A DNA stretch of 64,000 bases. It comes from Selaginella moellendorffii (lineage: Eukaryota; Plantae; Lycopodiophyta). Numbering within the stretch: the stretch's first letter is position 1; each line of letters starts with the position of its first letter. The notes under the pieces were generated by a model. It was not told where the DNA came from. It ran no database searches and saw only the letters and a program-made list of their open reading frames with translations. Both the position numbers and the translations under genes were made by a program. The stretch spans positions 60,452-124,451 of the forward strand of contig NW_003314266.1 in assembly GCF_000143415.4 (NCBI RefSeq), in the 5' to 3' direction. Of the stretch, positions 1 through 64,000 are shown in pieces.

Positions 1-1956
1 AGTCTACTCCTCAGCAACCTGATTCGATACTTGACAGGCTCTGCTTTGCCGACTGCTCATTGCTTCCGAAGAAGGAGGGCTTCCGGCCTCCGCCAGTGAC
101 CGAAGACAAGCCAAGGCCGAAGCCGACCTTACACCAAGCTTCCAAAACGTTGGAAGTGAAAACTGAGGTGCCGGCCGATGGAAATGCTGAGAAGGACAAG
201 AAACAATGGGCGCTTGAGCTTTTGGCGAGGAAGAACAAGCAGCAAGTCCGGTCCACTCATGATACATTGAAGGGAAACTTCGTGCATCTGGTAAAAAAAT
301 CTAAATGAGACTCTTTGATGTTCTAACGTGTGTTCTCTGGCAGCCAAAACTTCCTATCGACATGAGACCATCTATAGAGCCTAATCCTCGAAGCAAAATT
401 CCGAGTGCTGTTAGACAGGTGAGGTCCCCTACTCTTCTTTTCTCTAAAACATTTTCCCGTTATTTTCAGATTCAGCTGAACCGGTTAACGGACCACTACT
501 TGAAGAAGGTCAAGATTGGAAGAAATCAAGCTTCCGAGGATGCAGTGAACGCTGCGCTTTCGAAGGAAGCTGAGATCTTTTTAAGATCGAACAGTAAAGG
601 CGTCTATGTCAATCTCTGTGCAAGGGCTTTGGCTCAAGGAGACGCTCCACCAGCTAAGGCCAACGTCGAGACGAACAAGGATGTTGTTGCTGAAGCCTTG
701 GTGGCGGCCGGTTTGGTTTCAGATTCTCCTCCCGGAAGTCCTCTCCCTCAAGAAGAAGCGGCTGCTCAACCGGCTGCTCAACCGGCTGCTGATGTTATTG
801 AAGCTCCAGAGGCACAAGAACCATCTCGGGGTACCGAGGTTTTAACGAATCCAGGGTCGGGGAAGCAGGGAATAACTGCGTTACTCGAGCATCTCAGGAA
901 AGAAGAGGAACCAGAATTACCGGGACTGGAACCAGTTTGTACTCCTTCAGGTAAACTCTTGGCTCGAAGTTGTGCAATTTACTCAAGCATGATTCGCAGA
1001 ATCCAAACAAGAACAAGCGGATGTCAAAAGCGAAAGCTTACACGTTCCGGAAGGTGGCTCAAATGCAGCTGACGAAAGTGACTCAAATGCAACGGATGCT
1101 ACTGTGTCTGCGAAACAGGAAGATACTACAGCTCTGACAAACGAAGAAACAGTCAAAGAAAAGGAGGAGGAGAAACAGAAGCCGTGCAAAGTTGCAGGTA
1201 ATCGTGTTGAATCGTATGCTTTCTTTAATACCTCGTCAACATTGCAGATAGCGAAAAAGATATTGAGAAGACCGTTGATCACAAGGAAGGTGTCAAGAAC
1301 CAAGAAAATGCGAAAGTTGAGGCCATAAAACCCGAGCAAGACCCTACAGCCACCAAAGCTCACGTGGACAGGCGCACGGACAGAAGCTCGAGAAAACACC
1401 CGAGGGATCCCGCCAGGCCGGACAGGCATGCGGCGAGGAAGAAGGAGAAAGTCGGCCCCGAGGACCCGATGAGCGACGAAAAATTCTCGGAGCTGGACAG
1501 CCGCATCGACCGAGTCAGGAACAGCATCGCGCAGCAGTTCGGCGAGAACAGCGACATCGCCCAACAGATACGTGAGAGCTCCGGGAGCCAAGCTCCAAAG
1601 CCTCGAAAGCCAACGCCGGATCATCCTCGAAAGCACCAGAGATCGTCTCCATCCGTGCAAGAACAGGTTTTTTCGTGCATTTTTCTTTGGTTTTTCGTGC
1701 TTGTGTTTTGATCGTTTGTTGGCGTGATCATCAGGTGGAAATGTATGTCAAGGAACACATAAGACCACTGTACAAGAGTGGTGTGATCATGGCCGAGCAA
1801 TACCAGTGGACTGTGAGCAAGACTACTGCCAAAGTTATGCAGCATCACAAGGACGCTCCCTCGGCGGAATTTCTCATAAGCGAAGGCGGAAGAGTGAAAA
1901 AATTGGCCGAGCAATACTTGCAAAGGTTTGCGCAAGAGAAGAAGGAATCAAAGTAA
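1..1956 (+). CDS. 3' part of a PHD/RING-type protein similar to Arabidopsis At4g10930, with C-terminal SRI-like helical domain; 5' end outside window
   Basis: Exons <1-290, 344-418, 470-950, 1000-1197, 1248-1666, 1735-1956 with GT-AG ends. Motifs [31 protein letters not shown] and [18 protein letters not shown]...VKKLAEQY match my recollection of this family. Confidence 0.8.
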
Positions 1957-2156
1957 TAAAAAAAGTATCGTCTTTTTGGCCACGTTGAAGATACGTTCCT
2001 CGTGACAATATAGACGTGGCAGGATCGACTTGCATAGGTTAGGGTTTATCTTTGTTTGGAGGGGAAGAATCGATCGATCGATAGCGGAGATTTGCGAAGG
2101 TAATTTCTTGCATCGCGCTTCGCGATTTGTGAGTGATCGGTGCTCTCTCTCACAGC

Positions 2157-2722
2157 ATGGCGGCGTCTTTGATTGCATGCGTTCCAGTGACGATCCCACG
2201 GCAATGTAGCGGATTTGGCAGCAGCTCCTCCTCCCTGGCAGCGTCGCCGCGCAATTGCAGCGTGAGATGTCGCGCTTCCTCGGAGAATGGATCCCACTTC
2301 GCCCAATTTCTCAACCTAGATGCTTTCGACAACGCTCTCCAGGTAAGATTTTGGGCTTTGCTGGGATGTTCTTAACTGTTCTTCCGTGGTTTCCAAGGTT
2401 TTCCGCGATGAATCGAAGGGAATAGTTTGCTATCGGACCCCGACTGGAGAGATCACTTGCGAAGGCATCGACGAGGGTCCTCACTTCGAGCCTGCTGCCG
2501 ACAATCAAAAGGGGTAAGGAAGGATCCTTTTTCTTGTCTTCCTTTCGTGTTCTTGGGATAGTTTTCATGGTTTTTCTCTTTGTTTCCGCAGACTTTTCCT
2601 TTCGCAGCTACTGTTTGTCAAAGGCGCTGAAGAACCACTCGTGAATGTACGATTTTTCTTGATTTTTTGTTGCTGTGATGAATCGAATCTAACACTTTGG
2701 ATGATAGGGAGCTGGAATTTAA
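2157..2722 (+). CDS. Small plastid-targeted plant protein (At1g52720/At3g15630-like)
   Basis: Ser/Ala-rich transit-like N-terminus in exon 2157-2342. Exon 2 from 2398 encodes VFRDESKGIVCYRTPTGEITCEGIDEGPHF. 3' exons and stop are approximate. Confidence 0.7.
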
Positions 2723-3314
2723 GTAAAGGACTATAGCGATGATATTGTTTCGTTAAAGTATGACTAAAGGATCACACCAGAGCGTGTTATGTTTCAAAGC
2801 AAAGCCTAAATGTGACGGGGGGAACCATGTAAATTCTCATACCCTATCAATCTTTGTTGATATCACTCGATTATTAAATTACTGGAAAGATCCAACGGCC
2901 TGGATCGCGACTCGTTTGTGCGGTCCAGATCGTTTAGAACTTTAGCCGGCTTGGCCACGTGAAGGGCAGTCAGTTAGTTACTAGCGCCATCGCTCAAGAA
3001 CCCTACCGCGCCCTCTCAGCGAAGCTGATGAGGGAATGGCGCCTCATGCCGCCGTGAGGGCGCCAAAGGAGCAATCGATCGGCATCGATCCATTCCGGTA
3101 ATCAAAATTTGGCATCGCAATGCCGGATCCAAGGAAGCTGCCTTGGTGATCTTCCCCTAGGGTTCTACGCATCGCGGGGGATGAGAATCACGATCTCGGT
3201 AAGCAAAATCTGGATTTCTTTTGTTCTTCGTCGATTCTCATCGAAGCCTTCGCTCCAGAGCGAAGAGATGAGGTGTGGAGCGTGAGATTTCGACTTGGCA
3301 TTTGTTGATAGATC

Positions 3315-5590
3315 ATGGGAAGGTATCAGAGTCCGCTAGTGAAACACGATCTTTCCCGGCTGGAGGACCCCGAGAGCCGGCACATCGCTCTCACGTCGCT
3401 CAAGAACTGCGTCAAGCAACTGGAAGCCGAGTGCCTCCCATTCTTCCTCGACCAGATCAGCGAAGCTCATCACGATATCTCTCGCCCCTACGTTATCTCC
3501 CTCTACGAGGACATAGCACGGACACACCAAACGCTGCTGGTACCTTACATTCCTCGAATCATGGAGGCACTGATCACTGCTCTCTCTGAAAGTGGCAGCT
3601 CGCTCCACGTCCACCGCGCGTGTGCCAAGGTGGTGGCCGCGCTCGCAAAGTTTTGCATCGATCTGGAGAGGTTGACGCATCAGGCCAAGGAGGTTCTACG
3701 CTTGCTCTGCGAGCCACTGCTGTGCGTGCTCGTCGGGAAGTTCGAGCCAGTCTCCGCCGGTGCCGCGGTGAGCCTCCAAGCTCTGGTGGAGTTCGAGAAC
3801 TGGATCCACGCTCCAAAAGAGCTTGTCAACGAGGTGTGCTTCAGGGTGACGGCAGCTATGTCCGGGAAGTCGGCTCCGACGGTGGCTCACTTGCATCTGG
3901 CCTGCGCGGTTGCGAAGGTGAACAGGGAAGTCTTCGAGAGCTATGGACTGGAGCTCATGAATGCGGCAAAGTACATACTCCAAACAGCTGGTTCTTGGAC
4001 TTTGAGAGTGGCCGCCGCAGAGCTCTTGAATCTGGTGCTGAGCATGGTGGACGGGATAGTTTTGTCGACAGAGATAGCATCTGTGATCGACGTTCTAGAG
4101 AGGTACCGGCTGGACAGGATGCCAAAGGTGAGGTCTGCGGTGGCCGAAGCGTTAAGGACGGCTAAGTCATGCTACTACAACGGCGGACGAGCGACGACGA
4201 AAATGATATTCTCTGTTGGAGTTGAGACAAAAAGGCGGCAAGAACTTCACGACGCGGGGATTCGATCGATACTGCTCCCTTCTTTTCACAACGAGTTTGG
4301 GAAGCGGGATGCTGGATTGAGAAGGGCTGTGGCTCCAAAGTTTGATCGCGGGGGTGGCGGCGGTGAGGAGGTTGGAGGATACGACTTTGTGATAGTGGAA
4401 GACTACGGGGAACCGTGCCAGCAGTATGGAAGACGGAGCGGGAAGGGAGCTGGAAGACGTTTTGGAAACAGAGCTGGGAAAGTTAAGAGCGAGCCCCGGG
4501 TGAGACACACAGTTTCAGCAGAACCAGGAGGATATGTTATACAGGAATGGATCAAGGTCGATGATCATGAACGGTTCCCTCATCCTCATTGTGGAGTGCT
4601 GGCTGGCATTGACGAAGGGGAGGAGTACGAGGAGGAGCCGACTTACGTGAGAGAATCCATGTACAACAAGCAGTTCTATTCGCCGTCGAGCGAGAGGCAT
4701 GTCGTGATCTTTGACGAAGATCAAGTGGTTACGGACACATGCAAGCGTCTGATCGAGGTTTGTGCGTTTTCTTTTGTTTTTGTTTTTTCTTAATCGCATT
4801 TGCTTTCCAGAATTCTGAGGCACCGTCAACTTTCACTGGTCTCTCAGCTCCAGAACCCGTGCCGTCCACTTCGGAGCCAGGCAGTATTGAGCATCCAAGT
4901 AGCAGTAACTTGATCCAAGATTCTGAGCAGGAAGAATGGAGCGTGCGAGACAATCCTATCGCCGCGAAATCCGACGAAGGTAGAAGTCCCTACGAGAGAT
5001 CTATCACACCTCCAGCGAGGCTGGACGCTGCTCGTTCTCCAGAGGCACAGGAAGTTATCATAAGCAACGCTGTGGTAGAAGAAATTTTCGAGCCAACACC
5101 TTTGCGTTGCGATGAAGAACAAATCCTCCAGCAAGAAGTAGCAGCGTTGGCTGGCATCGGTGACACGCGCAACAAGGAAAACAGGGACTCAGCTGAACTA
5201 AACGACTGCAGCTTGAATTCTCCGGAACAGACAGAGCTCAAAAGCGAGAACGTCACCGAAGAAATGGTGGACACATTCCGGCGGTCATGGGAAGTTCTCG
5301 AGACGAATGACAAGCATGAAGTTAGCATGGGGGTTGTGGAGGACGACAAGGTGGTGACGAAAGTTTACTCTAGCAGGAAGCAGCAGCTGGTGAATGCTCT
5401 CACCGCATCGTTCACAGGCGGACTTTGGCAAGAACACCACCAAAGAGAAGGCTGGCACAGGAAGCTCCAGAGTGGAGTGGAGAGAGTGCTCGGGGGGTCC
5501 GTCTGTGCGGCACTGGCGATCCCAGCAGCTATGGCTTTGATCAAGTGCTTGGAACCAAACTTTGGAGGCCGAGAGATGGTGCCAACGTGA
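3315..5590 (+). CDS. SINE1: SINE1/SINE2-like ARM-repeat outer-nuclear-envelope KASH protein
   Basis: Exons 3315-4757 and 4811-5590. N-terminal ARM region (ISLYEDIARTH, ACAKVVAALAKF, DRMPKVRSAV), then a C-terminal TM helix and a short tail ending in VPT, the plant KASH signature. Confidence 0.85.
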
Positions 5591-5814
5591 AAATGGAAGA
5601 GTTCGCTACGATCGAGCTAGAATCGGTCGGACTAAGCTTTTGGAGCGATCGAGAAGAAAAGCGATTTAAGTTTCGCTGTGGCGAAACGCTGGTGCCACTT
5701 GATCGAGACGAGGAGGTAATTTTTTAATTTTTTTCTCTTCCATCGCCATCGCCATCGCAATCCTGTGTAAGCTCGCTCAACTAAAAAACCCAGTGAGTGG
5801 AATATGCCCTGGCC

Positions 5815-5836
5815 GCCACGTGGCGTCCTATTATAT
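5815..5836 (+). promoter_or_regulatory. Palindromic G-box (GCCACGTGGC) and TATA-like element upstream of RAD23; telo-box near 5952
   Basis: Motifs read directly, about 150 bp before the RAD23 ATG. Confidence 0.45.
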
Positions 5837-5979
5837 TCCCCTTGTAAATTAAAAGCAATCACTTGGGACGCAAAAAAGCGGAAGGAGGAGGGTAGTGATC
5901 TTTTTGTGGTGATACAGATCTCCTTTGTTAGGGCATAGATCGCCGAGGCTTTAGGGTTTGAGCGGCAAGGGCGAGGGAG

Positions 5980-7756
5980 ATGAAGATTTCCGTCAAGACG
6001 CTCAAGGGCAACCACTTCGATCTCGATGTGCAGCCGGCGGACACGGTAAGCGCGCTCGCGAATTCGCTGCTCTGCCCGGCGCTTTCTCGCTTTTCGCCCC
6101 CTCGCGCAGCTGGGGTTCTTGGATTGCTCGAAACTTAGGGTTTTTGGCACAGGTGATTGCCGTGAAGAAACAGATTGAGGACCTCCAAGGCAAAGAGAGC
6201 TTCCCGTGCGCGCAACAGCTCCTGATTCACCAGGGCAAGGTTCTCAAGGATGAGACCACCATGGACGAGAACAAAGTCTCGGAGAACGGTTTCCTGGTAG
6301 TTATGCTCACCAAGGTATGTGCTGCGTGGTTTGTTGCTGTGATGGAGCTGTATCTAACGTTTTGTTTGGTTTCCTCAGAGTAAAACCGCTGCCCCTACCT
6401 CGTCTGGTGCCACTCCAAGTAGCACTCCGCAAGCTGCTCCAGCGACCGTGACGACCACGCCATCTCCGGCACCCCCGGCTCCAGCTCCGAGTCCCGCAGC
6501 TCCGGCATCGCCCGCTGCTCCAGCTCCAGTTCCAGCTCCAGCTCCAGCCCCAGCACCAGCTCCAGCTCCGGCTCCGGCTGTTACGCAGTAAGTAAATTCT
6601 CTTTGCTTCATCTCTTCTGGTGCTCACTGTCACTGGTTTTTCTTCGCAGGCCTCCAGCAGCAACTAGCGATGTCTATGGACAGGCTGCCTCGAATCTCGT
6701 TGCCGGCACCGGGCTCGAGCAAACTATCCAACAGCTGGTAGACATGGGTGGTGGAAGCTGGGACAGGGATAGCTGCGTCCGCGCTCTTCGTGCTGCTTAC
6801 AACAATCCCGAGAGAGCTGTGGAGTACTTGTACTCGGTAAGCTGCCTGGGATTTGAGTAGCTTACTTTGTTCTCTCGCTATAGGGGATTCCAGACGTGGC
6901 TGATGCTCCTCCCGTTGCACGGGCCCCTCCTGCTGCTCCTGCTGCTGCCACTGCTCCCCCGACGGCAGCACCGACCGGTGGAGTGCCTGCTCCTGCGGCG
7001 ACTGGTGGTCCTAACGCAGTTCCGTTGGATCTCTTTCCACAAGTACGTACTCGTTTGGTACTTTTGACATTTTCTTATTCTTTCCAACACCCTAGGGGAT
7101 GCCTGGGCTAGCTCCGGCGGGTGGAGGCGGAAATGGGGCACTGGATTTTCTACGGAACAATGCACAGGTGAAGACGATGAGTTTTTTGGACTGTTATGAA
7201 GTTCCCTTTGTGTGCAGTTCCAAGCTTTGAGAACCATGGTGCAACAAAATCCCCAGCTGTTGCAGGTAAATTCTCGTGCCTCCCATGCCCGCTCTAACGG
7301 TGAGCTGTGCAGCCCATGCTCCAAGAACTGGGCAGACAAAACCCCCAGCTACTGCGCCTCATCAATGAAAACCACGTTGAGTTTCTTCGCCTGATAAGCG
7401 AAGCTGGGGGAGAGAACCCCGAAGCTGGGTACGTTTATCTTTTCGCCATGGATTGCTTTGCTTCAACTTTGTGGTGTGGTGAATCCAGTGACTTGCTTGG
7501 ACAACTAGCGGGAGCCATGCCGCAGTCGATCAGCGTCACGCCGGAAGAGAGAGAAGCGATTGAAAGGGTACGGAAGAAAACGCTTCGTGACTTTGGCGAT
7601 GTAATGACTGTGGCTTTTGCTCGTTCTTCTTCCGTGCAGTTAGAAGCGATGGGCTTTGATCGGGCGTCTGTAATTGAAGCGTTCTTGGCTTGCGACAAAA
7701 ACGAGCAATTGGCCGCCAACTATCTACTGGAGCATTCAGGGGACTATGAGGATTAG
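5980..7756 (+). CDS. RAD23: Ubiquitin receptor RAD23 (UBL-UBA-XPCB-UBA)
   Basis: [16 protein letters not shown] start, Pro/Ala linker (CCAGCT repeats about 6470-6580), UBA1 [19 protein letters not shown]1/XPC-binding [17 protein letters not shown]2 [17 protein letters not shown]. Many short introns. Confidence 0.97.
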
Positions 7757-7924
7757 AAGTGAAACAAATTCTTTGCTGTGCATGAACGAAGGACGGTTTA
7801 TTGAAAAAGGAATGTGCGTTTTTATGGAGAGAAGCATAACTAAGTTGGGTTTTTCTTTTTCTTTTGCTGCATCTAATATGTTAATACTGCAAAGCGATAA
7901 TCTTTGATCTCGACAATTTTTAGC

Positions 7925-8160
7925 ATTCTTTTTAGCATGGATTATCTTAGATCTTAAACTTCTAACCCGGTGTATCTTAGACCTCCAGCAAAGTTTTTCT
8001 AGCATGATCCGGGATTATCGAGCAAAGGTTTTCTAGCATGAATTATCTTCCTGAGACAGTTCTCCAAACATGTCTAGCGTGGATTATCGAGCAAACAAAA
8101 TCCAAAAGTTTCTAGCATGGATTATCTTAGATGTCGAGCAAAGTTCTCTCTAGCATGGAA
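7925..8160. repeat. Degenerate minisatellite with TCTAGCATGGATTATC and CGAGCAAAG cores, about 6 units
   Basis: The core recurs near 7934, 7998, 8032, 8073, 8110 and 8149, between the convergent 3' ends of RAD23 and PII. Confidence 0.7.
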
Positions 8161-8165
8161 GAGCC

Positions 8166-9134
8166 TTAGGTGGTGGAAGAAAGGATGTCTGCGCGACCTC
8201 CCACCATTCTCTCGGCTTGGAGTCCGCGCTCGCCGGTTCTAACACGGATCACATCCGCGACTGGGATCACTGCAAGCACACGCGGTTCTTGTTGGATTCC
8301 AAGTCCAGAGGTTCTCGTCTTGCTTACCAAAAATCTTGCCGTCCCCGATCTCTCCAGTTCTCGCTTCTTCCAGAACCGTGTCGATCACAAGCTCCACCTG
8401 GATTTCCATGCAGAGATGAAACAAAAGTTTGTAAAGCAGCGAAGAAACCGACCTGATCCGCCGACACCACAATCTCCATTTTGATCTTTGTCACGAACTT
8501 GTCTTCCGAGAACTCGGAGCCTGTCAAGCCTCTCACGAGTTACAATCCTGGAAGCTTTTGTTCTTCAGAGGGAAAAGGGAAAGAAAACGCACCGGCATGT
8601 CGTTCGAGAGCTCCACCTTGAGCGCCTAAACCACGAACATCGCTCACAGTTACTCCCCGAATTCCAGCTCTCAGCAATGCCTGATTGAAAGATCACAAAG
8701 CTTGAATAAAAAAAAACTTGCATCCCTGAGAGTTCTTACCCCTGATACTTGGGATAGTCTCCACGGTCTAGAAAAAAAAAGAGACAAGCAAAGAAATTCA
8801 AACCAAACGCACGAATGCCATACCTTACAATAGCCTCTACCTTGTAAAAGTCGGCTCTAGGGCGATACTCTGCGAGAGAGAGGAAGAGAAAAGATTTCGA
8901 GCTCTAGACTGATCCAGAGCAGCAAATCGAAGAAGAATCTCCAGTCTTACCAGGTGTGCCATCGCTACTCATGGCTCGAACACCTACATTTGATCGTCGG
9001 ATCCACAGCTCAGCCCCAGACGAAGAGGATCGCAACGCCAAGCGCGATCGCGGCGATGCTAAACGGGAGTGACATAGCTGCTGGCGATGCAAGGGATGGA
9101 TCGAGGGGGCGCAAGCAACAGCGGCCACTTCCAT
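8166..9134 (-). CDS. GLB1: Chloroplast nitrogen regulatory protein PII
   Basis: Transit peptide, then spliced FYKVEAIVRPWRL, GIRGVTVSDVRGFGAQGG, GSEFSED, ARTGEIGDGKIF and IRVRTGERGLQAERMVGG. Confidence 0.95.
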
Positions 9135-9261
9135 TCCTCGTCAAGGGCGAAAAGGCTTCGAACCAGGGACCTTTTGGTAATCTCTTAGAATATTCTACGT
9201 ACAGCTAGGGCAGCTTATAAAGGGAGACCTCTTAGCGAAGGTTTAGGGTTTATCGATTGGT

Positions 9262-10510
9262 ATGGGGCGACGCTACATCACCGAAGGGGCGACGAGAGCG
9301 AGCTCGCACTGCGATAGCGGCGAGCGACGAATAATGAAGAGGAGCAGGGATTCAAGCGTGGATGATAAGAAAGCCCTAAGAAAGGTACCTAGAGATCACT
9401 GCTCTTTGTCTTAGTTCTTTTCCTTCCGGGTATTCAATCTGTGCTTTCAGGTAGCTAAGAAGATGAAAGCAGTCTCGGGCTACAGCAATCCCTTCGACTT
9501 GACTGAATTGTGAGTAGTTTCTTCTGCGTTCTTGGCAAGGTTTCTAGGTAGAGCTAATCCTTGTTTTCCAGGTTTGTGTGGAGGAAGAAGATCAAACGCG
9601 ACTTTGCGAAGAAAACACTGAAGGTGGAAGTTGAGAGGCAGGAGGAGCGAATGGTAAGTTAGGGTTTCCTTTTCCATCGTTTCTTTTGTTGCTCGGTTTT
9701 GCTCATGTTCTTGTGTTTTCAGAAGGAAGCCGAGATGGAAACCGAGAAATGGGAAGAACGAGCTATGGAGAAAGAAGAGGAAGAGAAAGCAAGGGAGCGA
9801 GAGAACGACCGGGAAGACGAGGTATGATATACATGTGTTTTTGAGTATCCTTTGGCAAACTCTAACGCGTGAACGCAATGCAGTGTCTCTACATGAGAGT
9901 CACGACGACTGATCTTCTATCCAGGCTCGTCGGCCTGAGGATGGCCGAGCCTTCCCACATCTTCAAGGGCCTTGGCGTGAAAGCAATGGAGGAGCTACTT
10001 GGCAAATTTCGCTTGCATTTGGAGGCGAACAAGAAAAATACCGAGCTCTGGGAGGCCATGACGGTTGTCTGCGACTCAGAGCTAGCAGAAGCACGAAAGA
10101 TAGAGGCTGGAGCTCGCGGTGGAGTGGACCATTTGGTGCTTGACAATGCTGGACTCCATACTAGCAATGTGAACACTTCCCTCATAAACATGAGCTCTCG
10201 TCAACTCCAGGAAGAGCAAGAAAATATTGAAGAAAAACTAAGATCTGGATCAGCCAAGAACGTCGAGTTCTGGAAGAGAGTGCGCGTCTTCAAAGCCAAG
10301 GTAAGCAAAAACGTCTTGTGCTTTGCTTCACGATTTAAGTTCTGACATAGTGCAAACTTACAGGCACGGCTCCGAGAAATAGCCATGGATCTTCTAGCGC
10401 AGCAGCACCACGAGATTTCAGGCGAGAAGGTTATAGAGGAAGCGATGCCTGAGCCGATTCCTCGTCAAGCGGTTCGAGGAGTGTCTGGCGCCAGCAGAGG
10501 GAAACACTAG
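9262..10510 (+). CDS. C-terminally truncated Cactin paralogue (6 exons, open frame, lacks the C-terminal Cactin domain)
   Basis: Exon-by-exon colinear with 11308-13207, with the same splice sites. The spliced frame stays open to TAG at 10508-10510. Confidence 0.65.
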
Positions 10511-10789
10511 AGCATTCAATCGATTGAAACGGCTCAAGCAAGAGAATCAATTTTTCTATATGTAAAATGATTTTAGTCAAATTGGCCGTGAGATTTTGCA
10601 GTTTACTGCCTCTTTTTTATGCAAAATTGGACATTTGTTTCTTCTTGCATTGTTTTCTATCGCTGGAAGACGAGACTTTCACGCAATTGACACCAGAAGA
10701 GTGCTGAAGAAACGAAGTCTTAGCTAGAGCACAAAAAAATAAATAGAAAGATGTACAAGCTTATGTAGAGATAAAGTGCCTCACAACAA

Positions 10790-11200
10790 AAGCTTGAAGA
10801 GAGATCTTCGTAGAAAGGGATGTAATCGAACATCGGTGGCCATCGCAAACGCCTCTTGTTCCTCTGGACGGAAAGCTGGATCATCAGGAACCTACTTGGG
10901 TAGAAGTCCAAGCATTTCTAAAGGGATGACGGCGTCCTCTTGCTCCTCGTCAAGGCCGTCGTTCTCATCAGGACAGGAATTCAAAGCCGGACGTCTAAAA
11001 CTTGGAATTTCTCGAGGTTGAGCTCGTGGTGTTTATCCGTCCTGATCATGAATGCCTGAGCAACAAAAAATTGAGGCACGAACAAGTAAAATTCAAAGCT
11101 TGCTAGGTTCTTGGATGCTGGGAAAGCTCATGAAAAACTCCACGATGCACATGGACTCTTGGCCAACTTTGAAAAAACTTAAAACACTTTAACTGTGGCA
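10790..11200 (-). pseudogene. Relic of the 3' part of the local F-box family
   Basis: Shares blocks with 19740-20180 (AGCATTTCTAAAGGGATGA, GTCGTTCTCATCAGG, AGGTTGAGCT, TCCACGATGCA) and a WPxMFD motif. Confidence 0.55.
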
Positions 11201-11307
11201 TTAAAGAAAAGGAGATTTTTGTTTATTGATAAAAATATTTTACTTACAACCTTTTGGCAACCTCCTATAAAAATGAGGTAGCACAGAGTTAGGGTTTATC
11301 GATTGAT

Positions 11308-13207
11308 ATGGGAGGTTGCGTTGATCTTGACGAGCGACGTAGAAGGAAGAGAGGCAGGGTGAGTCAATACACCGAGGAGGAGATTCACCATTATCTTGTG
11401 AAGAAAGCCCAAAGAAAGGTACCTAGAGATCACTGGTTTTTGTTTTAGTCCGTTACTAAATCCTGTGTTTTCAGGCAGCCAAGGTAGCTAAGAAGCTGAA
11501 ACCACAGTTGGTCTCGGGCTATTCAGACGACAGCAATCCTTTCGGAGACTCCAACTTGACTGAGAAGTGAGTAGTTTCTTTTGCGGTTTTGGCGAGGTTT
11601 CTAGAGCTAATCCTCGGTTTCTAGGTTTGTGTGGCGGAAGAAGATCGAACGCGACATTGCGAGTAAGACTCTGAACTTGAAAGATATCTCCGTGAAAGCT
11701 GAAAGGGTGCGCCAGGAGGAACAGATGGTAAGTTAGAATCTCTTCTTTAGATCGTTTGTTTGTTGCTCGGTTTTGCTCATGTTCTTGTGTTTCCAGAAGG
11801 AAATCGAGAAGGTTAAGAAGAAACGGGAAGAGAGAGCCATGGAGAAAGCAAAGAACGAGGAAGAGAAAGCCATGCTAGCAAGAGAAAGAGCAAGGGCAGA
11901 GTTCCAAGACTGGGAGAAAAAGGAAGAAGAGGTATGATATAGATGTCCTTTTGCGTATCCTTTTGCAAGTTCTAATTACGCGTCAATGCACTGCAGTTTC
12001 TTTTCCACCAACGGCAAGTCCGTGCCGAGATACGCATCAAGGAGGGCCGAGCCACGAAGATTGATCTTCTATCCAAGCTCGACGACTTGAGGATGGCCGA
12101 GCCTTACCACATCTTCAAGGGCCTTAGCGTGAAAGAAATGGAGAAGCTACATGAAGAACTTCGCTTGCATTTGGAGCTGGACAGGAAAAATACCGAGTTC
12201 TGGGAGGCCATGACGGTTGTCTGCGACTCAGAGCTAGCAGAAAGACGAAAGAGAGAAGCTGGAGCTTGCGGTGGAGAGGATAATTTGGTGCTCGACGATG
12301 CTGGACTCCATACCAGCATTGATCTAGACGTAAACACTCTCCTCCAAAACATGACCTCGAGTCAACTCCAGGAAGAGCAAGCAAAGATAGAAGAAAAATT
12401 AAGATCTGGATCAGCCAAGATCGTCGAGTTCTGGGAGTCCGTCCTAAAGAGAGTGCACGTCTTCAAAGCCAAGGTAAGCCATCTTGTGCTTTGTTTCGCG
12501 ATTTAAGTTCTGACATATCGATGCAAACGTGCAGGCACGGCTCCGAGAAATAGCCATGGATCTAGCGCAGCAGCACCACGAGATTTCAAGCGAGAAAGTA
12601 GAGGAAGCGATGGCTCCTCGCTCTCCTGAGCCGATTCCTCGTCAAGCGGTTCGAGGAGATGGGATTCCAGAGTTTGAGAGAGCAGAGCTGGGAAAGGTAG
12701 AAGACGGCCATGCTGAGTTTGGCTCCGGGGCGGAAGTCAGTGTGGAATCTGATCACGTAAACCTGTGGCGTGACAAGTACAGCCCACGAAAGCCTAAGTA
12801 CTTGAACAGGGTCCATACGGGATACGAGTGGAACAAGTACAATCAAACGCACTACGATCACGATTCTCCGCCACCAAAAACTGTCCAGGGATACAAGTTC
12901 AACATCTTCTACCCCGATTTGATCGACTGCACGAAGGCACCAACGTTTGCCATCGAGAGAGACGGGATCAGTGGCGATACTGCCATCATCAGATTCACTG
13001 CGGGTGCTCCATACGAAGATATTGTAAGTGTTTGATGTTTTCTCTTCGTTGTGCTCTTTGTTTTCCATTCTAACTTGTGTGCTACAGGCGTTTCGCATCG
13101 TCAACAAGGAGTGGGAGCGCTCCCCCAAGAACGGATTCAAGTGTACATTTGAGCGAGGTATCCTCTGCGTTTACTTCAATTTCAAGCGATATCGCTACAG
13201 GAGATGA
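11308..13207 (+). CDS. CACTIN: Splicing factor Cactin
   Basis: GYSDDSNPFGDSNLTEKFVWRKK, EFQDWEKKEEEF, PRKPKYLNRVHTGYEWNKYNQTHYD, GYKFNIFYPDLID and terminal FKRYRYRR. Seven exons. Confidence 0.95.
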
Positions 13208-13388
13208 TGGAAGGCTGATTTTGTAAAAAGTGTCCAGCGCTATCAAATTTGTGTAACGAAACCAATCTATGAAGTCCTATCCTCCCTGTATGATCCTTGT
13301 CAAGTCCCTTTTTGGACTTTACATTGACTGGCATTGTCTTTACATGAGCTCAATGAAGCATAGCTTAGACCATCACGGCTAAAACGAA

Positions 13389-14408
13389 TCAATCCTCGAA
13401 GTATGATCCCTGTTGGCTCCACTCCGGCGACGAATCCGACCAGCAGCGAGGAGCGTAACCCCAGTTGGAGTAAATCCATCTCTCCGCCAGCCTCAGGACC
13501 CCGCTCGAATCCAGCACCCGGTTCCAAATCCCCGACACGATGCAGTAGTTCCCATCGAAAGGCTCCCGGTGGTGCTTGCCGTGCATTCTCGTCGACACGA
13601 GCACCCCAAGATCCTGGAGCGCCCTCACAGCTCCTGGAAGTTGGCTGCGCCGGGTGTGAGCCCACGAGTGGAACTGCTGGCTGAAGACCACGCATCCCAG
13701 GAAAACTCCCAGGAACGCATCCACGGGGCCACTGCCGGGAGTCGCCACCAAAACCGGGACGAGAAAGATCGTTGCCGGACGAGCCAGCGAGTGGATGTTG
13801 TTGGAGAAGTCGCGCTTGGTGATCGTCCAGGGACGCTTGTGGTGCCCCTGGAACGCGTCGATCTGGGGGCCGAAGAGTGGAGTCTTGTCGTCGCCGTAGT
13901 TGTCGATCCCCCAGTGGTAGATGCCGGTGGCCAAGTCGGCTAGAACGTAGGCGGACAGGATGGCGAGTGCCGAGAGACCTGCGTCGGAGCTTGTCTCGAT
14001 GCCAGCCGCGGACTTTGCTAGCATTCCCAGCAGCGAGGAGCATCCGGCAAACACCCATAGCCTGTGCTCCATCGTCGAGCTCAAACTAGTATCACTGCTT
14101 CCCATGTCTTTGATCCTCGCAGCATTCTCCTTGTCCCAGGAAATGGTCTCGTCGCGGAGAACTTGGAGCACTGGAGGAGGAGCATCTCCCAACGCTTCTT
14201 CACGAGCTTGTGGAACTCTGGATGATCCCTGGAGCCTCGCAAGTTCTTCACGTGTGACTTTGAGTGATCCCTCAGTGTCGGTGTCCTTGACACAGATCTG
14301 GCAAGTCACCGCCTGCTGCCTGTAAAATCCCGATCGTCCCAAAGAGTAGTACCTTGTTGCAAGCTTTCCAGAGTAAGATGTGCTTCTCCATCCAGTGAGA
14401 ACTTCCAT
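13389..14408 (-). CDS. FAD4: Fatty acid desaturase 4 (TMEM189/Kua domain), plastid
   Basis: Intronless. GIYHWGIDNYG plus the histidine boxes FQGHH, FHSWAH and HGKHH. An upstream in-frame ATG at 14492 is an alternative start. Confidence 0.92.
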   Translation of the reverse strand: MEVLTGWRSTSYSGKLATRYYSLGRSGFYRQQAVTCQICVKDTDTEGSLKVTREELARLQGSSRVPQAREEALGDAPPPVLQVLRDETISWDKENAARIKDMGSSDTSLSSTMEHRLWVFAGCSSLLGMLAKSAAGIETSSDAGLSALAILSAYVLADLATGIYHWGIDNYGDDKTPLFGPQIDAFQGHHKRPWTITKRDFSNNIHSLARPATIFLVPVLVATPGSGPVDAFLGVFLGCVVFSQQFHSWAHTRRSQLPGAVRALQDLGVLVSTRMHGKHHREPFDGNYCIVSGIWNRVLDSSGVLRLAERWIYSNWGYAPRCWSDSSPEWSQQGSYFED

Positions 14409-14607
14409 ATCTCTTGCACTGCGTCCCAAAGTTCTCTGGTTCTTCGCAGCTCTCCCTTTTGTATCGTCATACTTGTGTATCAAATTCGTCATCGCAGTGG
14501 CGCTTTTTCCACCTCAAAAGCTCATGGCCGACGGTGGCGCTCGCTCCACGCTAGAATGTTCGCATACTCTTTATCCCCGGATATCCTCGCTGGCTTTGGA
14601 CCACGTA

Positions 14608-15708
14608 TTAGTCGCGGAGTTTAGCTGTAAAAACCGGGAAGCTTTCCTCCTCGGACCTGGAAACTTTGGCCGTTTTAGAAGCATAATTCGCTGGCTTCGA
14701 CCGTGCCTTCTCGCATCGTCCCTGCGGAGCTTGCGGGTTCCTGTTTTCTTTCATCTGGCCCTTGCGGATACCGGTGGTCGCGTCCATTTTTACTTGCCTG
14801 TTCTTCTCGCCAAGAACAGGCCTGCTCGCAGTAGCTTGTTTCTTCGATGGAGCATTCCTGTCTGGAGCCTTGGTGGATCTTAAGCTTTTCGCCCAGTCGA
14901 AAGTTTTCCCCCAGAAGCGTGGTGACAGTCGCAAAGTTTTTAGTTGCTCTTCCAGGCGCACAGGTTTTTCCGCTCCTATGAATTGCGTTTTAGTCACACC
15001 TTCCTTTTGTCTCGACTTAGTTGGGACTTTCTTCTCATCGCCACGGCGAGTATTGTCACTCGACTTCACGAGCTTTTTCTCCCTCGGGACGTTGTCTCTG
15101 GATTTTTCCGGATTGGAGCGTGCCAATCGCGTCCCTCCTACGTTCTCCTTTTGCAAGATCCTGACTCGTTGCTGAAAGTTCTTTTCGTTGGATGGCTTCT
15201 TACGGGAGACATTCTCTGCTGCAAAGCTTTTCTTCGACAAAGGGTCGCTTAGTGCCATCTTTTTCTCTTCACGCTCGCATTGTAAGTCGGCCAGCTTCTT
15301 TGACAACGCCGCGATCCCACTTTGCAGCTCTTCCTCGAGCCTACGATCGTTCTCATCTTCCAGCTCCGCCTGGACGATCGTTTCTAGCAGCTCTCCTTCA
15401 ATGTTACGATCCGGACCATGAATCCAGCATTCATCGAGACTTCTTTCCACACCACGTTGCAATGTAGCTGGCGTGGCCAAAGAACAAGCCTCTCTAAAAG
15501 CTGGATCATCGCTGAGAACTTTCCTCGTGGAAGTTAAGAACCCAAAAGACGCAGCACCGATCACGCCAACATTGACAGCGAACTTCCCAGTGGACGAGAA
15601 ATTCTTCGCTGCGGAGCTCCATGATCCCTTCAATCCAGGCCGCCGCTCGCTGGAGCTAGAGCTACTGCCAATGGTCTCGGACCGATAGGCCGCATTGCTC
15701 CAAACCAC
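14608..15708 (-). CDS. Unknown basic coiled-coil ORF (366 codons, no clear ATG), possibly a pseudogene
   Basis: Long open frame with a coiled-coil segment (ELEDENDRRLEEELQSGIAALSKKLADLQ) and a Lys/Arg-rich tail. It starts at GTG and I found no in-frame upstream ATG exon. Confidence 0.4.
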   Translation of the reverse strand: MVWSNAAYRSETIGSSSSSSERRPGLKGSWSSAAKNFSSTGKFAVNVGVIGAASFGFLTSTRKVLSDDPAFREACSLATPATLQRGVERSLDECWIHGPDRNIEGELLETIVQAELEDENDRRLEEELQSGIAALSKKLADLQCEREEKKMALSDPLSKKSFAAENVSRKKPSNEKNFQQRVRILQKENVGGTRLARSNPEKSRDNVPREKKLVKSSDNTRRGDEKKVPTKSRQKEGVTKTQFIGAEKPVRLEEQLKTLRLSPRFWGKTFDWAKSLRSTKAPDRNAPSKKQATASRPVLGEKNRQVKMDATTGIRKGQMKENRNPQAPQGRCEKARSKPANYASKTAKVSRSEEESFPVFTAKLRD

Positions 15709-16017
15709 AGCACACTCGCTGTGGAGGGCCGTGGTGGAAGAAGAATCATCAGGGCGCTGAGAAGCCGACGAAGAGGGATCGCCTGCCAGGCCAAGGCACC
15801 ACTAAGTCTTTCCGCTCGCTCAATCGAAGATTACCTGAGGGAAAGTCCTTGCACTGCAATGGCGGCGATCTGGCCGCCCTGCGATTGCAAGAGAGCTTGG
15901 ATTCGACCGCTCGCTTCTTCGTCTCCCTCGCCCGCCCGGTGCTCCACATTTGCTACGCTGCCTAGAACCCTAACGAGATTTTAGCCGATCAAATAAACCC
16001 TTCGTTTGCTCCGTTTG

Positions 16018-16160
16018 CTAGTTAAACGACATACTCTGTCATTTTCTCCATGTAAATATATACGTGTCCACTCAGCGTCCACATGAATCTCTTGCCACCT
16101 TGGATTAGACTCCAGGCTGGCTATCTACATCCCATGGCCCCTCATGTTCGACTTCGTCCC
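16018..16160 (+). repeat. Direct repeat, copy A (copy B at 19438-19603)
   Basis: CTAGTTAAACGACATACTCTGT...CATCCCATGGCCCCTCATGTTCGACTTCGTC is present at both positions with small indels. Confidence 0.85.
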
Positions 16161-16474
16161 TGGGTACAAAGATCTCCGAATGACAGCTCCGGATTTGTTC
16201 GAGATTAAAGAGGTTTCAACTTGAAGAAGTGAAACGTATTTCTCTTCTATTTCTCGCTTGATTCCTCAGCTTTCATTGTTGTAGCACTTCTTATAAACAT
16301 CAATTCGAAGGCCCAGCAGAGCGGCAGAGAGGGCGGCTACGGGGAGAGCGGCCGAACGAAAGGGGGTGGACACCCCTCTAGGTTTTTGTAGGGTTTCGCG
16401 CTAAGCGATCGATCCGGTTGGCCAGCAAAAGGTCAGATACTTCTGGTTTCTGTGACGATCAAATTTGTTATCAT

Positions 16475-17815
16475 ATGCAGGATATAGCCCGAATGGCCAA
16501 GGACCTCTTACAGCTCGCTCAGCCACTGCTTGATGTCCAGCCAGGATCATGCAGTGAAAAGTTTGGCGGTGATTCAAAGAGAATCAGGAAGGACGTCGCC
16601 ATGTTTTTGCTCAAGAGGATGGCTTTCCAGATGGAGGTGTCGGGGAATGCCTTCTCTAGCAGGGACGATCCGGCGTGGACAGAGTTGGGATACAGGCCGA
16701 TAGTCAGTCACTTCCTCGGGGCATTCACGTCTCTGGCTCTAAAGTTTGGGGAGCGCCTCGAAGAAGAAGAGGAAGAGGAAGAGCGCTACAATGATCCGTG
16801 TGTTGATTCGTTCCAGGATGACAAGAGTGTCGGAGAGTTTGCGAAGTGGTTATCGCTGGAGCTGGCTGACCGGGCTGAAGAGCAAGGGAAGGACGAGGAA
16901 GAAGAAGAAGTTCGCGATGATGTCCATAGAGAAAACGAAGTAGAAGACGAGGAAGAAAAGGATGGCGAGGGTGATAAAGACGATGAAGAAGATGAAGATG
17001 GTGAAGCTCACAGTGGCCGTGACTTGTCCAAGTTCTTTCCTCTCGATGAGCAAGCCAAGAGTTTCACGAACGAAGCAGTCCTCCTCCGGATGTATGGACG
17101 TGACCACGCCATCAACCAGCACATCACTCTGGGAGTTTTGGGTGGAAGAGGCGCGGATGAATGGCCGGACGATGCCTTCGAGATGTTCTACTACGGGTGC
17201 GCCGCCGCGATGCGCAACATACGAGCAGGAAGGATGGACAAGATCCCGTGCATTGCCGTTGGACTCAAATGGTGGGCTTCGGGAGAGATCGATCCGGTGG
17301 GCTTCGTCCGGGTCACCGCCAAGAACAAGATCACGAGCTCAAGCGCCGCAGCGTTCAAGTCCCACGTCGAACAGAAGTGTGAGTGGCTGGAGCTGCGAGG
17401 CCAAGGCCGCAGAGCCCGCAAGCTTAGGCGAAAGTATCTCCAAAAGAGCGATGAAGAGCTTATCGCTGCTCTCGAGGCGCGAGTTCGCGCAAGAACAGCC
17501 GAGGCCTCCATGAATCTCGACGAGAAATCTTTCCAAGAGGTGGAGCATCGCTACAAGTCCAGTGCATTCGCAGCCAAGCCATGCAATCTCCTCGTGGGAG
17601 AGGCCACATATCCGCCCCAATCCTCCACGATGCTGCGGTTTCCACTGGATAGAAACGCAAGGTCTGGCGATGGTGACAAAGACCTGGTGTCGGGGATGGC
17701 AAGGACGCTCTTTGGAGACCGTGTTCTTCGCTGGAGCTTGAGAAGCGTGGGGAAGCTTTCGCGGGATCGCGATCAAGCCACAAGGATCTTTGCGAGCTCT
17801 CTTGTAGCATCCTAA
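16475..17815 (+). CDS. Orphan-family protein with an intronless CDS and a long acidic insert; homologue of 22349-24287; possible inactive PD-(D/E)xK-like fold
   Basis: About 447-codon open frame from ATG 16475 (alternative ATG 16493). Telo-box near 16389. Motif-level homology to the minus-strand gene (see findings). Confidence 0.7.
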   Translation: MQDIARMAKDLLQLAQPLLDVQPGSCSEKFGGDSKRIRKDVAMFLLKRMAFQMEVSGNAFSSRDDPAWTELGYRPIVSHFLGAFTSLALKFGERLEEEEEEEERYNDPCVDSFQDDKSVGEFAKWLSLELADRAEEQGKDEEEEEVRDDVHRENEVEDEEEKDGEGDKDDEEDEDGEAHSGRDLSKFFPLDEQAKSFTNEAVLLRMYGRDHAINQHITLGVLGGRGADEWPDDAFEMFYYGCAAAMRNIRAGRMDKIPCIAVGLKWWASGEIDPVGFVRVTAKNKITSSSAAAFKSHVEQKCEWLELRGQGRRARKLRRKYLQKSDEELIAALEARVRARTAEASMNLDEKSFQEVEHRYKSSAFAAKPCNLLVGEATYPPQSSTMLRFPLDRNARSGDGDKDLVSGMARTLFGDRVLRWSLRSVGKLSRDRDQATRIFASSLVAS

Positions 17816-18050
17816 AGAACTTCTTCCATCACTTTCTTCGTTTCAAGAGCTCATCTTCTTCCAATCTAAAATACTCGGGCATTTTTCCAGATGCCCGCAC
17901 TGGTCATTTTCTTGAAGCGTTTTCGTACGAATATAGACGACGGCGGGAAAAAACATAAATTCGTGTTCTTGTGGGAAGTTAATTCAAGTGTTTGCGCTGA
18001 CGAGAAGACGAGAAGCTCAATCCCAGTGATTCCAGAGTGCTCGAGCGATA

Positions 18051-19392
18051 CAAGACCACGCAGCGAGCAACACACGACTCTAGATTGCGTGACCGCTCGA
18101 CTGCAGCAGAAGAAGAGGAAGGGAAAAATCTGTGCTGTAGAAAAATTCACTCAAGATCAGGGTTGGAGCGTGCTGGAAATTGTAGAAGAAATGACCACAA
18201 CTAATCCCTCTCTTTACAGGCACGGATTTTAAGAATTGGGCGAAAGAGATTTTGTTCCTCTTTCTCCGGGATAACTGTCTCCGAGTTGTCCAGGGGACAG
18301 AGCTTAAGCCAGCGGCAAGCGACAAAGATGAATGGCAGGTCAGAAATGATAAGGCAGTCTCCACCATAGGGATTGGCTTGAGCAAATTGCACCACCACCA
18401 CCTGGATATCACGAAGACTGCAGAAGAGAATTGGACAGCCTTGAAGAATGTATTCAGGAACCAAGCCAACCCAGAGATTTCAAAGGTTGAGTTAAAGTTT
18501 AAACTTTTTGGCTTAAAAATGGCAGCAGACGAGACTCTAGCAGCTTTTCTAGGAAGACTGAAGTCAGTGCTCTCCCAGCTGTCAAGTGTTGCTCACACCA
18601 GCCTTGAAACTGCTAACGCTGCCAGAGAATTCTTTGTTTGCTTTGAGTTGACAAACAAAGCTGTGGTTGTGGTTGTATCTGTGGGTGTTTGGTCTTCAGC
18701 TGGTTCTTCTTCATTGATAAAAGCTATTTGCATTTCAATGAAGGTTTTTGTTGAGTTCTTGAGCATAATCTTCAATGATTTGAATTCTGGGCGAACCAAA
18801 ACATTGAGGAGAATTACTTGCTTATCATTCTTGGTGACTACTTCACCTAGATTTGACAGCTGGGGGAGCACCAACTTCAGCCTTCCTAGAAAAGCTGTTG
18901 GAGTCTCGTCTGCTGCCATTTTTAAGCCAAAAAGTTTAGACTTCAACTCAACCTTTGAAATCTCTGGGCTGGCTTGGTTCCTGGATACATTCTTCAAAGC
19001 TGTCCAGTTCTCTTCTGCGGTCTTCATGATATCTAAGTGATGGTGCTGCAATTTGCCCAAGCCAATCCCCATGGTGGAGACTGCCTTATCATTTCTGACC
19101 TGCCATTCTTCTTTATCGCTTGCCGCTGACTTAAGCTCTGTCCGCTGGACAACTCGGAGACAGTTATCCCGGAGAAAGAGGAACAAAATCTCTTTCGCCC
19201 AATTCTTAAAATCCATGCCTGTAAAGAGAGGGATTAGTTGTGGTCATTTCTTCTACAATTTCCAGCACGCTCCAACCCTGATCTTGAATGAATTTTTCTA
19301 CAGCACAGATTTTTCCCTTCCTCTTCTTCTGCTGCAGTGAAGCGGTCACGTGATCTAGAGTTGTGTAGCCTTGCTGCTCGCTGCGTGGTCTT
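18051..19392. mobile_element. Inverted duplication of a Ty1/Copia gag fragment (arms 18051-18585 and 18853-19392)
   Basis: The arms are reverse complements. They encode IPLFTGTDFKNWAKE...W.VRNDKA...AEENWTALK.F...LFGLKM..DETL..FL.RL, typical of Copia gag (DUF4219/UBN2). No LTR or pol seen. Confidence 0.85.
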
Positions 19393-19437
19393 GTTTGCCC
19401 ATGAGATCATCGTTTGCTCAGAGACCATGTTAGTTTT

Positions 19438-19603
19438 CTAGTTAAACGACATACTCTGTTTCCCCTAACTACCACTTTGTCATTTTCTCCATGTAAATAT
19501 ATACAAATCTTGTGTCCACTCATTTCAGCGTCCACGTGAATCTCTTGTGGATTGACTCCAGGCTAGCTATCTACATCCCATGGCCCCTCATGTTTGACTT
19601 CGT
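19438..19603 (+). repeat. Direct repeat, copy B
   Basis: Matches 16018-16160. Confidence 0.85.
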
Positions 19604-19736
19604 CTTAGACAGCACAAGACCTGGATCCATTGGCGTCTCCACAGGCTTGCAATCTTGCATGTTGAACTTGTCTGTCACTTTCTTTCCCGGATGATACGAG
19701 TTAACAGCAACGCGCTCGGATGGCAAGAAATGTCAA

Positions 19737-21235
19737 GAGTCACGGTGTTACAAGTTCGAGCATTTCTAAAGGGATGATAAAATGCAAAACTGGAATACCT
19801 GGGACAGTCAAGCGAAAGTCCGCGTTGGGTGCCGCTGCCAGAAAAACTTTTGTTGCCTCCTTGACAGCTTCTTCTCTCTCATCGTCAGACTCGTCGTTCT
19901 CATCAGGGCTGAGATTCAGCAGGGGGACATCCAAAACTTCAAGCTTCTCAAGGTTGAGCTTCTTGTATTCGTTGCTCCTGAATACCTGGTCACCAACAAA
20001 CAGATCCATCCAGTGAGGCATGAGCAATCAAGGAAAGTGTAAAGCCTATGCACAACATGTTTAGGTTCGTCCTCAGCTCTTGGATGCACTTGAAAAATTC
20101 CACGATGCATAATGACTTTTGGCTTTTGTCTCCTGAAAAGCTTGGAAAAAGTTTTAGACACTCCAATTGTGGCATTTTCCCAAGAAAAGACTATGATATG
20201 ACTCCAACTTTCCAACAGTAAAACAATCGCCCCCTACTTCAAGAATGCATAAGATACTAAATGGAGAAACTAACTCTAAGGATCTGATGTGCAACCTCTC
20301 AAGGATCTTACCTTCTGTAACCAGTCATCCACTCACATTTGTCAGTGCCACCATTTTGAGCTTAGGAGTGTCAACAGTGATGACACCTGTGCAATCCTGG
20401 AGCTCCAAGTAGTACACGTTGGGGTTGTGTAACTTGAGGTTTGTCAGCGCCACCATTTTGAGCTTGGGAGTGTCAACAGTGACGACGCTTGTGCAATAAT
20501 AGAGCTCCAAGTAGTACACATTGGGGTTGTGTAACTCGAGGTTGACATCCACCAGATGCAACCTCAGGTACCCCAAAAGCGTTGCCATGTCACAAACTCC
20601 TCCAGATCTTTCTTGGCACTCTCACTATCAATTCGAAAGCCTAGAGTGCATTGCGTGAGCATTGTGAGCGTGGGAGGACTTTGCATTGGAGCTCTCTGCT
20701 TGAGCCGACTGTGAGCTGCCCAAGGTGAGTAGCGGCCGAGAGGAATGAGAGATCTAGTTCTTTGTCTGGAAGCTTGAGTCACAAGAGCAACACCTTGAGC
20801 CTCAACGTGAAGAGATGGCTGCTGTTGTGCACTACTGCCTCCCAGACCATTGGATTGGAGCGATTAAGAAAAAGCTGTTCCATACTGTGGATAAAAATTG
20901 AGGAGATGGCAAAGCGCTTGCTAGAAGCACGTACACTGGCACTTCCCCAGGTGGAGCTGACATGGCACATACGATGGCTGTTCAAAGAAAGATCTATCCA
21001 TGAAGGCTTTCCTCCACAGCTTGCAAACCAGAAGAATTGCCATGAGTGAATACATATTCTGTAGCTTCTTGAAAATCTGCAAAAGGAGCTCTAGAGGAAA
21101 ACGCTCAATTGCACTAGAAGCTGGAGCCAAACGCTCGATCTCACTGCAAGATGGTGCCATTGGAAGACGCTTAATCCCACTGGAAGAGGAAGCCATTGGA
21201 AGACGCTCAGGATTCGCGCTGGAAGATGAAACCAT
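19737..21235 (-). pseudogene. F-box/LRR-like pseudogene
   Basis: F-box IERFPLELLLQIFKKL...LVCKLWR, followed by a premature stop at 20921 and frameshifts. It has N-terminal repeats of about 39 bp (ERLPMASSSS) and an internal 102-bp tandem duplication. Confidence 0.75.
20338..20541. repeat. Tandem duplication of a 102-bp LRR-like unit
   Basis: LHNPNVYYLEL..CT.V.TVDTPKLKMVALTN occurs twice on the minus strand. Confidence 0.85.
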
Positions 21236-21727
21236 CAGAAGAACCCGAGAATGCAGCGAAATAAGAAAAGAGGAAGACGCTCGACGGAAGCGGAGCGGAA
21301 GATGAAGAACCCTAAAATGGAACGAAATATTGAGACGTTAGAGGGTTTCCATGCGAGCGGCCACAACCTGGGTGGAAAAGCTGGAAGATCACTATGATCT
21401 GAGCTCTTATCGTCTTGTCTCGCTCGCGTCGATCCTCAGAGGTTGCGAAGAAAAACTCAAATCGGAAGAATGCGAGTGTCGTGGGAAGAAAAGTCCTCTA
21501 TCTGCAAGCGCTTAATGATCGATCGTCCTTGGAGCCTCTCGGCGGAGAAGGTATTCCCATTCCCGCCGCAGGCCATTGTGTGGGTGTATTCTCTTTACCA
21601 GTGCATCCAGGCGCACGCAGCATGGATTCAGAGCAAATCCAAGCAAACTGCCTGTTTTTATTCCTCTCCTCCAGGAGGAAGCATTCCCGGCGAACACTGC
21701 CAATGCCACAACAAAGAAGAATCCTAT

Positions 21728-22060
21728 GGTGAAGAAGATGAAGATGGTGAAGCTCATAGTGGCCGTGACTTGTCCGAGTTCTTTCTTCTCGACGAGCAAC
21801 CCAAGAGTTTCACGAACGAGGCAGTCCTCCTCCGGAGCAGATCACGCATCAGCGTTCAAGTCCCATGTCGAAAAGAAGTGTGGCTGGAGCTGCATGGCCA
21901 AGGTCGCAGAGCCCGCAAGCTTCGGCGAGATCTCGATGGAGCGCTCATCTTGGATGGCAAGGACGCTCTTTGGAGACCGTGTTCTTCGAGAAGCGTGGGG
22001 AAGCTCTCGCGTGATCTCTTTGTGGGCTCTCTTGTATATTCGTTTCAAGAACGCATTTAG
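21728..22060 (+). pseudogene. Internally deleted copy of the 16475-17815 gene
   Basis: EEDEDGEAHSGRDLSEFF.LDEQPKSFTNEAVLLR, LELHGQGRRARKLRR, MARTLFGDRVL and SVGKLSRD are joined by deletions and frameshifts. Confidence 0.85.
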
Positions 22061-22348
22061 CCAGGGGCATTTGCTTAAAGCGTTTTCGTAGGTAAAACCA
22101 TAAATTCGTGTAAGATCGAGAATCCAGCAGCTGTACTGCGTTGATCTCTTCCACAGAGATGGGAGCGAAACACCTTGAAGAGCAAATAAAAGGGTCGAGA
22201 AACTATATGAAGTGTTTTAGCTGGAGCGTGTTTCTGTGTGGAATGTAAGGAAAAGGTGGAAGATCACTAAACAAAGAGGTTGATATGAATTTCTCGTATC
22301 ATCTAACTGGCTCAATGTGAAGCTCCATTAGAGCTTGCGAAGAAAAAC

Positions 22349-24287
22349 TAAAGTCTAGAAGACGTGCTCTTCAAAGTGACTATATAAAGCTTAAGGGGAG
22401 CTGCACACAGTTTACCAATATTGACCACTTGACCAGCTTTTCCCACTCTCCCAACATACATTCTGACTTTGCAAACTCCAAGCATCATCCGAGAATTTGC
22501 AGGCGCTGTGAAAAGATCAGTAAAAAAGAAAACAGGCTTTCCAGAGCATCAAATTTACCAAGCCATCTGATGCTGAGCGAGCTTTAGAAGTACTCACACC
22601 TGACTCAGAGACACAGACGTGGACTCAGACCTCTCCTTCTTTACCACTGTAATCTATATTTGAGCCTTCAATCAAAAACCAGAAGCTAGAATCATACCTG
22701 TTGATGGCATTCTGGAATACGTTGCTGACAAAGAAGACAAAAAGTATTCAATAGTCTGCTGAATGGAGGCTTTCCACTTCGCATGATTGTCTTCGATGTC
22801 AGCTGATGTTAATGTAAGTGCCCGATCTCCAATAAACGTGCGGATCAAAGAAGTGAAGAACAGCAAGCCACCTTTATTGATAGGTTTGTCTGGACTTGCA
22901 GGAAGGGTCATCTCCTAAAAACATAAACATACATGTATAAACAAGAAGTAGAGCAATTGAAATACATGCTAACCGTTGCACAGAAGTGTAAACTTCCAAG
23001 CACATATTCATCGTCTGGAAATTGATTAAGATGGAAATACTGTTCAGAGAGAATCCGTGTGAAATCTCTCAACCTGGACTCCAAATCTTCCAAAGATACC
23101 TTCTCCTTGTCTGTAAATCAAATCTGTCAAAAATAAATGTAATTTGACTAATCTAACCTTGAATTGCCGTGTGAACGTTCAAGATCGTTCCATCTTTAAC
23201 CGTCACGATACCTTTTGGTCTTAGTACGCCGTAATTCCATCCTATAAAACACAAAACTTAGTTTGTTTAACCTGAAAGCTCCTCCTTTACCTCCTTTATA
23301 CCAATGATGAACGTAAATGGGTTCATATCTCCCCTTTTTCATGTTCAATTTGGCTGCTCGGATGGCATAACCAGCACCCTGATCAAGCTTCGTAGTAGTT
23401 CCTTTCCAGTCGCACTCGATAATAATCACAGTAACCAGATTGTTTGCTGGATCGAGCAACGGATCTCGAACATTTCCCTGAAACAAACAAAATCAGCGCA
23501 TACTAATCAATGTTTTTCTTTCTTGCCTTCAGATCATATCTGTCGAGGCCAACAAGATCATTTGGATCAAGCACACGCTCCTTGCCTTCATCCCCTTCGT
23601 GTCGAATATCATCGCCTTCTTGTTCAACCAATTGCACTGCCGAAGTTTTTTTGGAGTCAAAAGAGGGGGAGAAAAAAAAAAACAACTTACGATCTTCTAA
23701 TTGAAGCTGCTCCTTTCCTCCAACAACCACCTCGGAGTCTGCTTCTAGAGATGGGCTCGTAAGGAGCCTTATATTTTGTAGAATACTGGCGTATACAATT
23801 TTTGCGCCAAGTTCGGTCCCCATAGCTTTGAACTGCTGGCTAGTTCCTGCAACAGGCTCTAGAAGATTACCAACCGCTGCCTTGAATGCTGCTTCATCCA
23901 TCAGCTTTCCATCAGAAACATTATCTGGTGGCATATACCTCCGCTCTGGAACTACCTTGATATCCACAAACGGATTGTTTATTTCCAGTAAACGCCTATC
24001 GTAGCTGCTTTTCTGTAAACGAAATTTCATAAACATCTTACCATGGAAACCGAAACACTCACCTCTGCCTGAAAAGGGTTACCGAGATACTTGGCCCGTT
24101 TATTTGGTAGATCGTCCCAATATTTGTTTCCCACCTTTCTCTTGGACAAATTCGAAAGCTCTGCTTCCTTTCGAAGCACACGCTCCCGTAGACTTTCCAG
24201 CTCGCGAGATATCTTTTCTGCCTTTCGCTCCTCTGCTTCTTTCTTCCTTGTCTTTGGTACCACGGCCTTCCTAGCAGCCGCTCGCAT
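22349..24287 (-). CDS. Multi-exon orphan-family gene with putative PD-(D/E)xK (REase)-like motifs
   Basis: Phase-consistent exons 24287-24063, 24012-23691, 23636-23527 (GC donor), 23477-23291, 23241-23158, 23110-~22973 and ~22914-22698. The last small exons to a stop near 22349 are less certain. Telo-box near 24405. Confidence 0.7.
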
Positions 24288-24777
24288 CGTGCTGAGATGA
24301 GCAGCAGAAACCAATCGATAACCGCGGTCCAGCCCTCAGAGCAATTGATGATCCTCGAGACGCAAAGCAGGCCACTACAAACCACCAAAGCCCTAATGAG
24401 ATTTTAGGGTTTAGCTAAAACCTCCTTTTCTCAACGCTCTAGGGTCTAATCAAAAGGAAAACATAAGCAAAATATTCTATTTGTCAATCTGCAGTATAAT
24501 CCAGATTATAATTAGCAGTATTATAATTAGATTATCCAGAGATCAGCAAGGCCTTCGGGTCGGTTTTCCAAATGATGTCAAAGCCTTCCTTCAGCTTCTT
24601 TCCCGTTCGTAAAAATTGTTTCGAAAGTATCTTTAATAATCAAGTGGCAGCTCCACCTAAGTTCTAAAGTATTATACACCTTGCATTTTCTCGAGGAGAA
24701 GTTTTACCTTCGGCCTCTTTCACCGCACAAGGCATGCGACACATACAGTGGACACGAGCCGAGCCGGGAACTAGTTT

Positions 24778-24810
24778 TTGCCACGTACGAGCCTTATACA
24801 GTATAAATAT
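24778..24810 (+). promoter_or_regulatory. ABRE/G-box-like GCCACGTA and TATA box of ELIP
   Basis: TGCCACGTAC at about 24779 and TATAAAT at about 24802, roughly 85 bp before the ATG. Confidence 0.55.
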
Positions 24811-24886
24811 CTGCCATCTCAAATGTAAAGAAAGTAGTTCATTTGCACAGTTTATTTTTTCCTAGCTAGCTCGCAGCTCAAAAACA

Positions 24887-25640
24887 ATGGCACTCGTCTC
24901 AGGCAGCAGCATCGCAACTCTCTCTTCTTCCTCTCTCATCTCCAACAAGCTCCACCTCCAATCCCAATTGCCCAGGAGCTCCAGCTCGCGAAATCTAGTG
25001 GTGAGAGCGTCCTCGAACAAATCAAGGGATGGTGGCGATGGCGGCATCAGTGGCGTTCTCGACGGCACCAAGAAGGAGATAACCCGCGAGGAGGTGCTCA
25101 AGAACCAGGCCGAGAACGAGTCGGAGAAGCGCTCCGTGTTTGGAGCCGTCCCATCGTCCGGATCCTTCTATCCCAGGCCAGAGGTCGAGAGGCGACCAGA
25201 GACTGGCGATCGATCGTTCCCCAGCTTGATGGCGTTCGATGGAGCCGGCCCGGAAACGATCAACGGAAGACTGGTAAGCGATTGGTGATTTTTCTTCGCG
25301 TTTTTTTCTAGATCAACCAAGTAAGTAACGTGAACTTGTCAAACAGGCAATGGTAGGATTGGTGTGGGCATTCGCAGTGGAGCGAATGACGGGACAAACG
25401 GTGGCGGAGCAGCTCTACTCGCCGGGGAGCACTGGTCTTTTCCATTTTCTGGCGGTGGCACAGCTATTCGCGTACGCGTCGCTGGTGCCCATGTTTAAGG
25501 GCGAGAGCCCGGACAGCAGATCGTTTGGGCCATTTAGAGCCATGGCGGAGCGCTGGAATGGGCGAACCGCGATGCTTGGCTTCCTCGCCTTGGTGATCAC
25601 CGAGTTTTTCACCAAGACTCCAGTGTTCCACATGATGTAA
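24887..25640 (+). CDS. ELIP: Early light-induced protein (LHC superfamily)
   Basis: Exons 24887-25273 and 25347-25640. AFDGAGPETINGRLAMVG, ASLVPMFKG and AERWNGRTAMLGFLAL. Confidence 0.95.
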
Positions 25641-25829
25641 ATTTTTCTCAAAACGTAATTGCCATTCTTTAGCAACTTAAAGCATGCAGTAAAGCCCCCC
25701 ATGGTCGGACCATGTAAACGTCCGCCAATGAGAGCAGTAGATCTCAGTTTCAGACGGTCTTCTTGACAATGTAAAAACCAATTATAGTAATCACCGAGTT
25801 TTTCACCAGATGTCAATTTGTTAATATAG

Positions 25830-26500
25830 TGTTGTGTTTAAATCATTCCTGGTCCCAAAACCTTCTCGCACAATTGCTGCTCTTCATGTGGCCAAACTGG
25901 TGGCTGCCCCTTGAAAAGAGTAAAGATTCCATTCTTTTCACCCTGAATCCTCTTCCATTTGGCCTTGGCATGCTTCTTCCTGCGTTATTAGAAAAAGTAA
26001 AACCATCATCAGTCCTTATAATTCAATTTGGACTAGAGATTCTTTAAAGTACTTTGTCAATTCTTATATTTGTGGCTTGGGATTTGCCACTGGTGCCTTC
26101 TTGTTGTCATTCAGCTTTTTCTGCTGCTCCTACAAACAGCATAACATCTTCCTCTTCCTCTGCTCAAGAATCTTTCCCCACAAATTTTTGTTGATCTCGC
26201 TCTTCCTTTGCTGACTCTTCAGCAACTACCAAATGATTCATTGATCCTTTCTAAAGAAATGGGCAATTCTTGGCTCAATGATCATCAACTACACACCTAA
26301 AGCATTTCTTAGATTTTTGGAATAAAACAAATTTTCTATTTCCACTGTCAGCTAACTTTTTATCAAAAAATGACTCAAATATCCTCACCTGATTGAGAGC
26401 TTCTCTTAACTCATATCGTCCAGCTTGGAACAAGAGACGTTTCCCATGGTTTCCAAAGTTCGAATGCATCCCTGAGTACCAAGATCTGCCAACGTACAGT
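25830..26500 (-). mobile_element. Possible decayed retrotransposon gag remnant
   Basis: Stop-ridden, CpG-poor sequence with an eroded zinc-knuckle-like QFGHMKSSNC near 25865-25900. Confidence 0.3.
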
Positions 26501-26682
26501 AAATGGTGACCTTATGGCAGATGTGCTTGTAGCTCTAGATCAATATGGGATTGCTCATCGTCTACATGATCATCATAGGTAAAGTCACTTTTTCTCTCAC
26601 ATCTACTCTCCTTTGGAACCATTCTTTTTTTGTTCTCGAGCATGTGTTTCACCTTTGTTTCGTCCCCGTGCCTTCCAGGTGG

Positions 26683-26910
26683 TGCCATGCGATCTCATAG
26701 TGGGAGAGGCTACATATCTGCCTCAATGCTCCGGTTTCCACTGGATAGAAACGCAAGGTTGGGTGATGGCGGCAAAGAGGATGGCAAGACCATATTGTGT
26801 TGGAGACCGTGTTCTTCTCTGGAGCTGAGAAGCGTGGAAAAGCTCTCGCGTGGCCATGGTGAAGCGACAAGAATCTTTGTGAGCTCTCACTTATTTTCTT
26901 CGTTTCAAGC
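26683..26910 (+). pseudogene. 3' fragment of the orphan family (third copy of the 17575-17815 segment)
   Basis: PCDLIVGEATYLPQ, MLRFPLDRNAR, GDRVL, LRSVEKLSR and ATRIFVSS. Confidence 0.8.
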
Positions 26911-27078
26911 TTCGTGGAAGTTAGGACCCGAAAGACGCATCACCGACATCCCACCGTCCCTAGTGAACGAGAAATATTTCGTTGTGGAGCTCCATGATCT
27001 CTTCAATCCAGGCCGCCGCTCGCTGGAGCTAAAGCTACCGATAGGCCGCATTGCTCCACAAATTCTAGGGTTCTTTTG

Positions 27079-28257
27079 ATGGCTCCATCTTCCAGCGCTT
27101 ATATACTCACTCGTAGCAATTCCAATGGTTTGCAAGATATGGATATTTCTTGCTTCGAAGAGCCAGAGGTCAGCTCTACTCGGAGTTGAAGCCCCGGTGC
27201 GCATGCTTCCATCTCCTTGAATCATTCTGCAGCCTAGAAGATCTTTCGCTTGGTCAAGGCAGTAATGCGCAACGGCAGCCATCTCTTCACGCCGAGGTTC
27301 AAAGTCTTGATCTTGTGGGTCGAGTTTCCAGAAGTACTTCTAGAGCTAGATCTCTGCTTCCTCTCCTTGGAATCTCCACACCTTGAGGTGTTCTCCATCG
27401 GCTCATTCTTGGCTATCCAATGCAAGGCCCTCCCACGCTTGACGAGGCTCACGTGATGCAGTCTAGGCTTTCGAATCGACAGGCAGAGTGCCAAGACAGA
27501 TCTGGAGGAGTTTGTGAGCATGGCAACGCTTCTGGAGTACTTGAGCTTGCAAATGGTGGACGTCAACCTAGAGTTACACAACCCCAACGTGAACTACTTG
27601 GAGCTCCTGAGTTGCACAGGCCCATGGCACTGATAAATGTGAGTGGACGACTGGTCACACAGGGTAAGATCCTTGAGAGGGTGCACTTTTGTGGTTTGTT
27701 CTAGCTAAATGTTGTTTCTTCTCTGCTTAATTTGTTATGTAATTTGGAAATAGTGTTCTTCAGTTGGAGTGCTAAAGTAATATTTATAGTCTTCCAAAAG
27801 GAATAAAAGCCAGCATTTTGGATTTTTTCATGCGCTTACCCAGCATCCGAGAGCTGAGGACGAACCTGAGCATGTAGCGGATAAGCTTTGCAGTGTACTT
27901 GATTGATTATTTGATTCATCGGTGCCTCACTGGATTTTTGTTGGTGATCAGGGATTCAGGAGTGACAAACACAGAAAGCTCAAACTCGAGAAGCTCCAAG
28001 TTTTGGACGTCTGGCTGCCATTTTCCAGCCCAGGCGAGAACAACAAAGAGCAAGAGATGGCAACCAAAGTTTTGCTGGCAGCAATTGACTGTCGAGATTT
28101 CTATAGATCATTCCTTTCGAAACGCTTGCACTTGTATTTCACAGGGAATTTTGATTGGCGTTACCGTTCAAGGTGGCCCCGAATGTTCAACGACAAAATC
28201 TGCCAACAACAGCTCCGGAAGAGGTTGAAACTTCAAATGGTATTTCTCTTCTATTAG
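27079..28257 (+). pseudogene. F-box family pseudogene, paralogue of 19737-21235
   Basis: Shared segments SHLFTPRFKVL, VDVNLELHNPNVNYLEL, LKLEKLQVLDV, ATKVLLAA and WPRMF, with multiple frameshifts. Confidence 0.75.
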
Positions 28258-28461
28258 GATTCTTCAAAGATATGCTGTTTACTTTTCTTCGTTTCAAGAG
28301 CTCATCTCTCAACTTAAGATCCACATTTTGAAAAGCTTTGCTATTATCTCATTAAGATCGAGAGTTTTACAAGCTCGGTTTTGGCCTCTCTGCATTTCCA
28401 ACCGGCTGGAAAAAAGACATGGCCTGGCGCTCTACACATGGATACGTACAGTGAATGATCT

Positions 28462-30087
28462 CTAGAACCAAGTCCGCGTACCATTGCTGACGCCTGGTTT
28501 GTCTTTCTTGGATCCCGGACTGATGATCCCGTACACGTTTGTTGTGATTGCCGTGATGCTAGAAACCACTGCCAGGATCACCATGATCGACGCTATCGTT
28601 TTGTCATATCCCGTGGCGATGCCGTGCTTATCCCTGCGTGACGAGAGCCGGGTGGTGAGCGGGTACGGTACTCTAGGCGGTAAAACTTTGATGCTTACCT
28701 CAGAGCGATAATCCCCGGGAAGACAAAGCCGATGCACACCGCCGCTGTGGCTCCCGTGAACTGGAACACCGTCCAGATGTTTGGGACGAGCGTGGAGCCG
28801 AAAAAAATCACGAGGATGAGGACGGTGGTGATGCACGCGAACCGCCGGTTGTCCTCGGAGATTGGAGCGGACTTTGGGAAGAGCAGGGAGTCGAGGTTGA
28901 TCCGGAGGGAAAAATGGATTAGCGGGAAGACTAGCATGAGATGGACGGCGTAGCCAACTCGGACAATCCCGGCCAGGACTTTGCCATATGGGATCCGGAG
29001 GTCGGCGTCAAAGTTGGCGAGTACGTCGTCCATGGTGCTGGCGCCGAAGAGAAGGTAGCCAAACAGAGCTGTCGCAATGTACACGAAGGTGCAGATGGTG
29101 ATGGAGACGCGGCAGATCTTCTGCATGGAGGCAGGATCGTCGAGCTCGTTGGCGATGGGATGAACTGCAGCAAAAGGATTGCCATGAGCCAAAGAAAGCG
29201 ATGGACGACTTACGGTTGTGGTGACAAATATAAGCAGTCACAATGACTGGCACGGCCGTGAACAGCTTCCAGAACGAGAACTGATCGTGGACGTCGGGCA
29301 GCCATCTTGGCGAAGGGATCTCCTTGTACATCAGCTTCGTGGCAGTAATCACCCCAGTGACCACGACGAAAACAACAGCCAGAGCAATGGACAGAGCTGA
29401 CGAAAACCTTAGCGAATCTGCAAGAGCATGGCAGCTTTTAGACATTAATATCGAAGAACCAAAACAAAAACAAAAGAGAAAAGAGAAAAGGAAGATTGGC
29501 TCACCAACACGCTTGAAAGACACCAACGGGACCAAGACCAGCACTGTTGTCAGTAGGAGTATAAAAAATCTCCCATTCCACCAGAAGGAGCCGCCACCCC
29601 ACTCTTCCAAAACTCCGGAGTGATGAGCAGCGCCCTGACCAGAACCCGACAACACATCACCTGGAGAGATTTCCCACACGAGGACGAAACAAAGGTGAAA
29701 CACATGCTCAAGAACAAAAAAAATGGTCCACGGAAGGAGTAAATGCGAGAGAAAAGGTCACTTTACCTATGATGATCATGTAGACGATGAGCAACCCCAC
29801 ATTATTGACGATGATCGAGAGCTGCAAGAGCGTCCGCCCAGTGATCCCAAATGCGTCCGCCATGAGCGAGCTGTAGCTCAGCGAATTCGCGGCCTTGGAG
29901 AAGCGCAGGAGAATCTCCAGCGACGCGTCCGTGAGAATGCCGACGAACACGATCGTGATCATCCCCAGGAAGATCCCCAGCTCCTTTTGCGTCGCCGGCA
30001 ATGCCATAATCCCGGCCCCAACGATCGTGGTGAGGAGATTGAAGACCGCGCTGGGAGCCGAGGCGCCGGAGATTCCCACCTCGAAGC

Positions 30088-30118
<31 letters not shown>

Positions 30119-30199
30119 CCGCCGCTTCGGCAGCAATGGCGAGCTCTCCGTGGCCGGATTATCGGTGATCGCCACGGCCGTGTGACCTGACGACGCCAT
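28462..30199 (-). CDS. Amino acid transporter, AVT6 type (Aa_trans family)
   Basis: AVFNLLTTIVGAGIMALPAT, AVPVIVTAYICHHN, VHPIANEL, LANFDADL, FQFTGAT. Five exons and a poly-Glu (GAG)n tract near the N-terminus. Confidence 0.93.
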
Positions 30200-30546
30200 G
30201 GAGGAGCTCTGCGATCCAATCAAGACGCGCAATCTGCCGCAACTTGCACAGCGAATCGAATCGAAATTCTCGGGAAATCTCTACCTGGAACAGCGTCGTC
30301 GCGGCGAGGAGCGAGGATTTTGCGCGAATCACAGCAAAGAAAGACGAGAAGAGAGGAGCGCCTTCCTCGGCGTCAAGAATCAAGGAAGAACCCCAATAGA
30401 ATCTATTGCACGGTGGAACTCTATATGGGCAAGAACGGACGGCCAGGATCTTCCCGGCACGCGTTCCCGAATATTCGTGTTCTTTATTCCCACCCCACTA
30501 AAGAAAAATTAAAGAATGGTCCGTGCTACAAAAATACGAAGAACTT

Positions 30547-32365
<1,819 letters not shown>

Positions 32366-32571
32366 AGCTCTCCAAGAACTTCTACAAAGAGGAGCTACTA
32401 GAGAATGGTAAAGCCCTACCTTGGTTAATCAACCACCATCCTCGGCCCACATTTTGCCGCGTGGCCCCCACATTTGTCCCAACACTGTATTTAGCAAAAT
32501 CCCGAAGAAAAAGAAGCATATTCGCTCCTCTCTGCCCGGATAAGTCTCGAGCACCTCGCTCCTCTTTGGCG

Positions 32572-33033
32572 ATGGCGAAGTGGAATGGTACAGCTCGGGG
32601 ACGACTCGCCGCTCCGATCGAGAAGGTCTGGAAAATTACGTCCAATTTCGGGGGGCTGATGGAGTGGTCTCGCATTGGCGCCATGAAATCGTGCGAGATC
32701 TCGGAGGGAGAGAATGGGATTCCTGGCTGCGTGAGGAAGATCACGGCCGAATTGCCCGACAGTGGAGGCAGCGCAGAGATTCACGAGACGCTGCTGGAGC
32801 TGGACGACGCGAATCACATCCTGAGGTACAAGATCCACGCCCCAGCGGTGGACCTCTTTGATGGTCTCCATCCCACTCTCAAGCTTTTGGATCGCGATGG
32901 AAGCACGGAGATCGAATGGGGCTACGAAGTCGATGCCGATCCCGCGGATCCGGCCAAGGAGCAGCGAATTGCCGCCGCTGTTCTTGGATTCTACAGTGCG
33001 GGCATTGAAAATCTCAAGAAGATCGTCGAATGA
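32572..33033 (+). CDS. SRPBCC/polyketide-cyclase (lachrymatory-factor-synthase-like) protein, copy 1
   Basis: MAKWNG...APIEKVWKITSNFGGL...GENGIPGCVR...ETLLELDD. Intronless. Confidence 0.88.
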   Translation: MAKWNGTARGRLAAPIEKVWKITSNFGGLMEWSRIGAMKSCEISEGENGIPGCVRKITAELPDSGGSAEIHETLLELDDANHILRYKIHAPAVDLFDGLHPTLKLLDRDGSTEIEWGYEVDADPADPAKEQRIAAAVLGFYSAGIENLKKIVE

Positions 33034-33196
33034 GAGAATCCTAGTATTATTTTTAATAATATAACGTTGACTTTTAAGTTGGCCTGACGCTGAGATGGGG
33101 ATCGATACGAAGTTTTCTTTGCTAGCTTTGAAATTTTCTTCGTTGTTTTTATTACATTTGTGATCTTGGTCATTGAGAAATTTACTCTGCTTTGCA

Positions 33197-33259
33197 TTGA
33201 CTTTTATTGACTTTGTAAAGATTTTGACTTTCATTGACTTGCATTGACTTTCATTGACT
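33197..33259 (+). promoter_or_regulatory. Cluster of six TTGACT (W-box) motifs
   Basis: Motif starts at 33197, 33207, 33224, 33234, 33244 and 33254. Confidence 0.5.
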
Positions 33260-33682
33260 TTTGGGGCCGAGCTCCTCAGGACGAGGCAAAGAGCATCGCC
33301 ACGATCGTATTTATCAATGCCGGCACTGGAGATCATGGCGCGGCGCCAAACCATAAGGAAGAACAGAGTCCTCCACTTGGAATCAAGGTCACACATCAAC
33401 GCAACTTCAGACTGGACCTCCACGGCCTGATGAATGAATTTGAGCAAGAGATCGAGCAATGCTCTGGCCGTGTGGATCCACCACAGAGAGAAACTCACAA
33501 TGTACCACATATTGCCAGGAGACAGCCCACCAAAATCTTCGGCCTAGAACAAATGGCTACCTGGAATCGTCATGCGATCGCAAAGTACCCGGGCATGGGA
33601 AGTCACCTATTACCGATAGATAGATCGTGAGGCCAAAGCCCGGATAGGTCTCGGGCTCGATTCCGTACAAAGGATTTGCGCG

Positions 33683-34135
33683 ATGGCGAAGTGGAATGCA
33701 ACAGCTCGTGGACAGATCGCCGCTCCGATCGACAAGGTCTGGAAAATCACGTCCGATTTCGGGGGTCTGATGGAGTGGTGCGACACTGGCGCCATGAAAT
33801 CCTGCGAGATCGCGGAGGGCGAGAATGGGATTCCCGGCTGCGTGAGGAAGATCACGGCCGCATTGCCCGACAATGGAGGCAGCGCGGAGATTCTCGAGAC
33901 GCTGCTGGAGCTGGACGACGCGAATCACGTCCTGAAATACGAGATCCAGGCCCCGGAAATGCCCCTCCTCCATGCCACTCTCAAGCTTTTGGATCGCGAT
34001 GGGAGCACGGAGATCGAATGGGGCTACGAGGTCGATGCCGATCCCGCGGATCCGGCCAAGGAGCAGCAAATCGCCGACGCTGTTCTTGGAATCTACAATG
34101 GGGACATTGAAAATCTCAAGAAGATCGTCGAATGA
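33683..34135 (+). CDS. SRPBCC/polyketide-cyclase protein, copy 2 (tandem duplicate)
   Basis: Highly similar to copy 1, with the same ending IENLKKIVE and the same post-stop GAGAATC. Confidence 0.88.
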   Translation: MAKWNATARGQIAAPIDKVWKITSDFGGLMEWCDTGAMKSCEIAEGENGIPGCVRKITAALPDNGGSAEILETLLELDDANHVLKYEIQAPEMPLLHATLKLLDRDGSTEIEWGYEVDADPADPAKEQQIADAVLGIYNGDIENLKKIVE

Positions 34136-34287
34136 GAGAATCAAGGCATTATTATAAAATTCTAGCGTTGCTTTTTTAGGGCTCTCCCCGGTTCCAGCCA
34201 GGGTTGGATCGATCGATCGGTTGCTTGGGCTAGCGAATTGGAGGCGCGATCTCACTGCCGCAGGCTCGATTTTTCCGGCGCTGCAAG

Positions 34288-34885
34288 ATGGGGCTCGATA
34301 TGAGGTTTGCTTTGCTAGCTGAGAAAATGAAGAGAATTTTTCCCTTCGAAATTTTCTTCTCTGTTCTTCAGTAAGTTCCAGAGTCTTAGCGATCACGGCA
34401 ACGTTCTCGTGATGAATTCAAGGCAAGAATGGCTGGCGAAGCTGGACGAGGCAAAGCGAAGCGGAAAAGTGGTAAATTTCTTCATCGCTTTCCTTTTCGT
34501 TTCTTTGAAAGAAAGCAAAGAAACTGTGATGCTTTGCGTGTAGATCGTCGTGGACTTTACAGCGACATGGTGTGGCCCTTGCAAGGCGATGGCTCCCATT
34601 TTCGTGGATCTCTCGAAACAGTTTGAGCAGCTCATCTTTGTCAAGGTCGACGTCGATGCGCTCAAGGCAAGTTTTTTCTTTTCTTTCTTTGTGCTTGTAT
34701 ACAGCGATCGATCGATCCATTGAAACTCTCTGCCTGGTTCTCCTCAGGACGTCGCTCAAGACTGGTCCGTCCAAGCAATGCCGACCTTCATCTTCATCAA
34801 AGACGGCAAGCTCCTGGACAAGATCGTTGGCGCAAACAAATCCGAGCTCCAGCGCAAGGCGGCAATGTACGCGACCGGAGGATAA
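34288..34885 (+). CDS. Thioredoxin h
   Basis: Exons 34288-34304, 34390-~34471, ~34544-34666 and 34748-34885. WCGPC active site and VQAMPTFIF. The third intron is GC-AG. Confidence 0.92.
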
Positions 34886-35392
34886 TTGCCAGCATCCCAA
34901 TCGATCACCAAGCTCCCGAGCTCTCACATAAAACTCTCTATTCCAGATTATACATGACAATGCATACACTACACTTTTGAGAAAGTTGCAATGCTATGGT
35001 CAAAGAAGATGCTTCCTTTGCCTCAAAGAGAAGTCACAATCTATAGCTATAGATTTATCGATTATATCCTTTTAGCATCGCAAGAGATGCTACCACCACC
35101 TTGAGCTATGATTGATCCAATGATAGAAACACTGTAGGGGTTTAGAACACCTAAAATTCCTTGGTTGTTCGTGGTTCGTAGTAGCCAGTTGGCAAAGGCA
35201 CAGGCATTAATGTCTGCGCAATGTCCATCACATTTATCTCGCATGCGGTGAGTGAGAGAGGGATGTAAGAATTCCTGGCAGACCGGGCATCACGAACTCC
35301 ACAGTACTGTACTCCTCCTCTTCTCCTCGGCAGCGCTCTGCTAGATTGGAGCAGCGCGGAGCTTCTCTCGATCGATCGATAGCTCTACTGCA

Positions 35393-36319
35393 ATGGGCTC
35401 GTCCGGGGGATTGATCTTCATCGCCGCCGCGGTCATGGCGGCGTCCGCGGCCACGATGATCCACTCCAAGAATGTGGATTGCACCGAGCAGATCGAGAAG
35501 ATGCAGCCGTGCCTGGCGTTCGTGGAGAACCAGGTGAGCATCCCCGGATCCGACTGCTGCAAGGCGCTGCTGTCCGTCCACTTGAACAGCCCGGTGTGCC
35601 TCTGCAAGCTCCTCTCCAGCTCCAGCTCCATGTCCTCTCCCGCCGGCGTTAACGTCTCCAGCGCGATGCTCCTCCCCAGCATCTGCGATGTCCACACCAA
35701 TGCCTCGCGATGCCCCGGTAAGCAATGCTAGCTCCTCGCGTGCTCGCGCGAGATTGATACTCTCTCTCTCTCTCTCTCGATTGGGTTCCACGATCTCATA
35801 GTTTCCTCTGCGATTGGGTTCTACGATCTCATCGTTTCATCTTGTTTTGTTTTGCTCGATTGGGTTCTACGATCTCATCGTTTCATCTTGCTTTGAGCGA
35901 TTGGGTTCCAGGATCTCATCGCTTCATCTTGCTTTGAGCGATTGGGTTCCACGATCCCATCGTTTCATCTTGTTTTGATCGATTGGGTGCCATCATTTCA
36001 TGTTTTGATCGATTGATCTCATCGTTTCATTTCTTTTGATCGCAGGACTTCTCGCTGGAGCGCCGGAGCCGTCTGATGGTAAGTTCTAGCTAGCATCATC
36101 CAGAAAACCATATGCTTACAAGCTCTGGCCCCTTGCAGGGAATCGCAAAGCTTCGTCCGGTGAGTAGTCGAGCTCTCTCTTGGGACAAAGAGAAGATATC
36201 GTTTTTTTTTTTGTGTGATTGTTCTTCCAGAGGATATAGCTTCCGGGAGCCAAAGGCTGGTCTGGAGCTGGATGTGGAGCACTGTCGCGGCGGTCCAGAT
36301 CCTTTTTTCCATGCTTTAG
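35393..36319 (+). CDS. GPI-anchored non-specific lipid transfer protein (LTPG)
   Basis: Signal peptide and 8-Cys motif (C..C..CC..CLC..C..C) in exon 35393-35717, short Pro-rich exons, and a hydrophobic C-terminus ending at TAG 36317-36319. Confidence 0.85.
35759..36030 (+). repeat. (CT)n followed by an intronic minisatellite of about 41 bp (CGATTGGGTTCYACGATCTCATCGTTTCATCTTG), about 6 units
   Basis: Units start near 35778, 35811, 35857, 35898, 35939 and 35980. Confidence 0.9.
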
Positions 36320-36425
36320 AAAAGATAAAATCTACACAACAGTGTAATAGACAGTTCTAATACACCACACTGTCACTTACGCTTGCTATAGGTAGGTTTA
36401 GGGTTTATCCCTCCTCTTCTATGCG

Positions 36426-39400
36426 ATGGACGCGAGCGCGATGAAATCCGCGCTGCAGGAGCTCTTCGATCTGTATCTCGGGGTAGGATTTCTCACGATC
36501 TAGATGTAGCGTTGCCGATTTGCGCCGTTTCCAGCTCAATGCGCTCCTGTAGCGCCTCTAGTGCGATTCTAGTGTAGTGATTCCAGTTTCTAGCATGGAT
36601 TAGAGCTCACAGGAGAGGATCTCCGCATGTTTATATCGCTCACATCGTTTTTTTTTCCAGAGGAACTCTAGCGTCAAAGGCGAAGGAGCCGGAGGGAGAG
36701 AGAATGCGTAAGCGATCTAGTAGCTAGTCGTGGCTCTACCGTAACTTTGTTTCCCTTTTTCTTCGCTCTTGCAGGACTAAGCAACGAAAGAAAGCTTCCA
36801 CTAAACCGCATCCTCCTAACGAGCAGTTCCAGTCCGACTATCTTCTTCTACAAAACCAGTTCATGGTAGGCTTGTTCTTTTCTAGTTTCTCTATACGACG
36901 ATTCTTCTTGCAGGATCACAATCAGCTTCAAGCGATAACAGAGTCACTCGTTGCCATGTTGTTCATACAATGTGGAAGTCACGCTCCCCAAGCCGACTTC
37001 TTACTCTTTGCTCTCCGGACGCTTGCTAGAGCCGGGTTGCTGCGCTCGGATATGTTTCTACTCGCCTTCTTCCGGGCCGTGGCTATGGTGGAGTCGAATC
37101 CTGTCGCTGTGACGCAAGCTCAGTCTTCTCCTTTAGTCTCAACGTCTGGGGAACCATCGACTAATATCTTGGTGACACCGTCTTCGGCCAAGAGAGCATC
37201 GGTTTGGCTGCGTCCGCTGGTTTGCAACGTCATGGGCGCTGCTCTGGAGGCCGAGTTGAGGCCAGTAGCGTCTTTCGACATGCTTTACCTCACCGTGCAG
37301 TGGATCAACGACGTTGCTAGCGGAAGCGAGGGATCGCTCAAAGACGTAACTTGGCTAGACAATTGTCTCGAAGTTTTGCGGATGCTGATAGACGAGAGGA
37401 AATGCCGAGTGCCATTCTACGCTCTTCTGCACGACCAGACGTTGCTCCAAGCGGACTATTGGCCTGAGAATGAAGCGCTCCTGGGACTCTTTCTCGATCT
37501 GCATCGGAGGCGTGACAGGATTGCTTTACACATGCTGATGTTTGATCATCACTTGCAGTGTCCAACCTTTTCAACACTGAGATCCACAGCGTTGACTTAT
37601 GCAGGGGCGATGGGAGAAGCTCTGTATGGAGAGGTACTTTGTGTTTATTTTTCTATGTTTTTTCATTTCATTTGCGTGCGTGAATTGATCTTATGCTTCA
37701 CATGCATATAGATAAATAGATAGAACTTCTTTATTGAAAGTTGTTACGTTGTATGTGCAGGAAGTTGCTGCTTCCGTTCAGCGTGACAGCCTAGATTATG
37801 AGAAGGCATTGCGGTGTCTTAAACACGGCCTACGAACAAATCCATCCGCCGACATTTGGAGGCGTGTTTTGGTATGTGCTCCACGGCACCGGCAGCAGCA
37901 GCAGCCTGTCCCTCCCAGACCGGGGCCTAACACTTCGTGGACACAGCCGGGGCTAGTTTTTAACTCGGAAATGACTTGCGAGGCTGTAGTGGAAAGAATT
38001 ATGGATCTTATGCAGCCTATTTCTACGGGTAGGGGATTTTATCATATTTTCTCATTGTGAATGATATCTTGTCTAGATGGTTCCAGGGAGCCCTGCCTTC
38101 AGCGCGACATCCACAACAGAGTCGGGGAGATGGCAGGAATGGCTCAACTTTGCTGACTTGTTCTACTATTTTATGCGGAGAGGCTACCTGGATTTTCTTG
38201 AGTTTATTGAAAAGCTGGCCGGGGCTTTTGCAAGTGGAGAGCAGAGTATACAACGGAGCAATCATGTCACCTGGTTGCTTGCACAAGTATTTCGCCTCGA
38301 AACCGTCACACAGGCTCTGAGTGAGGACGAGGACTCGAGAAAGGTCGCCTCGTTTTCGTTTTCTCTTTTTCCTTCTTACAACTTGTATGTTCCAGGTGGA
38401 GACTGCTCAAAAGATACTGTCGTTTCACATGGCCGACCGCTCCGTGGATCATAGCAATGCTGTATCTCCTCAGGCGAAGCTTTTGGATTACGTGGGAAGC
38501 AGTCAGATTTTACGACTCTGGGCATTGAATCGAACTGTGATGGAGCAGTTGGTCGGTAATCGAATGCCAGAGCACATTCAGAAAGGGAAAACAATTGATG
38601 AATGGTGGAAGAAAGTTTTGAAAGGTATTTCCTTGTTAGTGTAGTAAACTTCATCTTATTTTGTGTTTCTTTTGTCTATCTTTTTCTTCCAGGAGAACGC
38701 TTTCTAGACTATGCAAACCTGGATGACAACTCCATGGGAATGGTGTGGGTTTTATCACACACCATGACGCAACCCGTGGCTGACGCTGTGATGAATTGGA
38801 TGCGGTCCAACGGCGTGGGGGAGGTTCTTGTTGGAAATGAAAGAATAGCGGTGGTTCACGAGACAAGCCCGCTTCCGATTGCCATGCTGTCTGGGTTATC
38901 TCTTCATCTTTGCATGCGGCTTATACAACAAATTGAGGAACAAATATTTGCTGGTCAGGTACGGCGCTTTTTGCTTTTTTATGTTTTGTTGTCTAATACC
39001 TTCTGCCAGATGGTACCAAGCATAGCAATGCTGGAAACGTACGTGCGCTTGCTTCTTGTCGCACCACAGACATTATTCCAGCATCACCTGAACGTAAGTT
39101 GCTGAACGAGATAGACATGAGCTGAACATATTGAATTAACAGGGAATGATGCAAAAGTACCAAAGCGGTGCAGCAAAAGCAGGAATTTCGCTTATTCTTC
39201 TTGAGCTTCTCAACTATCGTTTGATGCCCTTGTACAGGTAAGTCTTCTTTCGTCTTTGTTTAGTTTAGCAAGTACTATGTATGTACAGGTTCCATGGAAA
39301 ACTGAAGCAGCTAGTGTTTGATATGGCTAAGATTATAATTCCAATGAAGGCCAAACGTGGAGACCACCGACTCTTCCGTCTTGCAGAAAACCTTGGAATT

Positions 39401-42292
39401 AACCTTGTTCTTTCAATGAAAGAAGTTTTGCTTATAAAGAAGGAGAAGGTAAAATGCATCTCTGTCGCTGCAATTGTTATACTCTGCTTCTGATATTTCC
39501 AGGGTGCCACGACGGAATTCACGGAAACTTTGAACCGAATTATGGTAGTAAGTCTCGCTATTACTATCAAGACCCGGGGCATTGCAGAATTCGAGCAGCT
39601 ACTTGTTCTACAAACTGCGTTAGAGCAAATACTTGCGAATAGTAAACATACATGGTCAGAGAAGACAATGCGGCACTTCCCGCAGACGCTTCGTGAAGTT
39701 CTCGCTTTAAGATCTGATGGAAGACTGCTAACTCTTCAAACTTGGCAGCAGGTTGGCTGACATATCATTTTTCGTAATTTTAACGTTCAAGTTTTACAGG
39801 TTGAGACTACTGTTTTGCACCAGTGTCAACAGCTTCTTGCTGGTGACCCAGCATTTGCCATGTCCTTTGTAAATCACAGTTTTCCGCCACACCGTCCGTT
39901 CCTCTGTGCCGCCGCCTGGGTTTTGATGGATTGCCGTCCTGAGAATTTCAACTGTGGAAATCTTGTACGTGATAGTGATGTTTTCACAGCTGCTAACTTG
40001 TACATTTGTTGCAGGGTAAGGCTTTGAAAGAGCTGTCACCTGAAGACGTAACCTCGAATATCTACATGCTTGTTGATATCCTACTTCATCATATGCACCT
40101 CCAGCTACAGCACGGACACTCGCAGCAGGTAAATTCTTGATAATTTTTTTCCACTTTTGTGACAAGTTTGGGTTCTGCAGGATCTTCTGTTGAGGGCCAG
40201 TGCTACTTTAACTTATCTCGTATGGTCCCAGGAAATATTACCATTTGACATACTGCTTTTGGCGCTGCTAGACCGTGACGATGACATTCATGCGCTACGA
40301 CTAGTGGTATGCTCATTTGTGGTTTCTCCTCTCACCATATCATGCTGATTGCAGGTTAGTTTGCTCCTTGATCGCAAGGAGTTTCAGCAGCTTAGAGTTC
40401 AGAATTACTGTCGGCAGCATGGTCAGCAGGAGCACTGGCTGCATCCGGGGCCTTTCCAACGTGTAGAGCCGCCACAGGCCCTTGGAAATCACTTGGCTGG
40501 AAAGGAGAGGTATGATTGAGTATGGCTACTTGGTCACGTTGGTTCACTGTTTATTCTAAATGATGATTCAGGTACCCTGTATTCTTCGATGACATGGCTT
40601 TGCGCGCCTTGCCTGTCATCCACCTTGTTGTCTACCGCCTGATAGAAAACGACGCCACGGACACCGCAGAACATGTTTTGACTGCATACTCTCCTTTGCT
40701 ACGTTACCATCCTACTCGTTTCACATTTGTGCGTGATACTCTTGCGTACTTCTATGGTCATCTGCCGAACAAGCTTATCTTGAGACTGCTGAGCAGCCTA
40801 GACATTGCGAAGGTAACAAGTTTCTATTGACTTTCCAGATGCATTATGAATCCGAGGTGCTTTTAACCAGATGCCGGTGTCGGAGGCGTTTATTCGGATA
40901 CTCAACACTGGAACGCCTCCATATGACTACTACGTAACAATGCTCTTGAATCTGGTAAACAACGTAATCCCCTCGTTCACTAACAAGCCAAGAACGTCAT
41001 CCCCGACAATGGAAAGTTTTTGCACGACGCGATCAACTACGCCTGGCAAGAGCCCGGCATCATCCACCAATTCGGCTGACAATCACAAGGCGTTTTATCA
41101 CCACCAGGATCCTGGAAGCTACTGCCAACTTGTCCTGGAAACCTGTGTCATCGAGCTACTATCTTTGCCAACACCTCCAGCGCAGGCAGTAGCAATGCTC
41201 GTCCAGATAGCAGTCCGTGTCCCAACACCTCCTTCTCAGGCTTACGCCTCAGCTTCACAGTCAGCAGCTCCACGGAGTCCCCTGTTGCCAACGTCTCCTC
41301 CATCAGCATGCACGGCAGAAAGCTCCACTCCGTCTTCTACCTCCGTCTCAACCGGCCAAACGATCTCGCCTTTCATATCTCCGCAAGTGATCCAAGCTTG
41401 CGGCCTTCTCTTGGCTCAGCTACCTAGACAATTCCACGATGTGTTCTACAAGGAAGTGGCACGTATACTCAAGGACTGTTGGTGGCTCAAAGATCCAAAG
41501 AAAACTCCCAAGGAGATGGATGCTGCTTTCGGCTATTCGGTATGGGACCCCTCTTGGGCGGTTCAAGACGGGACGTCAAGTGTGATAGGTACAGAAACGA
41601 TCTTTTTGCTTCTTATTCCTTCTTTTCTTCTTTTTTTTTCTTTTTTTTTTTTGTGCTAATATCTTCTGTACAACTTTGTCAGGGAATGCGGCCGCTTTGT
41701 TCCATGCATTCACGGCCAACATATCTTTCGAGTGGCTTGAAAACACGCACGACGTCGTCAATTTGCAAAGGCCGATGACCACAGTTGCGCAGCTGCGGCT
41801 CGCGTTTCGGATGTTGGGACCGTTAGTGCCGCGCTTCGTGATCTCACGACCTCTGTTCGCAAAGGTGATACTTTTATATCGCATTCTAAAATCCTCTTTC
41901 TAACTTGTTTTCGCTACAGACTTTAGCTTTGCTATTCACAATGCTCGCAGAGGTGTTTGGCCGAAACGCCCAAGTTCACGACGTTACCGAAATCACCGAT
42001 CTAGTAGATTTCATGTAAGTTCTACTCTCCTCTTTTGCTTTAGATCGTATAAAAAACCAAACTTGATGTTTGTGTGTCCAGGCACCATGTTGTAATGCTG
42101 GAAGCACAGCAGGCCGGTGGAAAACCAAGGCCCGACACTCTCGGCCTCTGCAACAAAGCGGTGGAGCGCTTACATCCCGACGTACAACACTTGTTCCAGC
42201 ATCTTACGGTAGATCCCCAGCGATCGATTTACGCTGCCACTCATCCCAAGATCGCTCAAAGGCCACTCTCATGCTTCGCTACAACAACGTAA
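36426..42292 (+). CDS. MED23: Mediator subunit 23
   Basis: LFDLYLG, HAPQADFLLFALRTL, LHRRRDRIALHM, RSNHVTWLLAQ, KRGDHRLFRLAENL, YHPTRFTFVRDTLAYFYGHLP and SIYAATHPK. Many short introns. Telo-box near 36398. Confidence 0.95.
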
Positions 42293-42388
42293 AGAACACA
42301 CACACAGTACTACTATCAATTTAGGTACTTCTAACCTCTCTTTTTTAATTTTTTTTCGGTGCTCAAAGTAACACTTCTTTCTTTCGCT

Positions 42389-43970
42389 CTAGACTTTGAA
42401 AAACCGCCCGCCTTTCTGTCCAACTCCCGTCCCAGCGAGGCTGGCAGCGAGGAGAGATCTCGTATCAGGCCGCCACTTAAACTCCTTCAGCGAAGCAAAG
42501 CAATTCGCGAGAGCTGGGCTCACCTCCGAGTCCCGGATGCTGTCGCAGAACGTCACTCGCAGCCGCTGGAGATCTTTCCAAGCCATCACCGCCGCCTCCA
42601 ACCCGCTGGTGGTCAGAAGCGAGCATCCCTCGAGCGAGAGAAGCCGAGTCTTCCTGGCGCAGAGAAAGACAACGTTAATCACAAGCTCGCCATCAAAGCT
42701 CTAAAGGCTCTTACCTGCATTTGCTCGCCATGCTAAAGGTCTCGTCTTCCAGCCCCCAGCAATCGTTAAACTCGAGCTCCCTCACGTTTCTACACACGCT
42801 CAGCAGCGCCGCGAAGCCCAGCCGGTCGCGAAGATCACACTTTGCGAGCTTGAGACAGTCCAGCGCCGAGCAGTGGCCGAGGTACTCCGGAGGCCCCGGG
42901 TCTACGTCGATGTTCCGGCAACTCACCAGGCATAGCTTCTTCAAACACGAACATTTCGACAAGGCAGCGATCCAGCCTCTCTGGAATCCTTTGGTGGACA
43001 GCGTCAGCTCCTCGAGCATGAAGCAGCACTGGCCGATGGCAGCGATGCCGTGGTAGCTCGCCTCGCAGCCCATGAGCTCGAGCTTGACGATTCGGCTAAA
43101 CCGGTTGGCTAGAACAGTGAGGCCGATGTCCGTGAAAGTGCCCAAGTAGTGCTCCGTGACGAGGCCGACAAGTCTCACTATTTGGAGGTGGCGGCACGCG
43201 GACATGGCCGTGAGGGCCTCGTCTGTGCACTGGAGGAGCTCCAGCTCTTGCAGCATCGGGCAGCTCCGCGCGACGTACGCAAGCCCGGCCTCGATCTCCG
43301 CCACCATTTTGGACGATGGTGCTCTCTCGGACGAGAGCGCCACCACCTTTGACGAGGCGCGATCCGACGAAAGCGTCACCACGGCAATTGGCTGCTGCTT
43401 CTTCTCCTCCACCGCCGCCCTGGAATCGTCGAAGACGCGAAGAAGACCCTTGATGGATCGCTCCCTGTAGACGTCCTTGAGGGACAATCGCTGCAAACCT
43501 GAGAAGCTATCGCCGAGGATCTTGAGACCGCTGTCCAGGGCGGCGGGGGAGAGCTCGTGCTCTTGGATGCATCGCTCCACCGGGAAGATGTCCACCACGT
43601 CGGGCGTGAGGGGCAGCGTGTAAGAGCCGTGCGTGAGAAGCACCGCGGAGCAATTCCTGGGGACGAGCACGCTGGCCTGCGTCAAATCCAAGTCGGTGAG
43701 ATTGGGAAACCTTGCCTTCAATCGCCCGCTCTCGAGGTAGCTCCACTCGTGGAGCTTGAGGGATCGGCGCAGGAGGCCGTGGAGCCGAAGCCAGCGCTTG
43801 CAGACGAGCGAGCAGGGATACGGCGACGATCCCCCGGGCAGCCGGGCGAGGATGCTGAGGAGAATTTCGTCGGTGAGGAGGGCGGTGAGATCCGCCCCGG
43901 CCAGGAATTTCGCGGGATCGATCTTGTTGCCCAGGCCCTTGCCCCTGATCTGGTGATGATGCTGCTGCAT
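42389..43970 (-). CDS. F-box/LRR (RNI-like) protein, At5g07670/At5g51370-like
   Basis: DLTALLTDEILLSIL...SLVCKRWLRLHG, WSYLESGRL..RFPNL, LEGCSLLTT.GL and WRPDTRSLL. One intron near 42660-42715. Confidence 0.9.
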
Positions 43971-44665
43971 CGCCAGATCGATCTGCGAGGATTGGGATCC
44001 CTCTCCAGGCGCGCCTTTTTGACACATGAAAGGAAACTCTCTTCGGTGCGCGCGCTCCCTCCGCCAATGCGGCCTACAATCGCATCGATCGATCGAATTC
44101 CACGGCCGTGGCGTGGGAAATCCCCGCGCTAGAACCCTAGCGCCATAGCCCGGGCGGCCCCTTTCCCTCTTTGCTTGCTCTTTCAAACCCTGGGACGCGT
44201 GACAAGCCGCCCAGCGGAAAAAACAAATGCCACAACACTGTAGAGAGAAAAAAGAAGAGAGATGCAATGCTTCGCTTCGTGGCGACCGTTGGATGCGCTC
44301 AAACCCGACGGCCCAGATGCGTCCAAATCCGGGCGTACGCACGCCGAGATTTGTACAAGCTAGATTGGACGAATATCCTCGCAAAGCTGGAAGGAATATT
44401 TCACGCTTTTCTAGCTTAACCGGTAATGGTTTAAAACGGACTCTCTTCCGAAATCCACCTCCTTGAAAGCTCCACTCAACTAAACGGATCAAGGCTTGTC
44501 TATCGGATGGACTGTCGCTACTCCAAAACTTAGCGATCGATCGATTGATCTGCGAGAATGGAAATATCAAAGTAGCTAAGCGATCGAAACGAGCTGCCTA
44601 CCACTATAAATCCAGCCATACCTCTGAAAGAAGAGTTTTTTCTCCTCTTTTTTGTGCTCGACCAC

Positions 44666-45707
44666 TCACTCCTCGTCCCTCTCAGATCTTACAGTCTCCA
44701 CGAGCTCATTGATGGCAAGCACGGCCTCTTGCAGGGATGTCACAGCTTCTTTATGAGCGGCCAGGTACTCGGCCTCGGCTTGACACTCCTCCAGGCCGGA
44801 GATGGCACCATCCAGCTCTGCCGGGGTGCAACACAAGTTACACGCCTCAGGTGGAGCGACTCGCCTTTGATCGGTGGCTTGACGCTCGCTGGGGTGGCCT
44901 GCTCGTTTCAAGATCTGGAGGGTCGCAGTCTGCAAGAGTAAAGCATTAATTCACCCGAAAGAATTCTCGCTTTTAAGAGAACGAAACTAAAACCTGGGAG
45001 AATGGAAACAAGGAAGGATTTGTAGCGAGGAACTTTTAAAGCATTCAAAGAAAGTTCGAAAAAAAAACAGAAAAGATAAAAACGAAGCTTTTAAGAGACC
45101 AAAACTTAAGCCTGGAAGTGGAATGGAAACAAAGCTAGGGAGGGATTTCTGGCGAGGCATGAAGAAACAAAAACTTGAAAGCAATCAAAACTGTGAAACA
45201 AAAAGAAAGCTCTTTGTCTACTTTACCATCTGGAGCTTTTTCTTCTCGTGAGACTGCACGGCCTGCAATAACACCGCGAGGTCCTCCCTGGAGCACGCAG
45301 GATCTCGCAACGCAGCTTCGATTTCAAGCACCTAGAGATTTTGGCAGCATGGCACATGACAAGAACACAAAAATTAAGAATTTCCAAGGAAGAGGAAAAA
45401 AGGAACTTTGTGGATGGAGGGATTGATTGCCGCTCATGCCTGTCTGGAACACTCATTAAATTCCACTGTCACTCTGCCGCAAAGCTCCTTGTAAGCCAGC
45501 TCCGCATTAGAACGAAGATAATCTGCAAAACCCCTGGCCAGTAGCTAGAGTGTCACTGCTTGGACGAAATCGCAAGAATTTCCACTGATCAACTACGATC
45601 GAGACGGCGCAAGCAAAGATATAGCATTACCTCTGGAGCTCCGTGTAGATCGTTGCTCGCCGCTCCTGGATCTCGAGAAACCGGCGAAGGAGCTCCTTCT
45701 CGGCCAT
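44666..45707 (-). CDS. DNA repair REX1-B domain protein
   Basis: Spliced ELLRRFLEIQERRA / GFADYL..AYKELC..EFNECSRQ / VLEIE..VQSHEKKKLQM / TATLQILKRAGHPSER. Intron 2 is GC-AG. Confidence 0.85.
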
Positions 45708-45780
45708 AGCCAATCGCACTAGGGTTTATACTTACGAGGGTTTTTTTCTAATTTTCGCGCCAAAACGATTAGGGCAAGCT

Positions 45781-48071
45781 ATGGCGGAGGAGAGCTCCAC
45801 TCCATCGAGACAACACAGGTTTGGAGTCTACCAGAATGCGGCGATCGCCTCGGCGCTGGATGCGCAAGGGTCGAGGAGGAGCTCGCCGCCAGCGATCGTC
45901 GCGCTTGTTTTCCTCGTTTCCACTTGGGGATTGCTCTCGATTTCTTACCGGTGAGTGGGCTCTAGGGTTCTTGGCAGGGTTCTAATGCTCACACTGTTAG
46001 GAAGGAGACGATCAAAGACACAATGCGGCTCTTTGGGCTCACGTATCTCTTCGCAAGTAAGATCTTTCTATCTTTTCTATCTCCTTGGTACTGATGGAAC
46101 AAAAAACTAACGTAGAAACTACCGTGAGACTTTGCCAAGTCGTTCTTACGCTCGTCTTCCTCGGTGCATTGTCCGCGTTCTTGAAGGCCATTTTTTCTTC
46201 CGAGGAAGGCTACTTCGTTTTCAAGTCATCTTCCCAGATTTCATCGCCACTGACACCACGGCAGGAGATGCTACTTGGAAGGCGAAGCTCAAGAACAGCA
46301 CTGCCGCCGCCAAAGACTGCCAAATCTCCGACCGCGGTTTCTCCAAGCACGATGTTCCCGATCCATCCTCCGCTGTTCAAAGGCGGAGTGAAAGGAAGTG
46401 GCCAAGCTCTCGGGGCTGCATCTCCAGCAACACCAGTGCAAGTGAGTACATTTCCATACACACCATCAGTGGCTTCTTCTCCAGACTCGAGTTTTCTTCC
46501 GTGGACGCTCAAGTACAGGAACGATGAGATTCGGACTGAGGAGGAGCTTGAGAGTTTTCTCTCGGACGTGGGAACTAGAATGGTCGAGTCTTCAGGGAGA
46601 TCAGGCAGCACTCCACAGGGTGGTCCAGTTACGCCATCGCCAATACGAGTTCTAGGTGCCGGCTCCGGCCCAAACGTGATGAGCACTACACCTCGCTCTC
46701 CAGCAACTGCAGGGACACCGGTACGAGCCGTAAGGGTCTCGCCAAGTTCTCAAAAGTCGGGTGTTTCGCCAAAGAAGGCAGAAGGTGATCTTCCTGCTCC
46801 TTTCACAATCGAGCAGGCAACAGATGGCTTTAAAAAGCTGGGCTTGTGGCCTGATATCGACCAGTGGAGAGACGGTCTCAGACAATGGTTTTCGGACGTT
46901 CTGCTTGCGCCACTGCTCTACAAGATCGACAGGAGCCATCTACAGGTAGCGAGCAGTATTGGTTTTCATGCCATGACAATGCTTTTATGACGTTACAGGT
47001 TATGGAGACAGCGGCAACACTTAGTTTTTCCTTGGCAATCAGTCCGATCGAGGGTAAACGCAATAGCAACAGCAGTCCTGGAATGGATGGGAGTGCACAG
47101 GAATGGCTCACGACATTTGCTCCAGACGAGGACGCGCTTATTCATCAGTTTCGTGCATATCTGCTAAACGCTAAAAGCTCCACGCCGAGTAAGTTTTTGA
47201 GTTGACGAAGGCTGAACGTCTCTCTAACAATGCTCGTGTCACGCAGCACCATCTATTTTCGGGCTGAAGGTTCCGAACGAACAGGATGTGAATCCTTTAC
47301 TGCAAGCGTGCCTCGATGCCGTCACTGAGCATCAACGATTGCGTGCTCTTGTAAAAGGCGAATGGGTGAAAGGACTTCTCCCCCAGAGCAGTGTGAGATC
47401 AGATTATACGGTCCAACGTCTGCGAGGTACTCGCTTCTCTTTCTGTTTTTTTCTTTCTTCAGTTTTGACGAATGCGTGAAATATGTTCATCTTCCAGAGC
47501 TAGCCGAAGGCACTTGTGTCAGGAAGTACGAGTTTGCTGGAACGGGCGAAGTTTACGACAAGTCAACGAAGCGCTGGAGCTTGGAACTTCCAACAGACGC
47601 TCACCTCTTGGTCTACCTTTTCTGTGCGCTGCTGGAACACCCACAGTGGATGCTGCACGTCGATCCAACATCTCACCCGAGCACTCAGTCAGGCAACAAT
47701 CCACTCTTTATCGCCAGCCTTCCACAAAAGGAGCGGTTTCCAGACAAGTATGTGGCAGTCTTATCAAGCGCTCCTCCAGTGTTACATGCTGGTGCGTGTA
47801 TTCTAGCCGTCGGCAAGCAAAGTCCTCCTGTCTTTGCTCTCTACTGGGATAAGAAGCTGCAATTCTCGCTTCAGGTAAACAAGCTCTCTTCCATTTTTAT
47901 CGCTTCTCTGAAAGAGTGTTTCTCCAGGGACGAACCGCACTGTGGGACGCGATTTTGCTCCTTTGTCATAGGATCAAAGTCGCGCATGGTGGGATTGTTA
48001 GAGGCATCAATCTCGGCGGCCCGGCTTTTAATCTTCTGTCGCTGCTGGAACAGCCTTGTGGCGAGAATTAG
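45781..48071 (+). CDS. TMEM209/PNET1-like nuclear-pore membrane protein
   Basis: FGVYQNAAIASAL, TM helices, LTPRQEMLLG, WRDGLRQWFSDVLL.PL, WSLELPTDAHLL and YWDKKLQFSLQGRTALWD. Confidence 0.88.
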
Positions 48072-48459
48072 CGAAAGAGTCATCTTCACTAGCTTTATAG
48101 TTCGGGAAGGGTACTTATTTTATAGACATATCTAATTTTAATGTTCACATCCTTCTACAAATTATTAACTTGACAAAAATGTAAGAGTAAATAATATAAT
48201 TTGTTTTAAATTTTATATTATTTTGAAAAGTAAAAAATAATTTATTATGCTACTTTACAAAATAAAATATATAAGTAATAAAAGGAAATAGCTTGAAATA
48301 ATTAAGTTTGTAAATGTTTGATTAAGAGTTTGTTCATATTTAGTAACAAATAGGTCTTAAGTTTAACTATATTAATTAGTTAATAATAAGCAATTCTTTG
48401 AGATCCATAAATGCTTGTTCACAATCCTTATATCATACAAAAGATGATGTTGACAACTT

Positions 48460-49080
48460 TAGTTAATACTCACAATAGTGCAATACGATTAAAAAAATGA
48501 TTGACAAAACAATTGAGATATTACACTTTGCCTAGGAAGCATTGTATATCATTCATACACTTCAAAGTAGGGAATTTCAAAATAACTATAAATTTGTCAG
48601 AATTAACTTGCAAACCTTCATGAGAAATATAATAAGTTGTGTCCTTAAATCTAAAGATGCATTTAAACTATTTTAACTTTAAACTAAATTCCCGCAGCCA
48701 TCCCAACACTTTACGAACATCATAGATATGATCCTCCCATGTCCCTTCCAATTGGATTAAGACATCATTATGAAGTTAATAGTCACTTTTGGCATATCAT
48801 AGAGAATCTCATCCATCATTTGCTAAAAAGTCATTGAAGCATTGTTCAAATTAAATGGCATTACCATCAACATTAGATGAATTTGTGCTAAGTGAATCCT
48901 TTGATAGTACTCCCAAAAGAAGGATGAAAGGGTCATTGACTTATTTATATGTGCAAGGATCCCCCACTATTCACATAATTATTCATTTACCAAAAGAATC
49001 TCTATGTTAAAACTTTCCATGGTAGCAACACAAATAGGACATTGTTGACGCCAAAGCCTCCACCTAGGAAATAGAGGATG
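48460..49080 (-). mobile_element. Decayed Ty3/Gypsy reverse transcriptase fragment
   Basis: The minus strand reads VMPFNLNNASMTF*QMMDEIL (compare MPFGLxNAPATFQ), KCIF..ISHEGLQV and IQCFLG. Confidence 0.75.
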
Positions 49081-49150
49081 TTAATTTGGAAAACACTTAT
49101 GTATGAATCCACTCATTCTTTGCTAAATGTGGGTCTTCTTCCTTCTCTAG

Positions 49151-49481
49151 CGGATGCTCTCTTCTCTATCAAGCAGCAGCTGGGTCCTTCAAATGCAAAT
49201 CTCTCTTCTTGGGCTGGATCCGATCCTTGCAATCCTCTGTGGAATGGTGTCGGATGTACTGGAAACCGTGTTACAGCTCTGTAAGTCTTGGAAACTTTAA
49301 TTCCCTTTGTGATTGGTGTGTTGTGTTTGTATATCAGGAACTTGACAGGGTTTGGCTTGATCGGAAGCTTTCCAGATGAGCTGGGAAACATCACAACGCT
49401 GGCAGATCTTGACCTCCAGGAGAACAACATTACGGGGCCCGTGCCAAAGTCCTTGTCGAGATTGTCCACACTGAGATCACT
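49151..49481 (+). pseudogene. Stranded N-terminal exons of an LRR receptor-like kinase or protein
   Basis: Exon 49151-49280 encodes LRRNT (LSSWAGSDPC..WNGVGC). A 144-nt exon at 49338-49481 encodes two LRRs. Splice sites are intact but there is no signal-peptide exon and no continuation. Confidence 0.8.
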
Positions 49482-51094
49482 GTAAGTTTACAGCAACAAA
49501 CTTCGTCTTCTTTTGTTAGGCTTGAGAGAACTTATCAAGAACTTATCTCACTCCTTTCCCATTTTTCAGGGTAAACCATCTAGCAAGAGGGTGTTGGGGG
49601 AGGTGGTGATGCTTCTAGCAGTGAATCCTCAATCTCAGATCGCATGGTAAAGATCGCATCAATGGAATTCAAATTCCACTCAAGGAAGCCTCTAAGATTT
49701 ATCATGAGTGTCAACTCAGAAAACAAATGTGGAGGAGCTTTCCTTTGTCCAGCCCCACTACAAAACAATGCCTTGAACTTCTTCATACAGATCACAATGC
49801 CAATATGTGTAGCCAACCTCATCACATGCTTAGTAGTGCATATCACAGCTATGACCATATTTTTGTGTTTGTCCTTAAACATGAACAACAACAATATCAA
49901 CCTCCATCAAAACAAGACCATCTTCTATAGAAAGTGGAGCTAAAAGACATGCAATGAGAAGTGGAAGAGGCAATGTTTTATAATATTGTGCTAATTGAAA
50001 AATATCATTAAAGGTGGCTAAAGCAAATGCATGCATAAAGTCCACAAGATTTTGACAAAGTGTTAGCTAATAACATTCTCAACTTGATTTACTCTAATGG
50101 CTTTACATAAAATAAGGGTTTTAAAAGCAAATGCCAAATTGCATCACTCACTCAATTGGCCTTTGACGAAAATGATATAATTGTTAAAACACATCATCAC
50201 AATTATAAACATGTCCAAATGTATGCTTGAAGATGTTTGGGAAAATATTCTAATCTACATGAGTGGCTACACTCAAACTATTGTACCATTATAATGCCGT
50301 TTGGAGATATGTGAAACTCATACAAATGCCAAGCATCATCTTAAAAATGTGAGGGTTAGTAATAAGAATAGAAGGAGTTGTACTACACGCCATGAATACT
50401 ACCATCAATTGAGTCTAATTGTTCAGTTCTATCTGCATAATATCAAGCAATTGCACCAACTACTATTTCAGAGTCAAAATAGGAAGAGGAAGAGGCTATT
50501 GTTTTGCTATGAAAATTAATAAAAAAGGAATATTAAAAGAGAAGAAAATGGAAAAACTATAAAGGAAGTAAGATCTAGATAATGCAAAAGTTAGATCTAA
50601 ACTAAAAGCTCAAATCTAAGCATTTCTTAGGAATAATTAGAGTTGCCTTATGTGATGGATAAAATATAGAAATGGAATACAAAAAATGTGTATATTAATT
50701 AACCCAAAAACCATAGCTTATATATAAAAGCAAGAGGTATAAATTAAAATCAATATAATAGCTATCAAAATCCCACTATATTAATTTTAGTGTATTGGTC
50801 ATTAATATTAGTATATAACATTGTAGCAATATACTTGGAACTTAAAATATATATTTTTGAGAGGACACCTTACTTAAATAAAAAAAAACTTTATGTATCA
50901 TACAATTTTTAACTAAATTATAAAAAAAATTATTCACTGTGTTTTCACTATAAATTTTACACCTTTGTAAATAAAAGATAAAAACAATAGTTTAGAGTTA
51001 AAAAAGATTTTTTTTAGAAAGATCCCTTAAGTTTAGGTTATTATAAACTGTTAAATTTTAATTTTATCCAGTTTTGGTATATCTTGATTACACT

Positions 51095-51830
51095 TGACTT
51101 TTCATTTTGCATATGAATGCTTTTGATATCGGTCTTGGGGGTGTTTTGATGTAAAAGAGCACAAGTGTCCTTAGTCAATGTCATCCTATTACATATATTA
51201 GGCATACATTACAATCATTAAAGATGAATTATTTCACGATAGAGAAGGAGCATTTTAGTAGTAGTTTGGGGTTTCGAGAAGCTTCATATATATTTATATA
51301 GTTCTTGGACATTACTAAAAAGTGATTATGCTGCAATTACTTCATTATTAAAATGGAAGAACTTTATTAGTTGTACTTCTTAGTGGGCTCTAAAGCTTCA
51401 AATATATAATTTTGAAGTTGTTCATCACTCAAGGAGTTTTATAGTTAATGTTAATACCCTTCCTCAAGCTCTTCTTTCTTCTTCAATCTCTTCTTTTATT
51501 CTTGAAGAGCCTATTATTCTAGCATTTATGAATTTTTTGAATAAGGATTTCATGTTATTGGCAGTTATTATACTTGATGTTTATTGTTCATAAAGCGTAA
51601 AACAAGATTTATTTTCTTTTGACAAAGTTTGCAAGACTCAAAAGGCTGTAATATTTATAATACTCCCCCTCGTGCTATGGAAGGATGGTTGGAGTCAATT
51701 ATAATTTTCTGTCCGCTTAACTTGGTGGCATTTGATATAATAGGGTTTTTTCCATAGTCGACTGTTGGCAATGAATATGTCATTATTGGTTTTCACTATT
51801 TGACTCACTAAATGAATTGTAATGCCATTG
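51095..51830 (+). mobile_element. Decayed Ty3/Gypsy RNase H and start of integrase
   Basis: FILHMNAFDIGLGGVL, HPITY, NYFTIEKE, SDYAAI, WALKLQIYNFEVVH and VAFDIIG. Confidence 0.8.
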
Positions 51831-52008
51831 TTGTTCCACTTGTATGTAGCCTAAGTGTTCAATAGACTCCATTCAAACAAGTGGAAAAATGTTCATCAAA
51901 TATTAATCTTAAGACCTAGCATTAGCAATTTGTAGCAATCACAAAGGTAAATTCAACTTTATTGGTAGTATTGAATCATGATTATATAAGAGTTTATATA
52001 AAGAAGCA

Positions 52009-52500
52009 CTAATAAAACTCTGTACCCCTATGATATATATATACTAGAGAGATGGCAAATAACCATTTTAATTCGAATGTTAAAAGTTCATATATTTCAC
52101 GATCATTCCTTTGAATAAGCTCTTTTATCAAACCATCTATATGTGGATGATAAACACTTGTAAAAGTGTGGTATATCTCCAATTGAGATATTAAAATGTG
52201 AAATGCTTCAACCATAAATGCGAGACCATTATTTGAGAGAATCCACTCTAGACAGAAATGTTAAAACACCACTTAATTAAGGAGGAAGTATCCAACAACA
52301 GTTGCAAATGCATTAGCAAGAACACTAACTTTCCCATCATTGTCCACCTACAGAATATAAAATGAATGCTTTAGTGTTAGTTTGTTTTCTTAACTTTACA
52401 GTATGTAGTTTGTCTAAGGGGCTCCTTGTTCTGTGAAAAGGATTGTATTAGATGTTATAGCAAGTTGGACTACAAGTTTATGAAGTTCGGTATAATGTTC
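52009..52500 (-). mobile_element. Decayed integrase core fragment in the opposite orientation
   Basis: ILSNNGLAF...LEIYHTFTSVYHPHIDG (compare SDNGxxF...YHPQxDG). Confidence 0.7.
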
Positions 52501-53377
52501 AACATGTCAATCCTCCAAACATTATGCATATGCAATGGCTAAAACACTTCGTACAAAGAGATTATGAATAATTAATACCAGCTATAAATCCACTGGTGCC
52601 TTTTCGTGATGTTCTTTCAGATCCTACTGTATTAACTAAAGAATGTTGGCTACCTTCTATCCTTTCAAGAACCAGATGATATGAAATGCAAATGTACAAT
52701 TGTGATGTTATATACTAATATTAATAGTTGTACATTACGATTAATTTAATGGAATTTTGATAGCTATCGGATTGGTTTTAATCTGAACTACTCACTCCTA
52801 TATATAAGCTAGGGTTTTTGGGCTAATAGATATGTTTATTTCTGCATTCCATTTCCATATTTCATGCACTCAAAATATAAAATATATTATGTAAATAAAT
52901 TTTTAATCTTCAAAATAATTATTGTTATTACAAATGAATATAGAATCAATCTATGAAGAAATTAAAAAATAAATATATGAAAAATATAAATTTTGATAAG
53001 ATGATTAAATGTTATTTTCATAAAAATTCTTAAATGCATATGTCTAATTTACTTAGTTTTTTTGATTTGAAACATTGACCAAAACATAACAAAAATCAAA
53101 TATAAAGCACACCAAGTTTACTATCTACTTTATTTAGTATAAATAATAAAATTCAAATTAAATATTATATATTAACTTCATATTAAAAATATGAATTTTA
53201 TAAAATTTTAATATTTAATGTACTTTTGTAAGATCTCATGTTTTAGTAGCTACATATTAACAAACTCTTAGTTAAATATTAAGAAAATAAAAAAATTTAC
53301 TATGTATTGCATGTAGCAACACTTGGTTTGCTTAATGGTAGTGTTATTCCTACTTATTAATCTAATTGATCAAATAA

Positions 53378-53582
53378 AATTTTATAATTATAAGCATGTT
53401 TGTAATTTATAAACACAAGATTAATCTTATTGTATATCAGCCATTAGATGGTAGAGTAAAATAGAATATACTAGAAAGTGTTTAAGAAAGTTTATAAATT
53501 ATAAACATATTTATATTTTATAAATACAAGATTAATCTAAATGAATAAGAACCATTAGATGGTAAAATATTCTAGAATATCC
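53378..53582. repeat. AT-rich tandem duplication of about 110 bp
   Basis: TTTATAAA.ACAAGATTAATCT...CCATTAGATGGTA occurs twice. Confidence 0.7.
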
Positions 53583-54207
53583 AAACATATTCTAAGTATA
53601 TTCACTACCATACAAGGAAACCAAAAATATAAACCTTATTTATTTCAAATTACTTAATCACCCTTCTTACTTAATCAATAATCAATATTGTCATATTCTG
53701 TGCACCTAGCTATGATATAGGTTTGCACTATTTCTACCTGTTTTCAATCTAGGCATAAGCAAGCAATCCTCTAGTTTGTTCTCTACTGGGACACTATAAC
53801 TTACAGTTCAATGTAAACAATAAAATAATGATGTTGAGGATCTCTGGTGGGATTCTTAGAGATCTTGGCAGCCCAGCTTTCAATCTTATGTTGCTCCTTA
53901 AGGTTAAGCCCAACACTTGATGATGTATCATTTTGTTGCTAGTTTCAATTATTGCTACCTGGAAGATTCTAAATTTTTTTTACCTGGATTTGACCATGCA
54001 ACGACATCATGCAAAGAGAGGCCAGCGGATCCTCCCACGCTGGTACCGCCACGTGGACGATCCAGAAATTTTTGGGTTTATACGCATGCCGTAGCTATTT
54101 CCTTATAGAAGAGAGGCTCTCTCACTTTCGATCCAATCCATCGCTGGCATTCTGGAATGCCAGTGTAGTGCTAACAGGAAATAGGGTTTTACGAAGCGTT
54201 TGGAGAC

Positions 54208-56137
54208 ATGGCGCTCCACCACTCTGCCGCCGCCGCTACTGCTCCCTCGATGCTTCAGCGATCGGAGATGCTCTCGGCGCCCTCGGAGATTGCCGCTCTT
54301 AGATTCCCGGCGCTCGATTCGACGAAGAATCTCCGGATCGGTAAGCTCTCTGCTCGAAATATCCGACCGCCTTTTAGATTTTGGCAGCCGGCATTCCTCG
54401 TTCTTGCGCGATCTACATGATTCGTGATCGCGATTCCTCGCAGGTCACAGGCAATGCTCGCCCTCGCCCCGGGCAGTGGCCTCGGCGGCAGCGACGGCAG
54501 GTCCCAAGCGCGAGACGGATCCAAAGAAGCGGGTCGTGATCACGGGCATGGGACTGGTGTCCGTGTTTGGCAGCGATACCGACAAGTACTACGACAAGCT
54601 CTTGGAAGGAGTAAGTGGAGTGGCTGCCATCGATCGGTTCGATGCCTCACAATTCCCTACCAAGTTCGCGGCACAAATCCGGGATTTCTCGGCCAAAGGC
54701 TACATCGATGGCAAGAATGACCGCCGCCTGGACGATTGTCTTAGATACGGCATTGTTGGTGGCAAGAAGGCCCTCGAGCACGCTGGACTAGGAGGGGAAA
54801 ACCTGGATAAGGTAACTCAAAAGCCAACTCTCTACTAAAGCTAAGTTTTTCTCATGAGAACTTGCAGGTTGACAAGCAACGAGTTGGTGTTCTAGTCGGT
54901 TCCGGAATGGGAGGACTCAGTGTCTTCTCGGATGGTGTTCAGTCACTGATCGAGAGGGGCTACAGGAAGATCACTCCATTTTTCATTCCTTACTCGATTA
55001 CCAACATGGCTTCTGCGATGCTGGCTATCGAGCTGGGACTTATGGGGCCGAACTATTCCATTTCGACGGCTTGTGCTACCTCGAACTACTGCTTCTATGC
55101 TGCCGGGAACTCAATCCGAAGAGGCGAGGCCGATATCATGATTGCCGGAGGCACCGAGGCAGCCATTATTCCAGTTGGTCTTGGCGGATTCGTAGCTTGC
55201 AGAGCTCTCTCTCAAAGGAACGACGAGCCTCAAACCGCGTCCCGGCCGTGGGACAAAGGTCGTGAAGGATTTGTCATGGGTGAAGGCGCGGGCGTCCTGG
55301 TACGTGTTTCTTAATATCTCGTCTTTGCTTGAGCTAATGTAATGACCACTCCGTACAGGTAATGGAAAGCCTTGAACACGCAAAGAAGCGAGGCGCTCAT
55401 ATTTTTGCGGAGTACTTGGGCGGTGCAGTGACTTGTGATGCGCACCACATGACCGATCCTCGTGCCGACGGACTGGGAGTGTCGACTTGCATAGAGAAAA
55501 GTCTTGAAGACGCCGGAGTGTCTCCAGAGGAGGTAAGACATCGCGTATTTTGCGTGACTTTCTTCTTTTTTCCTTCAACTACTATTGTGTGCGCGCGTAG
55601 GTGAACTACATCAATGCTCACGCGACGTCGACGGTGGTCGGTGATCTCGCGGAGATTAATGCCATCAAAAAGGTGTTTAGCGAATCCAGCGACATCAAGA
55701 TCAACGCAACAAAGGTATGGAGTTTACAGCTTGATTGCGTTCTAACATCTCATGAAAAACAGTCTATGATTGGACACTGTCTTGGTGCTGCTGGAGGTAT
55801 GGAAGCAATAGCAGTGATCAAAGCGATCACTACTGGCTGGCTCCACCCAACAATCAACCAGTTTGTAAGAAGCTCAAAACTTCCCCGAGTCCTGGATTGT
55901 TTTACTGAGACAAATCTGTTTGTGCTATCCTTTGCAGGATCCCGAGCCATCTGTAAACTTCGATAGAGTAGCGAACGTAAAAAAGCAGCACGAAGTGAAT
56001 GTTGGTAAGCTCATAGAAAAAATCATTTGCTTTTTAGGAAGGATGCGAATGACAAATTGCTCGTCACAGCCATCTCGAATTCGTTTGGGTTTGGAGGGCA
56101 CAACTCCGTCGTGGTGTTCGCGCCATACAACCCATGA
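54208..56137 (+). CDS. KASI: 3-oxoacyl-ACP synthase I, chloroplast
   Basis: RETDPKKRVVITGMG, NDRRLDDCLRY, catalytic STACATSN, YINAHATST, KSMIGHCLGAAGG and SNSFGFGGHN. G-box near 54048 and telo-box near 54183. Confidence 0.96.
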
Positions 56138-57032
56138 AAAGGATGGATTTAAAGAGGCTATTACCTCTGAGAATTTTTTGGGAACTTTTATTTTTATAGA
56201 GGTAAAAATAAAATTACTTTTAAAATGATTTTTACAATTACTAGTTTTTATTTTTCCTTTTTCATTTGCATAGTTGACTTGTGTTGACTATAGTTGACCT
56301 TCAGTTATAACAATTGGAAGAATCCCTCCTGTGGGCGATAGATTCCTTGGTTCCATGAAAGCTCAAAAAGTTTTGCTACCTCGGACAAAATCCTTGGCTT
56401 TTAGATGTGAGTGAAGTTCAGAAGGCTGGATTGGATCGAAATTGTCGAATGGTTTACGGGGGATGTTGCTCAGCTAACGGAAGAAAAGGTGTCTACAGTC
56501 ACTGGATATAGCTTTTCTGGTTTTAACATGTCCTCGACAAAGCGAAATGACAGGTCCCTTTTTTCGCAAACAATTTTCAAGAGATGTAGAAGACACACAA
56601 GAGCTTATAACTCGGCTTGAAAGTCGGCTCCGCATTGCGAGATAAGCTCATGGATTCCGAGTTATTCCGGTTTATTTCCATTCGTCTCGAGCAGCGCTCG
56701 CTTACAGGCTGCGCAAAGACGACCGGAGTCCGTGGAGTGCGTCACCACAGGAGACTTGTGATTGCCTTGCAATATCTGCGCATTCAATGGCCCGGCGAGC
56801 GTAAGCATGGAGTAAGCTTCTTGTATAAATAGCCTTGGGTGTGCTTGGGAATCGAGAACGCGAGAGATCGTTGTTTCTGTTTTTTCGTTCTTTTTTTCTC
56901 GAGCGGCACGCCGGTGCATAGATCTCAGCTTTCATGTAAGCCTTAAATGGATTCAATGGATTCAGGACGCTCTTTCTGCTTCTCACTTGTTCTTTCGTTG
57001 TTGCAGTGTCTAGAGTTTTGGAGCCGGAGGGA

Positions 57033-57472
57033 ATGGATCAAAAGACCGTGACGACGCTGTTGAAAGCGTTTTTCGTCGTTGCTGCTCTCGCGGCTTCCGC
57101 TTCAGCTGACCCGGACCAGCAACCGCCGTGCAACACCTTCATGAGCGTCCTGAGCTGCCAGTCGGCGACGATGAGCGAGAGCACCATGCCCAGCCCGGCA
57201 TGCTGCGCCGCGCTCCGAAAGTTCCACGACGCCGACTGCCTGTGCCAGGTTCTCCTCTCGGCCAGGAGCGCCGCGGCCATCGCCAACGTTCCCTTCAACT
57301 TGAAAGCGGCGCTCGAGATTCCCATGAAGTGTGCGCTGCGCACCGTCAGCGCTCCCCCGGGATACTCCTGCGGAGGTATTGACATTTCTCTGTCTGCAGA
57401 CATGTCTCGTAACTTTGCTCGATCTTGGCAGGCATGGTGGTTCCTCGATCGCCTCCGCCAACTTCTACTTAA
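57033..57472 (+). CDS. Non-specific lipid transfer protein
   Basis: Signal peptide and 8-Cys pattern (PSPACC, DCLC). Exons 57033-57376 and 57432-57472. Confidence 0.85.
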
Positions 57473-60400
57473 AAACCATCGCTTCCAAGATAATCAAGCA
57501 AGCGTCCTTCGTCTCTCTCGCACTGGATCATCTTAGTTAAGTGTGCAGCTATGCCAGTGAATAAAGCTTGGGCTTCGCTCGCTCTAGAGCTCAAGCGTGC
57601 TAGCAACAAATGCACTGTGCTCTCTAGCTTCCATCCAGAGCTCCAGGTAGTGCAGGCCAGCGCCAGCGCCAGCGCTCTCTTGTCAGCTTCTTCCACAGGA
57701 TTCTTGATGTTCTCTCCTCGAGATCTCGTCAGAGAGAGCATGGGTGTGGCTGCTGCTACTGGATCGCGCACTGGGGCCGCTGACTCTTGCTGGCTTCATC
57801 GATTCACAAGCGAGCGCTAGCTTGCGATTAAATGATTCGTCTCGTCGGGTCTATAGTGTCGTCTCGTTCGTGAGCTCTTCTCTCTAGCTTCAAGAGCGCC
57901 AAAGCCGAGGAGATTCGTGAGAGAAAGAGATCCAAATCCAAGAAAGAAAAAGATAAGAGCGTGGACTTTAATTCGTGGCGTAAGTAAGAGGGATCGACGG
58001 ACCCCTGTTATAGAAACTTTCCTCCTCCGTTCCATCCTCGTTATAGTAACAGGTCCCTGTTATGTCACCTCTCTGCCCGAGGTGAAAAGTGGCCCTTGGC
58101 CTAGCTACGGTTTCACGATTCACGAACGGACGGCCATTTTTTCACTTTTTTACTTCGCTGCCCGTACCGTTACTTACCACTGCGGCACTGCCCGCCCGTA
58201 GAGTCGCCATAGCTGGCCTGGGCACAAGCTTCTGTACGCCGTAGCACTCCGTATGGAGAGAAAGAGAGAGAATCTAGTTAACCAGAAATTACCATGTCAC
58301 TCACTCGGGTAAGATCTCCCGGTTCTTACGTGAAGCTCTTTACGTGCGCGCTTGTTTTCTCATTCATGCCGTGGTTATTCTACAGCAAAAATGCAGTATA
58401 TTCCCCGCCCAGGTGTACCGCGAGAGGAATCCGGGTCTCATGTTTCCAACGTGGGGTTGGTCTCGTGCTTGCGTGGCGAAAATCTCTCTCCTGATCTTTG
58501 GAAAAGTTGCTTGTCTTGATTTGCCGACCAAATTTGTTCGCCCGCCCTTTTGCCCTAAAATGTTGTGTACGGACATACATTGAACTGGGGCGAGCGTATT
58601 GTTTATGTTGTCGCCCCGTACTCTACAGGGTCTGGGCTCTTGTCTGGGGCCTGTCGACAGCCTTGTCTAGCCAAGAACACACAGACAGGAGAAATTTTCA
58701 AAGAATTATTGTGTGGATCCACAGAGAGAGAGAGAGAGAGAGAGATAGAAGGAGAAGTAACCTTTTTTTTAATCTTGTTTGTGGGACATTCGCTTTGAGA
58801 GAATGCGAGTGGAAGGAGAGAGAGAGAGACCACAGAGACCTTCTCTTCTCTTTTCTTTTTTTTTTCTTTGCGTTTTTTAGGGTTGTTTTTGTTGCTGGAG
58901 AAGCAGCAGCAGGCATTCATCGCTCTGATTGATCCATACAGCGGCATCGGGGACCGAGCCCTAAAACCAGATGATAGAAATAAACTCCTTTTTTTTGTCC
59001 TCGCTCTCTAAGCCGATCCTTGTCAAAGTTGGGAGTGTCGTGTCTCTCCTTTTTTCTGGACTAGACTGTTTCTTCAATTCCGCTGATTGTGAAAGCGAGA
59101 ATGCAAAGGTGGTGGCAGTGGCAGGGGCACGGGGGGCAACAACCAGGTCAACATATTCGTATTTTAAAGCCCTAAAATCATCCGGATGCAGATCTTGCTT
59201 GCTGCACTACAAATGTGCCCCCGTTCATATTGGTTTTTATAACGCCGCGCGCATCTTTGCATGCCCTAATTTTGTTTGCCAGGTGGTGGAGACTTTTGTG
59301 AGTTTTGTCCCTGCTAAATACCTATAGCTACGAGCCACAATTACTTGCATACCACGTTGGCGCCGGGATCATTTCACGGCTAGCCACCGGCTACGTAGAC
59401 TTAGACCTGACCTGTACGGCCGGGAATACATTGTAGCTGGCGCCAGTAACTACTAGCCAACGTAGACTCGTCATAAGTAAAAACGCTCCAGGTGAAAAAA
59501 AAGAGGCCCTTCCTTTCACCACACTTGAGGGTCGTCGTCAATGCAATTGCGCTGTGGCCTCACGCAACGCAAGAAGAATTGTATCGTTCTAGGGCATTAG
59601 TATAACGTGTATTATAGCTGGCCATGGCCAGTGTGTATGTACCACGGTACAACGCCCCCCATTGCTTTGCCAGGTTCTCGGGACGGCTTTTGATGACGAT
59701 GGCCGGCGGTGGTCCCCGGTTCGAGCCGGGGGTGGAAATGGGCGCGTACGGCCGGCGGCGGGGCGGCCACCGTACGACGGCGGGGAATCGCGGGTGGAAT
59801 ATTTGCGCTTTTGCCCTTTAGCGAGGTGGAAAGGCTTGGGGGGTAATTTTTATCCCTGGTCAGGTGCTCGTGTGTGAGGGTGATTTCTTGCGTGTGTGGC
59901 GTGAGATTTTGATTCCTCTGCGAGAACAGCGACCCGATCGAAACTCCAAGGCGTAAGAGTTTGGGTGATTGAGGTGGCTTGATTCTGTGTGGGGGGGAAT
60001 TTGGGCTATCATAATCACCAGTGACCACCGCCTGCAAAGCGGGAAGCATTAGCCCGTGAATTATTTGGAATGGCATCATTACTTGCTAAGCAATGTCGGG
60101 GAATCCCTCGCTAAAGCGAGTATTCAAATAATTTTTATAAAAGTCAATAACTCTGCAAGAAACATAAACCTCCAAAGCTGGAACATAGCGTTATATAGAG
60201 GAAAATAAAAGGAAAAAAAAAATAAAGAATAAAGATGAGCAAATTTGAGCTTGTTATTGTTGTTTGTATGTTGTCTTGGAGATTCCATCCTCCAATTGCA
60301 CAACATTGCAACACTTCTCTCCTTTTGACAATTGGTCTTACTCTCTCTCTCTCACACACACACGCGCCTTATCCACAAAATGCCCACAAAGTACAATTGG

Positions 60401-61571
60401 AAATCAAAACCCTCACACAGAGCTATCTCACCAACCAGCTCGCTCGCAGCAAGTTACTTTGTTACTTTGTGAAAAGTGAAATAGATGCCGCCGAACATTC
60501 CATAGAACATTCCCAAGCATATTCTGTGGAAAAAGTAAGAGACGTACCTAGATTAAAACAAGGTGTATATTGTGGGCTCCAAGGAAAACAGACCAGAAGC
60601 AAGCAAGGAGACATGCCCCCCAACCGACCCACCATTGGCTCAGCAGGCCCAGGTATATTCCCCCAGTTCCTGCGATGTGGCCCCCACCATGGCCCCCCCG
60701 TGTGTGAGCTCCAAGTGGTCCCCACTTGTGCCGGGTGCCGCATGGACATCCCCACCATGGGCGCGGTGGCGTGGCGACATAAGTGGGCCACCGCGCGGTG
60801 ATCCCCTGCCACGTCATGTGCCCGCCACGTCAGTTGGGACATCCGTAACAACCATACCCATGTTGGACGGTGGCGATCCCTCCCTTTATCCTTTTAATGT
60901 CCTTTCTTTAGACCGGATTTAAAAGTAATCCCCGCTCGGCGGGATACCTTAACGGAGTCCTAGGGTGACCTTAACGGCGTTTGCGGGGGCTTTTGACGGC
61001 GCTAGTTAAAACTTCACACCCAATTGCAAGCAATAGGTGGGCGAGCTCCCGGCTTGGCGATGGACTCCTTTTCGTCGCTCAGCGCCTCCCTCTAAGCGCC
61101 TTGGGCTAGGGTTTCGCGGCGAGGAGGGGTTGCGCTCCACGGCTGGGCGCTAGGGACGGGCAGGGGCTCGGAATATCGTGTTCTTGGAGGGGATTAGGCG
61201 GGGTTGTGCGTTCTTGTGGGCAAAGGTAGACGCGCGGCTCGGAAATTCCCTGAAATTTCGGGGTTTTCTTGTGATTCTAGCGCTAGCTGCTTGTGATTTG
61301 GGTGGAATGGCTTGGAAATTTCGTGTAGGAACGCATCCCCTTTCTCGACGTTGTCTTTGTGACGCTCTCTTTCCTGCCCTTCCATCGATCTGGTCTTGTC
61401 TGGCTTGTCTGGCTTGGAGTCTGGCTTGGAGTCTCTGTGAGATTTCTGTCAAGCATTGGCATCCTTGTCTCAAGATTTCGTATCAGCCGACTCACGATGG
61501 AATTTTCTTCGTCGCAGGGGCTTGGATTTGGGACAAGGATGTGTTACGAGCGGCTTGGCTCGTAGAAGGCG

Positions 61572-64000
61572 ATGTTGTCCTCTTCGCAAACGTATGGGCA
61601 GCTAGGGACGATGATGCACCGCCCTACTCCTCAGCGTCCACAGCCCAATCATGGTAAGCAAAGGTTTTAAAGCTCGCCATTGACGGGGAGATAGAGATCT
61701 CTCCCGTGAGCGTTTATAAATCCCGTCAAGTTTTAAAGCTTGTCTGCCTAACACCTCTCTCCCCTTTTCTCCTCGCAGGAAACACTAATGCACTAGACTC
61801 GGAGGTATGGCATGCATGCGCAGGGCCACTTGTGTGCCTCCCCCGTGTAGGAGATCGGGTGGTTTATTTCCCTCAGGGTCACATAGAACAGGTGCACCAT
61901 TGTTTGGTAGGCTCAGAGGACGCGCACTAAAGTCTTGATGATTGTTTTGCAGGTAGCGGCATCCACAAATCAGAGCGCGGATATGCAAATGCCGCATTAC
62001 AATCTCCCCTCCCAGATTTACTGCCGACTTCTAAACTTAACGCTGGGAGTAAGTTGGTCACCCTGGTCTTCCGGTTTCACGTTCTGATCGATCTTCTTCT
62101 TCTTTCTCCTCGTAGGCGGACCGTGAGACTGACGAGGTTTTTGCTCAGATGACACTAGTTCCCGAGAACGAGGTAGTTTTCCATGGTTTCAAAGCCGGTT
62201 GCTTACGAATTCCTTACAGCAAGGAGATCAGTCGATTGATACCGAAGATGAGCTATCACCGTGTCCAAAGAGGAAGCTGTCCATGTTCTGCAAGAACTTG
62301 ACGTCCTCGGACACAAGCACGCACGGAGGGTTTTCGGTGCCACGGAGGGCAGCGGAGGAGTGCCTACCTCCTCTAGTAAGCTCGAACTGTCTACTCGGTG
62401 CTTACTGACCACCTGGTTCCCTTTTCAGGATTATCAGCAGTCGCCTCCAGCTCAGGAGCTGGTGGCCAAGGACTTGCACGGTGTGGAATGGAAATTCAGG
62501 CACATCTACCGAGGACAGCCAAGGAGGCATTTGCTTACCACCGGCTGGAGCGTGTTCGTCAGCCAGAAGAAACTTGTAGCTGGCGACGCAGTGCTCTTCC
62601 TGAGGTATGCATTGTATCAGGCCATGATGTCTGGCTCTGACTGACATGGTCGTGTGCAGGGGAGACAATGGAGAGCTACGGATTGGAGTTCGGCGTGCCG
62701 TAAGGCAGCAAAACAGCGTTACATCGTCATCCTTGTTATCCAGCCATAGCATGCACTTGGGTGTTCTTGCTGCAGCCGCCCATGCAGTTTCAACAAAGAC
62801 TATGTTCACGATCTTCTACAACCCACGGTTTGTTGATGAAAATCGACTCGACTGAACAGACATCTCACTTGTTTTCTATATGCAGAGCAAGTCCTGCGGA
62901 GTTCGTTGTCCCTTACCACAAGTATGTCAAGGCTTTTACTCACAACTTGTCTGTCGGGATGCGATTTAAGATGAGGTTCGAAACGGAGGAGTCATCCGAG
63001 CGACGGTAAGCTGTCACTTTTCCATATGACACATTGATGGACGATATTTTGTTCTAGATATATGGGAACTATAACTGGGGTGGGAGATATCGACTCGGAT
63101 AGATGGATCAACTCCAAGTGGCGATGTTTGCAGGTATGCTTGAATTTAGCTCGCAGCTAGATACTTACATCGGAGTTATACAGGTTGGCTGGGATGAGCA
63201 GACCGCAAACGAAAGACAGGAGAGAGTATCGCCATGGGAAATCGAGCCGTTTATAGCACCCAACGTTGCCAACCCTCCTACCACGCAAAGGGTGAAAAAG
63301 TTCCGGCCAAACACTCCAGCCAACGAATTTCCGACAGGCAAGAACAACTCAGATTCTGCCCAAGCGATGCATATGAGGGCCTTGCAAGGAAGTCATGCGC
63401 TGGGTATGCCCTCCAAAGAGGAGGAAGGACTCCGAGGATCGTCCCCGTTTGCTGTTTGGCCATACAACCGAGACGATCTTAAAGGTGAAAGCTGGATACA
63501 GTTGCGGACGGCAGATGCACCAGTGATGGATATGTTCGGAAATATTATTGCCCCCGCTGGACGGCATATGGATTCCAGCAACGTTGAGATGCACCAGCAG
63601 CTGAGGCATTGTCTGCAGCAGCTAAGGGACCAGAAGAGCTGCCACTTCGACGCAAGCAATTCTCAGGTGCAACTGAGCCCGAGGCTATCATCTTTCTCAC
63701 CGTATCAGCAAGGTGACGCTGCAGACCTGCACCTTTCTACACCGAGGCCGACAAACCACGGCGTGGTGCGGGATAGTTCTTGGCTCTCACCTCTGGGGCC
63801 AACACAAACAGATGCACAGGCCTACGTTGCAGCAGACACGACGCTATCTATGCAGTTTTCAAAGTCGGAAATGACGACCGAGCGCATGCATATAGATTCC
63901 AACCCAGATCACGAACCCCGCGAGCACAGCTGCAAGATATTCGGCTTCTCTCTGATCGAAAAGTCGCCGCCAGCGGCCAGCAGGAACCCCGAGGAGGCGA
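61572..64000 (+). CDS. ARF: Class B auxin response factor (ARF2/3/4 type); 3' end outside window
   Basis: [12 protein letters not shown]3 domain [37 protein letters not shown] domain RVSPWEIEP and repression motif CKIFGFSL. Confidence 0.95.

Follow-up and report, generated by a model that had tools for sequence, protein, structure and literature searches.

Two neighboring genes of Selaginella moellendorffii, one intronless (A) and one rich in introns (B), raise the question of whether they derive from a common ancestor and whether B encodes a nuclease-type protein. The two lie within a stretch of 64,000 nt (hereafter the window), whose first-pass annotation proposed that both belong to a hidden family with a PD-(D/E)xK, or restriction endonuclease (REase)-like, fold. 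The features of the region are collected in Table 1.

Table 1. Features of genes A and B and of their surroundings (coordinates are those of the window).
Feature	Coordinates	Strand	Description
Gene A	16475..17815	+	Intronless ORF, 446 aa; the start common to both haplotypes is the second ATG, 16493
Fold-back of copia gag fragment	18050..19394	.	Inverted duplication, 93%, between A and B; context only
F-box gene or pseudogene	19694..21235	-	Between A and B; Pfam F-box-like; context, outside the A/B family
Relic 1 of gene A	21730..22050	+	Three pieces, deleted and frameshifted; DNA identity 84-94%
Gene B exon 8 (coding, to stop codon)	22594..22646	-	TGA at 22596-22594; RNA of the other allele and allele alignment
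Gene B exon 7	22698..22914	-	Blocks 3 and 4 (RTFIGDR, FLSSL)
Gene B exon 6	22974..23110	-	Helical (low-confidence secondary structure); RNA joints
Gene B exon 5	23158..23241	-	WNYG, then strands; RNA joints 23240/23290 and 23110/23158
Gene B exon 4, strand (coordinates of whole exon)	23291..23477	-	Hydrophobic strand with E240 (23417-23415), D242 (23411-23409) and K244 (23405-23403)
Gene B exon 4, helix (coordinates of whole exon)	23291..23477	-	After the hydrophobic strand; Q252 (23381-23379) and Y256 (23369-23367)
Gene B exon 3	23527..23636	-	Acidic linker followed by the peptide LDRYDLK, in which D217 (23535-23533) is the catalytic candidate; GC donor at end
Gene B exon 2	23691..24012	-	TELG helix; candidate motif-I glutamate E142 at 23814-23812
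Gene B exon 1	24063..24287	-	Starts with the ATG at 24287; encodes a basic N-terminus resembling a coiled coil, with clustered K/R; RNA joint 24012/24063 and translation
Relic 2 of gene A	26646..26899	+	3' part only; ~75% DNA identity; adjoins an F-box relic

The spliced gene postulated on the minus strand is real and expressed: RNA contigs and strand-consistent reads, aligned over 21300-24700, skip seven introns, and the joined exons form an open frame of 444 aa. The junction KGG|WNYG, on which the exon model had been staked, is present in the X1 contigs and in one X11 read. Intron 3 is of the GC-AG type, with a joint (23476/23526) seen in three runs, and the same GC-AG intron occurs in the other allele and in the paralogs of B. 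The seventh junction is documented by RNA from the other allele only, where an indel shifts it by 3 nt. A single RNA contig, an X1 contig also from the other allele, covers the 3' end of the gene; it is spliced at 22643/22698 and unspliced across 22473-22643, and the frame of B therefore stops at the TGA in exon 8. This contig rules out the last exon as originally drawn, which reached 22349, and places the end of the gene at 22594.

Gene B has a paralog, B2 (SELMODRAFT_402783/408099), which is 66% identical to it and keeps all of its introns. The dN/dS ratio between B and B2 is 0.31 overall and 0.09 across the motif core; gene B is under purifying selection, which is strong at the acidic residues and the QxxxY motif described below, and B and B2 are functional, expressed spikemoss genes. 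In NCBI/JGI, the B family corresponds to models SELMODRAFT_406128, 403679, 402783, and 408099, and the A family to SELMODRAFT_403678, 406142, and 403694, all of them annotated as "hypothetical protein." These models set a practical trap: the four from the B family miss the GC-AG donor and consequently omit the peptide that contains the putative catalytic aspartate (e.g., NCBI model P0004), which hides the motif from database searches. Additionally, the 3' ends of models 406128 and 403679 are also wrong and extend into a relic of A, and in models 406142 and 403694 pieces of A pseudogenes are joined to an F-box gene.

Comparison of the two deduced proteins recovered the four colinear blocks on which their relationship had been proposed, including block 2, ungapped and with 13 of 41 residues identical, and, as had been noted, no similarity was found between the genes at the DNA level. 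Taken alone, block 2 is at chance level (Smith-Waterman BLOSUM62 score of 41, vs. 39 ± 6 in shuffles), and significance arises only in profile-profile and whole-length tests. In hhalign, the A and B profiles aligned with E=6e-4 and a score of 35, vs. 16 ± 3 for shuffled sequences, none of 250 shuffles under two schemes reaching the observed value, although the HH probability, 21-28%, denotes a modest strength. Likewise, the global alignment scored 348, vs. 238 ± 27, and none of 500 shuffles scored as high. An anchored test with the whole N-terminal half did not reach significance; only the first 95 residues of A gave p ~0.03-0.05. From these comparisons, A and B are probably homologous and members of one family. 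That they are unrelated, the blocks being chance matches chosen by eye, appears improbable to us. Such a reading would agree with the local BLOSUM62 score, with the selection of this pair among many possible pairs in the window, and with the equally high hhalign score (35.5) reached by a chance database match, a helicase domain retrieved by tblastn with E=9. However, that helicase was the best from 7.3 Gb, whereas A is one among a few dozen neighbors; moreover, shuffles did not reproduce the observed scores, the blocks are colinear over the full length, and an almost ungapped N-terminal alignment of 70 residues adds separate, if weak, support.

The order of REase motifs attributed to B is real and conserved: all B copies contain the PD-(D/E)xK-like series E142...D217...E240-x-D242-x-K244...Q252xxxY256, with spacings that resemble those of HsdR-N domains. 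What did not hold is the canonical E-x-K, which is replaced by E-x-D-x-K (E240-C-D242-W-K244 in B), and the strict E-x-K pattern fails in every B and A copy. The PD-(D/E)xK superfamily has documented cases of non-canonical sites and of catalytic residues that have migrated (PMC3424549). A relaxed pattern, D...hhhE-x-[KDES]...QxxxY, which is post hoc because it was written after B was seen, matched the four B copies and 51 of 62 real HsdR-N domains, as against 13 of 20,000 shuffles (2 of 20,000 with the N-terminal TE helix included), none of 194 ORFs in the window and no A copy. The acidic residue of helix 1 (E142) and the QxxxY of helix 2, which characterize a subset of the families in the superfamily, are found in all B copies. 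D217 (or D214), the candidate for the aspartate that opens core strand 2 in the superfamily, is at a fitting distance from E240, invariant in the four B copies and absent from A. Indeed, E142, D214, D217, E240, D242, K244, Q252, and Y256 are all invariant in the four copies, which is weak evidence given that these are at least 66% identical. Gene A retains the TE and the Y of the series, without the Q; it lacks the D/E/D/K/Q site and carries a long acidic insertion.

A REase fold is suggested for B. Sequence searches with B against Pfam (including HSDR_N, PF04313), NCBIfam, PHROGs, PADLOC, and PDB yielded no match, the queries of these searches and of the fold models being single exons or incomplete database models. 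HsdR-N profiles built from 62 and 12 domains did not match B in hhalign (E values of 0.71 and 0.33, with 10 of 100 shuffles scoring at least as high). AlphaFold models, from alignments of 7-8 rows, had pLDDT values of 44 for B, from whose D strand 11 residues were missing in the model, and 55 for the core of A; six fold searches with these low-confidence models retrieved no convincing REase and carry no weight either way. The order of elements predicted for B, also with low confidence, is helix-(strand)-strand-helix-strands-helix, compatible with the topology of the REase core. A feature search in the ESM Atlas pointed to hypothetical clusters from Basidiomycota (0.91-0.92) and, as the best named family, to HSDR_N (0.87), which at less than 0.9 is a weak lead only. 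We consider a REase fold for B reasonably probable.

It is less probable, and rather unlikely in our estimation, that B is a lineage-specific protein of another or new alpha/beta fold, with the REase series arising from pattern-matching by eye. The sequence, profile, and structure searches, all without a significant family match, would fit such a protein; the rarity of the motif pattern among shuffles, its absence from background ORFs, and the independent language-model lead to HSDR_N argue against it. A degenerate thioredoxin-like core without CxxC, in which the REase motif would be coincidental, is more doubtful still. The weak top rows of Foldseek in PDB, BFVD, and Atlas were thioredoxin or peroxiredoxin folds (E 0.02-0.3), and a profile of 64 thioredoxins aligned to residues 257-313 of B with E=0.027 (3 of 100 shuffles); nevertheless, only a hairpin was aligned, weakly, and B shows neither CxxC nor a significant thioredoxin profile or fold match.

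Among known systems, B shares with HSDR_N, the N-terminal nuclease domain of type I restriction enzyme R that also has stand-alone bacterial forms, the motif order and approximate spacing: a helix with (S/T)E, strands carrying first D and then hhhE, a helix with QxxxY and, after it, an aromatic hairpin. It differs in having E-x-D-x-K instead of E-x-K, in lacking the TNG motif, and in its layout, with an acidic linker of ~60 residues after the first helix and with basic N-terminal and helical C-terminal extensions. B also has the eukaryotic REase-type E...D...E...Q series of Crinkler/RHS (CR) proteins but not their typical E-x-K (PMC5289972, PMC11342252). According to PMC5289972, CR proteins occur in land plants and combine a header domain (e.g., ubiquitin-like) with NTPase+REase or REase+kinase. 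The resemblance to Crinklers does not extend to this architecture: neither in A nor in the spliced B of 444 aa was a ubiquitin-like header, a P-loop NTPase, an HTH, or a kinase domain detected. Searches for homologs returned only S. moellendorffii copies or nothing, and scans of metagenome, viral, GTDB, plasmid, and phage sequences were empty except for one plasmid match (tblastn E=9), discarded as chance because it corresponds to archaeal-type helicase domain 4 and not to a nuclease domain. A and B constitute a new, lineage-restricted family without detectable relatives outside Selaginella. By ESM Atlas features alone, the proteins nearest to B2 are basidiomycete hypothetical clusters (277-349 aa, with no Pfam family), which make up 28 of its 30 matches, up to 0.92.

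Overall, the explanation that we favor, at slightly better than even chances, is that B is a REase-like, nuclease-type protein and A an offshoot without the site. We infer fold, catalysis, cell location and biological role, and in the case of the proposed defense role this is pure inference. B and B2 would most likely encode a stand-alone PD-(D/E)xK domain preceded by a basic N-terminus of coiled-coil type, which could send the protein to the nucleus. D217, E240, and D242, perhaps with E142, would bind Mg2+/Mn2+, K244 or D242 would substitute for the usual lysine, and the protein would nick or cut nucleic acid, or merely bind it. A sub-case of this explanation, to which we give a low probability, is that B has the fold and, with aspartate in place of the motif-III lysine, is catalytically dead or repurposed as a binder of nucleic acid or protein. 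REase-fold domains that are inactive are a common finding (PMC3424549), such as domains 1 and 3 of CifB (PMC11342252), no copy satisfies the strict E-x-K, and A has lost the site entirely; on the other hand, strong purifying selection has preserved QxxxY and every one of the acidic residues, and a lysine, K244, lies two residues further on. Far less likely is that the two genes form, in a land plant, a linked pair of nuclease and pseudo-nuclease, in which B would be an active domesticated nuclease of an unnamed REase family with E-x-D-x-K, common only to unnamed basidiomycete proteins and possibly transferred between fungus and plant, and A its partner or decoy, intronless and catalytically dead, retained next to it in the manner of an antitoxin or regulator.

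If the REase fold is right, lycophytes gain a stand-alone, intron-rich and selectively conserved REase-like family, with a non-canonical E-x-D-x-K site in B and a site-less intronless sister in A, and the pair would lend itself, as a small natural system, to the study of nuclease domestication and inactivation in plants. The impact is limited, since land plants were already known to have REase-type (Crinkler-like) genes and neither a phenotype nor a substrate is available.

Gene A is present as the intact ORF first annotated, with broken copies and relics nearby, and its GC3 is 0.61, vs. 0.43 in gene B. The two relics assigned to the family were both located (75-94% DNA identity), but they derive from A only. 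The description of the family as fast-evolving applies to A, whose evolution is near-neutral and many of whose copies are broken, but not to the core of B. In the favored explanation, gene A is an old intronless offshoot of the family that lost the site residues and is now copied and broken together with an F-box gene in an unstable region; it would be at most a non-catalytic binder, or else decaying. Blastn comparisons showed that A-like copies elsewhere also adjoin copies of the F-box gene at 19694..21235.

The window corresponds to about 60.5–124.5 kb on scaffold GL377570.1 of Selaginella moellendorffii, the species to which its relatives in databases point. Across the seven introns (47–59 nt) of gene B, the minus-strand gene starting at 24287, RNA-type contigs of two studies are spliced, as are stranded raw reads of a third study; coverage is low (15 reads, taken from roughly 12% of one run), and one sequencing run was DNA-like, reading straight through the introns. 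Intron 3 is of the GC-AG type, and translation of the RNA-supported exons gives an open frame of 444 aa. The first-pass annotation had proposed a real, spliced gene ending at 22349: RNA bears out the splicing, including the KGG/WNYG junction, but not the end, because a contig of the other allele that reaches the 3′ end retains 22473–22643 unspliced, so that the frame stops at 22594.

Coordinates of gene B exons, relics of gene A and two neighboring genes in the window
Feature	Position	Strand	Basis
Gene B exons	24287–24063, 24012–23691, 23636–23527, 23477–23291, 23241–23158, 23110–22974, 22914–22698, 22646–22594	−	RNA joints
Relic 1 of gene A	21730–22050		
Relic 2 of gene A	26646–26899		
Lipid desaturase-domain gene, intronless	13389–14492	−	PF10520, E 1e-66
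Orphan gene (366-aa ORF; 429-aa public model)	14608–16000	−	no Pfam match

Three other copies of B occur in the assembly: its allele SELMODRAFT_403679 and, on other scaffolds, a paralogue pair (SELMODRAFT_402783 and SELMODRAFT_408099) with 66% protein identity to B. All copies share the seven-intron structure and its GC donor, which every public model overlooks, dropping the peptide DRYDLK. The dN/dS ratio between B and its paralogue is 0.31 as a whole and falls to 0.09 in the motif core; therefore, B is a conserved, functional gene. Using phmmer with exon 4 against 1.84 billion representatives, we recovered only B and one paralogue; two further rows, short multi-stretch matches, were taken as noise. 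Likewise, no relative appeared in metagenome, viral, bacterial/archaeal, plasmid and phage collections, in searches with little power for eukaryotic or distantly related sequences.

The alleles of B, both transcribed, share 92% DNA identity, with a dS of 0.125 (22450–24658 compared to 9629–11829 in the other-haplotype locus L005); their flanks are 94–98% identical, and dS between the alleles of the paralogue is 0.033. This divergence could reflect balancing selection or an old introgressed haplotype. About 600 bp from B, head-to-head, lies a chlorophyll a/b-binding family gene (24887–25640, +; weak PF00504), presumably ELIP-like. About 2 kb from the paralogue there is a Ulp1-like peptidase (Peptidase_C48) gene (L003 13792–15984 and L006 14179–16376); such genes are often transposon cargo.

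In the deduced product of B, T-E142 lies on a predicted helix, followed by a linker rich in acidic residues, D214/D217, a hydrophobic strand that closes with E240-C-D242-W-K244, a helix with Q252xxxY256 and a W-containing hairpin; none of these residues varies among the four copies. The canonical E-x-K is not present in B; the core topology of restriction-endonuclease-like (REase) folds has been described, and migrated catalytic residues exist (PMC3424549). We relaxed a pattern for HsdR-N, the N-terminal nuclease domain of type I restriction enzyme R (PF04313), to admit D at the lysine position; 51 of 62 real HsdR-N domains and all B copies fit the relaxed pattern, as did 13 of 20,000 shuffles, none of 194 window ORFs and no copy of gene A, although the shuffle figure overstates the case because the pattern is post hoc. 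Independently of this pattern, a feature search of the ESM Atlas, with the paralogue as query, placed unnamed Basidiomycota clusters on top (0.91–0.92) and returned HSDR_N as the best named family (0.87), which we treat as a lead only. Together, the motif series and the Atlas lead are suggestive of an REase fold for B.

The PD-(D/E)xK fold put forward in the first-pass annotation agrees with the conserved E...D...E...Q series, but a substantial body of results fails to bear it out. B had no match in Pfam, NCBIfam, PHROG, PADLOC or PDB sequences, nor to profiles built from HsdR-N loci (E = 0.71 and 0.33). With 7–8 rows, AlphaFold reached a pLDDT of 44 for B, run as a database model in which the D strand is incomplete, and of 55 for A, and fold searches with these low-confidence models gave no convincing match. 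The weak matches heading those searches were frequently thioredoxin-like, as B itself might be; a direct test gave E = 0.027, but confined to one hairpin, whereas HMM scores were negative and there is no CxxC, so we keep this reading as a minor rival. Crinkler proteins, to which B had also been likened, are defined by a header domain together with an NTPase or kinase (PMC5289972); B contains none of these and, for that reason, is not classed among them.

We lean towards B being a stand-alone REase-fold protein, and its family is probably a variant within the REase-like kind, with a putative fold. Its basic N-terminus, with K/R clusters, may target the protein to the nucleus; divalent metal binding would fall to D217, E240 and D242, with E142, and the role of the missing lysine to K244 or D242. 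Given an REase fold, an active nuclease has a little over even odds, the alternative being a binder; a defence role is conjectural, by analogy with related domains. REase-type genes are already known in land plants; the family of A and B has no name, and public models misannotate it at the key peptide.

As reported in the first pass, B and the intronless gene A (16475–17815, +) show no DNA similarity. That both belong to one family is upheld by profile and global alignments, which beat shuffles, but not by BLOSUM62 local alignment, at chance level (41 vs. 39 ± 6 for shuffles). The family profiles align over 159 columns (hhalign, E = 6e-4), spanning blocks 2–4 of the four colinear similarity blocks, and outscore 250/250 column shuffles (16 ± 3) and 250/250 block shuffles (18 ± 3, maximum 32), with the caution that the best chance match in 7.3 Gb of plasmid sequence scored just as high. 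Whole-length global alignment scored 348 vs. 238 ± 27 (0/500 shuffles as high), and the first 95 residues of A, which form a separate region containing block 1, align almost ungapped to the paralogue (p ~0.03–0.05). A lacks D, E and Q at the positions aligned to B. We consider it very likely that A and B are homologous.

Gene A is intact in both haplotypes, with an ORF of 446 aa in the window; its alleles differ by 5 synonymous and 15 non-synonymous changes (dN/dS 0.85, from few changes). Some 5 kb beyond the end of the window lies another copy, which carries frameshifts in both haplotypes (dN/dS vs. A, 0.53 and 0.29), and relic 1 has a few sense-strand RNA reads, for which any A-like copy is a possible source. 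A-like copies repeatedly adjoin copies of one F-box gene (L001 10000–12700; L002 10000–12760; window 26646–28044), and public models SELMODRAFT_406142 and SELMODRAFT_403694 are chimeras joining both. The most plausible reading of A is an old offshoot without introns that has been duplicated and is now decaying along with an F-box cassette; the intron difference would result from either retroposition of A or intron gain in B.

The A-to-B interval is rearranged between haplotypes (window 16001–21340 vs. L005 12000–19660): in L005, A adjoins the relic and lies no more than ~2.7 kb from the end of B, while in the window an F-box gene and a fold-back of copia gag stand between A and B. The fold-back (18050–19394) is an inverted duplication of a copia gag fragment (93%, arms of ~540 bp), and a short direct duplication (16033–16158/19474–19604) marks a rearrangement end. 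A 1.2-kb tandem duplication with 75% identity (9367–12658) is also similar to the F-box gene at 19694–21235. The lipid desaturase-domain gene we take to be FAD4-like, and pieces of the orphan gene reappear at 26912–27058. Unlike the remaining window, 48000–54000 is an AT-rich block (GC 0.25–0.30 in most bins) that contains both inverted and tandem repeats and is possibly a non-autonomous transposon.
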